From positions 9,869,525 to 9,933,524 of the forward strand of contig OZ316896.1 of assembly GCA_973895155.1 (NCBI GenBank): 64,000 bases of DNA, written 5' to 3'. Positions within the stretch are counted from its first letter, which is position 1, and every line of letters begins with the position of its first letter. The notes below the pieces were generated by a model. That model was not told the DNA's origin and did not search any database. It saw only the letters and a list, made by a program, of their open reading frames with translations. Position numbers and translations under genes: made by a program. The DNA comes from Marsupella aquatica. Lineage: Eukaryota; Plantae; Marchantiophyta. Below, one piece after another: positions 1 through 64,000 of the stretch.

Positions 1-419
1 CATGACACTTGGCCCTACATACGCATTGAAGGGTGGACCTGCATGGTGTTGCCAGTTTGCATGTGGGTCGTTTGAAGTTTGACCTTCATGATTGTTGTAT
101 CCATGGAAAAAGGTTGATGTCCTTCCATCCGTCGGATGCCCTACTGTGCCTGTGCATTCCTCGTCGAAATATGGTCTGCTTGTGTCCACATCATTTGCGA
201 AGTTCGACCAAGGTGACCTTGGTTGGGAAGGCATCACAAAGTCTGTGTCCAGTGATGCATCTTCGTCGTCTTTGATTTGCGATTCATGAATTGTAGGATA
301 CATCTCCAAATCCATTTCATTCTCCCATTCCCCTGCATCAATGATGTCTATATCTGGTGGAATATGAGTCAAGAACTCACTATCCTTATCTAGTGAAACT
401 CCGTGTAGCAATTCATCAG
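1..419 (-). pseudogene. C-terminal acidic tail of the hAT transposase, continuing beyond the gypsy insertion and off the window edge
   Basis: Removing the gypsy element and one ATCAG copy gives a continuous minus-strand frame ...YDTIDDAD|ELLHGVSLDKDSEFLTHIPPDIDIIDAGEW... Confidence 0.75.
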
Positions 420-545
420 TGTAAACGATAAAAATTACACCGGCGATATTATAGTTTTTTTTAGGTTTAGAAGTGTCAACTAGAGGTCAACCAAGAGTAT
501 TTAGGAAGTAGTAAGCAAGGACCAGTGGTTATTCATTTTGTTGAG

Positions 546-1152
546 ATGACAGAAAGGCTGGAAGTAGGGAAGGCGACAATCATCTCGATTAACGGTCGTG
601 TAGGAGTCGAGTTCTGCTATGAAGGCTGCGATGGCCTACTAGCAGATGGCAGAGTATGTGCCTTAAGCACAAGAGCTCGACAGAGAAGGCAAGGGGGGGC
701 GAATATAGGAACCCCTGTTAGTAGGAATCGGTTAGCTCATGAGTGTAAGTCGCTAGGCAAAGGAGTGCCTATGTTCATGTTCACTATTTGGATCAAAGAA
801 GGAAGCTGTCGTGTATGGGATGCGGCGGGGCAACAATTGTTCGGAATGAAGGGCGAAGAGTTCCGCCAACGATTCACCACCGGCGAGGCCAATCGAAGAA
901 CTCTATAGAAAGGTCATGCGGAAGAAATGGAATCTACTGCTAAGACTGGAGAACAGCCACGATCAGCGGATTACATGGCGATTAATCACCGCCAAACAAG
1001 TAATCGTGGCCGGCAAACCGAGCAACCCCAAGGAAGATGACAGAAGTCAGGAGGTCGAGGCACATATGGCAAGATTAACAATCGGAAGTCCGGAAGCTTC
1101 CGCATCAGGCGCAACCGAAGGGAATCGAGGAGGCCGTTGCACAGTTCAGTAA
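546..1152 (+). pseudogene. LTR-encoded RPA1 C-terminal (Rep_fac-A_C)-like OB-fold protein; this copy has a +1 frameshift at ~891
   Basis: ATIISI..FCYEGC..C..EC..MFMFTIxIKEG..VWDAAGQQLFGMKGEEF..EELxRKVMRKKWNLLLR..DQRITW follows the RPA70 DBD-C pattern; the extra A is absent from the 3' LTR. Confidence 0.6.
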
Positions 1153-1477
1153 CCAAGAAGACAGAACTTCTTGACATAGTAATCAGCAGTTCTTGGCTTC
1201 CACTCATCATTCTGGTAGGCATTAGTTAGCGTTCTTGATGAATGAGCAAAGGAGATCAAAGAGGGGGCGCGAGTCGTCCAAACTGTAATCGGCGCACCCC
1301 AAGAAGTAGTAGAGGCCTAGGGCAAAGACGGACGCGAGGCATAGGTATTTAGAGGCTGTGGAGCGCTAGGCGCTCTGTCACTTTTTGCTAGAAGTCTGGG
1401 GCAAGGTAGGGCTCCGCTCACCTTAGGAATGCCAGCAATTTTGTAATAGTGTCCCTACTCAGTTGAGTAGTCTTTGA

Positions 1478-1484
1478 GTATAAA
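1478..1484 (+). promoter_or_regulatory. Candidate LTR TATA box
   Basis: TATAAAG followed by GA-rich sequence in the middle of the LTR; position only, no other support. Confidence 0.35.
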
Positions 1485-2292
1485 GAGAGAGTTTGGAATG
1501 AATGCAACAGAGTGAAGTCCACACTTGAGCAGTGAATGAGAACGTCGAATCAGAGAGAGAGAGAAAGAGAGAAGGAATTTGCCTTATGCAGCAAGTCGTT
1601 ACTCGTTAATTGCAACGATGAATGAATATCGTCTCATTGAGAACCAGAACCTTACGGGCCAGCGCCTCAAGGTATAGGTTGAACAGACAGCTAGTGAGAA
1701 GCGGTGTCTGGTTGGAGATAGTGTGTTTTGAAGGCGATACACTGGTCGTCATACACCTCCATCATACAAGGGTAAACGTGATACTGGGGTACTTGCTTAG
1801 GGTAACCCTGTCATAGTCACCCACACAATCCGGAAATCAATTGCCAGGCAGGCTGATTCAAAGGACAGCCGGACTTAATCAGGTCACGGCTACTAAAAAC
1901 CATGAACACAGACAGCAGTGACGACAAGTCTTGCTCCTTGATTACCTTAAGATCACTGGAACTGTGGATCTGTTCTATCGGCACCCATCTTATTTCCCAT
2001 CAGTTACTATATGAGAACATTCTGATTTGCTTGATCACTTACCGCGAGTGGTGTGGGTTCATTGAGATTGTGTATAGAGAGGGGTTAGTGTTGGCCGAGG
2101 CTGAAGTGCCTAAGAAGTGGAAGACGGAACTCGACATTCAAGAGCACTTGGTCGGATTCACTTACGGGGACCGTGTCGAGATAGAAGGAGTGCCGCCTCT
2201 TGAAGGACGGTTAATCATTTAAACGAGATTACTGAGGAGAAGGTAGTTAAACGGCCATTAATTGCAAGGTCAAAGTTGGCGTTTAACATTTT

Positions 2293-2310
2293 TGGCGACC
2301 ATACTGGGGA
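2293..2310 (+). other. Primer binding site (tRNA-Arg-like)
   Basis: TGGCGACCATACTGGGGA, 4 nt after the 5' LTR; resembles the TGGCGACTCCACTGGGGA PBS of Tat/Ogre-type elements. Confidence 0.7.
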
Positions 2311-3211
2311 ACGCCTCGTTGAGGGTTCCGAAAGAGGAGCAACTGCTACGACCAGCAGTCCAAACCAAGAGAGAAACGCGCAAATCCAAAAAGGCGAACG
2401 GGTGACATGAACTCGCCGAAGGAGTTCTGGACGATGTTCTATTTTGAGAAGGATGTCGAAGCAGCAATCATAGCAACACTGAACGAGAAAGAGCACTCGA
2501 TACTAGCCAGCGGGAGAAGTAGGGCACGAGAAGGCGATGTTATGATAATTGCTTACACCACACCCACACACACAGAGTTGGTACTTCGAGAAGCGCATGG
2601 AGGAACCTGGAACGTGAGGAGGCGAGCAATTCATTTGCAATCCTCTGTTCGGAGCAGCGTTTACAGCAGCAACCATGCCACCAAGTGATCGATTACCTCA
2701 GGGCTACACGCAGTACCGCCTACCCAAGAGAAAGGAGGACCTTAGAAAACTCTTAGAATGGTGTCATTGGAATCGAAATGAGTACCCGGTTGCGATAGCA
2801 TTCCAGATAGGCAGAATCGCTAGGAAATTAAGTTCTAAACTAGAGGAAACCGCAGGAGCTTGCCCAAGATGTATGATGTGGAGTCAACTTGACAGTTTTG
2901 AGTTTTCTATGTTAAACCAGTTATTAACGATGTGCTTTAACGAGGAACTCATGGCTCCAGAAGCCTGCACTCCTAGTTTAAGCGAATAGGAGTCATCTCG
3001 CAGAGGGCATAGCCGCAGTTGAGCAAAGGAGAGAGAGGAACTGATTAACAGAAGTTATAGCATTAGACAAGTAAAGGAGACAGTAGAAGGTCTCCGTTTT
3101 TGTGAAAAGTAACGAGTAATAAGATCTTGACATCACCCTTGTAAAGAAAGACCTGATCGTTGAGTATATTGCTTGAAGGCAGAGAAAAGGCTTTGCTAAC
3201 CCAGAAGATAA

Positions 3212-6200
3212 ATGGGCAAGACGCCCATCAATCCCAACGAAGGGGAAATGGCAGAGGAGTTCGAACCTTTCCAAGAAAGCAGACTCAGACTTGAGGTCAA
3301 AGAACGAATCGAGACTTCAAGGACTCAAGATAAGGTCGAAGAACCCCTGGAAGAAGCCATGGAACGACTTAAAACCCACCAAGGAGCTGGCACTAGTTCG
3401 AGATCGGCTCCTACCAGAAGGGTTAAAATACCCATGTTCAAGGGAGCACCTGATGAAGATGCCGATACCCACTTAGCACGGTTCGAAGAAATGCTCAGAG
3501 CTAACCACGAACAGAACGACACAGCCCGATTAGAGCTGTTTCCCAGCTCATTGGACAAGGAGGCTTTTGTATGGTACACTCAATACCCAGCTGACCATTT
3601 CAAAACTTGGCCTGAGTTTTCAAAAGAATTCTTAGATCATTACAGAAGGGCTAAGGAAGAATCTGATTTGTATAGCATTTTGCAAAACATGACTCAGAAG
3701 AAAGGAGAACCAGTACAGAACTATATTGGACGATTAAAGGTAACAATGAGGCGATTAACTAACAAACCGTCCGACGGGCAACGAATTAGCTGGATGAGAA
3801 AGGCTGTGAAGGGAAGTCTAGTCACAGTGGTAGAACAAAATCCCACTTCTAATGCTGACGAATACGAGAAAAGATTAATACGGCTAGAAGGCATTACTCA
3901 AATGCTTAACCAGGAAAAGAACGAGAGCAGTAAGGATGAAGAGAGGGTTAACCGGAAAACAGAACCTTCTAAGGTAGAAGTCAAGGAAAATCGAGAGCGA
4001 GGCGAGCTTAGTACTCGTAAATTCTGTGAAATACATATGAGGCCTGGACATACTACTCAGGATTGCAACCAGAATCCTTTTAAAAAGAAACCTAGCCTAG
4101 GTGTAAATCAGGTAGGAACAAGCAAACAAGATGGGGATAGGATGGAGAGTAGTCAGGGATATTACAATCCGGATCGTAATGCAAACCGAAGGCCCTATAA
4201 GGATGGCGGTACTAAATACCCACCGATTTGCTATTACTGTCGACTAACTGGCCACATCAGGGGGCCCGATTGTGAATTATGGATGAAGCACATGAAAGAA
4301 AAAGAAGAAATAGCGGGGAAAGCCCCAGCACCTGTGAATACTGTGCAGGTGTCAACATATGTGGTGACAAGATCTCAAGGGCAGCCAGAGAACTCAACCC
4401 AAACCATTTCCCCGGAGACGGAGGGGGGATTCGATTGGAGCCAAATGGATGCAACCACCCGAGAAATGGCGGATGAAATTCGCCACAAACAGCGGAACGA
4501 GACTTTGCCACGACCTGAACGATTAATGCATTCAGAACCTTACGCAGAGACAGATACGGAAATTCTAGAGGAGGGAGTGACGATGGGGGGATTCGATCAA
4601 GAAACGGGACAACTTCCACGAGACGAAGAACCACCGAATAACCCTGCCGAAGCGAACCAGCGAATAGTGGATAAGCTAGTACAACTCATCGCGAAGACCA
4701 GAGTCGACATCACTGTCGAGGAACTGTTCCAGTTAGCACCACAGTGCAAGGAAGCAGTAATGAGACGGTTGGGGGGCAGAATTAGTCCTACCACATTACC
4801 CGGAGTACCACTGTACCAAGCTGGGAAGATTCCCCTAATCGACAAAGGAGCCGTAGTACAGATCAGCGTAAGGGGCATCAAACTAAAGAACGTGTTGCTG
4901 GATGGAGGGTCAGCCGTAAACCTCATGAGTGAGCAGACCTACAGACTGCTAGGCAGAGTCAAACTCTTACCAGCCCCTTTTAATTTAATAATGGCCGATC
5001 AAAGCAGCTGTCACCCACTGGGGTACGTGCCAGACTTACCAATGCTGATTTCAGGCATCAAGTACAATTTAGGAGTGGTAGTTTTGAGAGAAGCAGATTC
5101 CACCCGAGGACAACCCATGTTGTTAGGACGACCTTGGCTAAGACAGGCCAAAGTAAAACAACACTGGGGGGAAGAGAAGGATTATATAAAAATAGAACAC
5201 GGAGGAGAGACTTTCAAGATCAGAACCAAGGCTATCGAGGACGGTGTACCACCTATGGCCAGAGTCTGTACCTTGAACTGGGCAGAGGGGTTGAATGAGG
5301 ATGAAGAAGAGACCTATTTAAAATGCCGTCCAGACTTAGTCCCAATTTCAGATATGGAAATAGTCAAGCTCGACGAGATGCAAGGAATGACCAAAGAAAA
5401 AATGGATCATGATCTACGAAACGATCTGTTTAAACACATAGACCCGCAAGGCATTCAGGAGTGCTCATTAAAGGAGGAAGAAGCACAGACCACCTTGCAG
5501 GATCTAGCAGAGAAGGTGGTGGGATGGAGTGCCACCGAAGAGGAGCACATTCAGAAGGTCGATTTGAGTGACACTGAACGACCACGAGAAGTAAAGATAG
5601 GGAAACACCTTTCCCCCGAGCTCAAAGAGGAACTTGTTACCCTACTCGCCAAATCCCGAGATGTTTTTGCCTGGGATTACACGGAGTTAAAGGGAGTTCC
5701 AGAGTCAATTGGCGTACATCGAATCCGACTCGTACCAGGATCAGTACCGGTGCAGACACAATGATATAGGATGAACCCCAACTATGCGGAAAAGGTAAAA
5801 GAAGAAATCCAAAGGCTCCTTGATGCCAAATTCATTGAACCTGTTAAGCGTTATACGTGGCTATCCCCGATAGTCGTAGTACCTAAGAAAAATGGGAAGT
5901 TAAGAGTCTGCATTGATTTCAGAAAGTTAAACGCAGCGACCATAAAAGACCCTTTTCCGGTACCCTTTCTAGAAGCAGTTCTGGATGTGGTAGCAGGAAA
6001 GTCAGCTTACTCATTTTTAGATGGGTACAACGGGTACAGTCAGGTCCGGTTAGCCACAGAAGCAAGGGAGCTGACCACTTTCATTACGGAATGGGGCGCT
6101 TTCCAGTGTCTCGTATTACCCTTTGGATTATGCAATGGGCCTAGTACATTCCAACGATTAATGATGATGTTATTTCATGAGTATTTGAATTAGTTTATGC

Positions 6201-8340
6201 AAATCTTCCTAGATGACTTCACCATATACGGAGAGGAAGAGCAACATATAGGTCATCTCAGATTATGCCTCTTAGGATGTAGGGAAGGGGGAATCAGCCT
6301 GAACCCTGATAAGTGCACCTTCTTTGTACCATCGGGCAAGATATTAGGACACATAGTTTGTAAACAGGGCTTGTTAGTAGACCCAGATAAGATAAAAATC
6401 ATTAAAGAGATGCCAGTTCCCAATAGTGCAACTCAAGTCAGAAGGTTTCTGGGAAGTGGAGGTTTCTATCGTCATTACATCAAGAGTTACTCCCAAATCA
6501 GTGCCCCGTTGGCACGATTAACGGGTAACCATCAAACGTTCACTTGGGACGACGACTGTCAGAAAGCGTTTGAAGAAATCAAGGACCGGTTGTGCCATGC
6601 ACCCATACTCAAGGAGCCGGATTGGAAGAGGGAGTTCCATCTACATACAGATGCTTCTCTCGTAGCGGTGGGGGCAGTGTTAGCACAGAAGGGAGAACAA
6701 GGTATCGATTTACCAGTATACTATGCCAGTAGACTGTTAAACGTGCATGAAAGGAACTACACCACGACTGAGAGGAAAGCATTAGCCATGATATTTGCAG
6801 TAAAGAAATTTAGGCATTATTTACTTGGGAATCGATTCATATTCTATGTAGATCATAATGCCTTGGTCAACTTAGTAAACAAACCACAGCTATCGGGCCG
6901 AATTGCAAGATGGATTTTGTTATTAGCTGAGTTTGATTACACCATCATTTATAAACCCGGGAAAACCCATGTCATACCCGATTATTTGAGTAGACTCGAA
7001 TCAGGAGAGACAGGCAAGGAAGAAGATGATCAATTAGCGGATATGGAGCTATTTCAAGACGCCAAGGAAAGGCATCCTGTAAATCTAGTGACCTTGGATG
7101 ACGAACCAGCATTAGAAAGGTATTTACGCACAGCGGTATTCCCCGAGGGGTTGTCCAGTAAGGAAAGGAAGGTCTACGCCTATAAGGCAAGACCCTACAC
7201 CTTGATCAACCACGTGCTTTACTACCAGGGGCCCGATGACATACTACGTAGAGTAGTTCCGGAGGAAGAACGGCCAGAAGCCTTAATCGCGGCACATGAA
7301 GGACTAGGAGGGGAACATTTCGGCACCGAGATCACCCTGAGGAAGATTCTTCAGCAAGGACGTTGGTGGGCAACTATCCATAAAGACACTCGGGAGTTTG
7401 TAAAAACGTGCGACTTGTGTCAGCGTACAAGACCTGTAAAGGAAAACATGGAGTTCAGGCCTATAATCGCCCCTTATATTTTTCAGAAATGGGGACTAGA
7501 TTTCATAGGACCCATCACTCCATCTTCCAGATATAGTCAGAACCAGTATATTTTAGTAGCAACAGAGTATACCACAAAATGGGTGGAAGCAGTCGCAACT
7601 CGGGAGAACACTGCCCGAGTAATAGCCAAGTTCTTGTACCAGAACATCATCACGAGATATGGATTACCAGGTGAGCTAGTGAGCGATCAAGGTTCACATT
7701 TTTTGAACAAGGTTATCCAGGAACTGACGGATAATTACCATATAAGCCATCGGTTTTCGACTCCCTATTACCCTCAGTGTAACGGGCAAGCAGAGTCAAC
7801 AAACAAAGTCTTACTCAACATTTTACGGAAAGTGGTTAACGAACAACAAAACGATTGGGACGTTCAGCTGCCAGCGGCAGTATGGGCATTCCGCACGGCA
7901 TATAAGGTAACCACGGGCCACACCCCTTTTCAATTAATGTTTGGAGTTGAGGCCCGTATGCCGACAGACTACGAATTACCTAGTTTGCAAATCGCAGTGA
8001 GATACGACATAAATCAGAACCCGTGTTTAACTAGATGGTTAAAAGCACTATTGGAGGTTACCAAAACCCGGAGAAGGGCCGAAGAGCGATTAGAGTATGT
8101 ACAAGGACAACGCAAGCGACGAATAGACGATCAACGGGAGGTAACCACGTTCACGGAAGGGGAATTAGTACTATGGTGCCGAAAGCGAGCACGAATATAA
8201 AAAGGAAAGTTGAGACTTAAATGGGAAGGACCCTTTACCGTCCTCAAGGCGTGGGGAAACAGAACCTTCAAAATTACCAGCCAGGATGGGAGCGAGCAAC
8301 AGCGGGTGAACGGGAATAAGATGAAGTCGTACCACGTAAG
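3212..8340 (+). pseudogene. Gypsy gag-pol polyprotein with in-frame stops at 5762, 6191 and 8198
   Basis: Gag with two Zn-knuckle-like motifs (CEIH..GH..C, CYYC..GH..C), protease LLDGGS, RT FLDDF, RNase H TDAS..ERNY, integrase GLDF..SDQG..AES, and WEGPF; ORFs 3212/5771/6197/8210 share one frame. Confidence 0.95.
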
Positions 8341-11300
8341 GAATGACGTGTACTTACGAGAAGTAGAGGATACGTTTAACGACTACCCAGGGGAAAGCGA
8401 AGTCGGCAACGACTCCGATACGGTACCGGCGCTCAACGAGGACGACGACAGCTATCAACTGCCGACAGCACCACTTAACGAGAATCAAACGGATGGAGAA
8501 GGGTACGAGCTACCCACTAGAATGGTAGCCTGTATCAGCGTGACCCCCGATCAAGCATCTATGGAACCCACCGGAGGGGCACTCACCGCCAAGAACACGG
8601 AGCGACCCTTAGCACACGCAAAGAAGCTAGTCGTGACCACCACACGTGACACACTACGACGAGAAGAAAGCACAAATGAACAAGGACGAGAACTAACGAT
8701 CAAGGGGTACCCGTTAGAGGATTACGTGAACAGAACCATTCCATCAAACGAACCAACGGAATCAGGTCAAATCAAGTCAGTGGTTCTAGCGGAGGAGGAC
8801 CTATCTGAAATCTTTCAGATCCACGATTGGAAGCACAAATTACCCAAAGGCCAGGAAGAGAGGAGGAGAAGGTTTCCTTATAGAGTAGTAATCGTAGGAT
8901 GTACACACGGACCCTTTTCCACATGGATTGCAGATCGGATTTTGATAGGACCCAACTCGATACCCTGTATTGAGGACTACTCCACGGGAAAATTACATGT
9001 TATACTAGAAGTTCAGGATACACTAGAATCCAAAGGGCGAGCACCATCAGCCGCAAAAGAACTGTTAAACCAAAAACCCTATTTCCGACTGGCAAGGAGA
9101 TTACGAGAGAACCCCGAGTGGAGTGGCTATCAGCGCGAGGTGAAATTTGAATGGTCGAGGGTCGGTAATAGGCATTACACATTACCGGTGGGCATGAAGA
9201 CTTTGAAGTTGAAACGATCAAACGAGTTTGAGGACGATAAACCGAGGAAGCGCGTTACTATCAGCGAACTACTCGAAACCCCGGCGATGGAGGAGACACC
9301 CACCCCCATGCACACAGAGGGAGAAGGGCCGACAACAGCAGAAGGCATGGAGCTGGAAGTTTCCGAGTCAGCGGAAAGGGAAAGGAGCAACCCCGAAGAT
9401 GATCAAGAGATCGTGAGTCAGGGACCTTCAGCGGCTGACCATCTCTCGGAAACTACAGCCAAAAGGGAAGGGCAGGGGCCCGCAGAGGAGCCAACCCTAG
9501 AGACACAAACTGAATCAGTAATCGAGGCACCAACGGAGCAAGCAGCCGAGCAGACAGAAGAACAACAGGGAAACCAGCTGAACGAACTTCAACGAGAAGG
9601 GAGACGAAAGCTGACCATGGCAGAATTGTTAGCCAACCAGGATCCCACGGAAGCAATCACGGCGGTCACCACAGCGATAATTGAGGAAACGACTCCTTCT
9701 AGGACCAAGAGGAACCGCAAGGGGACAGCCAAAACGATTAAACTTGAGCCGCCAACGATGAGGGAGGTGCGATCCGTAAGGGGAAAGAGCAAAATAGTCG
9801 AATACGAGGAGAAAGAATCGGAAGAATCCGACAGTGAAGAAGAGGAGGAACCAGTAGAAGAAGCAAAAAGTAGGACCAGGAAGGCGACACGCGCCGCAAA
9901 GGCGAGTCCAGGGGAAACAAGTCATGTTTTGAAATTTGAGAGAATGGAGCCACAGATATTGCAAACTATGCACGGACAAGCACACAGGAACTTTCTACAG
10001 TCACAAGGATTGGAGAAATTCGTGAAACTAAAGTGGAATCAAACCACGAAGCTACAAGCAGAGGACTACAGCGAGTTCATCACCACTTGGAAACCCACCG
10101 AAAATCAGGGAATATGTAGGGGCCAAGTCATTAAGATGAATCCTCGGAAGCTTCAGGAGCTTTTCAAACTGCCAAAGCAAGGAGCGGAGATCAAGAAACG
10201 GATGGGGAAAACTTGGCAACCTGCCACATTTCCACAACACAAGGACGTAGACGACAACAGGGGCTATCCGACCAAGCATTGCACGAATGAGAAAATCAAG
10301 TAAAGGCTCGAATTTGTAACCCATGCATTACATTGGAAGAGGCCCAGATCAGAATATCCTCGATTTATGATTAAAATTGTAGAGGAGGGAGACGGGAAGC
10401 AAAAGGATTGGTCGGCCTTTTTCCACGAAGGGTTCCATGCAGCCATCAAGCGAGCTAAACGATTAATCAGCAGTAAAAGCAACCTGCCAGTAGAGATCGA
10501 GTCGCATCTCCAATTGTTAATCAAGAGTCAGCTTACAGGGGAAGACGGGGGAAAAACGGAATCAACAACTACCATTTACCAACCAACGAGGAGTGAGGGA
10601 GCCAAGAAGCAGAAGGGCACCCTGCCAGAAGAGGAAGCAGCCAACAAAGAGCAAGAGGGGGACGCATCACCAGTGCGCACCACCAGGAGGAAAGAAACCA
10701 ATCCAACACCGACCAAGAAGGAGTCAGAATCAGAAGGTCAGGAACCAGCGGAGGAAGACAAAATGCGAGCAAAAACCAAGGCTTATAGGACAGCGCCCAT
10801 TGATGACGATGACCTCAAGTACGCCCTCTCAACCATAAAAGAAGGTGATGAACAACAATTACGTGAGAAGCTGGGGATCGAAGTATTGAAAGAGCAGATC
10901 AGCACAGTGCAAAAAGATAGCATCTTTACAGTCATGATCGGACAAATCGCCAGTCAATTAGCCATTTATCAGGGAATAACGAGTTCGCTAGTACACTTGG
11001 AGTGGAACAAGCGAGAAGAAGAAATCGCCGAGGACTTAGCCGGGAAGGAGGAGGCAGATAAATGGGCAGTGGAGGCCGAGGAGACCATCAAGGAGTTACT
11101 AAATCGTAACAAAGAGCTAATAGCAGATAAGGATCGACTGACAACCATAGGAAGAGGCTGGAGGCATGAGGAGGCAGCCACGCAGGAATTGGCTGATTAC
11201 CTAGGAATAGAAGGGTTACGTCCAGGGGGACTAACGACAAATTACCAGGAGGTTGTCACGGCCATCGGAGCAGCCATAGCCACAGTCAAATCAGATAGCC

Positions 11301-11858
11301 AAAGGATCAATTCACAGCTAAGGGAGGATAACGAGAAACTCAAGGAAATAGAAGAATTGCAATCGCAACTCAAGGAGGAAGCAGCAAAGCAACGCAGAAC
11401 AGCCGGTGAATGGGCAATGGAACGCCAGAGGGTGGAGGAATTGAAGAAAAAGCTCCAGGGTCTGGAAACCCAACTCCAGCAAACCACCGTAGTCAAAGGG
11501 ACCCCACGGAGGATCTGAACAAACAAGCCCTACTGGAGGAGCAACTGGGGAAGCTTGGACGAAAACACTATGAAGTATCGGAGAGTTGGAGAATCACAGA
11601 AGACGACTATAAGCGGAAAATTGCTGAGTTAGAAGTAGCTGTGAAGCTACAGGGCACTGGAGAGGAGAGTATCACTGAACAGACCAAGGAACTCGAGCAG
11701 TTGAGGACAGAGAACGATTAGCTTTCGCAAGAACTGGAAGATAAGGAACGATCAATTTTGGATTTAAAATCTGAAGTGAGGAAGCTGAAGGCACAGAGTA
11801 GAGTTCCGATAACTCCAACCAGGACGACCAATGTTAGCAAGGGTAGAGGAGTGAAGTA
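8341..11858 (+). pseudogene. Extra C-terminal region in frame with pol: acidic linker, plant-mobile-domain/Transposase_32-like segment, coiled coil
   Basis: Same frame as pol up to ~11500, then a frameshift; GLEKFVKLKW..EFITTW..GQVIKMNP..LFKLPKQG motif; E/K/L heptad-rich tail. Confidence 0.65.
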
Positions 11859-11920
11859 GACCGGTGACTACTTGTCCCCAACGTATACCAAGCATAACGG
11901 ATATCGAGGACGAATCCGTA

Positions 11921-11936
11921 GGTAAGCAAAGGAGAA
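11921..11936 (+). other. Polypurine tract
   Basis: GGTAAGCAAAGGAGAA directly before the 3' LTR. Confidence 0.6.
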
Positions 11937-13805
11937 TGTAAACGATAAAAATTACACCGGCGATATTATAGTTTTTTTTTAGGTTTAGAAGTGTCAACTA
12001 GAGGTCAACCAAGAGTATTTAGGAAGTAGTAAGCAAGGACCAGTGGTTATTCATTTTGTTGAGATGACAGAAAGGCTGGAAGTAGGGGAGGCGACGATCA
12101 TCTCGATTAACGGTCGTGTAGGAGTCGAGTTCTGCTATGAAGGCTGCGATGGCCTACTAGTAGATGGCAGAGTATGTGCCTTAGGCACAAGAGCTCGATA
12201 GAGAAGGCAAGGGGGGGCGAATATAGGAACCCCCGTTAGCAGGAATCGGTTAGCTCATGAGTGTAAGTCGCTAGGCGAAGGAGTGCCTATGTTCATGTTC
12301 ACTATTCAGATCAAAGAAGGAAGCTGTCGTGTATGGGATGCGGCGGGGCAACAATTGTTCGGAATGAAGGGCGAAGAGTTCCGCCAACGATTCACCACCG
12401 GCGAGGCCATCGAAGAACTCTGTAGAAAGGTCATGCGGAAGAAATGGAATCTACTGCTAAGACGGGAGAACAACCACGATCAGCGGATTACGTGGCGATT
12501 AATCACCGCCGAACAAGTAATCGTGGCCGGCAAACCGAGCAACCCCAAGGAAGATGACAGAAGTCAGGAGGTCAAGGCACATATGGCAAGATTAACAATC
12601 GGAAGTCCGGAAGCTTCCGCATCAGGCGCAACCGAAGGGAATCGAGGAGGCCGTTGCACAGTTCAGTAACCAGGAAGACAGAACTTCTTGACATAGTAAT
12701 CAGCAGTTCTTGGCTTCCACTCATCATTCTGGTAGGCATTAGTTAGCGTTCTTGATGAATGAGCAAAGGAGATCAAAGAGGGGGCACGAGTCGTCCAAAC
12801 TGTAATCGGCGCACCCCAAGAAGTAGTAGAGGCCTCGGGCAAAGACGGACGCGAGGCATAGGTATTTAGAGGCTATGGAGCGCTAGGCGCTCTGTCACTT
12901 TTTGCTAGAAGTCTGGGGCAAGGTAGGGCTCCGCTCACCTTAGGAATGCCAGCAATTTTGTAATAGTGTCCCTACTCAGTTGAGTAGTCTTTGAGTATAA
13001 AGAGAGAGTTTGGAATGAATGCAACAGAGTGAAGTCCGCACTTGAGCAGTGAATGAGAACGTCGAATCAGAGAGAGAGAGAAAGAGAGAAGGAATTTGCC
13101 TTATGCAGCAAGTCGTTACTCGTTAATTGCAACGATGAATGAATATCGTCTCATTGAGAACCAGAACCTTACGGGCCAGCGCCTCAAGGTATAGGTTGAA
13201 CAGACAGCTAGTGAGAAGCGGTGTCTGGTTGGAGATAGTGTGTTTTGAAGGCGATACACTGGTCGTCATACACCTCCATCATACAAGGGTAAACGTGATA
13301 CTGGGGTACTTGCTTAGGGTAACCCTGTCATAGTCACCCACACAATCCGGAAATCAATTGCCAGGCAGGCTGATTCAAAGGACAGCCGGACTTAATCAGG
13401 TCACGGCTACTAAAAACCATGAACGCAGACAGCAGTGACGACAAGTCTTGCTCCTTGATTACCTTAAGATCACTGGAACTGTGGATCTGTTCTATCGGCA
13501 CCCATCTTATTTCCCGTCAGTTACTATATGAGAAGATTCCGATTTGCTTGATCACTTACCGCGAGTGGTGTGGGTTCATTGAGATTGTGTATAGAGAGGG
13601 GTTAGTGTTGGCCGAGGGTGAAGTGCCTAAGAAGTGGAAGACGGAACTCGACATTCAAGAGCACTTGGTCGGATTCACTTATGAGGACTGTGTCGAGATA
13701 GAAGGAGTGCCGCCTCTCGAAGGACGGTTAATCGTTTAAACGAGATTACTGAGGAGAAGGTAGTTAAACGGCCATTAATCGCAAGGTCGAAGTTGGCGTT
13801 TAACA
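11937..13805 (+). repeat. 3' LTR (1,869 bp)
   Basis: Direct repeat of 420-2288, followed by the ATCAG TSD. Confidence 0.97.
12064..12669 (+). pseudogene. Second copy of the LTR-encoded RPA1-C-like ORF (201 codons), with one TAG at 12199
   Basis: ATG at 12064 to TAA at 12669 in one frame; the 5' LTR has CAG where this copy has TAG. Confidence 0.6.
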
Positions 13806-13810
13806 ATCAG

Positions 13811-16104
13811 CATCATCAATTGTATCATAATCTTTGACATCTTCTTCACCAAGAGCCGCACGTGTTGCATCGTACTCTTCATTGCCGCACAACTCCATGG
13901 AGACAGGTCTAGGTCCATCATTTGTTCTTCTTCTTTGGTCATACCATTCATATATAAACGTATGCGGGTTTCGAACATTTGTTAGTCCTTTGTCTACCCT
14001 CATGTTTGTAAATACAAACACCAAATCTTTTGCTCGATCATTTGTCAATCAATTGCGACTTTTGGAATGTATAAATCCATACGAACTCCAGTTTTGCTCG
14101 CAAGCTGATGCGCACACTTTTTGGTGTAAGATTCTTCGCGTCAGGATTCTCAAATGTTTATAATCTGCACCATATGCATGCCACCACTCTGCTGGACTGA
14201 CGTTACCTATACTTGATTGGGCGGCTCCCATCGCTACTGATGTATTGGGATTTTTTTTTGGGGCATCAATGGCTTGACTGTGGATGGCAGAAATAAGTTC
14301 TCTGACATTGCGATCATGGTTGATCCCCTCCTTTACCTATTGTTCTGAATATCTAGCAATGTATTCACTGAAACCCCTATAGAGTTCTGGATCTCCAGCA
14401 ACATCTATGTCCTCATCAAAAAACATTTGGGGATTTAGATATGCTGCCGCTAGCATAAAATCAGTGGTAAGAGATTTTTCGATCCAAATACACTTTTAGT
14501 ATCTTTGGTTTCAATACCTCTGTTACCACTGGACAATCCTCCATGCTTGTTTTCAAAACATCCATCCCTCTTTTCAAACTCCAATACAACCAACCTGATT
14601 GTGGAGAATCACCATCAAAGTCTCGCAACATCCTCACCAACGGAGTAAAGAATTTAACTGTATCCTTCACTTCAACCCAAAATGTATCTTGCTGTATCCA
14701 CATTTTAAGTTCGTCTGCCTTTCCCCTTGTCATGTGTCCAACTGATTTTGGTCGCAATGGAAGTCTATCACGATAAGACTGCCAATTATCATCAATGACC
14801 ATCTGTTGTAAAGCTCCTCTTAGCTCCAATGCTCTTTGTGCCATTAGGAAATTGGTCGCAAATCTAGTTGCATTTGGATTCAACAGTTTTTTGTCAGGAG
14901 ATTTTCTTGCAAATATTGCAGAAAGCTTTTGCGATGATGAAACTGCTTTTACTATCCACCTCAAGCGTTTAAAAATCTTTTGGAATGGATTCTGTCCAGC
15001 ATCATCTAGCACTACACGCTTGTGACCACACATATCCTCTAGAAGCAAATTAAACACGTGGGCAGCACACCAGCTTCAAGTGACATGAGGATACTTTTTC
15101 ATGACTACCTCACAACCTGCTACGCGATTTGCGGGTGCTCCATCAGTTACGATTTGAATAATATGATCTGCACCAATATCCTCAATGTATTTCGACCACA
15201 TCTCGCCAAGATATTTCCCATCTTTCTTGTCAGCTTGCGCAGCATTCCAACTATCCAAGAAGAAGTCACCTTTAGAAGTCAACAACATGACATTCATCAA
15301 AGGTTCTCTTCAGACGTTTTCCCATCCATTTGAAGAAAGAGAATACCCATAAGGTTTTGCCTCCTTTAAAGTTTGCGTCATGTCCTTTGTGAGATCCTCC
15401 TTATTGTCTTCCAATAATTTCAATCGCAAACTTCGCATCGTAGGTAGAGAGTAACCATTGACAATCCGTTTTGAAGTCTCTTTGACTGCTTCTCAAAAAA
15501 AATGATTATTTGAAACATTGAATGGAATACCACTGGTGTAGAAAGCTTTCGCCCAAAGCTTATCCAAATTTGTTCTATTTGGAATTTGATAGGCATCCAT
15601 AATTGGGTTAGGAAGATTTACTGACCTATCTCCTTCCCTCACATGTGTATCATCCATGTCAACATAGTTTGACCCTCGTGTGGATGCTTGCGAATATGAA
15701 CTTCCAATGCTTGGCCTACGGCCTCTCACATCCCGCAAGATATGAGTTCCATCCCTTCGTTTGTACTTTAAGGTCAGTGGAACCTTTATCACATTGTACA
15801 TTATGTTGATGGCATCCAAATCGACAACACCATAGAGTTGCATGCAAGGGGGCGCATCCCCTTTTTGGATGTTTCCCATCAAATGCGCCTTTGCTCGTGT
15901 TGCATGATGAGTAAAGTATGTTAAACAATACTTGCATCTTCGATAGATACGATTGACATCATGACATGTTGAAGGCGCATCACATTGTTCAAAATATCTC
16001 CACACTGCAGATTGTTTTGAAGGGTGTTCTTGCACACGAGTTGGACCAGGCCTGGGAGTAGTGGAATGATATCCAGTTTCATGCGAATCCTCTTCATCGG
16101 ACAT
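13811..16104 (-). pseudogene. hAT transposase (BED zinc finger, DUF659-type core, hAT dimerisation domain), multiply disrupted
   Basis: VWRYF..CKYC..AHL BED finger; IVTDGA; NATRFATNF; WWHAYG..SACEQNWSSYGFIHSKSRNxL..DLVFVFTN; catalytic DGW reads NGW; several stops and frameshifts. Confidence 0.93.
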
Positions 16105-16677
16105 TGTTACGACTCTCAATGGTAAAAAAATAAAAGGGTTGATTCTTTTGATTTTGTGGATATAACAAATATAGTACAATGGGTTACTTTGCTGAATTAT
16201 CGCAGATTGGGCCTAAGCTCAAAGCATGCGTAGGAAAGTTTCCCAAATTCTTATATTTGTCAAGATCCCTACTTCAACCTATGTTATGTAATATCTATAA
16301 CTTCACAGTCGTTTATCTTTCAAGTGAACATATGTACGAGAAATCGTGATACCCATATGAAATATCATAGACCAAGCCAAAGCTCTAAGCATATGCACAT
16401 GGGTATCTCTTTACTTGCAAGTAGTTCACTTTCAAACAAAGCAATGATGCAAAGTTGTTAAGGCGATATAAGGAACTTCTCGTACGAATTATCGCAGACC
16501 GAGCCAAGCTCAAAGCATGCGCGTACAAGAGTTCCAATGTATCCCTCCGATCTCTCCCTAATGCTAAACCACAAGAGAGAGAAACACAATGAGACTTTGG
16601 ATTAGTGAAATAGATTAGTGACTCCTACTTATACTAAACTATCTACTTCCTACCTCCTAAAGTTCTTAATCTTCTCT

Positions 16678-17298
16678 CCTAACCCTAATCGCGCCTCCCC
16701 TAACCCTAATCTCTCCCCCCTAACCCTAATCCTGCCCCTAACTCTTCCCCGGCTGCCAATTCCCGAGCCCCGTCCCCGAACCCCGCATCCCGTTCTCCGA
16801 ACCCCCTACCCGAACCCCCTACCCCATTCCCCGAACCCCGTTCCCCGCATCCCCAAACACCCTACCCGAACCCCCTTCCCCGAAACCCTTACCCCGTTCC
16901 CCGAACCCCGTTCCCCGCATCCCCGAACCCCCTACCCGAACCCCGTTCCCCGAACCCCCTACCCCGTTCCCCGCATCCCCGAACCCCGCCCCCCTTCAAC
17001 CCGTAACCTCTTCCCCGAACCCCGCCCCCTCTTCCCCTCTTCCCCGAATCCCGCCCCCCGAAGCCCGCCCCCCGTCCCCGCTTCCCCGAATCCCGTCCCC
17101 CGGTCCCCCCTTACCCCGGCCGGCCCCTTGTCCCCGGCTACCGGGAAGGGTCCGGGCAGGGTCCGGGGAGGGTTCGGGGGGGAGGGTCCGGGAAGGGCCC
17201 GGGAGTCCGGGTTCGGGTCAGGGGGAGTTCGGGTTCGGGTCCGGGGTGTTCGGGAGGAGTTTGCGAAAGGTCCGGGGAAGTCGGGGTTCGTTCGGGAG
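16678..17298. repeat. Subterminal repeat array of the hAT element: CCCCGAACCC-type units followed by their reverse complements, preceded by AACCCTAA motifs
   Basis: C-rich units ~16760-17130 and G-rich GGGTTCGGG units ~17140-17298, upstream of the transposase start. Confidence 0.7.
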
Positions 17299-18007
17299 AA
17301 TCTTCACGAATATGCGTCAAATTGAGTGTTTTCGGGCCGTCATTTGAGGATTTGACGTGCCCGGCAAGGCGTCAAGGTGCCCGTCAGATTAAACCGGGTT
17401 CAATGCAGAGTTGAGACATGATGACAGCTCTGTCATCATTTCTCAGCTCCCCGTGGATTTAGGGCATCCCCGGGTAATGGCATCCCCGGGTAATGTCGAG
17501 ATAAAGCTTGGGATCAATCAATGGCAAGAAGAGTATTTGTGACAGAATGCTCTGTCCTCTCTCTCTGATCGCTTGCTATCTTTTCCTTAGATTTTTAGTT
17601 GACAGTCGACTTATGTAAGTCTGTCCACTCACCACGTGTAGTTGCCTTAAGAGTTCTGTGTTTTTCCGTTTAGCAGCTTCTTTTGAATTCTAAATGTCTC
17701 GTTAGACTGTGGTGATGAGGGGATTTACGTTAAATCTTTCCCTTCCCACGAAGTTTTGTATGAAGAACATCCTTGTGCTTTTCTTCACGTCTCTTGTCTA
17801 CGAGAATACAAATTTCCTCAATTAAAGGAGACAAAATGATGTCGATCTGTACGGAGTTCCTGCTCAATCAATTGATTTGTGTAAATTTTTGTTTTCCTTT
17901 GTTCGCTCCATTGGGATGGATCACAAGTTATGGGCCGTGTACCATTGCTTGTTTTTAAGCTCGCACATCTTCACATTCTAGTTTACTATTTTTTATTCCC
18001 CTGAAGT

Positions 18008-18230
18008 GTGACCACATGGCATCGCCGTTCCGTCATTCTAGCCGGGAATTCCAATTATGAGACATGGCAAACTCTTGTTCCAGCAAGCCTTGCATCGACT
18101 GGCGGTTGGAAGTTCGTGGATGGCACTGCAGTTCCACCTATACGGGAAGCTGACGAAGAGGCATACCAGTTTCAGGCTCGGCTTGAATCGTAATCCAATT
18201 GGCACTCCAAGCGCACGCGTACAAGTGACG
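18008..18230 (+). pseudogene. Relic of a Ty1/copia gag N-terminus related to the element at 36312
   Basis: NYETWQTLVPASLASTGGWKFVDGTAVPPIREADEEAYQFQARLES aligns with NYDSWKMLVSAGLQSSGSWKFIDGTATPPVKETDEKDYHFTARLEA. Confidence 0.8.
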
Positions 18231-18354
18231 TAAATGATTACTTTGCCAGCGGGACTCTTCACTATTCTCCGAAGTTGATGACATCATTGGACGATCTTGG
18301 CTTTCATGTCAGCTACAGTTTTGGCAAAACGAGAGTCAGGTGGAGAAGTATTTC

Positions 18355-18900
18355 CACGCAAAGCTAGTGGGATCAATGTCAAATCAATGAGAAATCAACC
18401 CGTACGAATCAGATAGAGGAATTCAATTACGGGTAAAGCTTGTGAGATCAAAATTTTATCCACTAGAAGTCAACGAATTGAAGGGTAGAGCTTTTGGAAT
18501 CTACATTCAACGTATATTGAAGCGGTAAAGCTAGACGTGGGATATATGTACCCATGAACAATCGACCTGTCCGACAGTCCGAATGATAAAAGGGAATCCA
18601 AGGATTAAACCTGGCGGAATCAATGCTTCCATGACAAATCGACATACGTGTGCGAATGACAAAATAGAATTGAAGGGGTAAGTCCAATGAATCCAATCAT
18701 GAGAAATTCTGTCTGAGAGAGAAAAGGGAATTCAAAGGGTAAAGCTGGTGGGATCAAAAGTCTATCCATGACAATCGACCTGTCCGACTGGGATTCAAAG
18801 GGAATTGAAGGAATACTAAAGTAGAACGTGGGATTGATCATTGTATCCATGAACAATTGACTGTTCGACTGGGACAACAGAATCAAAGATCCAGTGATGT
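18355..18900. repeat. Degenerate tandem array
   Basis: Recurring GGGTAAAGCT..GGATCAA..TCCATGA(A)CAATCGAC(CTGTCCGAC) blocks. Confidence 0.5.
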
Positions 18901-19562
18901 GGAGTAATAGTAGCTTCACCTCTAGATCCCAACACAATTGTCGTTTATCCCCTGGCCACCTTTTCAATGTTCTGCTTAGAATGGCATCTGTACCATTTAC
19001 AGAGGCGCGTCTCCACTTCCTTTTCACTAAGCCCTTTTACTGAGTTGTTCCCCATGAAAGACGGCAATAAATATTGATGTGCTTCAATTCTCACATCTAC
19101 GTGTACTTTTTAATGAAACTGTTACCCAAGTTCTTTCTTTCAAGTTCTCAACTCACGACAATTCATTTACTCCAGAGCAATCGGTTCAATCTATACCTTG
19201 TTTTTATTAGCCGTTCACGTTTCTTCTCAGCTCGTCATCTTTTCTCTTTTTGATATATTTCTCTGACTTTGACATTTTAGTATCTCATCTACATCTTTTC
19301 TTCATCTCATTTTTTGCACTCAACAACAGCTTTTGTGCAACCCACAGGTATTCTTTCATCTTGAAATTTTATTATCTCATCTACTCCATCTTGACATTTT
19401 TTGCACCTTAACATCTTGGTATTCTTTCGTCTTGACATTTTATTATCTCATCGACTTCAACTTGACATTTTTGGCACCTCAACATCTTTTGTGCAAACCC
19501 TCAGGTATGGTCGACTAGCTTGATCATGGTACAACTGTTCATGGTACAACCTGCTAGAGCAA

Positions 19563-19709
19563 AACCAGATTTCAAGGCTTTATTTAGAGTTGACACTTTA
19601 TGGCCCATCAATGCAATGCGTGCTCGACGATCAGAACATCAGAACCAGATTTCAAGGCATTATTTAGAGTTGGCACTTTATGGCCCATCAATGCAATGCG
19701 TGCTCGACG
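19563..19709. repeat. Tandem duplication (two ~67-bp copies, period ~80 bp)
   Basis: AACCAGATTTCAAGGC.TTATTTAGAGTTG.CACTTTATGGCCCATCAATGCAATGCGTGCTCGACG occurs twice. Confidence 0.85.
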
Positions 19710-20659
19710 TGTGAAAGCTGCATCGCAGCGCGCCTCAAGCTCTCAACGAGTCAAAGAATAATTCAGAAGCACTCCAGTTGGACGTGGCAATGCGCGGTGA
19801 AGTTGAAACACTCATGTCCTGACTACCGGTCAGTTGTTATCTTTGCGTTCAATATAAAGGAGAGCGAGTCAGCGAGCAATCAGTACTGTTTAAACTCATG
19901 TCGCGGACCAAAATCTGGATTGGTACAGCTGTAATGTAATGATCTAGATGATGAGATGATGAGATGATGAGACTGTGCGGGAGACTGGCGATTTTGGGAC
20001 GACATTCGAGGCTTGGGCGTGTGGTCGGCTTTCCGCTCAGCATCGGGTAGGTCCATTCTGCTCCAAGGAGTGACTATCTATTCATAGCGAGAACTATGAA
20101 TTGCACCTCGCTATGATGTACGTCTGTGTTCATTGCTTTGTGACTTTGGTTCCATTTCCTGATTTGCACAAGGGAGACATAGTCACGTACCTTCGCTCCA
20201 GCTCCCACTCGATCCTGTCGCGTGGAAGCACAGCAAGATGTGTCTACGGAACAAAGGGGATCTCGACGCTAGCTCAAGAAGCTCGGGCTGCCCTTGATCG
20301 AGCTTCAGATAATATGCTAGCTGAACACGTTCCAACTGAATGCAATATGGTTGCCCAATCGATTTCAGAGCAATTGCTAGTTGTGAAGTATGGAAATTAT
20401 TTGGCAGTTTGATTTGCTTGTTGCCGAACTATAACACAGTCAAAGAGATTCTAAGCATGCATATATGTACCTGTACGACTTCAGCCGACGTGAACGTATA
20501 ATGCCAGGCAGAATGAGATCCAGGAATTAGATTGTTCTGATTGATTAAGGTCTTTTCCGGATCAGTTTTACTGATAGGCGTTGGCTTGTTGCCCTAACTC
20601 CTGGCTTTGCATGTTTTATTGACTGTTGCAGGCGATTTTCCTGGCCACCGGCTACGAAG

Positions 20660-23600
20660 ATGAGACCACTGGTCTTTCTGGGGCTTGTGGGTCCCTTGCT
20701 GTTTTGCCCAGGAGTGTGGACTCAGCCTAGTGGGGGTGGGGGTAAATTTGCGACCAGTTTGTGTGATGAGCTAATCAGGCCTAACGGCTACAGCTGCGTT
20801 GAACATCGAGTAAGTAGCTTGGACCCTCTCATGAAATCGAACATGACAAGGCTCTTGATGTGTTGATTACGGAGCAAATAACTTCACGTGCAATCCGGTA
20901 GACATTGCGGAATTAACTTCCTCGGACGAAACATCTCTCTTCCATTAGTTCGACAGTACTTTATGTCGACCTTAGAGACCTCGCACTGGACCGCCGTGTC
21001 CGACTATCGAAATCATCGATCGGTACCAAATTGCGTCAGGAAATAATTTGATTCTAATGTAACGGATAATTCGCTCGAAAGCCCGCCCTACAGTGAATCA
21101 TACGTTAAGCTTGCTCCACTTTTTTCTTTGCAGGCAGTGACCGACGACGGGTTTATCTTGGGCCTTCAGAACATTCCCGCTCCCCAAGGACAGACGCAGC
21201 CATCTGGTGGCCCTCCTGTACTTCTGATGCACGGACTCATTGCTGTACGTTAGTGTATGAAGATTCGCTCTCTAACTTTAACAATTTGTTGTGGTACAGT
21301 TGTTAGACCGGAGATTCCTTGCGATATAGATTGTGTCGGATTGCTGCATTCCCAAAAATTTAGCACGCGGATCTACTCATCTAGGAATTGCATTCTGGGA
21401 ATTCTCTAGAGATCTTTTGCCTGAAGATGGTCAGGACGACTACCTTAGTCCTACCCAGGGCCGTAAGCAATTGAGCTACCATTAATTAGGGAACCGTTTT
21501 TGTGTCTTGAATCGATGTTTATCTAGGCTGGGGACAACTTCGTCGCCAACCCACCCCAGGAATCTTTGGCATTCGTCTTAGCTGACGCTGGCTTCGATGT
21601 CTGGATTTTAAACAACAGAGCTGTGCAGTGGAGCCATGGGCATCAGAACCTCTCTCCATCTGACGACGTAAGTGAGAAGAGAAACGTCTGATGAATGCCA
21701 ACTTCTCATCTGATGCATGATCGTTCTTGTTCTAAATTTTTGCATCAAACTACTTCTGCGATTTTCTCGATCGTTCACTCCTTACGTGACCGAAGAAATG
21801 AGAGAACGGAAACTATTCGAAATGATGACATGAGATGATTTATTGCTTTGAACAGAGGTATTGGAACTGGACTTATGACGAATTGGCATCTTACGACCTG
21901 AAAGCGATGACCGAGTATGTCTACAACCAAAGAAACGGGAGAAAGTTGAATTATATCGGCCACTCTCAGGTACAAATCTTCATTTCCAAGCTGACTATGC
22001 TCGTTAATATATCAACTTATGGTCTTATAGGGCTTCAACGAATGACAGAAAACCTGTTCAACTTGGTGGTCAACTGCTCGTTCAACTGATGAGAATTTTC
22101 TTCAATGTTTTAAATTCATTAACTTTCCAATGCACAAAGTTTCCAAACCGTCAAGAAAAGAACAAAACAATGATGCCCAACTGTTACTTTGAAATAGTTG
22201 CAATGGCAAATTAGAAGTTTTCGACAAGCTAGCCCCTAGAGAAGATTTTCACTCGCTCTACATTCGCAAATAATCGGCTACAAACTTGACTTCTTAAGCT
22301 GGAAGTAGCTGGTTAGGACCTCCGTAATTCGTATCTCCGGGCAAACGTGTTGATAATTAAGTGTGGCAAATAAGATCAGGGAACCTTGTTACTTTTTGCT
22401 GGTCTTACTGGAGGCAAATTCAAGACCGATATTCTGGGACATTTGAATACAGCCGTGCTGCTGGCTCCAGTCGCATATATCTCCCACCTTACGGCCCCAA
22501 TTATCAAAGTAGGACTCACGATCTACAGTGATAAGGTGCCACTCTCAAACTCCCCCTCACCGGCTAATAAAATCCCTGAGACTGTACAAAGGTTTCAATA
22601 ATTGGTCAAAAACCTTCTAGTAGAATACACGTTTTCCTCATTTCCTCTTGTCCTCTGCTAGTTTGATGATTTATTTCTCGAGTTATTAGCTGTCTTTGTT
22701 TTGTGATTTTGAAGACTGCCAAAAATTAAAAACCTCAACGCTCAACCTTGTCACGGGTTTGCGAATTCGTGACCCTGTTCTCGATTTCAAGTGACGAATC
22801 AAGTATGATTTGATTTGTTTGGCGTGTTGTAGATTTTCCCTGTTATCGGCAATGGAGAATTTAATGCTAACATGTAAGTGATTTAAGGATATCAGAGAAA
22901 AATCATTGTCAGGTTCCAGTTTCTATAGATTTCAGTATCTGATGTACTATTCTAAACACGCTCAAGTTTCTAAGATATCCTCAGCGTAGGGAGATTACAA
23001 ATTGTATAACTTTTTCGTATCGGGTCTACGAACCTGTTTCCTAATAAATCATAATCGTCATTGTTTTGCAGCTTTTTTAATATAACCTGCACAAGTCCGT
23101 TGATAACGGCTCTGGCCTGCAGTGATCTCTATCATGGCGTTCTAGGTAACTGTCATTGTTGCTCGTTCAGGCCTTGATAACTAGGCATACTGCGTGAGGT
23201 TACTTAAAGTGGATCCTCTCTTATTGGAGATTTCGTGATGAGTATCCTGTCCTTTGGTTTGATTAGATCAACGATTCCTTGTCTGAGACGTGGTACTGAG
23301 ATTTGTAGGTCAAAAGAACTATCTCAATCAATCCCGTCTTGGGTTCTACAGCCAATACTACCCACAAGCAACTTCATCATTCAACGTCAACCATTTCGGC
23401 CAAAGTGAGTCGTTTGCTATTGTAAACCATCGCTTCTGGACAGATTAACTAAGATTTCAGATTGGGAAATCAATGGTTATACACTAGAAAGTAGTTGACT
23501 TAATATACAGTTGTAGACATTTGAATTGCAAGTGCTAAGCAAATGATCACATTTTGAACGCTTGTTATCATGCTTTGAGAGCTGGTCGAACGTAAGGGAA

Positions 23601-24066
23601 ACAGGGGACAATCGGAATTGTAAGTTCTGAGAAAGAGAGACAGGGAGGGGGAGAGTGCATTTTTCTCTTCTCTGCTTTTTCCAATATTCTAACGAGATTG
23701 TGAGCCACCAATTGAGAAAAACAGTGTGAGGATCCGATCATAATTCTGATTTCTGGAACTATGTGATGTCTTGTAGGTTTCAGAACGCAGACTTTCCAAT
23801 TCTACTCCAGAAGTCCCCTTGACGACCCTCCCAAATATGATTTGACAACTTTTCCTACTAGCCTTCCCCTTCAATTGTGGACTGGTGGCGTTGACGGATT
23901 GGCTGACCCCACTGATGTGAATGCACTCTTGGCAAAGCTGCCAAGCTCCAATAGAGAAGTCAACACTCTACCAGATTATGGCCATGTAGATTTCACCTAT
24001 GGCTTGAGAGCTTATATAGACGTTTATCCCGGCATCATCATTTTCCTGCGAAATTATACATCGTAA
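20660..24066 (+). CDS. Secreted triacylglycerol/lysosomal acid lipase family protein (alpha/beta hydrolase), ~390 aa, 9 exons: 20660-20809, 21134-21244, 21527-21667, 21856-21969, 22380-22535, 22833-22873, 23072-23145, 23309-23404, 23777-24066
   Basis: Phase-consistent GT-AG exons; signal peptide; TDDGFIL, LMHGL, LADAGFDVW, GHSQ|G nucleophile, DGLADP Asp, YGHVDF His. Confidence 0.93.
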
Positions 24067-25824
24067 TTGGCCGGACTTTGTACACAACATACTAGATCCT
24101 AATAATTTCTCCCAAAGTGTCAGTGATTCGGAAGTACTCTGCACAGAGAGATACAACCTGTTTTAGAGCACAACTTTGATGTGCAATTATTTCAGAAATA
24201 GCTGAATAAATTCGAGGTTTCCAAACTAGTCAATCCTCATCAGTCAATAATTGTCTGTTTCAAAAGAGTTGTGTATATACATTCAAGTAAATTGTCTGGT
24301 GGTGTATTGGGGTTGTCCACGAAGTGTCCATTTATATCTATTTAAAGCCTTCGAGAAAGTACTGAGGTTGAAAACCGTGGATGAAGATCCAAAAGGAATA
24401 TATATGAGGGAAGAGGAACCCTTCTTGCTTACGATTTACCGTAGATCGAGTAAGGGAATAAACTAGAAAGTGAAAAACATTCTTGCTAAGGATGAGGGAA
24501 GTGCTAACGCTGACTACTCACCCAGTAGGAAGGAGATTTTGTACGTCTCTTACATGAAGGTGTGTTTTGTGTTAGTTGCATTTTTTCCTCTTAGAATAGA
24601 AGGTACGTCTCTTAGGGAAGGTACGTCTCTTAGAATAGAAGTCTAGGGTTTGATGTTTTAAATCAACTGTAATATTAACCAAATTTAAAACAGAAGTTTA
24701 AGCAGAAAGAGTGTTTCGAACAAAAATGCTTGAACTAAAGTTCATGGAGGCAGCCTCGATCATATTTCAGTCCCTTATATCAGCACGCCCAGTTTCCAAT
24801 TAGGCAAAGACCTTCCTGTTGTGGAGCTACCCTGCAAGAATACTTTAATCGCCACTTGAATACGCAAGATTCAGCATATTCTATGAAGAATATTTATTGC
24901 TGCACGCAACAAGTAATCTACCATCAAACGAGTCAGTTGAACCTTCTCGTACCGACTTCAACGTGTCTTAATTAATCTCCGCAAATGCCTAATCCGGCAT
25001 CGATGTTGGTGCAGTAGCTTCAGCTTCAGCTTCAGCATTTGATTGCATCTTTTGTGACACTTTGATAGCAACAAGTATGATACAAACAAAAAGCATAAAA
25101 ATGCAACCAATTACTCCAAGTAGAAACGACCGTAACGATAGCACGGACATGTCGTAGGTGGATTGGTATCAGGTGATCCAAATTAGCATAGGAATAGACC
25201 CGAGCTTGGAGAAGCATAGTTAATTGATCGGTTTAATTCCAAGTAGGCTCCATGAATGGAATGGAATTTATCTGACTAGATCAACCCTTGCCGCATTGAT
25301 TGCATGTCAGCAACAAGATGTACACAACCGACGTTCAGTATGACTATCGGACCTTTGACAGAGCCTTCGTCCAAGAGTCACGACCGTCTGATCAAAGGTC
25401 ATATAATAGTTGACATATAGATAGCTAGATAGATTGCATCATTAAACGTGGGTAAGATGTTGCAAAGCAAGGATCCACACAATGCTGCAAAGCAAGGATC
25501 CACACACCTGCAAGTTTGTTCAACTAAATCGATGCCCAGTACATTCGTAAGACTAAATTATTCAGGGTCAAATTAGGATTGAGGATGCAATAGTCTTCAA
25601 TGAACTCTTTAACATGTCAAAATTACTGGAAGTGACCAGTTGTTGAGGTTGGCAGTGATTCAAGACAACTACAATTTTTGATTGCAGCAGTCGGGAGTGA
25701 GATCGACTTGATATCCAAGCGATGACACCGTTCCACACGCAAACAAACAAAGGTTGTACATTCGGCGAATCAGTAGAATATAGCAGTGCTAACAGAATTC
25801 TCTCTCTAGAGACACGAATCAGCA

Positions 25825-28800
25825 ATGGAGAGTACAATGGAAGTACCGTTCTATCCGCAGCCTGGCGACATCATCCTCCTCCAAAGTCCAGTTATGTACG
25901 TAGATGGCACCTTTGGGCCCCTTGTCAAGATATACAAAGACAACTTCTTTTTTGCAGCCGGCAATAGCTTCATGATGGACAGGCCCCAAAAGCACATTTT
26001 TAAGAGAGGGGAGAGAATTTTACGATTGTTCAAACTTTATCAAAACTGGGAATTTATCTCCTGCAAAAATCACAAACTATATATTTACTACCCTGGATTT
26101 GACAAGGAAAAATCCTGGCATCTTGTTAATACAATTGGCAATAAAGACCATCTCAAAACCCCATCTCACCCTCCCAGTCTTCCGCCAATAAACCATTTCA
26201 CGCACATACCTCCCTCCAAACTGTTCTCCTCACTGCCCAAAGATGTATTCTCTCCTCGGCTACGAGATCTCATCATCCACGTCCTTCCTGTCCAAGAGGA
26301 TAAACCCTCTACACAAAAGTGTGCAAATTGCAAGAAAAGGGAGCATGATGCTTTGTATTGGAGTAAGGATGCCAACAATCCGGTCTCGATTTCTCCTGTG
26401 AGAGGTCCAGAACCAGTAGGCGAAGGTTGCTATAACTGTAGAGTGCCTGGGAGTAACTCAAAATCGAAGCCTGGTGTGATGCCGTGGGCCAACCGGTGGG
26501 AGCTAGAGTATTGGAGCGAGAAGTTTCAACCGCAAGCAGGAGATGTACTTGTACGGTGCGATATCGACACACAGTACAAGGGTCAATTTAAAAAATCCCA
26601 CCTCCAAGTTGAACTATTTATTTATGTTGCCGCAGAGAAAACCTGGAAATATTTGGGCATGGATGTTGCACAGTTCGGACCACTTGTCCAGATCCACGAT
26701 ATCGTGTATCGCCCCCAGGTAAGAGAAAACCGGATTCCCCGCATGCGCAACATCCAGCATATATCATTCGCTTTGTCCAGTAAATCAGGGTTCACTACCT
26801 GGAGATACCTAATTCATGAATTGATTGAGTAAATAAATCATCGTCAAATATACTAAATTTATTGAACTAATAAGAAGCCTGCTGGTCAACATATACAATT
26901 AAGGCATTTCTGTCTGCCGCTCATCACTAGGTCTCCTTGTCCCTTCGTTCCCCATCTCTATAGCTCCCCTGGCAGGCTGGTCCCTCCTACATCCAACATC
27001 ACCTTTTAAGGTTGCGAGTAACTTTTCCCAAAATGATCGATTTCTGTTAACGAGTCGACTTCCTGAGTGAGGTTCAACATCAGCACTTTAAAGGGGTGTG
27101 TGTGGGTTTCTAGGGGCCGAGGGAGGGATTTAGGGAAAAGTGAACAAATTGGTTTTCTTGTCACTGAAAAGATTTTAGTTTTGATCAGACGAGACAGTTC
27201 GTTCCATAGCTACTGACAGGACTTTCACAAGTCACTTGTTAAGTTCGATCTTCGTAAACCCATCATGCAGATCTGCTCCTACGTAAACCAAATCGGTGAC
27301 AACGCGGAAGAGTTTTGGAGTAATAATAAATTGAAAGAACTCATGTATTAGCGCAATATGTAAATGATGCTCAATACACATGTTTGACGCAGCCAGGAGA
27401 CATACTCATCAGCAAGAGTCAGAAGTGGTCTGTAAGTTGGAACCCTTATCGGCATTCAGGTGGTTGGACAATGTTCTACAAAGATTTGGATCATTTCGGA
27501 GACACTAACGGCGGACAAAATTTGTGGCAACCTGATGGTGACGGAAAGAAAGCCAGGAAAGAGAAGACGCCCACCGACTGTTGGGTGGTGAGATTGGGAT
27601 TTTTTGACGAGTACTGGGACTACCACCTCAATGATCGAGCTGATATCTTCGCCATGCACCCGAATGGAGAAACGATGCTCCTTCACTATTCTACAGGTAC
27701 ATAATGCTCTTTAGTCCACGAGCATGAAATTTAGAATAAGTACGTGCAGTTCATGAAATTAAGATCATATCTCGGATCATCTTCATCGAGTGAGAAATTA
27801 CCAGCACAATGAAAACAGGTTTGCCACATTAATCCATTGATGTACTTTTATGAGCTGTGTTGGATATGTGATCTTTACAACATGAAGCTCTACCTTCTTT
27901 CGTGTGCACTTGCTCTGTTTAATATGAAATTTGTTGCAGCAATTTTAATATTTTATCTAACCTCTTCCCTAGTGCTGCAACTGATTGATTTCCTGCTTTG
28001 CATAGATTATCCATATGTGGGTCAGCCCCCTCACTACATATATGAGATTGACAAAAAGGATCCTTTGTTGATGGAAGAAGTTGAGGTATGAGGCTTCCCC
28101 TTTTCTTATATCAAATGACACATTAATTAGAGTCTAGACTGACAACTGAAGCGAAAGTTCTAAAAGAACTCTTATAGCTCTAAGGCTGTCCGACACAACT
28201 CGATGAAGTCAACAAGACTAGTGTACAGATGTTCAGAGAAAATAGTTTTTGTAGTTTGAAAATACCTGAGGCCAACACGAAGAAAGTCTTAAAAAGTAGT
28301 GACATGCAGAAAAGTATTTAACAGTGTTTTGGACAGTGTTCTGGCATTTTGGACAATGTGGGATGCCATGGTGGCTTCTTTCTGGGAAATTCCTATCAAA
28401 TTTTGCAAGTCAAGCCTTATCCGGATACTTACTTAATCTGAATACCATGCTCCCATGGACTGGGGCTACAAAGCACCTAGCCTGGATGGACTAATTAAGA
28501 AGAATGATTCTGTATTTATGACATTGTGAGTGAAACGAGGTCAATCTTCCGTGCAAAAATCTATCGGAGCACTCAGGCAAACCTAGATGTCCATCACACT
28601 CAATCCACACTCGAATCTACAAAGGAGAAGTCTGGTTGAGCTTACTTTGTTGCTAGCCTGAATGCCTGAGCTTTGTTGGTAAATAGATGGCGAGTCGTGA
28701 GTACCATGGAGCTCGTCTGTTCAATCCCAACTGTAGCTCTGCCCCAGAGTCTAGGGGGCTTCACTCTAGGACAGGCCCTTGATAATCGCCTCTATTAGAT

Positions 28801-29510
28801 AGATTACTCTTTATTTTTTGTCTCAAAGTATGACTGGGATAATTCCTCAGGTGGAGCCAAATCACTGGGACCTTGTTGTCCGTCGAGTTGAAAGCATTCA
28901 TGAAGATCTACTGAAAACACGAGATTGGAAACCTGACCCACATCACTGGATGAGAGACCCAACACTGTGGGGCAGAGACGTCCCTCCGCGCTTTGACAAA
29001 GAGGTGGAATTGCTCACTTACTGGTCAGGTTTCGTATTTGAAGACAAGGATTTATTGCTCCGTGCAGGATTTGCCATCCTCGATGAAAATGAGATCCGAG
29101 AGTTCAACGAGGACTTCTTTGTCCCCGATTCTCCTGAACAAGAAAAGTCTGCCGGAGCTTTCGGTCCGCCAAATCCAATTTTCCCACCCTTCCACACGAA
29201 CGCTTCTGTGGAGCTCTATCAAGTGAGAGTCGAGGAAGAGGAGCCCCCAAAATTTTTGTTCTTTGGGAGAGAGCAGTTTTCCTTTCCAGACGAGAGCGCG
29301 GAAACAAACATTGTCTGCGTTGAGGATGATCCTCCGGCAGCAGAGAAACCAAAGAAGAAGGCCGTGGCGGTCAAAGATGGAGAAGGTGGGGACACGAGTA
29401 AGGGCAAGAAGGTCAAAGAAGGTGTGGCGGATGGAAAGCCTCATTCTCATACTGAAGTTACTGTGGGAAAAGCAGGAGAGAGCGCAAAGCTGAGGCAACC
29501 AAAACTCTGA
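25825..29510 (+). CDS. Hypothetical protein, ~645 aa, 4 exons: 25825-26718, 27393-27696, 28006-28085, 28851-29510
   Basis: Phase-compatible GT-AG junctions; the first splice (CAG|GTAAGA to TTTGACGCAG|) rebuilds a third copy of the internal PQPGDI motif. Confidence 0.7.
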
Positions 29511-32500
29511 AGCTGAGTGGTGGCAATAAAGTTGCTCTGCCCTAGAAGCTCTAAAATAATATCCCCCCTAAGTTGCTTGGTGCCAAGAAAAACATGTCAC
29601 ATTCGTTTTTGCACGATGCTCTCCCACAATTTTCACTCTTGCTGCATAGGCGAAACAGTTGTACATTACGATGTCACTGTGCTTGTCTGAAGCAAAAGAA
29701 ATAAAAGAAACTTACTGTCCTTTCGTATCTCCGGACAATTTCTCCGACAAATGTGTACGTTGCGATCTGATTCCGATTGTCTCAAGAATATTAAATCAAT
29801 CACTCTTCATGACATTCTATGGAGTGACAGTTTCTCCGAAATATGTTAGACAGTACACTACGAAGAAGGTATGAAAATGCTGTCCTCTCAAATCTCCGGA
29901 GTCCGGACCGTTTCTCTTCACTGTGTTCTCACCTCGCGCGGCGACCTTATTCTGTGGATCGACATCACCATCTGCGTCCTTCACTCCTTCAATTATTCGC
30001 TGAGTTCCTGCTGCGGATTGCAATACAAAGGTGGGCGAATTGTCCATACTGTACAGTCATGACACGGGCATTCAGGACTTACGAAGTGGAGCAAATCAAG
30101 TAAATAATGATGGAGTTAGTGCGACCTTTGCATCCGACTGGGAATCCGAAAATCCGGGATTCTCGGATAGTGTCGTCAATTGTTCAGACAAACTAACCAA
30201 AGCAAACCACTAGATCCCTCAAAAATTTGTCCGACAAGGCATCGACAAGAGTTGGTCACGTGGTTGCACACGACTAAGCGACCCTCCCGTATCCTTCTGG
30301 TAATTGTGATCAAAATGTGACACTATAGTGAGCTTTTGTTGTGTCACTCTGTACCATAAATCCAGTTATTATTTTAGTGGTTTTATATATGACCAAGCAA
30401 TCTAAGTTATGCTACCTGGCAATTGCATGTTGGAGATGCACGAAAGGTCCCCATTTGTTTCACTAAGTAGATATCACACCAAAGAATTTAAGTCTGCACT
30501 GAACTGTTTTGGTCACCCAACAAAATATTGCCCTCTACTGAAAAGTAACATTATTCTACACAGTTGGTGGTGCCCAAATGAAGCACTAGTGGCCTGTGTA
30601 GAGGGGGCGGACCAGTTTGTGTTTTGGTGGCAAACATTTGCCAAATTACACCTCCCTAAATTTTGTTTGCCACTTTTGGCAAAAATCTGCTACTATTTTT
30701 CTGTCTCATTAGCCAGTGTTCCACCTAATCACACCTAATCACAGGTGAGCCTTAAATCTAGGGAGATCTGATGGTCAAGAAATGATAGAATAGGGAATCT
30801 TTTGAGCATTCTTCTTCTCACACTTTACATTTGGCCAAAAAGTAAAATCCTTAAAACATACGCTGGGGAGTACCCTGCATTGACTACTACCTTCTTACGC
30901 CTTGTAAGCACTTCCAGCTAGTCATTTAATTCATTGTTAGTGTTTGTGGCCAAAACTGCTGACATGGCACAGCCATAGGCGACGAATTTTAGAATTGACT
31001 AGTCATGGGGTCCATAATTAGGTATTTGGGGTTGGATAAATCCGTCTTTGAACCATAGCCTCTGAGTATGGACAATTGCTCCAGTCTGCCTCTTTGGAGA
31101 TACCGAGGGAGTAGATGATATCCTAGAGGCCAATAGGTGGAGATACTGAGGCCATAGGCTGATCCACTCCAAGTTTTGGTTGCAAAGATTCTGGAGTGCA
31201 AACACAGTGATTCATGAAAGACGTCCTCTGAAGATATGTTATCGAGGCAGGTTGATGAGATGCAGAATGTTCAAGCTTGAATGGGTTTCTCGATTCGGTT
31301 TGCTGCGAGCGAGTTGAGCAGGGAAGCTCGCGAAGGAAGGCCCCTGGCTGACGTTGGCAATTGGTGTGAAATTTTCGGTGGACTAATTTCAGGGTGGTGG
31401 AGTGTGAGTGGACATGTTAGAGGAGCGAGTGGAACGAAATCATGCAGTATCGGGAGGCCCTCGTGGTTTTTTAGTGATATTATTTAGCATGCTTGGGTCC
31501 CTCCATGGTGACGACAGAGCCTCAGAATTCTTACGAACGATAGAGGGTGAAGTGAGAAAAATTGCACTAGCAGCAGAAGACAACTATGCCAATACTTGCG
31601 GTACGTGATTGATTCTCGATATTCTCGATTGTGATTCAACGCACCCTCGAACGCACCTAGCTCGAAAGTTTGTTTAAGTTAGCGACTTCCTTGTTGGTGG
31701 TATCTTGTCAGCCTTGACTTAATTGCCAGATCCAGAATCAATCAGAGCTGACTATATGGAGCTGCTAATGACATCAGGGGTAACTGATGACCGTCTTCCA
31801 CTGCTTTTACAGAACTCGTGAGTACATGCCTCTCACCGCAGAATTGTTCAAGATTGGAATGCTATCCGCTTGACCATCAGAGCAGCGAGACAACATGTGT
31901 ATCCACTAACTACAACGAGGTCTGTAACATGACAGGAGCACCTTGCAACAACACTATCCAGGCCAATTTCCTTAGGGGATATGTCAGGTGAGATTCTCAC
32001 ACTAACTAAGAGGAGCAAATCGACGCTTGAATTGGTGAGCGCATCGGTATTCGACGTTTCAATCTATGTTGAGTAATTCCCAACGCATGGTCACAGCTTG
32101 CAAATCCAATCAGGTGCATTGTTTAGATTGTGAACCCAGTGAGAGTGTCTTCCAGAAAGCAATTTCGCAGGCGCTGAAATTAAACTACCCGCTCCAAATA
32201 TATGCATGTCTACAGGACTCCGCCGCTTGGCTTGTCAGCGCAAGATCGAGAAATAAACTTAGGAAGCACGATCTGTACCCAACGAAATCTTGACCACAAA
32301 TTCGTCAGCGTGACTAAAACGTTAAATATTACCACCAGTGTTACTTACTTCTACAATCTCTTTTTCGGTGCCGTCGACGGTTCATTTCGCTACTATCCTG
32401 GAAGAGTAAGCATTCTTAATTTTTCCCGGTACGTAGTCAGTAGAGTCTTACGTAATTGTAAGAAAGTCTTGAGGATGTAAGCTGTCGACACGGATGTTGC

Positions 32501-35500
32501 ATTGTTGTGTCTTGATGTATCCGGCCTGATCGACTGCTCATTGCTTTGTCAGGAACTTCTCAACGCTGATTGTGGCACGTATGACCCTCGACGACGAGCA
32601 TGGTATTCAAGTCTGAACCTTCAAATTGCTTATCTACTTCGAATGTATGTGTTAATGCTCTTGAGAAGAGTCTAATGTAGCCCTGTTAAATTCCGTTATA
32701 GAAACGATCTGGTTAGTTGTTTTTACTTGAACTTGTACGAGAGAGCTCGATGTCAGGGCTTACATCCTTTCGTGCACTATGCAGGTACATTGGAGCTATA
32801 TCCATTCTCAAAGATGTGGTTGTGCTAATTGATACCGGGACCTCTATGCAACAAAATGTTAATTTTCTGGATCCCACGATGTCATTGCTTAAAACGACCA
32901 CATCTATGATAGGGTCGTTTGTGTACACTCCCGCGCCAGGAGACAGAGTTACAGTACTTCCCGTCAACGGGTCAGGTAGTGATCGAGGACAGAGCACAAA
33001 TTATCAGGTAATTCATGAATTTATACACTCGTTCGAACTGTTTCCCTTTGCAATAAGTTGCTTATCTTGATGCGATCCTGATTCGTATACAAAAATTTGA
33101 AAGCCGTGTGCACCTGGAACCCGAGCGTTTAACATAACAATTGCTTGCCACTTGGTTCCTATGCATTTTCCAGTATAATGTCCCAGCCAACCAACCCCTG
33201 GATCCCACGACCCATGATTTCAATGGACTACTCTCATATATAACGATTCAACGTTCTCTGGAACCGGAGCGAATGGCAATGGGGCACCAACCAACTTCAC
33301 AGACGGATTCCTCAAGGCTAATTCGACCTTCAGCAGCTCTGATTCATCCACTAATTCCATGAAGGTGCAGAGCTTACACTCATGGTGTGGATTGGTGAAA
33401 CAAAATTTCTGCCTCTGTCAATCCTTTTGATACCATATGTTTATAAGAGGTCATTTGTGAGATGATTTAGTGCGCTCTGCTTGCAAGCTAATTGATCTAC
33501 TTTCGTTTTAAGAATTAGAAACCTGCCCATTCTCCTACGTGCAGATTGTAATTCTCATCACGAATAGCCAGGGCAATAACATTCCCCACAACGGCGATCT
33601 CTCTGCAGCGGACGCGTTCAATAACTTAGTGTCGCAGTTGTTCGTATACGACTTGAGTCCTGGTGCAGCTTCTTGGGGCACATATGCTTGTCTAGACGGG
33701 GAAATGAAGAGCTTCTTTTCTGTCAATCCTCTGGTCTTCATGAGTTCATATTTCAACTTTCTGGCTAGCGCCCGTGTTGCAGCGAATAATAACCAACCCT
33801 GGCACCAGCCTCACAAAGCTGCCAGTGAGCTTGGGCAGGTCATCACGGTCGGGTATCCTGGTATGCTCCAAATTGAAAATCTCTCGAAACAAATGTCCAT
33901 TCTTTTCTGAACTTTGAAGTACCTCATTTTTGAGAGCCTCCTTTCAAAGAGTGGCGAAATTAAGGACATCTGGCGCTTTTCATCCTCTCGTAGTAACGGT
34001 TTGTAACTTGATTGAACTTTTCAGCAATTTCTTCCGACGGACAGTTGATTGAGGTGGCTGGAATCGATGTTCAGATGGCTGGACTTGCGAGTGATCCGCT
34101 TCTCAAATCAGGCGTTATAACTACTCTGGGCAACAGTGCTTCTATCCGCATTTCTCAGAATCCGATTGCAGGAAATATTGCCATCTGCCAGACGGTTAGC
34201 CTTCGTCTCCCTCTGCTTGCAAGCTTTGTCTAAGTATGACTCCTTGCTAGAGCCCCCACCGGCCCCTCCACACCACCCCACCACGTTCTTCTCTTCACCG
34301 TCCCTTTTGTTTTGAATTGGTGATATCCTTGCTCGAATAGAATTCTTCAATGTATTTGTATTGTTGGTGTCATCGGTCATGCGTCTAATCTCATTCTCAT
34401 GTACTCCTTCGTTCACAATTAATTTCTTACTGTTTGGTGATGCGACTTGCAGTTTTCATTGGAGGAGTTTTAACTCAATCCATAGCTGGCATCTATATTT
34501 GCCAACTTAAGTGAATTACTGGGTGAACTTCGTGCATGTCTGGTCTGATTGTCTGATTGCGCTAGTCAACCTTAAAACTTCATTCATCACTAAAGTTTTC
34601 AACATCAGTGAGTAGGAGATGAATCTGAAGAGCATTCAAGGTCGAAACAGTAGGTGCGAGGCGGGAATGCTCGAATTCAAACTCTTCAACTTTGAAACTT
34701 GGAGGTTGCTTTCAGAACTACAATTTTTTCCTCTAGCTCGAGAGAAGCACGTGCATGAGCAAGCCTTGCGATTCTGTGCTCTGGCCAATAATGTCTAGGT
34801 CTGCCTTGCAAGATGGGTGCGCAGAGTAGTACTTAGCTAGGTCATCTAGCCATTTCCAACCAGAAACTAGTGTTTGGGTGCGTTCTTGGACATGCTGAAT
34901 TTTGCAGTTGATATCGTCCAATTAGTCTTCAGGCGAAACCCTCTTACTTTGATTGAAGCCAAGTAGGTACAAACTACAAACATTGCAGGGATGAGGTTAG
35001 CTTTAGCTCTCCCTGGTCCTCCCTGGTCTATGGACCTCAACGACCAGTATCTGCTGTTCCTGCCCCCCCACCAAAATCCTTGCGCTTGCGTTTGTCGTGG
35101 TTCTGTTAGAATCGAAACTTGCCTCTTTCACTCTCTACCCTTTGCCCTCCCGGCACTCGTGTACGTTCACGTCCTTGCGATCATAAACCACGAGATAAAG
35201 GATGATTTCAATATCCCCGGGAGCGCATGGAATTTTAGTGCTTTGTATTTTCTTGTGGGAAGAGCCTATGATGGTTGATAGTGAAGGTCCAATTTAACAC
35301 GGGACTGGTTGGCTCGTTGTTTCTACCATTGAGCCAGCTTGAATGGAGGTGATCGTCAGTTCTGCATTCTGTGAAGATGGGCTAAAGATACTGCGTTGGT
35401 TGGTTTGCCTGCAGGCATATAAGAGCAATTGTTCGGGCGTTACTCTAGGAAGTACTGCGTCGCTCTGCAATTCGACGCCGGCCGCATCAGACGAGCAATT

Positions 35501-36311
35501 GAAAGCATTGATATGCTGTCAGTCTTGCCTTGGGGATTCAAGTAATCACCTTTCCATAGTGGTGGGTGTAGTGGTGGGTGTAGCGGTCGGGCTGCTTGTG
35601 CTGGCGGTGTTGATTTTCCTACGAAGAAGGTTGAAGCGAAGACCGGTCGGAAGCATAAGGAAAAGGCTCGCCTTAAATGATTATTCTTATGATGCGCTCT
35701 GGAAGGCCACAAATGGTTTTTGCAAAGATGAACATCATTGGTAAAGGAGCCTTTGGGGTAGTATACAAAGCGGTTCTTGCAAATGAAATGGTGGCGGTGA
35801 AGCAGTTGTCTAAACCAGCAGATCGAGCCGAAGATTTCGAGGCTGAGACTAAGATCCTTGGCCTTACGAGTCATTCCAACCTGGTTGAGCTGAAAGGGAC
35901 CTGTTTCCAGCCCACTGAGTGCTTTTTGGTGTACGAGTTGGTCGACAGCGGTGATCTGCATAGCTGGCTTTGGCCAGCAGAAAACAAAAGTGATGCACGT
36001 GAGAGTGACAGTGAATGTTGGAGTCAGCGATTTCTGAGTTGGAATAAGCGGAGAAAATCTGCCAGGGGAGTCGCCAGAGGACTGAATTATCTGCACCGTG
36101 GCTTGCAACCCAACGGGGCGGTTTTTCATCTGGACATAAAACCCCGCAATATTCTCGTGGAGTACAACTTCAATCCCAAGATAGCGGACTTTGGCACTTC
36201 GCAGCTCTACGAGCCAGGTTACACAGTCGAGGCAGCGTCCGTGGTTTGTGGGACGTTTGGGTACATTTCTCCCGAGGTCCTTCAAGGTCGAATCAAACCG
36301 AACTCCAAACT

Positions 36312-36636
36312 TGTGAAAGTTTACCTTTCTGTTTCGGTGCTCGTCAAATCGTGTCTATCCGTTCCAGGTGTCGGTTAGTCTACATTTACATACAGTAGTA
36401 TCAGGCTTACTGTAAGCCACATTGCTTTCGTCGTTTTCTGTGCCACATGGCTTCCGCGGGACAACGGTGTGATAAGGACTGAGGTCCATCCCCGCGCCAC
36501 TATGTACTCTGGCTCTCGCCCTCTTTTGAGGCATAATGAAATCTGCACTCCAGGAAGTTTTCAAAATCGTGTTCGATGGCTTTGAGTGTTTTTTTCCTGT
36601 CTCGTGTTCAAGCTCTGCGCATCTAACGAGTCGACA
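36312..36636 (+). repeat. Copia 5' LTR
   Basis: TGTGAAAG...GTCGACA; one mismatch to the 3' LTR seen by eye. Confidence 0.96.
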
Positions 36637-36648
36637 GGTTATGGGCCT
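36637..36648 (+). other. PBS of the half-tRNAi-Met type
   Basis: GGTTATGGGCCT directly after the LTR, like the GGTTATGGGCCC site of Drosophila copia. Confidence 0.8.
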
Positions 36649-36734
36649 TAATTCTATAGACTGCGCTTGCACTACACTCTGACTGAGATACTCAGCTCCG
36701 TTCTTTCTTTATACAGATTTTCGTCAATTTTACC

Positions 36735-39700
36735 ATGTCGAATCCTTTTCGCGATTCTACACACTCAATTCCAAAGCTGGAAGGAGGAGTCAATTATGAC
36801 TCGTGGAAAATGCTTGTCTCCGCCGGTCTTCAATCATCGGGCTCGTGGAAGTTTATTGATGGAACTGCTACACCGCCTGTGAAGGAAACTGATGAGAAGG
36901 ATTACCACTTCACGGCTAGGCTTGAAGCTTACGATTCTCAAGCAGCGTTAGCCCGGATGATTATCCTGTCTTCTTGTAAGCCTCATGTCCAGACCAGTTT
37001 GGCACATTTGCTTACAGCGAAAGCATGTTGGGAGAAGCTGCAACAGCAATTTCAACCACGAGGAATCGTACAGAAACATGACTATTGGCGACATTTCGTC
37101 AAATTACAGTATCAAGGTGAGGAGATGGAAGCATTTTCTGGTCGATATTTGGATGCAGTCGATCGTTGTATCACTGCGGGAATCACCATTGATCCAGAGG
37201 TTCAGATTATGCAGTTCTTGTTCATTCTTGATCCACATCCGAATTTTCAGCACTGGGCTGCAAACATTCGCAACCAGATGCGTCGAGATCCATTGCACAC
37301 ACCATCTTTAGATCTGGTTCTTCAGGAGGCCAAGGATGAGTGGTGGAGTCAACAAGAACGAGAACAACCAACGCTTCAATTAAACGTGTCTCGATTGCAG
37401 ACACAAGCTCGGTCCTCACAGTCACGTTCTTCTGTACCCACTCCGAAGTGTTCGTTTTGCCACTTCTCCAATCACAAAGATGACATGTGTTTTTATAAAC
37501 ATGTCCATCTTCGTCGGCCTGGATGGCAACCGAATACCATCGTAATGCAACGGATTCAAGAACGATTGAAAGGAACAATGCAAGTTCAAGCATCTACCTC
37601 TAGTCAACCAACTAGATCGACTTCTCCGCTTCTTGATGTTTTTACCTTCGCTCAATACTCGCATCAAGTTCACTCGGATGCTACAGATCATCTAACACCA
37701 GCAACGTGGATTTCTGATTCGGGCGCTAACCACCATTTCTGTAACAATCGTGATACTTTGGAGAACTACGTGGATGATCCACTCACGATCAACACTGGAG
37801 CGGGCTCAGCAGTCTCACCAGGTTACGGAGATGTTCGTCTTTCACTTGCTCGTTCTGACGAGTCTGTTCGTCCTGTTCATTTGCATACAGTCCGATACCT
37901 GCCAACTAGCTTGCTTAATACCATGTCAGAACATTTGCTAGAACTACGCGGTGTATACTGGCATGGATGGCAGTCTAAATTTGTTATACAAAATAGTGGG
38001 GAGGAATTTGCTACAGCACGCAAAATAGATGGTCTAAAAGTACTTACGGTTCGACCCGATGTGTCGCCAGTGTGTCAAATAGCCGCTGCTGATAGTAGAT
38101 CTCTCACTCTTAATATCGTCCATAGGCGATTCGCACATCTACACCTAGATGGACTGAAACATCTAATTAAACAGGAAGGGATGGTTGTCACCGATATTAC
38201 CAATCCTGACCCGTGTACAGTTTGCGCCATAGCCAAGTCTAAGCGTATCATTTGCAGGGAGTCTCATGCTCCAGTCTCGAGACCCTTTGAGCGCATACAC
38301 ATGGATCTCGTAGGACCAATTGCCACTCAGGGGTTAGGATCCAAGAGATATTTCCTTCTAATTATGGATGACTTCACACGTTTTCGGTGGGTCTCCTCTC
38401 TTAACAATAAGACTCAGGTTCTTGAGGTCATTCGTCACTTCTTTACTGCCATTGACAATCAGTACTCATCTAAGATCTCAGAGTGTTATTGTGACAACGG
38501 CACTGAATTTGGCAGCCGTGTTTGCCAGCAATTTTTGGCTGACAAAGGTTGTCGGATGGTTCATTCTGCGCCATATCATCACAGTCAGAATGGCATTGTG
38601 GAACGTGAAAATGGCATCATTACTGAGAAAGCTCGGGCGATGCTGCTCGACTCTAAGCTTCCCACTTATTTGTGGCCTGAAGCTGTGGCTGCTGCAGTGT
38701 ACATCACGAATCGATCTCCCACGAGTGCGAATAATGATTTTGCTGCTCCAATTCTTTGTCTCCGTTCATCGCTTGGCTTACAATACAGATCAAATCTTAG
38801 CCACTTCCGTGTGTTTGGCGCCACCGCTCATGTTCATATTCCACCTGAGAAGCGTCCACGCGGTGCCAAGTTTGAGCCTCGAGCACAAACCGGTTATCTT
38901 GTAGGATATGCTGATGGTATCAATTACAGGGTCTGGTTTCCAAAGACAGATGCGATAGCAATCTCAGCTTATGTTTCATTTGATGAAACACCGAGAACTG
39001 CTCCGATCATGCCAGCTCAACTCAATATCCCCTTTGAGCTTCCAGAATTGGATTATGGTACAAGCGCTACGCCTACTCCTCTGCAGCTTGTCATTTCAAA
39101 TGACATCTCTCCAGCTTATGGTCTTCCTCATTCTTCTATCCCAGAAGAGGCGTTCACCATGCTACCTTCACCTTCGACAGTTTCTCTGACTTCCAACGAA
39201 GATACGGCAACTACTCCGGACGTTCCTGAGGTGGCCATCATGGCTCCCCCTCTTGGGACTCCATCTCACGAAGATCTTCAGGCTGATATTGATGCTGCAG
39301 TCGCTGGTACACCACCAATTCTTAGACGATCTGCTCGAGCTACCAAGGGCGTACCACCTGCTCGCTATGATTCTACGGGACAGACATTTGCTCTTTTGTC
39401 TCATATCCCTTCGTCGCTTTTGTATTCATACTCTGCGGCATTGTTTTCTTCAGGAACTCACCAGGTACCTTCCACGCATAAAGAAGCAATGAATCGACCC
39501 GATGCGGATCAATGGAAGACAGCTGAACAAACTGAGCTCACACAGCTTAAAAAGCTCCAAGTCGCTCAACTTTTTCCTTTACCTGCTGGAGCTCGTTTGT
39601 TACCCTCTCGTTGGGTATACTCACATAAACGAACCTCAGGTCTATACAAGGCCAGATTCGTTGCCAGGGGCGACAAGCAGCGTCCTGGTGAAGATTTTCA

Positions 39701-41147
39701 GGAAACATTTGCCTCGGTGGTCAGGCCAGAAACATTTCGAACCATCATGGCACTGCTGACCCTTCACAATCTACACGCTAAATCGTTTGATGTGGTTACA
39801 GCTTTCTTGTATGCACTAATGGCAGGCCAGATACCAATTTATGTGCGTCCTCCGCCAGGATATGAGGAATATGACGAAGCAAGTCGATTACTTGTTTGGC
39901 TTCTTCTAAAAGCCCTTTATGGTCTTTGACAGTCTCCTCGACTGTGGTACCTTGAACTTACACAATTCTTGGCTGCCTATGATTTTTTACCGCTTCCGGC
40001 TGATCCTTGTGTACTCAAAAATCCAGCAGGGGATTTACTCGTCTTGTGGGTGGACGATATAATCACCATTGCAAAAGAGATGCAGGCTATTGACCGCATG
40101 GAAGCCATACTCACATCTAAGTATGAGCTACGCGAGATGGGGGAGCTCACTGAATATCTTGGTCTACTTATTATCCGGGATCGAGTACAAGGCACACTCT
40201 ACCTTTCTCAGCGCACCTACTCCGAAAAAATTCTGAGTCGTTTTCACATGGAAGATTGTGTTGCTTTACAAGCTCCATCAACCGGTGCTGATCGTTTGCT
40301 TCCCAATCCAAGCCAAGCAACAGCTGACCAACGTCAATTATATCAAGCTTTCGTAGGTTCACTCATGTACCTCTCTGTCTGGACCCGGCCCGATATTGCT
40401 GAACGTTGTTCCAGATTGGGACAATTCGCGCATAATCCCGGTGCAGAGCATCAAAGCAACATTCGTCATGTTCTTGCGTACCTTAAAGGCACTCTCGATC
40501 TGGGAATTACCTTTTCTAGCTCTGCCACTTATGGGATTGAGGTCCACTCGTTGAATTTTCAAGGATACACTGATGCATCTTTTGCTGACAATTCTATGAA
40601 TCGACACTCAACATCGGGATATCTTTTCAAACTCGCGAATGGGGCTGTGAGCTAGAAATCTCGTAAACAGCCGGTCCTGGCTACAAGTTCTACCGAGGCT
40701 GAGTATATTGCATACTCAATCGCTGCTAAAGAAGCAGTATGGCTTCGAAATCTGCTATTACAGCTGGGGCATTCTTCTCCTGATATTCAGAAAGTCATCA
40801 TCTACGGCGATAACAAACCGGCGCTAGCACTTACGATTAATCCTGAACACCACAGCCGCACTAAGCACATCGAAGTTCAGTGGCACTACGTGAGGGAGCA
40901 AGTCAAGAAGGGCATCGTTTCACTGTCTTACCTTCCTACAGGCGAGATGCCTGCTGACGGCCTCACCAAACCTTTGGCTGGTGCTTCTTTCTTGCGTTTT
41001 GTTAAGCTTCTTGGGCTCCAGTCTCTTCCGCTGGAAGTCCGTGTCCCATCCGGGGGGTGTCCACGTCCTTCGTTGAATTTCATTTCGCCAGGAGGAACCA
41101 AACGCAAACGGCCTTTCTCTGATTTGAGCGAGCCGGGGGGTGTGTGA
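36735..41147 (+). pseudogene. Copia gag-pol polyprotein with stops at 39927 and 40653
   Basis: CSFC..H..C knuckle, WISDSGA protease, HRRFAH..CTVC, HMDL..CDNG..VER integrase, YKARFVARG, WVDD, YTDASF, TKHI. Confidence 0.95.
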
Positions 41148-41467
41148 AAGTTTACCTTTCTGTTTCGGTGCTCGTCAAATCGTGTCTATCCGTTCCAGGT
41201 GTCGGTTAGTCTACATTTACATACAGTAGTATCAGGCTTACTGTAAGCCACATTGCTTTCGTCGTTTTCTGTGCCACATGGCTTCCGCGGGACAACGGTG
41301 TGATAAGGACTGAGGTCCATCCCCGCGCCACTATGTACTCTGGCTCTCGCCCTCTTTTGAGGCATAATGAAATCTGCACTCCAGGAAGTTTTCAAAATCG
41401 TGTTCGATGGCTTTGAGTGTTTTTTTCCTGTCTCGTGTTCAAGCTCTACGCATCTAACGAGTCGACA
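41143..41467 (+). repeat. Copia 3' LTR, preceded by PPT GAGCGAGCCGGGGGGTG
   Basis: Direct repeat of 36312-36636. Confidence 0.96.
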
Positions 41468-42030
41468 AAACTAGACGTGTACAGTTATGGAATGGTCTTG
41501 TTACAGATCGTGAGTGGGAGGCAGATTGATGACCAGAAGTGAAACCTTACTTGCTTTAGTGGGCGAGAACTCACGTAGAAGCTAGATGGCTATGTCGAGA
41601 GGGTGGTGGATCAAATCCTCAGCGGGACAGTGCAGGTGGAGTATAGAGAGGCCCTGATGGCGAATTGTAAATAGTTGATCCACTTAGCAATGCGCTGTCT
41701 TGCGGAGAGACCAGAATTGAGGCCTGAGATGAGTGAAGTTTTTGGAGACCAGCGACGGTTTACGTGACGTACTTGACCTCGAAACTCCGCCTACCAGTGA
41801 AGATGACAGATCAGGCCCTGCCGACCATGATACGTCTACCGATGTTAAGCTCGAAAAGTCCAGGTTTACTGCCAGGCGCTTGATACCCGTCTCGGGAGAA
41901 CGCGAAGGATCGTTCAACCATTTAAGTCCTGAACTTAAAGATGAAGTAGGAAACTTGGAGAGGAACTCCGAGAGTACACTGTCAGTTACTTCACCAGCAG
42001 AGGCTGTAAAGGGGCGACTCAGTCTCTGTT

Positions 42031-42430
42031 TCCCAAGCTCCTTTTCCCAAGCTTCCCAGGCTATGTACCTTGCCCACCCTAGTCCCCAATGTTGTTGAGC
42101 TTCCCAGGCTCTGTACCTTACCCATCCCAGTCCCCAGTGTTACTGAGCTTCCCATGCTCTGTACCAAGTCCCAATTCCCAATTCCCAATTCCCAATGTTG
42201 CTGTTCTCTCTTGCCTTAGTAAGTTAATGCTCCTTTTTCCCAAGCTTCCCACCCAATGTTGCTGTTCTCTCTTGCCTTAGTAAGTTAATGCTCCTTTTTC
42301 CCAAGCTTCCCAGGCTCTGTACCCTGCCCATCCCAGTCCCCACCCTGCCCATCCCAGTCCCCAATGTTGCTGTTAGCTCTGGCCTGAGTTTGCCAAAACA
42401 TGTACACCAATACTCCAACATTTTGTCACC
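42031..42430. repeat. CCCAGTCCCCAATGTTG / CTTCCCAGGCTCTGTACC terminal repeat cluster
   Basis: Several short tandem units, including a ~59-bp duplication at ~42190-42310. Confidence 0.75.
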
Positions 42431-42757
42431 TGTGTGGGCTCTATTAACTTTGTGTCATCAACTTTGGGTTCATGTTTTGACATTTACTTGTTGTTGCCTG
42501 CTCCAGCCCAACTCCCCAATGTTGTTACTCTCTCTGGCCAAGTTTGCCAAAACACAAACCAAGATTTTATTCATAATTATTCATGACTTTTATCTAAACT
42601 ACTAGACTTTGCCCTGAACACTCAGACTCTATTACAAAAGAGACATGACTCCATTGAAAAGAAGTGCTATCATAACATAAAAACACTACTCCATAGAAAA
42701 GATTGAATCAACCTATTCATTAAAAGTGTATTTTCTTTTGTTCACAAATGAGTCTTG

Positions 42758-42835
42758 AAATGTACACTTTCATGGCCCCAAATGTACACTTCAAGACACC
42801 CAAATGTACACTTTTGTGTCTCTAAATGTACACTT
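42758..42835. repeat. AAATGTACACTT array (left)
   Basis: Four copies about 21-22 bp apart. Confidence 0.85.
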
Positions 42836-43092
42836 TATAGGCCAAATATATCACATTAGTATTATATTAATAAATAATACATATTATATTATTTAATAAT
42901 TCACAGAGAAGTGGAGGATAGGAACTTATAAAAATATTTCATCCCCATTTAAGGACCAGATATTGTGTGAACAAAATAACATCATTCCAAATAGATTATA
43001 AAATATCTTTATATAATTATCTGCAAATTTACAATGAATACGAACATATTTGTGGTACTATCCAAGGGGATTAACACAAGTCAATTAAATAT

Positions 43093-44251
43093 CTAAACCA
43101 AGTGCTCTGTACAATGTGTATTTGAGCATGTGCCCCTGTCTCCTTTCCTATCTACCCTATTGTCACGGTTGCAACGCCCTTTATTTTCAGGGAGTTGAAA
43201 TCTGGTGGTGTTGTTCCTAATGGCTATAATCTCGCGCAAAAAGTGTCTGGGATTTTCTCTATATGGACCTGAATAGTCCTTTCCTAAAAATGATTTAGCA
43301 AGTGAGTTGACAAGTGCATTGTCAAGTTCCGCCTTAGGACGTAAACTACATATACGGTGCTTTACATTCCAAGGGATCTCATTGCTGTTGAGGTCCAACA
43401 CACTATGCGTAAACTGTTACTTCCAAATTTTTGCTGCAAATCTCTTGCTAAGTTGATCATAAGTAATCTCATTTTTTGCCTTGTCTCTCTTCATGTGCAA
43501 AAGAGACCACTTTGGAGAGTTGAGAAGAAGATAACATCGAATGTCACTTGCATGTGATAGTTTCTCAAGACATGGCCAAAGAATTGCTAGAAGAAAATTA
43601 TCTCCACGATTGGCATGCGTGTAGGGCACTGGAAATAATCCGGTCATGTTTGGGTTAGCAAATGCCTTAAGGGGGGAGTCATCCACAAGGAGGGTGTTGG
43701 TTTCATTATATAGATTTTCAAATGCATTCCATACCACCTGAAAATCCTTCAGTAGCACATTTGTCTTTCCGTTTGTAATGTCACGCCTTTGAATGCCTGT
43801 GTCAAAAGCTTCCACCTCTGTGAATACAAACTGGAGTTTTGACCTCTCCTCATCAGTGAACATCATGTTCAACATTTTCATTGTTCACGGTATCCCAGCA
43901 CATGTCCAAATTGCAACGTCAAATCTGTCAAAAACCAACTTTAGAAACTCATGGAGCCCTGGTCGTTCTGTATACATGCGACTAATACCATTTTTTCTAT
44001 CCCAATGCACTCCACTTGAGGTGACAATATTCCTGGATGTGCCCTTGCTTTGGAATTCAATAGAATCCCAAAGTATTTTATTAAGGTCCAAAATCAGCAA
44101 CTTCCGCTTGACGGGACCAGGTCTCGATTCTGCAAGTGCACCAAACACCATTCTCAGAGAAAAGACCAAAAGTGAACTTTGGATTAGGATTGTCTCAGTC
44201 CAAAAATACAAGACAATGGCTGACAAAAAAGAAAAGTAACCTACATACCAT
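43093..44251 (-). pseudogene. FCP1/SCP-like (NIF) HAD phosphatase domain protein with two in-frame stops
   Basis: KLLILDLNKILW, ERPGLHEFLKLVFDRFDVAIWT, KDFQVVW, TLLVDDSPLKAFANP; ORFs 43885-44226, 43417-43881 and 43093-43401 share one frame. Confidence 0.85.
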
Positions 44252-45134
44252 TTTTAGAAGCCTCACAATGTGTAGACGGATATGGAGACTTTAATTGGTG
44301 AGCGCATTCTATGAGACCGAGAAATATTTTAGATTGATATGAATAAATAGAAAGTCAAAGGCTTAATTTCATTTCGAAATAAAAGATCCGTATTCATCAA
44401 TAATCATGTCAGCACCAAGCTCCTGTTGGATTTCAAAATTGACATCTGAAGTACTTTGTTCTACCCAATAAGGTGAAGTCCAAACAGGAGTTATCAACCC
44501 CAATTCTCCCCTCTTATACTCCTCCTTATTGAGAATTGAAGGAGCAGCATCCAATGATATTTCTTGGCCTTGATTTGGCCCACTTTTCCACACGTAACAT
44601 CGTGCATCGCATTCCAATGACCTCCATCCAATTGATCCAACTCTATTATTTTCCTTTCTTTTTTGAGAGCGGAAGGACAATAGGACTCCCTGAGTGTGAA
44701 CGAACGAACACCAATTTGTCATCAGAAGCTGAAAAGAGTGTGTCAAGACAAGTTGAAGCACCTGCCTGGTTGTCAGCAGCCGTTGATGCATTTCCTCCTG
44801 GATTGATCGGAATGTCAGGCAATCCGCCAGTCTCCCCCCGAGTCAATTCTTTAGTTTCAGCTTCATTTGAATCTCCAAGCCTCGTTGCGCCTTCATTGAT
44901 CAGATTGGTTGAAGAAAGTTGATCAAACGTATCAACCCTTGCTCCTTCCAGTTGCTCCATCTGTCCTCCCAGCGTTGTTGGATTGGGATCATCCTTGTCC
45001 AAGTTATCATCAACTTGAACTTCATTGGGCCCCGGAGGGATGTCATCTAAACCAGATGAACGGTTTGGTGCAAGTCCAATATCATCATCTACATCGTAAG
45101 GCTCACCTTGACCAACACGGTCATCCAAACCCTG

Positions 45135-46153
45135 GGCCCTCACTCTTACTATATGAAGTGAACCCCCCTGAGAACAAACACCCCCTGTACCCCTTCTTAA
45201 TATTTTTGTTCACAAAAGAAATCCCATTGTTAATGTAAAAATATTAACTTTTCCTATTAAATTTTATCTTTTTGTAAATTATAATAGAGTTTTTCAAGGA
45301 ATTGAAAACACCCTTGAATTTTTAGAATTACAAATATCATATTGAAATAGATAAAACTTTATCTTTCATAGGGGACTTGTATGTTATGCTCGATCTTCAA
45401 GGTACATATTTTATATATAGATAAATAAAATTAGTACGAGAGAAAATTATAGTTCTTCCTATAGTTTACACATAGCCATGCACTCTTGTCTTAGTGTTCG
45501 CAAAAGTGCCTCTAAACTTCTAGTTTCATAAATACTATATATGCATAATCCAGGAATAATACTCCAAAGTCTGAACCAACTATAACAAACATTGTTGAGC
45601 GCCTGAGACCCCTCCCTCAACACACAAACGCATCTGGCCTCATACCTGGTTGTTTGATTCAAGGGAATCCAAAAGTAATCTTGTCCTTCCATGTGGGATT
45701 GATCCATGGATCCCCATCAATCCTAGTTTCCCAACCAAGTTGGGCCCAAAGATTCTAGCCCAACATTTACTCAACTCCCCAGTTAACTCCTAAACATGCG
45801 GGTAAACATGTCTACCCAAACCCATTTGTTCCACCATAAGGGGACCAACGAAACCAAACTTGCCTTAAGACAATAAATAATTAAATGTTTGATTTACTAT
45901 ATGGACACGTGTGCAAATGAAGTGATGACATGTGTGCCAACCATATAGTGACGCGTGTACTTGGCATTTTGGGTACCCTTGCATAAGATTTATGTCACAT
46001 GTATTGATAAGAGTCTTATTACTAATATTGTGGCGAATGTATATAGAGGGATGTTGCCTACTTTAAAAACTATTATAAAAATTAGTTTGCATTACATTAA
46101 AAATACCCTTGCATTGTTCGCACGTCCTCCCTGTATTAGTAACACTAAGGGCC
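45135..46153. mobile_element. Non-autonomous TIR element (MITE-like, PIF/Harbinger-Nuwa-like ends), copy 1
   Basis: GGCCCT...AGGGCC ends within CCCTG / CAGGG flanks; removal restores NLDAQGLDDR; homologous to 50649-51942 in inverted orientation. Confidence 0.8.
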
Positions 46154-47842
46154 CAGGGCATCCAAATTCTTGACATATGCCTCCTCTGATGCCTCTACGC
46201 CTTCAGCCACTTTGTCAACAACATCTTCAGACTCAGAACCATCGGATTCAACAGCGACAGCTACAGCCGCAACAGTGGTAGCCCATTGTCAAGAATTTTC
46301 AGCAAGTGATTCACAATGGGCTTTAAGTGGGGGAACTCTCTCGCAAAGGTAGGAAGCAAAAGCTTCCACAAAATGCCTCTCGGAGTGAGAGTCACAATAA
46401 ACAAAGCATTCCCTATCGCAAAAAAATGATGTCTTCATGACTTGGCCACTACAGAAAAAATCTAGAACCAAATCTCCCGGTTCTGACAAGGATTCAATAA
46501 TCCTTCGGATCATCCGTGTGGGTTTGGCATGAGGATTAACCCACCCTCCGCGACTGCCAACTGTCTCAAATCGAGGGGCCATATTCATAATCTTGACGGC
46601 CTCTTCCGGGTCCAAAACCACTTTTAGGTCATCATTTTGTGTCCCCTCATCTGATTCCTTAGCCTTCCCCTTTCCCTTGTTGATCTTGCATACTTTGTAA
46701 TCAACATCCTTTGAAGTATACAAGAATTTTGGCTTTGGATAGTTGGGCTTGAAAACTTCATTCCGATTGACGTCTTCATCTTGAGAAATCCCTGCAAAGA
46801 TAACTTCTTCAATCCCCCCACCCCAACATGAGTCATGAGGGTGCGGTTGATCATCTCGAGAATAACTCCCATACTCAATGTGAATGGTCAAAGCTTTCTT
46901 GTCCCAATTTACGAAGGGCACCATGGACATTCAATGCAAGTTGTCCAGGATGAACTGTTATCGTCACAACAGTTGTGGGATTTTGTTGAAGCTCCACAAT
47001 ATATTCAAAGAGAACAAGAATCCCTGCTTCAGTCCATTGTTTTTGCGGAAGCCGGCTAAAATCAACAATGGCAAGAGGGCAAGTCGGAGGAGCTTCTTGC
47101 AATGACTCTGGATCAATGGTCTTCATGAGATTGTCGCTAAAAAATGTAACCCATGGTAGGGTCCGAGAACGTGATCCTCCGCCAAATTTCTGGCAGTATA
47201 TATCATCTAGGCGGAATGCCAATGCCGTCGGCAAGATTGCGCTCTCCCGCGTATGATTTGGCTTTAAAAGGTTGGCAAGATAGACCTTGCCAGCGACTCT
47301 TCGACACCTGCTGATCTTTGAATCAATTGCTAGCGTAGGAAGAACCTCCACTACTTTCCCCCAATTAGTATTTGTCGGGAAATTCACCGCATCCTTGGTG
47401 CAATAGTAGTCTTCAATAAGAGACTCTAGTCCGCACGATCTTCACATCTTTGGCCAACTCCTCTATAGATGGCATGTCTGATTTATTAGAGGCATCTTTC
47501 TTTAGCAATACCTTTCTTGACTTCACCCGCGTCAGTATTCTTGTGATGTCTTGTTGTGAGATCAACTCACCATCAAAACAACAAAACATGGAAACAGTAA
47601 TTGCTTTTTCAGACTTCTCATTTCCTTCTACCCCAGCTCCATCGGGAAGTTTCCCATCCAACCACAACTGGCATACCAAACTCCATAACTCACAAAGAGC
47701 ATTGTCCGCAAACAGTAACCAGTAAACATTTTGACAATCTTTCCTTCCCAGGGTCATTCTTGCAAGAGCCAACCAATCCTACAATTGCAAAGGAAAGTCT
47801 GTTAGTTCTCCATAACTCAATTGTTTGAAAGCACTCAGGTGC

Positions 47843-48470
47843 GGACTGAGACCATCCCAGTCCAACACAGAACTAGACAGTATCAGTGGAAATATTCTAT
47901 TGAATGTGCATGATTTAGTTTGGACTGGGACCATCCCAGTCCAGAACAAAACTAGACAGTATCAGTGGAAAAATAATCTATTGAATGTGTATGAATCCAT
48001 TTGGACTGGGACCATCCCAGTCCAACGCAAAACTAGGCGATATCAGTGGAAATATTCTACTGAATGTGCATGAATCCATTTGGACTGGGACTGTCCCAGT
48101 CCAACACAAAACTAGACGATATCAGTGGAAATAGTCTATTGAATGTGCATGAATCCATTTGGACTGGGACCATCCTAGTCCAACGCAAAACTAGGCGATA
48201 TCAGTGGAAATATTCTACTGAATGTGCATGAATCCATTTGGACTGGGACTGTCCCAGTCCAACACAAAACTAGACGATATCAGTGGAAATAGTCTATTGA
48301 ATGTGCATGAATCCATTTGGACTGGGACCATCCTAGTCCAACGCAAAACTAGGCGATATCAGTGGAAATATTCTACTGAATGTGCATGAATCCATTTGGA
48401 CTGGGACCATCCCAGTCCAACGCAAAACTAGGCGATATCAGTGGAAATATTCTACTAAATGTGCATGAAT
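47843..48470. repeat. ~79-bp minisatellite, about 8 units, each with an 11-bp-stem palindrome; intronic
   Basis: TTGGACTGGGA-CCA-TCCCAGTCCAA plus a constant linker, in tandem. Confidence 0.95.
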
Positions 48471-48951
48471 CTAAGGTATTGTACCCATCAAGTAGTAACA
48501 CTTTGTACCTGAAATTTTTGATTGTCTTGAGCGTTTGTTTTGTTGTCCCCATGTTTTGGCCGGCTAGGTCTTCCACATTCCACAAATTGTCGCCTAGCAT
48601 GAACAACTGTATCTTTCAAGCATGACTGAAACACCATCGTGCTATTGATCGCATTAGATCGCATTGAATGCTCAACTAATATTGACAATGGTGTTCGATG
48701 AGATAATATTCTTGACTTTCAAAATTCCAGCTTTTTTGCCAATGCTGTCAGCTTGGCATCCTTGTTTGCCCATTCTCGAATCCATCTGGCTGCTCTGGCC
48801 GAATGTTGACCGCTAATGGCAAGGAATTGAACCTTTCCCTTTTTCACAACTGTTACAAAGTCCCTCCTATCTGATTCCGTGTTGGCATACTGCATTAGGT
48901 TTCTATGTTTTGTAGTGTAAGGAATCAAGTCTGCTATGTGTGGTTCATGCC

Positions 48952-49427
48952 CCCGGGTATGCAACTCCCCTTTTTATAAGGCAAGTTTTTAATTCCTTAT
49001 AATGGCCTTATATTCAATTGACCATCTTAGATTTCATTTTCGTGTACTAAAGTCTTGTACCTCTCAACTCAAGGAATCCAAAAATGTAACTTGAAATAAA
49101 AACCAAGCATGTTTTGATGTACAAATAGTTGATCAAAACCAAATTATATGGGTTTTTTTTAATACAGGGGTCTACAGCCAAACTAGCCAGCTTTTTAGGA
49201 TTTTTATTAAAATTTTAAAAATCTTTTAATAAAAATTAAAACATGTATAGGAATATTTTTTAATTTCATATGGAAAAAGAAGAAAACCAAACCTTTTATA
49301 TGACTTGAAAATTTTTAAAAGTGGAAAACCCAGGTTTTTTCAAATTTTAATTATTTTGTATAGCCAACTTTTTAGTCCATATAAAAATGTAGACCCCTGT
49401 CTATTATATAAGAGTTGCGTACCCGGG
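48952..49427. mobile_element. MITE with 16-bp TIRs and a TSD of at least 8 bp, inserted in the ParB-like domain
   Basis: CCCGGGTA(T/C)GCAACTC inverted ends; TTCATGCC duplicated at 48944-48951 and 49428-49435; excision restores NPGHEPHI. Confidence 0.9.
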
Positions 49428-50648
49428 TTCATGCCCCGGATTTCTTATCATGGAATTGGCCACCTCCTTTACATGGTCTGCATTCAACATTCTATAACAG
49501 AGTCTTGCCGATGCAGGGAAAATACTGTCTACGGGAATAGAAAATATTGAATTAATCCCAAACGTATAATATTGCTCCATTTGTTGCAGTACCTCATTAC
49601 CTTCTAAGACCTTCTTCTCCTCAGGAGCGTCCAACTGCTCGTCCACATCTTGTGAATGCACTGTCAGGTTTTCTGTAGTGTCATCCATGATGGCACTGTC
49701 AATTTTCTGTTTCTTCTTCTGTCTTGGCCTCTTTTCACTTGCACTCGGCTTCTCAACCGGACGTTTCTTCTCAACTGGCTTCTCAACTCGGCTTCTCGTA
49801 CTCGACTTCTCGTACTCGGCTTCTCAACTGGCTTCTCAACCGGAGGTTTCCTTTGTCTTTGTTTTTGTTTTCCCACTGCTCTTTGAGAGGTCGCTGCTGT
49901 AGTTCCTGCGGTCTCTGTTGTAGGTTTTGGAGCTTTCTCTGGCGCTTGCTCGGGCACAGGGTTTGTATTCACCGCTGGAAGCTTTCTCATCTTGGACAAA
50001 GATTCTATCCATTGCTTTGCTTTGACTAAATCAAACTTGGGAGCAAATGCAACATCCTTATCAATTAAAACACCAGGCTCCTCCGCCTCCAACGATAACA
50101 ATCCAGCTTTCTCAAGTAAATTGCTTAACGTCCAGGTAGTTGCAAAAGAAAAATTGCTTTGGTGCTTCATCATGTTGAGTTTCAAATATTGAAACCCATA
50201 CATAATGTCGACTGGAAGCATACCAGTTACCCCGATGACCAACTTCTTTGTGTCATAGGTCTTTGGAAAAAATCCCATTGACAAAACGCTCAATTCCCCA
50301 CTTGCGTGCCATTCGACATTGAATTCAGAGGAGTATGCCTTTGACAAAAGGTTAACTTTAACCCAACAAGACCTATCGTGCATCTCGAGAATGACCGAAT
50401 TCATCCCTCTCCCTCCAATGCCAACAGAGACCATAGGTCCGCAAACAAAAGTCAGGCTATCATTTTCTCTACACTTTAAGGTCAAAATAGGTTCAATCGT
50501 GGTTGATGGCACTTCATTATTGAGCGGGTTTCTTGAGAACTCAAGCCCCATCAAAAGCGTGGGGATCTCTCATCTAGTAAGAATCCATCCAGGCAGTGGG
50601 TCGGTGCAATCGCGAGTTTGAAAACAACAAGATTGCTCCCTGCCCCTG

Positions 50649-51942
50649 GGCCCTCAGCGTTACTAATGCAGGGAGGACGTGCGAACAATGCAAGGGTATT
50701 TTTAATGTAATGCAAACTAATTTTTATAATATTTTTTAAAGTAGGCAACATCCATGTATATACATTCATCACAATATTAGTAATAAGGCTCTTATCAAAT
50801 ACATGTCACATTAATCTTATGCAAGGGTACCTAAAATGCCAAGGACACGTGTCACTATATGGTTGGCACACATGTCATCACTTCATTGGCACACATGTCC
50901 ATATAGTAAATCAGACATTTAATTATTTATCCTCTTAAGGCAAGTTTGGTTTCATGGGCTTGCATGGTAGACTTGTTTACCCGCATGTGTTAAGTTGGGA
51001 GTTAAGTAAATGTTGGGCCAGGATTTTGGGGCCCAACTCCTTTGGGGTTCTGGGATTGATGGGGACCCATGAATCAATCCCACATAGACAAACAAGATTA
51101 CTTTTGAATTCCCTCAAATCAAATGGCCAGGTATGAGGCCAGGTGTGTTTGTGTGTGGGGTGGTGTACTCCCTTGATCCGAGCCTTGATCATTGGGTTGG
51201 GGGGGGTACCCGGTGCTCACAGTTGTTTGATTGTAGAGATGGCAGGAAAATTACCCACCATGTCTAAGTAACAATTTCAGCCAAAGGAGATTTGATGGTA
51301 TTACTCTCCACAATTTTCAGTAGTCATTTTTTGTATTATTATTACTTTGTGTCTAGAATATATATGATTAATGTGTGGTTTGATGTGTCAGGTTGCATGA
51401 AAGAAGTTGTCAAAAACTCTACTTATCATTTGGTGTTAATGGTTGATGTCATACCATTCTTAGTCAAGATAGAATAATTTAGCAATTGGAGTTTACATAA
51501 GTAGTATATATGCAATTATTCCTCCAAGGATATAGCATAGCATAATAATGCCTTTGTACTAGTTCAGTTTATCTCTATGAGGTCTACAAGTTGCCTGAGT
51601 TATAGTCATATACTCTAGGAAGAACTATAAATCTTTAGTACTAATTTTGTTATGATCTATATAAAATATGTACCGTGAACATCAGCGTAACATAATATTC
51701 CCCTCTGCAAAATAGAATCTTTTATGTTTCAGTATGATATTCACAATTTTTAAAAATTCAAGGGTTTTTTTAATTCTTTGAAAAACCCTGTTATAATTTA
51801 CAAAAGGATAAATTTTTATAGGAAAAAATAATGTTTTTACATTAACAAGGGATTTGTTTTTGTGAACAAAAATATTAAGAAGGGGTACACGGGGGGTGTC
51901 TGTTCTCAGGGGGGTTCACTTAATATAGTAAGAGTGAGGGCC
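50649..51942. mobile_element. Non-autonomous TIR element, copy 2 (inverted relative to copy 1, ~275 bp longer)
   Basis: Both ends are reverse complements of the ends of 45135-46153; CCCTG / CAGGG flanks. Confidence 0.8.
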
Positions 51943-52015
51943 CAGGGGAGAGATCCAGGAGTTTATGCACACTTTAGTGTCATTGGCCTTTGGCCAGGAG
52001 ATGCTAATTTCACAG

Positions 52016-53036
52016 TGATTTTTCTATGAGAGATAATGTACCAATATTTCAGTATAAGTCCCATGTAAAGCAAGCTTGGGCTCCAGTTGGTGGAAGGTGC
52101 ATTTGGGCAACAGATCTGGCAACAAATTCTCTTCTTTTACCTAGTGGAGAGCCCTTAGCTAAATCCATTGGAGAGATACACAAAAACTCTGAAGAGATTA
52201 TCCCATTTCTTAACAAGTACCTTGATTTTTTGAGAAGGAGTTGCACTGATGAGACATCTATAGCATATAAGGAAAGATTTCCTTTTGTGAAATATTGGGA
52301 GAGAATTGTGGAGTTGTTGACAAATGGGCTTGCACTAGAAGGGGAGGGAAGTACTCAATTTCCCTTGAAAAACAGATTTTGGCCTAAGACTAACCACGGC
52401 ACTGGTTACAAGGTCAACCAACCGGAACAAAGTGGTCCTCCAAGTGAAGATGAGGAGAATGCAGAGATGACGGCTCTTCAAAATGAGGTCTTGGAAGAGA
52501 TGGCAGATCAAGCAGCACCATTTGTTGGATCTCGAGCTGAGAGAGAACAAGGACGATGGATTCCTTTGCAGGATATTTGTGAAGGAAACTTTGTATTTCT
52601 TCGACCCGAGGATGATTGGGAGAATAAAAATGGTGGAGGTCATTTCTGGGTGGTGAGAGCTTTGGGTTTGGTGGACCCAAAGCATGAAGTCCCAACTACA
52701 TCTTCAACAAACTCTTCTCTGCCTCGACAGTACGCTCCAATGTTCCCAATTGAATGGTGGAGGCCTAAACACTCTAAACTTGATGTGACTGAGAGTGCGT
52801 GGTATCTAAATTGTTTCATGTCCACTAAGACATGGGAACGAGATCCAGGGTTTGGTGAGAATACTCAACATTGGCAGTATGCAAATTTTGCAATGTATGG
52901 TTTTAAATCTGGAATGAAAAAAAAAAAACATGGCGGGCAGAGGTTTGAAGATCCCTCAAAATGTTCTACAAACTGTCCAAAATTATCTTCAAAGGATGGA
53001 CAAGTAGACTTAGTTGTTAGAAGCTATAATAATTAA
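52016..53036 (+). pseudogene. 5'-truncated last exon of a putative transposase (C-terminal part), frameshifted in the A-run at ~52920
   Basis: Acceptor CTAAT..CACAG at 52015; FSMRDNVPIFQYK..W.P and GNFVFLRP..FWVVRA..IEWWRP resemble C-termini of DNA-transposon proteins (possibly DUF7869 type); no catalytic core present. Confidence 0.4.
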
Positions 53037-53259
53037 ATAGATAGTTACTAGTTTTTATGTAACTAAGATAGTCACTCATTCAAACATAATAATTTATGTA
53101 CTAGTTATTTATTATTCTAATAGTTTTAATCTGATACTATCTCCTCATTTTCTAAACTTTTGATCATTATGAATATGAATGTTTGCTTTTTCTACATAAT
53201 TAAAAATATTTTTCTATTCATTCCTTTCTTTTAAATGATTATAAGAAGAGTTGGTAGGC

Positions 53260-53583
53260 AAATGTACACTTTTTAGGCCAAATGTACACTTTGTTGCACT
53301 AAAAGTTACACTTTCTAGACCAAATGCACTTAAATGTACACTTTTTAAGCCAAATATATGCATTTTTCACTCAAATATACACTTTCTAGGCCAAATGTAC
53401 TCAAATGTACACTTTTAAAGCCAAATGTACCTATTTTGATGTTCAAATTTACACTTTTCATTGCCCAAATGTACACTCTTTAGGCCAATTATACACTTTT
53501 CTATCCCCAAATGTACACTTTTCATTGGCCAAATGTACACTTTTCCAAGCCCAAAAGTACACTTTTCATTGCCCAAATGTACA
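53260..53583. repeat. AAATGTACACTT array (right)
   Basis: More than ten degenerate copies, most about 21 bp apart. Confidence 0.9.
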
Positions 53584-55492
53584 TAAATAAAATAATAATA
53601 CACTTTTAATGAATAGGCTGATTTGAAGCATTTGATACTCTTTTTGGTAGAACATCAACCTCGGGGGCCTCAATCCAAGGGGTGTCCCATATCACGCGCC
53701 AAGTTTTGGGGGAATAAACACCCTAAAAGTTAAGTCAATAATTTTTTTTTTTGGAATTTTTTTACCCCTAACGTAATGGAATATTCTAAGAATATTCCCA
53801 AATTTGATTAAAAAAACCCTATGATTCTTAGAATTCTCAAAATTGGATTAAAATAACCCTAATGTTCTTCCACAAAAATTTAAAAGTATTTCACTAAACC
53901 CAATAAAAAAACTCTATACTTATTCGCACGTGATGGGTAGGAAGAAAAGAAGTGAGGACCCCGGGACATCAACCAAATGAATACTCTATCAATCACGACT
54001 CTTAACCAAAGTACTAGTCTCTGTTTGAACACTAAGACTTTGTTTTGAAGAAGACATAACTCTTTTGGAAATAATGTGTTACCAGAACATAAACTCAATA
54101 GAGAATAAACATTTGATAGAACATCAACCACTACTGTATCAAAAAATCATGACTCTTAAACCATTACTCGTGGTATATAAGGAGCTATGGTATTGTATGA
54201 CCATTAATGTTGGGAAGGGCGCATAGGAACCCAGGATTGGGGAGGAGGATCAGATCTGATTTAAGCTGCCCAATGTTTCAGGCACTGGATACACTTGGGT
54301 ATGAGGACTGCAAGTAACCCAGAGCCCCTTATATTGTCTGGTAGTTGTGGCCCAAGTTGTGGGTTAACCAAAGTACTAGGCTTTGTTGGAACACTTAGAC
54401 TCTCTACATAGCAAGCAAGACTCAGTTGGAAAGAAGTGTTTCCAAAACATAAACCACAACTCCACAAAGGACAAGTAGATGGCACAAAGTCAATTGGGCC
54501 GGTGACAAAATGGTAGAGTCTTGGCTATGTTTCATATGACAAACTTGGGCTGGAGTGGGCAACAACATTGGGGGCTGGGACGGGCAGTGTATGGAGCCCC
54601 GAGAAAATGGGGAGCATTTACTTGATGTAGATTTAACATGGGTCTTTCGTAAATCTCATCAATTCTTGAAAAACTAGAAGTCATTGCATAAACTCAAATT
54701 TCACGTCATTGCATAAACTCAAATTTCATGGCATTGCATAAATTCTAAATCATTAGATGTAATTAAGTGAAGCATTTCTGTGTGCGTATTTGTGTGGAAC
54801 CCTTAGATGTAATTAATTGAATCAATTTTGTGTGGGAAAACTCTCTTAAGATTGTATGTTGGGATGCTAAAATTGTGCATAAAAGTAGTCAGCATCTGTG
54901 TCTCACTATTATATCTTAGATCATCCAATAGCTCAAGTTAGTGTTGTAAATAAAAAAAGTAGTCAGTGTCCCTACATCCTTGCAAAGGCATCAATTATGT
55001 GTAAAGTAGATTCAACCTGCTTTTGCAACAGTCAAACACATACCATAGTAAATGTACCTGCTAAAAAATGAGGGATCATGTGCTTACATTATAGAAAAGA
55101 AGGTGCAAGCCAATCTTGGCCCTTCACTTAAATAGAACTCTGGTGGTGTCAGATCCACCCAATATGGAATGTTGCCCTTTACTGGGCATTGTCAATCTCC
55201 AAAACCCAAAAACAGTATGAATGGTTTGTGATTGTCAACAGAAAAACATGGATATATCACACTGCCGAAAAGCCAAACCAGGAGACATGAACCCAATAAA
55301 GGGGGGAAGGGAAGGATCCCAAGAAGACCAAAGAGGCCCAACAAATCAAGGAGTATCCCACAAAAACAAAACGTAACAAAGAACAAACTTTGATTGGTTA
55401 AAACACCCCCATTGCCTCCCAACTGCCATCGCCTCTAGTACTCTTGAATTCTTGATGCTGTGCACTTGGGTCAGCCTGCTGAATCTGGTTAA

Positions 55493-55633
55493 GGTCAAGC
55501 AAGTCGAAAGACGAGGTTGTATATGATGAACCTGAATAAGGTCAAGCAAGTTGACAGATGAGGTTGTATATGATGAACCTGAATAAGGTCAAGCAAGTTG
55601 ACAGACTAGGGTGTATGTGATGAATCTGAATAA
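55493..55633. repeat. 47-bp tandem repeat, 3 copies
   Basis: GGTCAAGCAAGT.GA.AGA.GAGGTTGTATATGATGAACCTGAATAA starting at 55493, 55540 and 55587. Confidence 0.85.
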
Positions 55634-56040
55634 AGTAGGAAATAAGATCAAGCAGCCAAGTTGACAAAAGAATATATATATGAAGAGATTCTTTATCAAA
55701 AATAAATAAAAATTGCATATAATTATGTGGTTCACTCTTTTCACCTTATGATCATATTTACAATTAATACTTTGTTTAAGTTCATTGACCAGGAGTTCAT
55801 TGACTTTGTTCACTGGTCAAAACCCCAGGTACTATTCCCAGGATTTTCATTGACTTTGTTTGCAGGTCAAAACCCCATGAATGCACAGGTACTATTCCCA
55901 GGATTTTCATTTAATTTCTTCCTACCTGTCGTGCAAATAAATATAGGGTATTTAAATTTAATTTAATGAAAAAAATACATTTAATTTGTGGAAGAATATT
56001 AGAACTATTTTAATCCAGTTTTGAGAAGTATAATAATTTC

Positions 56041-56172
56041 TGCCCAAGGAGGGTCTTGTGTCTAGTTAGCTAGTTGGTGAGGTAATGGCTCACCAAGGCC
56101 ACAATCAGTAGCTGGTCTGAGAAAATGATCAGTCACACTGGGACTGAGACATGGCCCAAACTCTTACAGGAG
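56041..56172 (+). pseudogene. Degenerate 16S rRNA fragment (plastid/cyanobacterial type; probable NUPT)
   Basis: TTAGCTAGTTGGTGAGGTAATGGCTCACCAAGG..AGTAGCTGGTCTGAGA..ATGATCAG.CACACTGGGACTGAGACA.GGCCCA.ACTC.TAC.GGAG matches the conserved 16S stretch ending at the 338F site. Confidence 0.88.
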
Positions 56173-57164
56173 ACATACCGTAGTCGTCATTAGGTTTGCG
56201 ATCACCGACCGCGAAACATTATTTTTAAGGCGTTTCCACCTGCCGCGATCCTGTGGGCGATTTTTTCCCAGCCGTCGATGATCCTAGTATCGATATATCA
56301 GTGTTTTTGCGTTTGCCTGCCCTAAACCCTTTGTTCGCGGCGCCATCTAGGTTTCTCTTCGTGTTCACGGTAGAGGGACCGATGAATGTTGTGTTCGCGG
56401 CAGCGATGGATTCCTTGGAGCTTTCGCGGTTTAGCGCGTCGATAGGGTTTGTTTGGAGATTTTGCGAGCAGCGGGAGTGAGATTGTTGCCGAATGGAAGG
56501 TTTGCGATTGTCAGGGCTGCTCATTTTGATCGTCGATGTGAATTGGTTAAATTTGGAGCTGAAGCGGGAGTTGAAGACCTTCATAGAATCAATCCTACCG
56601 TGTTTACGACCGTATCCAGCCCTTTAGTGTGCCGGTTACAATTTGAAGTCCCATAAGTGCTTGCATGTTTGATTCGTAGCTCCATTACTCTCTTCTTTCT
56701 AGGTACATTGTAGTGTACAATCTTTCTTGTTATACATTACAGGCATCTGAGGAAACAACGTTCATATTGGACAAGGTAAGTGCATCCGCATGAATTGAAA
56801 CGTAGGTAGTTACAAAACTTGTATTTCTTTCACATTCTTGAAGTGCAAGCTCTCTTTCGCATATGTGAATGTTGACGGCTGTTCACTGATTGAGTGCCGA
56901 ATTCTGATTGAATGCAAGCGTGAGGGGATTTGTAATTGAATTAGCAGCTATGGAGGGAAGGGCTGCAAGATGGCGAGGAAAAGAAGCGGGAGTAAGTGCT
57001 GCCTCAAACCTTCAATGGATTTGTGATGGTTCACAACGCCATCGATCATCGGCAAGGAATTAAATACCAAGGGATCGGCATACAAGCCGATTACGAGGGC
57101 AGAACAAATTGAGGCCCTATTAGAAGCCGAGAGAGCACAGCGGCCTGACTCTCAGGAGCAAGAG

Positions 57165-60100
57165 GTGGATGAGATGGACAGACACAATCCAGAGCCAAGG
57201 CAGGAAGGGGAGCCGACCACCAATTCAAAACCGAATAGACCGGCAAGGGGACAATCTATGGACACCAAGGACGGGACCGACTCGGCTACTCCAGCCGAGA
57301 TTCCAGTTTATGGAGGTATGAGATTAGAGAGACTGGAAGCCGAACTGGACCCGAATTTGAAGAAGCAGATTAATATGATCCAAGCACGGCAATATCAGAA
57401 GCTCGACTTAGGAGAGGGAAGAGAACTGAACTTAGGGAGAAACCTAGCACCTGAGCTCGAGAAAGAGATCAGTGACTTATTGATTGAATTTTAGGATGTG
57501 TTTGCATGGAGTCACCAAGATCTAAAGGGAGTAGATCCAACACTAGGGGAACATCGAATTGATCTCATGTTAGGAGCCAAATCATTTCGACAACCAATTC
57601 GAAGGATGAACCCGAAGTATTCCCTGCTGGTCAAAACAGAAATCGACAAACTAGTGGAAGCTGGATTCATCACTCCAGTCCTGCATTCAAACTGGGTGTC
57701 TCCAATTGTGATAGTTCCCAAGAAAGCTGGACCCGATGGTAAACCCAAGATCCGGGTTTGTCAGGATTACAGGAAGCTGAATGAAGCAACATTAAAAGAC
57801 CATTTTCCTTTACCGTTTACTGATATGGTACTAGACATGGTAGCCAGTCATCAACTATATTCATTCATGGATGGATACTCTGGTTATAACCAAATCAGGA
57901 TTCGGCAGGAAGACCAAATCAAGACAGCCTTCATCACGGAATGGGGGATCTATGTCTTCAATCGTATGCCGTTTGGACTCTGCAACGCACCAGCTATGTT
58001 CCAACGATTAATGGTGAACATTTTTCATGATTACTTGAGAAAGTTCATGGAAATCTTCATTGACGACTTTGCAGTATTCGGGAAGGCATTGAAACATGCC
58101 AAATACCTCAGGAAAACCTTCATGAGATGTAGAGAGGTGGGTCTCAAGTTACACCCAGATAAATGTTTCTTTGTAGTAACCGAGGGGGTGCTACTAGGTC
58201 ACAAGGTATCAAGGAAGGGCATTGAGATTGACAAAGGTAAGCTAGCAGTATGGCTAGATATCATGCAACCTAAGAACATAAAGGATGTAAGATCCTTCTT
58301 GGGATGCATTGGTTACTATCGCCGGTTCATCAAGGATTTTGCCAAGCTAGCTTTACCATTAACCAACATGCTCAAGGCAGGAGCAGACTTCGAACCCACA
58401 CCCGAACGAGTCACAGCGGTGGTAGAATTGAAGCAGATGTTAGTAGAGGCCCCAGTCATGATAGCACCGGACTGGAACAAAGATTTTCATGTTTTTGTAG
58501 ATGTCTCGGGCTTCTGTATTGGCTCAGTACTAAGTCAGTTGGATGAGAAAGGAAGGGACCATCCCATATACTTCGCAAGCCGTCAGCTTGCCGATGCCGA
58601 ACGGAACTACTCTACCACGGAAAGAGAAGCATTAGGAGTCATTTATTCTTGTAAAAAGTTTAAGCATTATTTACTAGGGTACAAGGTAATCTTTCATACT
58701 GATCATGAAAGTTTGAAGTACCTAGTCAATAAGCCGGACCTTACAGGCAGAGTAGCAAGATGGATTTTGCTATTACAGGAGTTTGACTATGAGCTGAGGA
58801 TCAAGCCGGGAAAGTTACATGCCAATGCCGACTTCTTTTCAAGGATCACAGGTAAACCTGCCACGGATTGCATCGATGATCGATTCCCCGACGAGGAGCT
58901 ATTCATTGTGGAAATAGCTGGTACATGGTACCCTGAAATTTTACAATTTCTCAGCACTTCCAGATTACAGCCAGGATTAAGCCGAGAGCAAGCCGCAGTC
59001 TTTGTGCGGAAGGTCAGACAGTATCAGTGCATTAAAGGCATACTGCACAAGCATGGAATCAACGGCACGATTCAAAGGTGTTTGGAAAAGAGAGAGGTAA
59101 AACGAGTCCTACGGGCCATGCATGGAGAGGAGGCCGGAGGACATTTTGCCCTAGTAACCACGTCTAAGAAGATATTAAATGCTGGTTACTGGTGGCCCAC
59201 CTTGCACAAAGATGTCTATCAGTTTATCAAACAATGCGATCCTTGTCAACGAGCGGGAGGACCAAGGGCGTCCACCAGACATCCACTGCACCCTATTCTA
59301 CCTCTGGCACCATTCGAGAAGTGGGGTATTGATTACATTGGACCTCTGAAACCACTGACCCACCCTCGACGGAACAAGTACATAATCCTGGCTACGGATT
59401 ATGCAACTAAATGGGTAGAGGCCAGACCAACAACGAAGGATGATGCAATTACTACGGCTAGATTCATGTATGAGCAGATCTTCACCAGGTATGGAGCACC
59501 CCTGGAATTAGTTAGTGATAGAGGAACCCATTTTTTGAATGATATAATTAGTCGTTTAAATAAGCAGTATTTAGTTAAACATAGGCCTACTACTCCCTAC
59601 CATCCAAAGGCAAACGGGTTGACAGAACGAGCAAACGGAATTATAGGAAAGATATTGAACAAGATAGTAGCTCAGAACAAACTCGATTGGGATGATAAAT
59701 TGTTTGCTGCTATTTTTGCTTACAATCTTGCCTATAAATCCACTACCGGTCATACACCCTTCTTCTTAACCTTTGGACAAGAAGCCCTGGTACCCATGCA
59801 ACTTGAGATACCGACATTTCAAGTTACAATTGAGGAAAGAGCCTCAGCGGAGGAGAGCCTAAAGGAGCGAGAATATAGGTTAGAAGCTTTAGAGGAGGCG
59901 AGAATGATTTCAGCCGAGAGAGTAGAATATAGACAGAATATCATGAAGCAGCAGTATGATAAAAAGTTGAAAGTAGTTAGTATTCATACCGGTGATCTTG
60001 TGCTACTTTATGACAGTAGGTATAGTAGGTTTCCAGGAAAGCTTTACACTCGCTGGTTAGGACCCTTTAGAGTAACCATGATGTTCCCCAATGGCTCGGT

Positions 60101-60236
60101 ACAATTGGCCAACATTACGGGAGAGATATATCCAGTTCGCATCCATTATGACCGCCTCAAGAAATACTATATGGACGAAGATGAAGTTGTTCGCGAGGAC
60201 GCTTCACAATTAAGTGGGGAGCTATGTGATGCCTAG
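57165..60236 (+). pseudogene. Gypsy pol (RT, RNase H, integrase) with a stop at 57492
   Basis: MPFGLCNAP, FIDDF, ERNYS, GGHF..CDPC, GIDY..SDRG..TER, WLGPF. Confidence 0.95.
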
Positions 60237-60339
60237 ACAGGAATCACTCGGCCAGTTAAGTGGGTAAAGCAGGAAGGCACCCTAGGAACACCTTAGTATA
60301 GGGACAAAACAAGGAAAATATAAACCATTAGGGGCAACC

Positions 60340-63300
60340 ATGGAACCCGGGCCGAGGCTGGAGGTAAGGGCGCTGAGGGTGAAAACTCGATTAGGGTTAG
60401 GGCGCGTTAAGCATCGGCGGCTAGGAAGGATCAACGGGAAGAAGGACCGGCAGAGGAGAGGGGTAAGGAGCGCTTGCAGGAGATGGTGGCTCATTTGCGA
60501 GCACGAACTAGGCAGACGACTACGGGAGGCCAACTACTGTCAGCTGCTTAGGCAAGCACTCGGGGAGAGAGTAGATACCGACGATCGACCTAAGGAGGGT
60601 ATGAGCAACGTCAATCAAGCGGCACATTTATGGGGATGCCTGTTCGAACGGGCAACTGAGTACATCAAGACTTACGAGGACGAGGAGTCAGAAAGGGCAG
60701 CTCGAGAACGGCAGGAGCTCGCTCGATTGTGGGAGCTGCAGAAGACGGCTTTCTTAGGAGGCGAACTCATCAAGGACGAGTTCCTGTGGACGCCTACTTC
60801 CAATCAACTCGACGATCTTCTGTTTTGCAAAGACAGCGTCGTCGGCATCCAAGAGGCCATCAAGAACTGCAACGACATACACTGGGAATTAAAGGGTAGC
60901 ACGGAAAGGTGGACCCAGGCAACGGTGCTAGGAGAAACCTCCACGGCAGCAGAGATGAAGAGGAAGGGAGCCGTCAACGATGAAGCCACCCCGGCAAAAA
61001 GAACGAGGTCGGCGGCACCAAAGAAGCCAGCCGAGCAGCAGAGCAGGAGGCAGGGAGAAGCCGAAGAGGAGGAGGTCGATCCCATCAAGGCCATTCCAAC
61101 CAGGGATGACACCTGGAAGGGCTGGGCGGCAACCCTACCGGTGGAGGTGCAACTACATTTTGCACGGGAGGAGGATGCATGCTTCACGGCCATGCAGACC
61201 AAGAAGTACCAAGGCTTCATGGCCGGATCCGGCTTAGAGGCCTTTGTAAGATTACCATGGCTGAAGCCGGAGGTACCGGAGTCAGACCTATTAGAATTTG
61301 TGGGGTCATGGGAACCCGAGACCAATTGCACGAGGATATATGGGAAGGATTTCTATCTTACTCCCAAGGTAATTGCCGAAGTGTTTGGCTTGCCGATAGG
61401 CAATAAGACCAAAGTTGATACCAGGAAGACCTTGCCTGACAAGGAGTTCCGGTCGTTCCCCAGGCCATCAACGAAGAATGGCTTCTTCCGGAACACCTGC
61501 ACCAACCCGCACATAGGAGAGATGATCGACTTCTTGCGGGTGACCATGCATTGTAACTTGCCGAGGGCAGAGATCGGCAAGGCACAGGTCTATCTGGCAG
61601 AAAGGCCAGACCCAAGCCGGGACTACAATGGGTACCTCCTCAACCAATTGAAGAAGATCTTAAAGGAGGAGCAGCAGGTAATCGGCATGGGGAGCGTGTC
61701 GCGGCTTGGCTATCACATGCCGCTGTTGTGCCGGTATGCCAGAGGTCAGACTTTTGCCCCGGTACTTCCCCTGCAGGTAAGGGCACCCGAAGAAGCTCCA
61801 ACGCCGAGGCCGTTGGCTGAGAAGCCTCAACCACCTGTTAGCCCTACGATCGAGCAGGTGTTTAGGCCCAGGAAGGAGGACTTGCCGATGCAGCAACCAG
61901 GCATGCAGAGTCTGCTGAAACTACTGGAGAACGAAAAGAAATCGGCATCGGCAACAACAACGGCAACGACAACAATGCAGGACACTACTACAGAGGTAGG
62001 CCTACACCGGCTCACAAGAGAAAACCCCTTTGCTGGAGACAAGGAGAGAATCAGGCCTGAATCCAAGCCAGGTGTTCGAATGTATGTGGGAATCTCAAGC
62101 TCCGAATCTGAGGCAGAATTGCCTGAAGCTCCTACCGACGAAGAGGAGAGGGAGAAGCCGGACGGCCAAGAAGTAGAGGAGGCAGTGGAGGACTGCAGCC
62201 ATGATAATTCCGGCTATGGGTCGGACCATCACGTCCCAGGAGTAAGGACCTGTGGCCAGTTTGTCCCCACACTTCCAAGGGTAGTGCGAGGGGACCCCAA
62301 CCAGCAGAGTAGCCCTGAGTCTCCCCCACCAGATGTTGCTCCCCCGAGCTTCGACGGCATAAAACAGACGGTGCAGGAATTTTAGGAGCGAATCAAGCAG
62401 GAAGAGGAGGCAGCCCTGGCTAGGGAAAAGGATTTACCAGGAGGAGATTGGCCGGAGGACATCAGGCGGCTAGCCAAAAAAGGAAGCAAACCTCTAGCCA
62501 CGATTGAAGAGATCCGCAAGATGGCTTGGGAGCAGAGGCCGCGATGGGCGATGCCGATCACTTCTACTTACTCCACCTACGCTAAGAATAGAGCCATGGA
62601 GTATGGTGAGATGTGTGGGGAACTTGCGCTCGGCATCTTTGGAGAGGAGTTGGAGGTAGGACCCTTTTTCCATAGGGAGCAGTTGGAGAAGCACCAATTA
62701 GAAGAAGCGGTGGCTTTAGAGAGAAGCAAGAAGGACAAGGTCATTCGACGGCTTAGGAAGATGGAAGCCGAGATTGAAGATCTAGGGGCGGCCAAGAAAG
62801 CCCAAGATGAACTGCGGATTAAACGACATGAGCTGAACATCATGCAGGGGCAGTTGGACACCGCGCAGGCTGATAATCAGAATATCAAGGATAAACTGAC
62901 TCAGACGTAGGGAGAGTTGGCCGACACGATCAAAGAGAGGGAGAAGTGGAAGCAAGAGCTGAAGAATACAGAGGAGGCCCACATAACAGCCAACAGCCGG
63001 GCCATGGCGGAGACCCAAAGAAAGGAATGGGCGTTGAAGGGGGAGCTCGAGAAAATCCGCGGAGCCCTTGAGCAGAAGGAGGCCGAGTTAGGGAAATCCT
63101 ATCAAGGGATTATGGCGCTGTAGCAGGAGCTTGCGTCCCTGACGGCCAGCTTCAAGGCCGACCTAAGGGAGAAGGACGAGATGCTCGAACAGACTTACGC
63201 CAAGATGAACCAGATGGAGTCTGTCATCATTGCAGAGCTCGACAAGGAGCTAAGAGCAACCCAGGAGGAGAGGACTACCTTGAAACAAGAACGGGAGGAA

Positions 63301-63975
63301 GCCCAGAAGGAACTAGAGGAGGCACGCAAGGACCTGGATGAGACCCATGAGGAGTTGGAGGAAATCATGAGGAAGATGGAGAACCTCCAGCGGCGGGCCG
63401 ACAACCAAATGGAGCGGCTGAAGAAACAAGCCGCAGTATTTAAGTGCTTGTCTTCATCAGGCCCAACTCCAATTGGGGCAACCAAGTTACCAGGAGTGGT
63501 ACTGGCCGAAGAAAAAGCCGCGCCAACTGCACCAGTGCCGGAAGTAAGTGGGAAGGGGAAGGGACCAGCTGCCGAACCAGAAAAGAAGAAAAAGCGGAAA
63601 CCTTCAGGGTCAAGGAGTAATCCGACTCCACAAGCCGTGGTGACCAAAGAGGTAGAACCAGCACCATCCTCCGGCATGAATACGGCAATAGATCCTGCTA
63701 TCATCACAGGTGGGGGTGGTGCGGCCCAAGCCGAACTACTCAGTAATGAGGCCCGTATTCCAGATCCGCCTCTTGAGCAGGCCGGGGAGACCGTAGCCGA
63801 GGCTGAGGCCGTAACCGATTCCCAAGCCGATGCCGACGCCGATGGTGGACCCAGTCAGGCCGAGGGAGAATTGACTCAGTCAAGGGCAGGTAATCTGTCA
63901 GGGAATGAGCCTACGGCAGTGGCTGAGGAGGAAGCGTTGGGGGCGTCCATTAAGGATCCACCACCTGTGTCGTGA
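60340..63975 (+). pseudogene. Extra ORF: plant-mobile-domain-like segment plus long coiled coil, with several TAG stops
   Basis: GLEAFVRLPW..EFVGSW..GKDFYLTP..VFGLPIG; ORFs 60340/62521/62917/63181 share one frame. Confidence 0.7.
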
Positions 63976-64000
63976 CGGAGCAAGGGCGCCGTTCCTTTTA

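Follow-up and report, generated by a model that had tools for sequence, protein, structure and literature searches.

An RPA70-C-like OB-fold gene predicted within the LTRs of a liverwort Ty3/gypsy retrotransposon, and its possible role in RNA export

Introduction

The retroviral genes HIV nef and MMTV sag lie in or overlap an LTR, and their products act on immunity; Cassandra carries a non-coding 5S RNA within its LTR. Rev, the RNA export protein of HIV, has a helical fold.

Accessory proteins of LTR elements have also been described outside the retroviruses. The Cer1 element of C. elegans produces its accessory protein CERV from a spliced RNA, and CERV combines a Cys loop containing an essential Arg with a candidate export signal (available parts of PMC10309623 and PMC12786077). 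In plants, Helitrons encode proteins with RPA-type domains (available part of PMC9033089), and Ty3/gypsy elements have extra ORFs, including Athila ORF-1, the plant mobile domain, Transposase_28 and env-like ORFs, which are described as lying in the internal region (available part of PMC7264820). The export of plant LTR retrotransposon RNA has not been studied directly, according to the available part of a 2025 review (PMC12786077). A survey of extra ORFs counted those of at least 250 codons only, and its domain table contains neither an RPA nor an OB domain in the part available (PMC6317226). In the literature searched, which lay outside subscription journals and repeat databases, we found no paper describing an LTR-borne gene of the RPA or OB-fold type; the available parts of PMC12964672 and PMC12885004 held nothing relevant to such an LTR gene.

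Here we describe an ORF in both LTRs of a Ty3/gypsy element from the liverwort Marsupella aquatica, located at the start of the 64,000-nucleotide stretch of DNA that we analysed as a whole (the window). We consider the ORF very probably a functional RPA70-C-like accessory gene, and we discuss what its product might do for the element.

Results

Structure and decay of the host element

The region 420–13805 is a complete Ty3/gypsy element, whose Pfam domains follow the gypsy order of gag, RT, RNase H and integrase (Table 1). It is flanked by a 5-base target duplication, ATCAG, at 415–419 and 13806–13810, and a purine tract precedes the 3′ LTR start at 11937. The primer-binding-site-like sequence behind the 5′ LTR presumably resembles Arg-type sites. 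The paired TG...CA LTRs, target duplication, primer site, purine tract and domain order are all those of a Ty3/gypsy LTR retrotransposon. As to subclass, the 5-base duplication ATCAG differs from the 4-base NCGN duplication given for Phygy in the available part of PMC6317226, and with regard to the Athila/Tat (OTA) lineages, of which Tat has an additional RNase H, Pfam returned an RT-type RNase H only. An Rfam search of positions 1–14500 gave no matches.

Table 1. Features of the element and of the ORF carried by its LTRs
Feature	Position	Strand	Remarks
5′ LTR	420..2288	+	1869 nt, TG...CA, 98% to 3′ LTR
OB-fold ORF, 5′ LTR copy	546..1152	+	frameshift, one extra base at ~891
Likely TATA box	1479..1484	+	sole TATAAA in LTR; also in loose end of sister subfamily
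Primer-binding-site-like sequence	2293..2310	+	TGGCGACC starts at 2293, after 5′ LTR
gag-protease-RT-RNase H-integrase with long 3′ extension, one frame	3212..11518	+	Pfam and reading frames
Candidate short intron, GT...AG	11922..11988	+	61 or 67 nt; spans purine tract and 3′ LTR start
3′ LTR	11937..13805	+	TG...CA
OB-fold ORF, 3′ LTR copy	12064..12669	+	201 codons; in-frame stop at 12199-12201 (codon 46)
Predicted zinc ribbon with Arg-rich loop	12145..12264	+	ligands C28, C38, H65, C67, from alignment
Tail motif with leucine-rich nuclear export signal spacing	12571..12600	+	residues 170-179; 5′ copy at 1054-1083

The long gag-pol frame is interrupted by only four in-frame stops, at 5762, 6191, 8198 and 10301, and contains Pfam matches to Retrotrans_gag, RVT_1, RT_RNaseH, Integrase_H2C2 and rve. 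A protease motif, without a Pfam match, and a CCHC knuckle in Gag were read by eye. Downstream of integrase the frame continues for 1100 codons, comprising an acidic linker, an unnamed domain and a coiled coil. A second gypsy-like element occupies 57027–64000 on the plus strand and runs off the window, with no OB ORF found near it; its post-integrase domain shares 25% identity over 184 residues with that of the first element (E 1e-19) and has no Pfam match.

The copy at 420–13805 is decayed, since its LTRs differ by 33 substitutions (29 transitions and 4 transversions; 1.8%), in addition to 2 indels, and pol contains stops. At 17 or more of the LTR–LTR differences among those listed, public contigs share the letter of the 3′ LTR, so that the visible decay lies mostly in the 5′ LTR, although differences of the opposite kind may be under-represented among those listed.

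Two further sets of open frames were noted in the element. A 121-codon frame at 1857–2222 and 13374–13739 (plus strand), likely the U5 part of both LTRs, has no Pfam match and is probably not a gene, because the sister subfamily described below skips parts of it. Between the primer site and gag, two overlapping plus-strand frames of 121 and 123 codons (2323–2989), also without a Pfam match, are possibly a broken upstream ORF.

Elsewhere in the window, a copia-like element at 36312–41442 (plus strand) has 300-base repeats that are 100% identical, which makes it very young, yet its long frame contains stops. Long inverted repeats at 45130–46158 and 50644–51947 surround minus-strand frames, one of which (46289–46930) matches an N6/N4 DNA methylase (E 6e-7), and enclose a 79-base tandem array at 47843–48471; the region 45130–51947 is possibly a DNA transposon carrying a methyltransferase. 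Minus-strand frames at 14049–17350 resemble a hAT-type transposase by eye, without a Pfam match, beside a C-rich 7-base repeat array at 16760–17100.

An ORF broken differently in the two LTRs

Each LTR contains a copy of the same ORF. The original prediction had reported a different single lesion in each copy, and both are seen: an extra base in the 5′ copy and a stop codon in the 3′ copy. Wherever the ORF is disrupted in one LTR, the other copy reads open. Reverse transcription normally leaves both LTRs identical at insertion, and if that was so here, the ORF was open when the element inserted, since the copies are broken at different places.

The earlier claim of an intact ORF at insertion also agrees with related public contigs, which are free of these breaks. 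The base at 891 is absent from contigs in all four public runs (from 2 studies, one of which is possibly the window's own source). At position 681, which corresponds to the site of the 3′ stop, the main contigs of 3 runs match the open 5′ copy, with their 6, 6 and 3 differences all placed elsewhere. Among 2000 simulated LTR-like sequences, a frame of at least 201 codons arose in 3. The ORF likely sits in U3, judging from the sole TATAAA of the LTR, at 1479, which lies downstream of it. Its location in the LTR is shown for two subfamilies, that of the element at 420–13805 and one sister subfamily.

Purifying selection in a sister subfamily

A sister-subfamily contig from public runs spans 552–1155 with 115 differences and rejoins the LTR sequence at 1322. 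Other contigs of this subfamily connect downstream pieces of the LTR, skipping stretches that can no longer be aligned. Compared with 12261–12538, 40 of 278 bases differ in the sister-subfamily contig, without a single gap, and third codon positions account for 22 of the 32 listed differences (p 5e-5). The resulting dN/dS is 0.14, and it stays within 0.09–0.24 whatever the 8 unlisted differences are. The signal is weaker in the zinc-loop stretch (617–725), where third positions make up 8 of 15 differences (p 0.09), and some indels occur among the listed differences in the tail region. The two LTRs of the window, which have decayed since insertion, show the opposite tendency, with 11 changing codon differences against 4 silent ones.

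The original prediction had named dN/dS as a check on selection; the value of about 0.14 is not near 1 and indicates purifying selection in the sister subfamily. On this substitution pattern, we regard the OB-fold ORF as a real, selected protein-coding gene inside a plant retrotransposon LTR.

An uncatalogued protein family in liverworts

A phmmer search of 1.84 billion representatives with the ORF protein returned 73 matches, 26 of them at E≤1e-10. Five were discarded as false (4 WD40 and 1 SprB), leaving 68 true relatives at 28–55% identity. No Pfam family accounts for the OB domain in these 68 proteins and, by sequence comparison, the ORF protein belongs to an uncatalogued family without a Pfam model. 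Other routes to relatives or templates gave little: searches with the single ORF protein found none among 121 candidates from a word-indexed protein database and no match in the PDB, the family profile matched two GTPases in the PDB by chance, a degenerate DNA pattern of the ORF hit 0 loci in metagenome contigs and 0 in viral contigs, and the ESM Atlas held no usable match to a natural relative.

All named relatives are from liverworts, 9 from Calypogeia fissa and 29 from Riccia sorocarpa (22 of the 30 clusters looked up were without a name). The 29 Riccia proteins sit on 7 long contigs. A tree built from 47 cores gathers the 11 Riccia rows into a single group and spreads the Calypogeia proteins over several positions. 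Such scattered near-copies, together with several deep lineages per genome, would suit transposons. Many database relatives are short or miss conserved residues. Our alignment of the family comprised 61 rows, after omission of 7 long proteins of the Riccia type and of a further one with 295 residues, and the complete metal-site pattern described below is present in 38 of the 61.

In many near-identical gene models of Riccia sorocarpa (P0028, P0030, P0037, P0055, P0096 and P0099–P0108), the OB domain is preceded by a coiled coil, a RING finger and, at the N-terminus, an unnamed domain; the junction often falls exactly at the start Met of the OB domain. These models probably represent a transposon present in many copies that has been annotated as host genes. 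Their upstream domain gave no HMM match to the 3′ extension of the element at 420–13805, and hhalign returned a probability of 2% and a score of 20 for the pair, with 60 shuffles scoring up to 19. In a search that scored 7998 candidates, 12 longer relatives carry coiled coil and RING names in the place of DBD-A and DBD-B.

Predicted fold and metal site

An AlphaFold2 model built from the 61-row alignment reached a mean pLDDT of 84.9. Across blocks of residues 1–150 the pLDDT was 91–98, apart from one block at 80, and the tail stood at about 50. A prediction from the single sequence was unusable (pLDDT 37).

Using Foldseek, we obtained five matches to the model at E≤0.001, all of them eukaryotic RPA chains; at the same threshold, viral models gave none. 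VIA-align ranked residues 458–616 of RPA70 first in both runs. Among 48,161 representative solved chains, the top of the list consists of human, fungal and yeast RPA70-C and Teb1 OB-C (Z 12.4 to 9.7), with bacterial SSB and PriB trailing at Z <8. Fungal RPA70 superimposes with Z 12.0 and an rmsd of 3.7 over 130 residues, and Teb1 OB-C with Z 11.3 and an rmsd of 2.4 over 117 residues. Residues 458–599 of human RPA70 correspond to model residues 1–154. VIA-align stretches model residues 155–165, from the low-confidence tail, onto the C-terminal helix of RPA70, with an rmsd of 6–8. At the sequence level, Rep_fac-A_C (PF08646) appears more often than any other family among the weak Pfam matches, in 4 of 61 members and with a best E of 0.024; the window protein gave no match to it at E≤1 and the 73 phmmer matches none at E≤0.01.

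The model contains a predicted zinc ribbon with the pattern C-x9-C-x26-H-x-C. Its ligands are conserved in 87% (C28), 95% (C38), 98% (H65) and 87% (C67) of the rows that have a residue at the position, and the loop is rich in arginine, with a mean of 4.6 Arg across 83 family loops. The original prediction had assigned the protein to the RPA70 DBD-C pattern and had called for an OB-fold search. The search of the predicted model duly recovered RPA70 DBD-C, and the fold part of the assignment stands, through Foldseek, VIA-align and the weak Rep_fac-A_C matches; the finger part does not, as C28, C38, H65 and C67 are not all cysteine. We thus predict an OB fold of the RPA70-C kind that stands alone and includes a zinc ribbon. 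The protein is not an RPA1, because identity is 10–15%, it lacks the other OB domains and its metal ligands differ. The fold alone shows no function.

A recurrent motif in the C-terminal tail

Beyond the last strand, the tails of the relatives cannot be aligned with one another. Within them, hydrophobic residues at spacing 0, 4, 7, 9 occur in 40 of the 50 proteins whose tail has at least 25 residues, against 6.2 expected from shuffles. Patterns of this kind, which are typical of export signals, are frequently false. Counted by cluster, with grouping at 55% core identity and with ancestry shared among clusters, the spacing is present in 9 of 12 and missing from 3 (against an expected 0.95; P 4e-9, rising to 3e-8 once 8 patterns are taken into account); the pattern was noticed in the same data on which these values were calculated. 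As controls, helix-only spacings occurred in 3–4 of 12 clusters, a related export-signal spacing in 6 of 12, and three off-patterns in 0–1 of 12. The same pattern is also found inside the folded core of 5 of the 12 representatives.

The tail motif lies 26–97 residues beyond the conserved core Trp, in the low-confidence region of the model, and acidic residues outnumber basic ones ahead of it in 8 of 9 cases. It fits the CRM1 export-signal consensus in the available part of PMC10674744. Given the spacing, the tail likely ends in a nuclear export signal; alternatively, the motif may be a drifted RPA70 partner-binding helix.

Splice-site-like sequences upstream of the 3′ copy

About 10.5 kb of genomic RNA separate the inferred start from the ORF, which would therefore need a message of its own. 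A candidate for producing one is a short GT...AG intron at the boundary between the internal region and the 3′ LTR. On the donor side, AG/GTAAG at 11920 is the sole instance in 1510–13200. On the acceptor side, the two most T-rich of the 449 YAG sites in the same interval fall at 11981–11988, just inside the 3′ LTR, and the ATG of the 3′ ORF copy is the first one after them. This ranking of splice sites is post hoc, and the purine tract is naturally AG-rich. The candidate intron is 70% A+T, within the top 1% of the element, and contains the sole ATG between 11859 and the ORF start, which splicing would remove. As read from the frames, splicing would leave the upstream ORF unfused to the OB-fold ORF.

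In 8 of 28 extended relatives, Gln precedes the start Met, compared with 41 of 543 internal Met residues, as a CAG/ATG junction would give; these cases come from gene models and represent about two clades. The 3′ copy of the ORF would be the one carried by genomic or spliced RNA.

Discussion

Given these features, we hypothesize that the ORF protein exports RNA as a Rev-like adaptor derived from an RPA domain, a reading whose chance we put slightly short of even. The domain would likely derive from a host or Helitron RPA1 whose other domains were lost. The 3′ copy would be read from a spliced or subgenomic RNA, with an acceptor at the start of U3 and the ORF ATG coming first. The OB cleft and the Arg-rich zinc loop could then bind the element's single-stranded RNA, and the tail motif could dock on exportin 1 (CRM1), so that unspliced genomic RNA would get to the cytoplasm for Gag-Pol translation and packaging. 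Being in U3, the gene would be copied to both ends at each reverse transcription. In combination, the proposed spliced message, the basic Cys/His domain for binding nucleic acid and the tail with its export-signal-like motif match the logic of Rev and CERV. In its widest form, the hypothesis is that liverwort Ty3/gypsy elements have their own Rev, a host RPA70 domain placed in U3, spliced across the polypurine tract, rebuilt as an RNA-binding CRM1 adaptor and kept across distant liverwort lineages; this composite claim we hold with somewhat less confidence.

The closest solved folds weigh against RNA export. RPA70-C, Teb1 OB-C, CTC1 and archaeal RPA all come from proteins that bind ssDNA, not RNA, which favours an RPA-like ssDNA binder that would coat minus-strand cDNA or integration gaps, in or outside the particle. 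The basic core (24 K+R vs 19 D+E) is in keeping with such a role, as is the use of RPA by Helitrons for their ssDNA intermediates (available part of PMC9033089). However, the protein lacks DBD-A and DBD-B, which the available part of PMC4731521 names as the main domains for binding ssDNA; Gag already has a CCHC knuckle, and the conserved tail motif would be left unexplained. We consider this ssDNA role unlikely, and favour RNA export over ssDNA protection because of the export-signal-like tail and the sequence resembling splice sites that lies upstream of the 3′ copy.

If the tail corresponds instead to the trimerisation helix of RPA70, the protein could act on host RPA32/RPA14 or on other repair factors as a decoy or tether, diverting host RPA or directing integration towards sites of replication or repair. 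The predicted fold matches the RPA trimerisation core, in RPA70 the helix comes directly after the domain (chain ranges extend to 616), and an amphipathic helix fits part of the motif, as the helix-only controls show. Against this stand the variable distance between motif and core, the position of the last two hydrophobic residues two apart, which is disfavoured on a continuous helix face, the low confidence of the tail in the model, and the start of the model at RPA70 residue 458. The decoy or tether therefore strikes us as quite unlikely.

An export signal by itself implies shuttling only, and the protein might be another kind of shuttling regulator, such as an anti-silencing or transcription factor, or it might remove a host restriction protein from the nucleus in the manner of Nef. 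The RING and coiled coil upstream of the Riccia domain would suit action on host proteins, but Pfam finds no RING in the window's element and none of 74 proteins has a known silencing-related domain; we see little chance of this regulator, on a par with the decoy. Passive, functionless LTR cargo derived from a captured host fragment could account for the broken copies here and the many short or incomplete relatives, but it is already largely refuted and very improbable, given the gap-free dN/dS comparison at about 0.14, while non-coding LTR parts fail to align in the sister subfamily, and given motifs retained across lineages at 28–55% identity.

The family offers a small, testable candidate for an RNA export adaptor, consisting of a single soluble domain, a tail motif and a predicted splice. 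Were the hypothesis true, Rev-like function would have arisen a further time, out of an RPA domain. Should the export idea fail, there would still be a selected gene in a plant retrotransposon LTR and a family lacking a Pfam model. Surveys of internal ORFs of at least 250 codons would miss such a gene, and the findings would mark dozens of liverwort 'hypothetical proteins' as probable transposon genes.

Comparison with known systems

The closest relatives in structure are DBD-C of RPA70/RPA1 and OB-C of Tetrahymena Teb1, with which the ORF protein shares the predicted OB fold, the zinc-ribbon insertion and a helix (Z 11–12). It differs from RPA70 in its low sequence identity, below the Pfam cut-off, and in standing alone: the ORF starts at the C-domain, and DBD-F, DBD-A and DBD-B are missing. 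In addition, it has a flexible tail with an export-signal-like motif. The metal site, with its single histidine, contrasts with the C4, C5 or C6 fingers described in the available part of PMC4731521, and its first spacing resembles the C-X8-C of plant RPA1A/C.

Among transposons, the Helitron-encoded RPA is likewise an RPA-type domain in a plant element. Here, however, the carrier is an LTR retrotransposon, not a Helitron with the gene beside RepHel, and only the C-domain has been kept. The extra ORFs of other plant Ty3/gypsy elements are a precedent for accessory coding beyond gag-pol, in their case in the internal region. Like HIV nef, MMTV sag and the 5S RNA of Cassandra, the gene lies in an LTR and is duplicated by reverse transcription, although the products are unrelated.

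In functional design, a counterpart would be CERV, which the ORF protein resembles, as far as sequence tells, in its Arg-rich Cys/His loop and its export-signal pattern. The predicted fold differs from the H, M and G domains of CERV and, in contrast to CERV and the retroviral Rev, Rex and Rem, the ORF gene lies wholly within the LTR.

Follow-up and report, generated by a model that had tools for sequence, protein, structure and literature searches.

A decayed DNA transposon of a liverwort carrying a ParB-like and methyltransferase-like accessory gene with a replaced catalytic motif

Accessory genes are rare on DNA transposons, and few have a known job. A 64,000-nt stretch of the Marsupella aquatica genome (the window, meaning everything that was analysed) holds, between inverted repeats, a minus-strand gene with motifs that recall ParB and amino-methyltransferase proteins. 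What is the unit that carries this gene, and does the encoded protein modify DNA? The unit is one copy, now decayed, of a cut-and-paste DNA transposon that is repeated and has terminal inverted repeats (TIRs), and we see roughly even chances that its accessory protein, a predicted methyltransferase (MTase) fold minus the catalytic motif, is a probably non-catalytic DNA-binding helper acting at the element's own ends.

The element, its ends and its other copies

The left and right TIRs match at 25 of 26 positions and a 4-nt target site duplication (TSD) fits at this register (Table 1); this TSD comes from a single copy, and the end position is backed by contigs from other insertion sites, which diverge from the reference after 53622/53623. 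In the 64-kb window, the inner inverted repeat is one of few 24-nt inverted matches, the rest being MITEs and an intron satellite. The two subterminal arrays together hold 16 near-palindromes in the same orientation, the motif itself being nearly palindromic, and all 14 matches to AAATGTACACTT with at most one mismatch across the window fall inside the element, which confirms the subterminal arrays described in a sequence-only reading. That reading had also placed a mobile unit at 42031..54623; the unit and its inner inverted repeat are real, but the true span is 42707-53622 and the outer repeat is separate. When the outer inverted repeat was tried as the element termini it was rejected: the flanks, once joined, align colinearly to another unit of an older repeat, contig depth is about zero past 53625, and in one run a lone contig of single depth covers 53987-54823. 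The outer repeat is supplied by this older, separate repeat, into which the element inserted.

Table 1 Features of the element and of the surrounding older repeat
Feature	Position	Strand	Remarks
Left part of older host repeat	42031..42702	.	hosts the insertion; outside element
Target duplication TTGA, 4 nt	42703-42706 / 53623-53626		borders element
Transposon copy	42707..53622	.	10,916 nt; ~8.1 kb minus its three MITE insertions
Left TIR	42707..42732	+	26 nt
Left subterminal array	42758..42835	+	4 copies of near-palindromic AAATGTACACTT, 22-nt period
NIF/HAD-like gene	43084..44200	-	approximate start; two in-frame stops
Acidic linker end, conserved C-terminal domain (GP.KG ... DEYGS)	44372..45129	-	one frameshift near 44646
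MITE 1	45130..46158	.	ends CCCTGGGCCC; 8-nt TSD CATCCAAA; missing in other copies
Exon 2: helical domain, then beta-class MTase-like domain	46159..47778	-	two frameshifts, one stop
Motif I region, MTase-like domain	~46445-46465	-
Motif IV position, MTase-like domain	~47063-47052	-	DFSR
GT..AG intron	47779..48508	-	730 nt, phase 0 before Asp-Trp; contains 79-nt tandem array
ParB/DGQHR-like domain (R.LNADHV ... AISGQHS)	48509..49650	-	split by second MITE
Second MITE	48952..49427	.	CCCGGG ends; 8-nt TSD TTCATGCC; missing in other copies
Upstream accessory frame	49650..50569	-	~190 aa, K/P/E-rich linker with frameshift
Third MITE	50644..51947	.	MITE 1 family, opposite orientation; without TSD
DUF7869 transposase remnant	51948..53036	+	matches P0001 aa ~684-705, then aa 930
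Right subterminal array	53260..53583	+	12 copies of AAATGTACACTT, at most 2 mismatches
Right TIR	53597..53622	-	26 nt
Right part of older host repeat	53627..54623	.	split by very high-copy MITE
Very high-copy MITE in older repeat	~53660-53965		TSD ACATCAAC

In public contigs the element is a high-copy family, with contig depths of 722, 864 and 2288 on the element versus 24-43 on unique flanks and of 4164 and 4410 at joints that lack the MITEs, depth not being copy number. Other copies are without the two in-gene MITEs, which contigs in other runs skip (joints 45121>46159 and 48941>49426), and without several of the lesions. The 8-nt TSD of the second MITE was read at its junctions, where the same direct repeat is up to 12 nt long; both in-gene MITEs had been recognized from the sequence, the first with limits a few bases off (45135-46156 rather than 45130-46158). 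TIRs, TSD and contig depth uphold the proposal of a multi-copy plant DNA transposon family.

The divergent transposase-like gene noticed earlier proves to be a plus-strand DUF7869 transposase remnant, which is 45% and 39% identical to proteins of PF25273. Similarity to its relatives marks the gene as a DUF7869 transposase, perhaps Sola-like, of which the N-terminal half and catalytic core are gone: the match to the relative P0001 jumps ahead at 52018/52019, the core with DNSGKDNKN and GHTHED is deleted, and a frameshift lies at an A-run near 52917. Loose contig ends at 52018/52019 indicate that other copies run on into the missing core. The relatives are DUF7869 proteins with acidic core motifs that by eye are unlike the Sola2 alignment, and the DUF7869 motifs may resemble those of Sola1. 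Intact copies would move by cut-and-paste with this protein.

The third MITE marks a deletion at which both neighbours are truncated, and comparison with relatives suggests the loss there of the intergenic stretch and of ~680 codons from the start of the transposase gene. The transposase arm and the accessory arm meet at this MITE; no contig outside the window shows both genes, the search having yielded one contig of 1.8 kb, and none of the contigs placed on the window spans the element. Could the arms stem from two members of a single TIR family, one a cargo-only element and the other a transposase element, that recombined at the central MITE, so that transposase and accessory gene would not normally share an element? 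The truncations, the missing TSD and the lack of a linking contig are what such a join would leave. However, the matching TIRs, common array motif, shared TTGA and colinear empty site imply that the unit was inserted as a single piece, and the junction is accounted for just as well if one element lost the DNA between two of its MITE copies. For this reason, we give the recombination scenario little credence.

A conserved plant gene family and its companions

The gene's fragments had been predicted to rejoin once two MITEs and one GT..AG intron (48508-47779) are removed, and they do: the pieces are colinear with the full-length relative P0040, and the motifs first quoted (R.LNADHV, AISGQHS, HAKP..IRRII..SEPGDLVLDFF) are present, although frameshifts and stops remain in this copy, including a stop at 48719-48721 in the ParB/DGQHR-like domain. 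The protein further has a long acidic linker and a conserved C-terminal domain. The upstream frame gave no family match and no match among the relatives.

The accessory gene is a member of a family that is conserved among plants. The family search returned 35 matches, 32 of which were viewed: 29 belong to the accessory family and the other three are ordinary bacterial-type MTases. In a tree with 12 viral MTases the family forms one clade (100/99), the members that could be named are liverworts of two genera, and the acceptor position of the intron recurs in a distant relative (L001). Because the intron is shared and the family forms one plant clade, the protein would be long naturalised in plants, probably descended from a prokaryote-type module of ParB/DGQHR and beta-class MTase domains. 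Two Riccia sorocarpa copies, identical at 435 of 446 positions, come from separate chromosome-scale records, which speaks for mobility in that plant too. For most relatives, what is available is a short contig that lacks genomic context.

The N-terminal region is tentatively assigned as a ParB-like domain of the DGQHR/DndB branch. Its hhalign score of 23.7 compares with a maximum of 18.2 among 100 shuffles and 20.7 for a true ParB control (hhalign probability 9.9%), Pfam DndB matches one of five rows at E 0.028, and the structure model has a pLDDT of 38.8. The DGQHR/GxxR nucleotide-binding arginine is absent, all three covering sequences reading SGQHS, and comparison with phage ParB_N gave no significant match. 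The ParB-like call made on the quoted motifs is thereby weakened, and moved from the phage ParB_N type tested toward DGQHR/DndB.

The NIF phosphatase also proposed at this locus is a NIF-domain protein (Pfam NIF at 29.2 and 28.1 bits on its two halves, cut-off 21.8) resembling eukaryotic HAD-IIID/UBLCP1-type proteins. FCP1/SCP (NIF) phosphatases have the catalytic motif DxDx(T/V). In this copy DLNKIL replaces DxDxT and TLLVDDSP is kept, so that the domain call holds but DLN stands in place of the catalytic DxD. Public contigs place the NIF gene within the same element ends as the accessory gene. In none of the accessory-gene relatives did a NIF domain turn up, either within the gene or beside it.

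Are these genes simply passengers, taken up by Pack-TIR style capture or as a domesticated host gene, of no use to the element? The context-free relatives leave room for this, and the NIF gene, with its eukaryotic-type resemblance, may be a recent capture. However, motifs across the whole accessory gene and its intron position are kept in distant members, the Riccia copies are near-identical and dispersed, and contigs of three organisms show the gene over its full length as a high-depth repeat; passive cargo is accordingly very unlikely in our judgement.

A predicted methyltransferase fold with a replaced catalytic motif

In the window, the Pfam N6_N4_Mtase match (30.2 bits, cut-off 26.7) covers the motif-I stretch only. 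The structure model of P0040 (from residue 463 to 737 or 752; pLDDT mostly >85) superposes on CcrM with Z 17.6 and rmsd 3.5 over 217 aligned residues, and on M.RsrI, PvuII and N4CMT with Z 16.2, 16.1 and 15.6; the family profile matches M.RsrI at E 1.2e-8. Through this model and profile the Rossmann MTase fold was found, and the intact relative is predicted to fold as a complete beta-class amino-methyltransferase, permuted with motif IV before motif I.

The fundamental question is whether such a fold can still act. The catalytic motif IV, DPPY/SPPY, is replaced by D[FL]xR in 13 of 13 covering relatives (11 distinct clusters) and in the window, the residue-level register being deduced from the ranges that align and from the order of the strands, and [DNS]PP[YFW] occurred in none of the family sequences scanned. 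Profile alignments left this register unfixed, as one began past the motif and one was misaligned; another put the viral DPPY ~8 residues upstream, where there is no canonical motif either. The accessible text of PMC10406627 describes the Pro carbonyl and the Tyr stack as needed in solved amino-MTases. The SAM motif I, FFSGG-type in 25 sequences, falls short of the FxGxG pattern by one residue and is not followed by S/T-T. At the end of the next strand, where 50 of the 60 viral enzymes have Glu/Asp, the acidic residue is shifted or lost, and the position is mostly Ser.

One hypothesis, which takes up the self-marking idea of the sequence-only reading, is that the protein is an active, non-canonical amino-methyltransferase that marks DNA or RNA of the element itself. 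Members only 22-30% identical agree strongly in the first Asp of motif IV and in a motif resembling a SAM site (VNPxxKP, DFFSGG), which could mean retained chemistry; the predicted fold is complete, and Iyer et al. noted unusual strand-4 motifs in eukaryotic permuted MTases. Yet the Pro-Pro-Tyr that holds the target base has given way to F/L-x-R throughout, in addition to the altered motif I and mostly Ser next-strand position, and we regard this hypothesis as unlikely. An alternative is a pseudo-enzyme working through a partner in the manner of METTL14, which would pair with or decoy a host MTase or silencing factor, the NIF-like protein serving as another modulator of chromatin or transcription. 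Beta-class enzymes work in pairs, as dimers, inactive partners such as METTL14 are known, and the conserved C-terminal domain, acidic linker and NIF gene within the same ends would suit this role; the DLN substitution and the NIF-free relatives count against it, and we consider it distinctly improbable.

Since the catalytic motif is missing in every relative examined, the protein is likely a DNA-binding helper rather than a methylase. We propose that it no longer transfers methyl groups and would bind the 22-nt-period near-palindromic arrays, probably as a dimer, where it may help assemble the transpososome or shield the ends from host silencing. The working DNA-modification module envisaged by the sequence-only reading is not supported, given D[FL]xR in all 13, the short motif I and the non-canonical ParB-like and NIF motifs; nor is the suggested route by which 4mC enzymes entered plants, as DN4MT1 and N4CMT keep TSPPY/SPPY. 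A bolder idea, which we rate as rather improbable, is a widespread Sola-like lineage in non-seed land plants whose parS/ParB-type end-binding system is fused to a repurposed amino-MTase fold with a new D[FL]xR active site. On the element's palindromic arrays, the protein would either set a non-canonical mark or recognize methylated bases, and so escape silencing. If true, this would add to VANC another anti-silencing system of independent origin, and a possible source of plant 4mC enzymes. The family comprises apparently old, conserved and unannotated plant proteins that join a ParB/DGQHR-like domain to an MTase fold with a family-wide rewired active site, and it cautions against taking every PF01555 match in a bryophyte genome for a 4mC/6mA writer. 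The obvious candidate binding arrays and a tractable liverwort allow a direct test.

Comparison with known systems

CcrM, M.RsrI, PvuII, bdelloid N4CMT and Marchantia DN4MT1 share the permuted fold and motif order. Beta-class enzymes keep DPPY/SPPY/TSPPY, whereas the accessory family, at 7-14% identity, has D[FL]xR; the SPPY motif of DN4MT1 and N4CMT, which are described as host genes, is absent from it. The ParB-N6_N4 MTase fusions of phages (such as L088, 425 aa; Atlas rows at 0.78-0.80) have the same domain order, ParB-like then beta-MTase, but L088 has intact GHQR and DPPY and the plant protein has an extra helical domain of ~190 aa. MTase folds have also been captured by eukaryotic transposons in DIRS1 elements and DNMT-bearing retrotransposons. 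These carriers are retrotransposons with other MTase classes; in the accessible parts of the sources, the DIRS1-borne Dam-like domains are judged inactive and the DNMTs are active C5 enzymes (PMC4738411, PMC5890265).

As to the transposase, Sola elements have 4-nt TSDs and TIRs of 11-1124 nt, occur in the moss Physcomitrella and, in the case of Sola2, can carry cargo (Fanzor), according to PMC10741241 and PMC3627910; the 4-nt TSD, 26-nt TIRs and size of the window element agree with that description. The Sola2 core motifs DFAENY and FFATSHGK (PMC3627910 supplement) differ from the DUF7869 motifs HDKMDQ, DNSGKDNKN and GHTHED, and the accessible Sola literature contained no report of MTase-like cargo.

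A close parallel lies in red algae, where PF01555/ParB accessory genes and arrays on DNA transposons are already known. As far as the available text describes (bioRxiv 10.1101/2025.02.11.637652), Plavaka PAG2/PAG3 are accessory genes on large DDE DNA transposons, a PF01555 gene and a ParB-like gene, the latter beside inverted-repeat arrays proposed as ParB binding sites, and the cassette passes from one TE superfamily to another. In the algal cassette, which sits on EnSpm/Plavaka, Mutator or Zisupton elements, PF01555 has SET as its fusion partner and ParB has a 2OG oxygenase; no SET or 2OG domain matched in the window segments or relatives. The liverwort element, compared with PAG2/PAG3 by description, likewise has arrays of inverted repeats within it (16 near-palindromes, two arrays), but it joins ParB-like and MTase-like parts in one chain with the catalytic motif replaced, adds a NIF gene and has a DUF7869 transposase and a land-plant host. 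By analogy, the window element is a further variant of the red-algal-type arrangement, and the parallel with the Plavaka cassette on a different transposase suggests repeated recruitment of ParB/amino-MTase modules by plant and algal transposons.

Limits and repetition of the element

The inverted repeats, subterminal arrays, two gene-interrupting MITEs, intron and motifs quoted in the sequence-only reading were all found in the window, and the multi-copy transposon that it proposed is real. Its limits required revision. Among 13 in-register boundaries compared, 42707/53622 alone yields a 4-nt duplication (TTGA), with terminal inverted repeats (TIRs) of 26 nt that match at 25/26 positions. Contig depth across 53500-53690 is 10,000-38,000 and then approximately zero past 53625, and contigs that diverge from the reference after 53622/53623 into dissimilar sequence were observed in two runs (7 in one and 2 in another). 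Moreover, the joined flanks are colinear with one other unit of the repeat that encloses the element (score of 114 vs 85 for the left flank alone); a second unit gave no gain (92 vs 92). The TTGA duplication at one register, the contig ends and the colinear flanks therefore define the element as 42707-53622, and the outer inverted repeat previously taken as its end belongs to an older host repeat. Two other candidate pairs of ends, CA..TG with a 2-nt AT duplication and GAG..CTC, were dropped since 42707/53622 gives a 4-nt duplication and agrees with where contigs stop. The subterminal arrays hold 16 copies of AAATGTACACTT, all in one shared orientation and each near-palindromic.

The sequence was found in six public runs from three organisms (0/6 recorded as RNA), and contigs from four of the six were compared with the element. 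Unique flanks have contig depths of 24-43. Depth rises to 722, 864 and 2288 for single contigs within the element and to 4410 and 4164 at joints from which the two gene-interrupting MITEs are missing. Contig depth is not equivalent to copy number; we infer a family of tens to hundreds of copies. Several frameshift sites and one stop of the window copy are different in other copies, which also carry S-G-G at motif I (the SAM-binding motif) of the accessory gene. Because other copies differ at these lesion sites, the window copy is a decayed representative of a family whose frames are still open or were so until recently. Of the 20 variants listed, 7 are synonymous and 13 are not; they mix family variation with decay of the window copy and do not serve as a selection test. 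No contig among the four runs compared spans the whole element.

The window as a whole is plant-type DNA rich in transposons, among them Ty3 and Copia elements. Four MITE insertions in it fall into three families; all four have CCC/CC(T)CGGGG-type ends, and three have 8-9 nt target-site duplications (TSDs). In one run, a contig at depth 398 connects 51949, where the central MITE family ends, with 42715 in the left TIR, so there may be a subfamily whose TIR contains an inserted MITE of the central type.

Features of the window and the element (window coordinates)
Feature	Position	Strand	Observation
First Ty3/gypsy element	420-13805		1870-nt LTRs, 98.1% identical; long extra ORFs in frame downstream (700 and 404 aa), without convincing Pfam match
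Open frame	25810-26832	+	340 aa; no Pfam match
Copia element	36312-41467		325-nt LTRs, 99.7% identical, though pol has in-frame stops
Element	42707-53622
Palindromic unit	44179-44204		One unit related to the intron array, between accessory and NIF genes
MITE	45130-46158
Intron array	47843-48471		79-nt tandem array (7.9 copies) with 25-nt palindrome
MITE	48952-49427
Upstream region	49667-50569	-	~190 aa, apparently globular, upstream of ParB-like domain; no match in Pfam, PHROGs, NCBIfam, PADLOC or stored relatives
MITE	50644-51947
Transposase core deletion	52018/52019
MITE	~53660-53965		Highest depth within the 15 kb compared with contigs
MITE-related end	55896-56037
SSU rRNA match	55931-56172	+	Rfam bacterial-type, 83.5 bits, clearest from ~56055; probably a short organelle-derived fragment
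Second Ty3/gypsy element	57027-63975		Long extra ORF in frame downstream (699 aa), without convincing Pfam match

The accessory gene family and its methyltransferase-like fold

A search of the full protein library with the motif-I segment returned 35 proteins. Of these, 32 were viewed: 29 belong to a single family and the other 3 to the ordinary bacterial-type methyltransferases (MTases). Two full-length members, P0040 (1009 aa) and P0058 (1219 aa), share the domain order ParB-like, helical, MTase-like, acidic linker and conserved C-terminal domain, and the window gene pieces are colinear with P0040. Named members come from Riccia sorocarpa (R1sor_011498, R1sor_008243 and R1sor_011623) and Calypogeia fissa (CAM6098565.1). 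Two eukaryotic Atlas clusters, at 0.98 and 0.94, contain mostly Streptophyta, and a 1673-aa Streptophyta Atlas cluster may include the ~190-aa upstream region. These relatives point to a liverwort as the probable host. The intron acceptor ahead of Asp-Trp is also present in a contig of a distant relative (L001). In a tree of 16 family and 12 viral MTase rows (10 of 60 plain viral rows sampled; DN4MT1 and N4CMT left out), the family forms one side of a 100/99 branch opposite the viral MTases, with a long-branch warning, and the window sequence clusters with its relatives P0003, P0007 (Calypogeia), P0006 and P0004 at 97/97.

Close relatives were confirmed for 0/7 candidates in viral contigs, 3/59 in prokaryote genomes (motif I only) and 1/178 in metagenomes, the last a 1.8-kb contig; a phage search for close relatives and a word-indexed search among longer proteins with the motif-I segment gave no match. 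PHROGs, NCBIfam and PADLOC returned motif-I matches to the large accessory protein and nothing else. Unnamed phage Atlas clusters at 0.93-0.94, obtained with segment 46878-47441, are not relied on.

Is the accessory protein a methylase? The Rossmann MTase fold was recovered on P0040, whose model has high confidence across residues ~280-745 and is not reliable for the N-domain. Its residues 463-737 align with complete beta-class amino-MTases, namely CcrM (Z 17.6, rmsd 3.5, 217 aligned), M.RsrI (Z 16.2), PvuII (16.1), N4CMT (15.6) and a METTL3-type enzyme (11.7), and a Foldseek search of the model likewise gave beta-class amino-MTase matches. Profile alignments left the register of catalytic motif IV unsettled. 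In the model, strand 492-496 terminates in Asp496, 32-33 residues past the domain start, and the corresponding distance to the motif-IV residue is 28 residues for CcrM Asp31 and N4CMT Ser107; from this geometry we infer that Asp496 would occupy the motif IV position. This position reads D[FL]xR in 13/13 covering sequences and DFSR in the window, and [DNS]PP[YFW] is absent from every family sequence scanned. Loss of the catalytic motif throughout the family is therefore a family trait rather than decay of the window copy. In 25 sequences, motif I has an FFSGG-type form that is shorter by one residue. The control of 60 viral MTases was chosen by motif, so its count of 59/60 canonical types is circular. 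In the portions of the sources covered, motif IV of solved enzymes holds the target base through the carbonyl of its first Pro and through its Tyr (PMC10406627), and mutating SPPY abolishes N4CMT activity (PMC8885841). The proposal that the accessory gene encodes a methylase is thus not supported by D[FL]xR and the missing [DNS]PP[YFW]. Non-canonical catalysis on the retained fold is an unlikely explanation given this motif, and action through a host partner is somewhat less likely still.

The ParB part of the proposed fusion fared unevenly. A three-sequence plant N-domain profile scored 23.7 against 29 DGQHR domains (E 0.003, probability 9.9%), exceeding all 100 column shuffles (maximum 18.2) and comparable to a true ParB-vs-DGQHR control (20.7); the alignment pairs SGQHS with DGQHR, with the key Asp and Arg replaced. 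DndB was matched in 1/5 rows, by the P0058 N-domain (E 0.028), along the stretch where a match would be expected. On the other side, no window segment matched a ParB Pfam, phage ParB_N profiles scored 14.5 and 11.4 (both inside the shuffle range), and the DGQHR HMM gave nothing significant with single sequences. Fold searches with the N-domain (Foldseek 0 matches at E<=0.001; best VIA Z 3.9) are uninformative because model confidence is low (pLDDT 38.8). A ParB-like assignment from these profiles is plausible but weak.

Transposase, NIF gene and a model for the intact element

Among 2177 candidates the plus-strand frame had 2 matches, both DUF7869 (PF25273) proteins, with identities of 45% and 39%; plasmid sequences searched with the transposase gave no match. 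The remnant aligns to residues ~684-705 of the DUF7869 protein P0001 and resumes at residue 930, and the core between, which in P0001 carries DNSGKDNKN at 817 and GHTHED at 851, is deleted in the window copy; loose ends of other runs at the deletion run into that core. The N-terminal part was lost at a MITE without a TSD. The N-terminal halves of the DUF7869 transposases P0001 and P0044 contain repeated domains, with a precomputed PF26133 match (P0001) and a faint Transposase_23 match (P0044, E 0.097), and possibly represent EnSpm-TNP1-like modules on a non-EnSpm core.

The first motif of NIF proteins is DxDxT. In the NIF gene, which occupies its own reading frame past the accessory gene's stop, this motif is DLNKIL; both halves exceed the Pfam cut-off and the closest matches are HAD-IIID/UBLCP1-like. 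Contigs at depth 722-864 connect the left array with the 3' end of the gene.

Our model, which we hold at about an even chance, is that intact elements would encode a DDD-type transposase and a divergent accessory pseudo-enzyme that would bind the regularly spaced subterminal palindromes and, once bound, would assist transposition or counter silencing. Its largest gap is that the transposase and accessory gene were seen linked in the window copy alone. A chimera of two family members is improbable, and so, to the same degree, is the idea that the accessory genes are passive cargo.

Relation to known systems

Literature searches found none naming DUF7869, none on ParB + N6_N4_Mtase + transposon in plants and, in titles and abstracts, none describing the accessory family; subscription papers and Repbase were beyond scope. 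The accessory protein is an undescribed variant on a real multi-copy transposon. The DUF7869 transposase may resemble Sola1.

The following comparisons concern the portions of each source covered. Sola is reported in moss, and the 4-nt TSD and short TIRs of the element are compatible with it (PMC10741241). PMC3627910 reports viral Mariner elements with MTases and Sola2 with cargo, and the Sola2 alignment in its supplement is by appearance unlike the DUF7869 relatives. Capture of DNMT by retrotransposons was described by De Mendoza et al. (PMC5890265), and DN4MT1 has TSPPY (Walker et al., bioRxiv 10.1101/2021.02.12.428880). Iyer et al. (PMC4738411) describe DIRS1 MTase domains that are inactive, as well as eukaryotic clades linked to ParB, among which no land-plant family resembles the accessory family. 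A Bostrychia preprint (10.1101/2025.02.11.637652) names VANDAL/VANC as the sole known self-modifying case and describes Plavaka DNA transposons that bear arrays of inverted repeats and carry PAG2 (PF01555 + SET) and PAG3 (ParB-like + 2OG).
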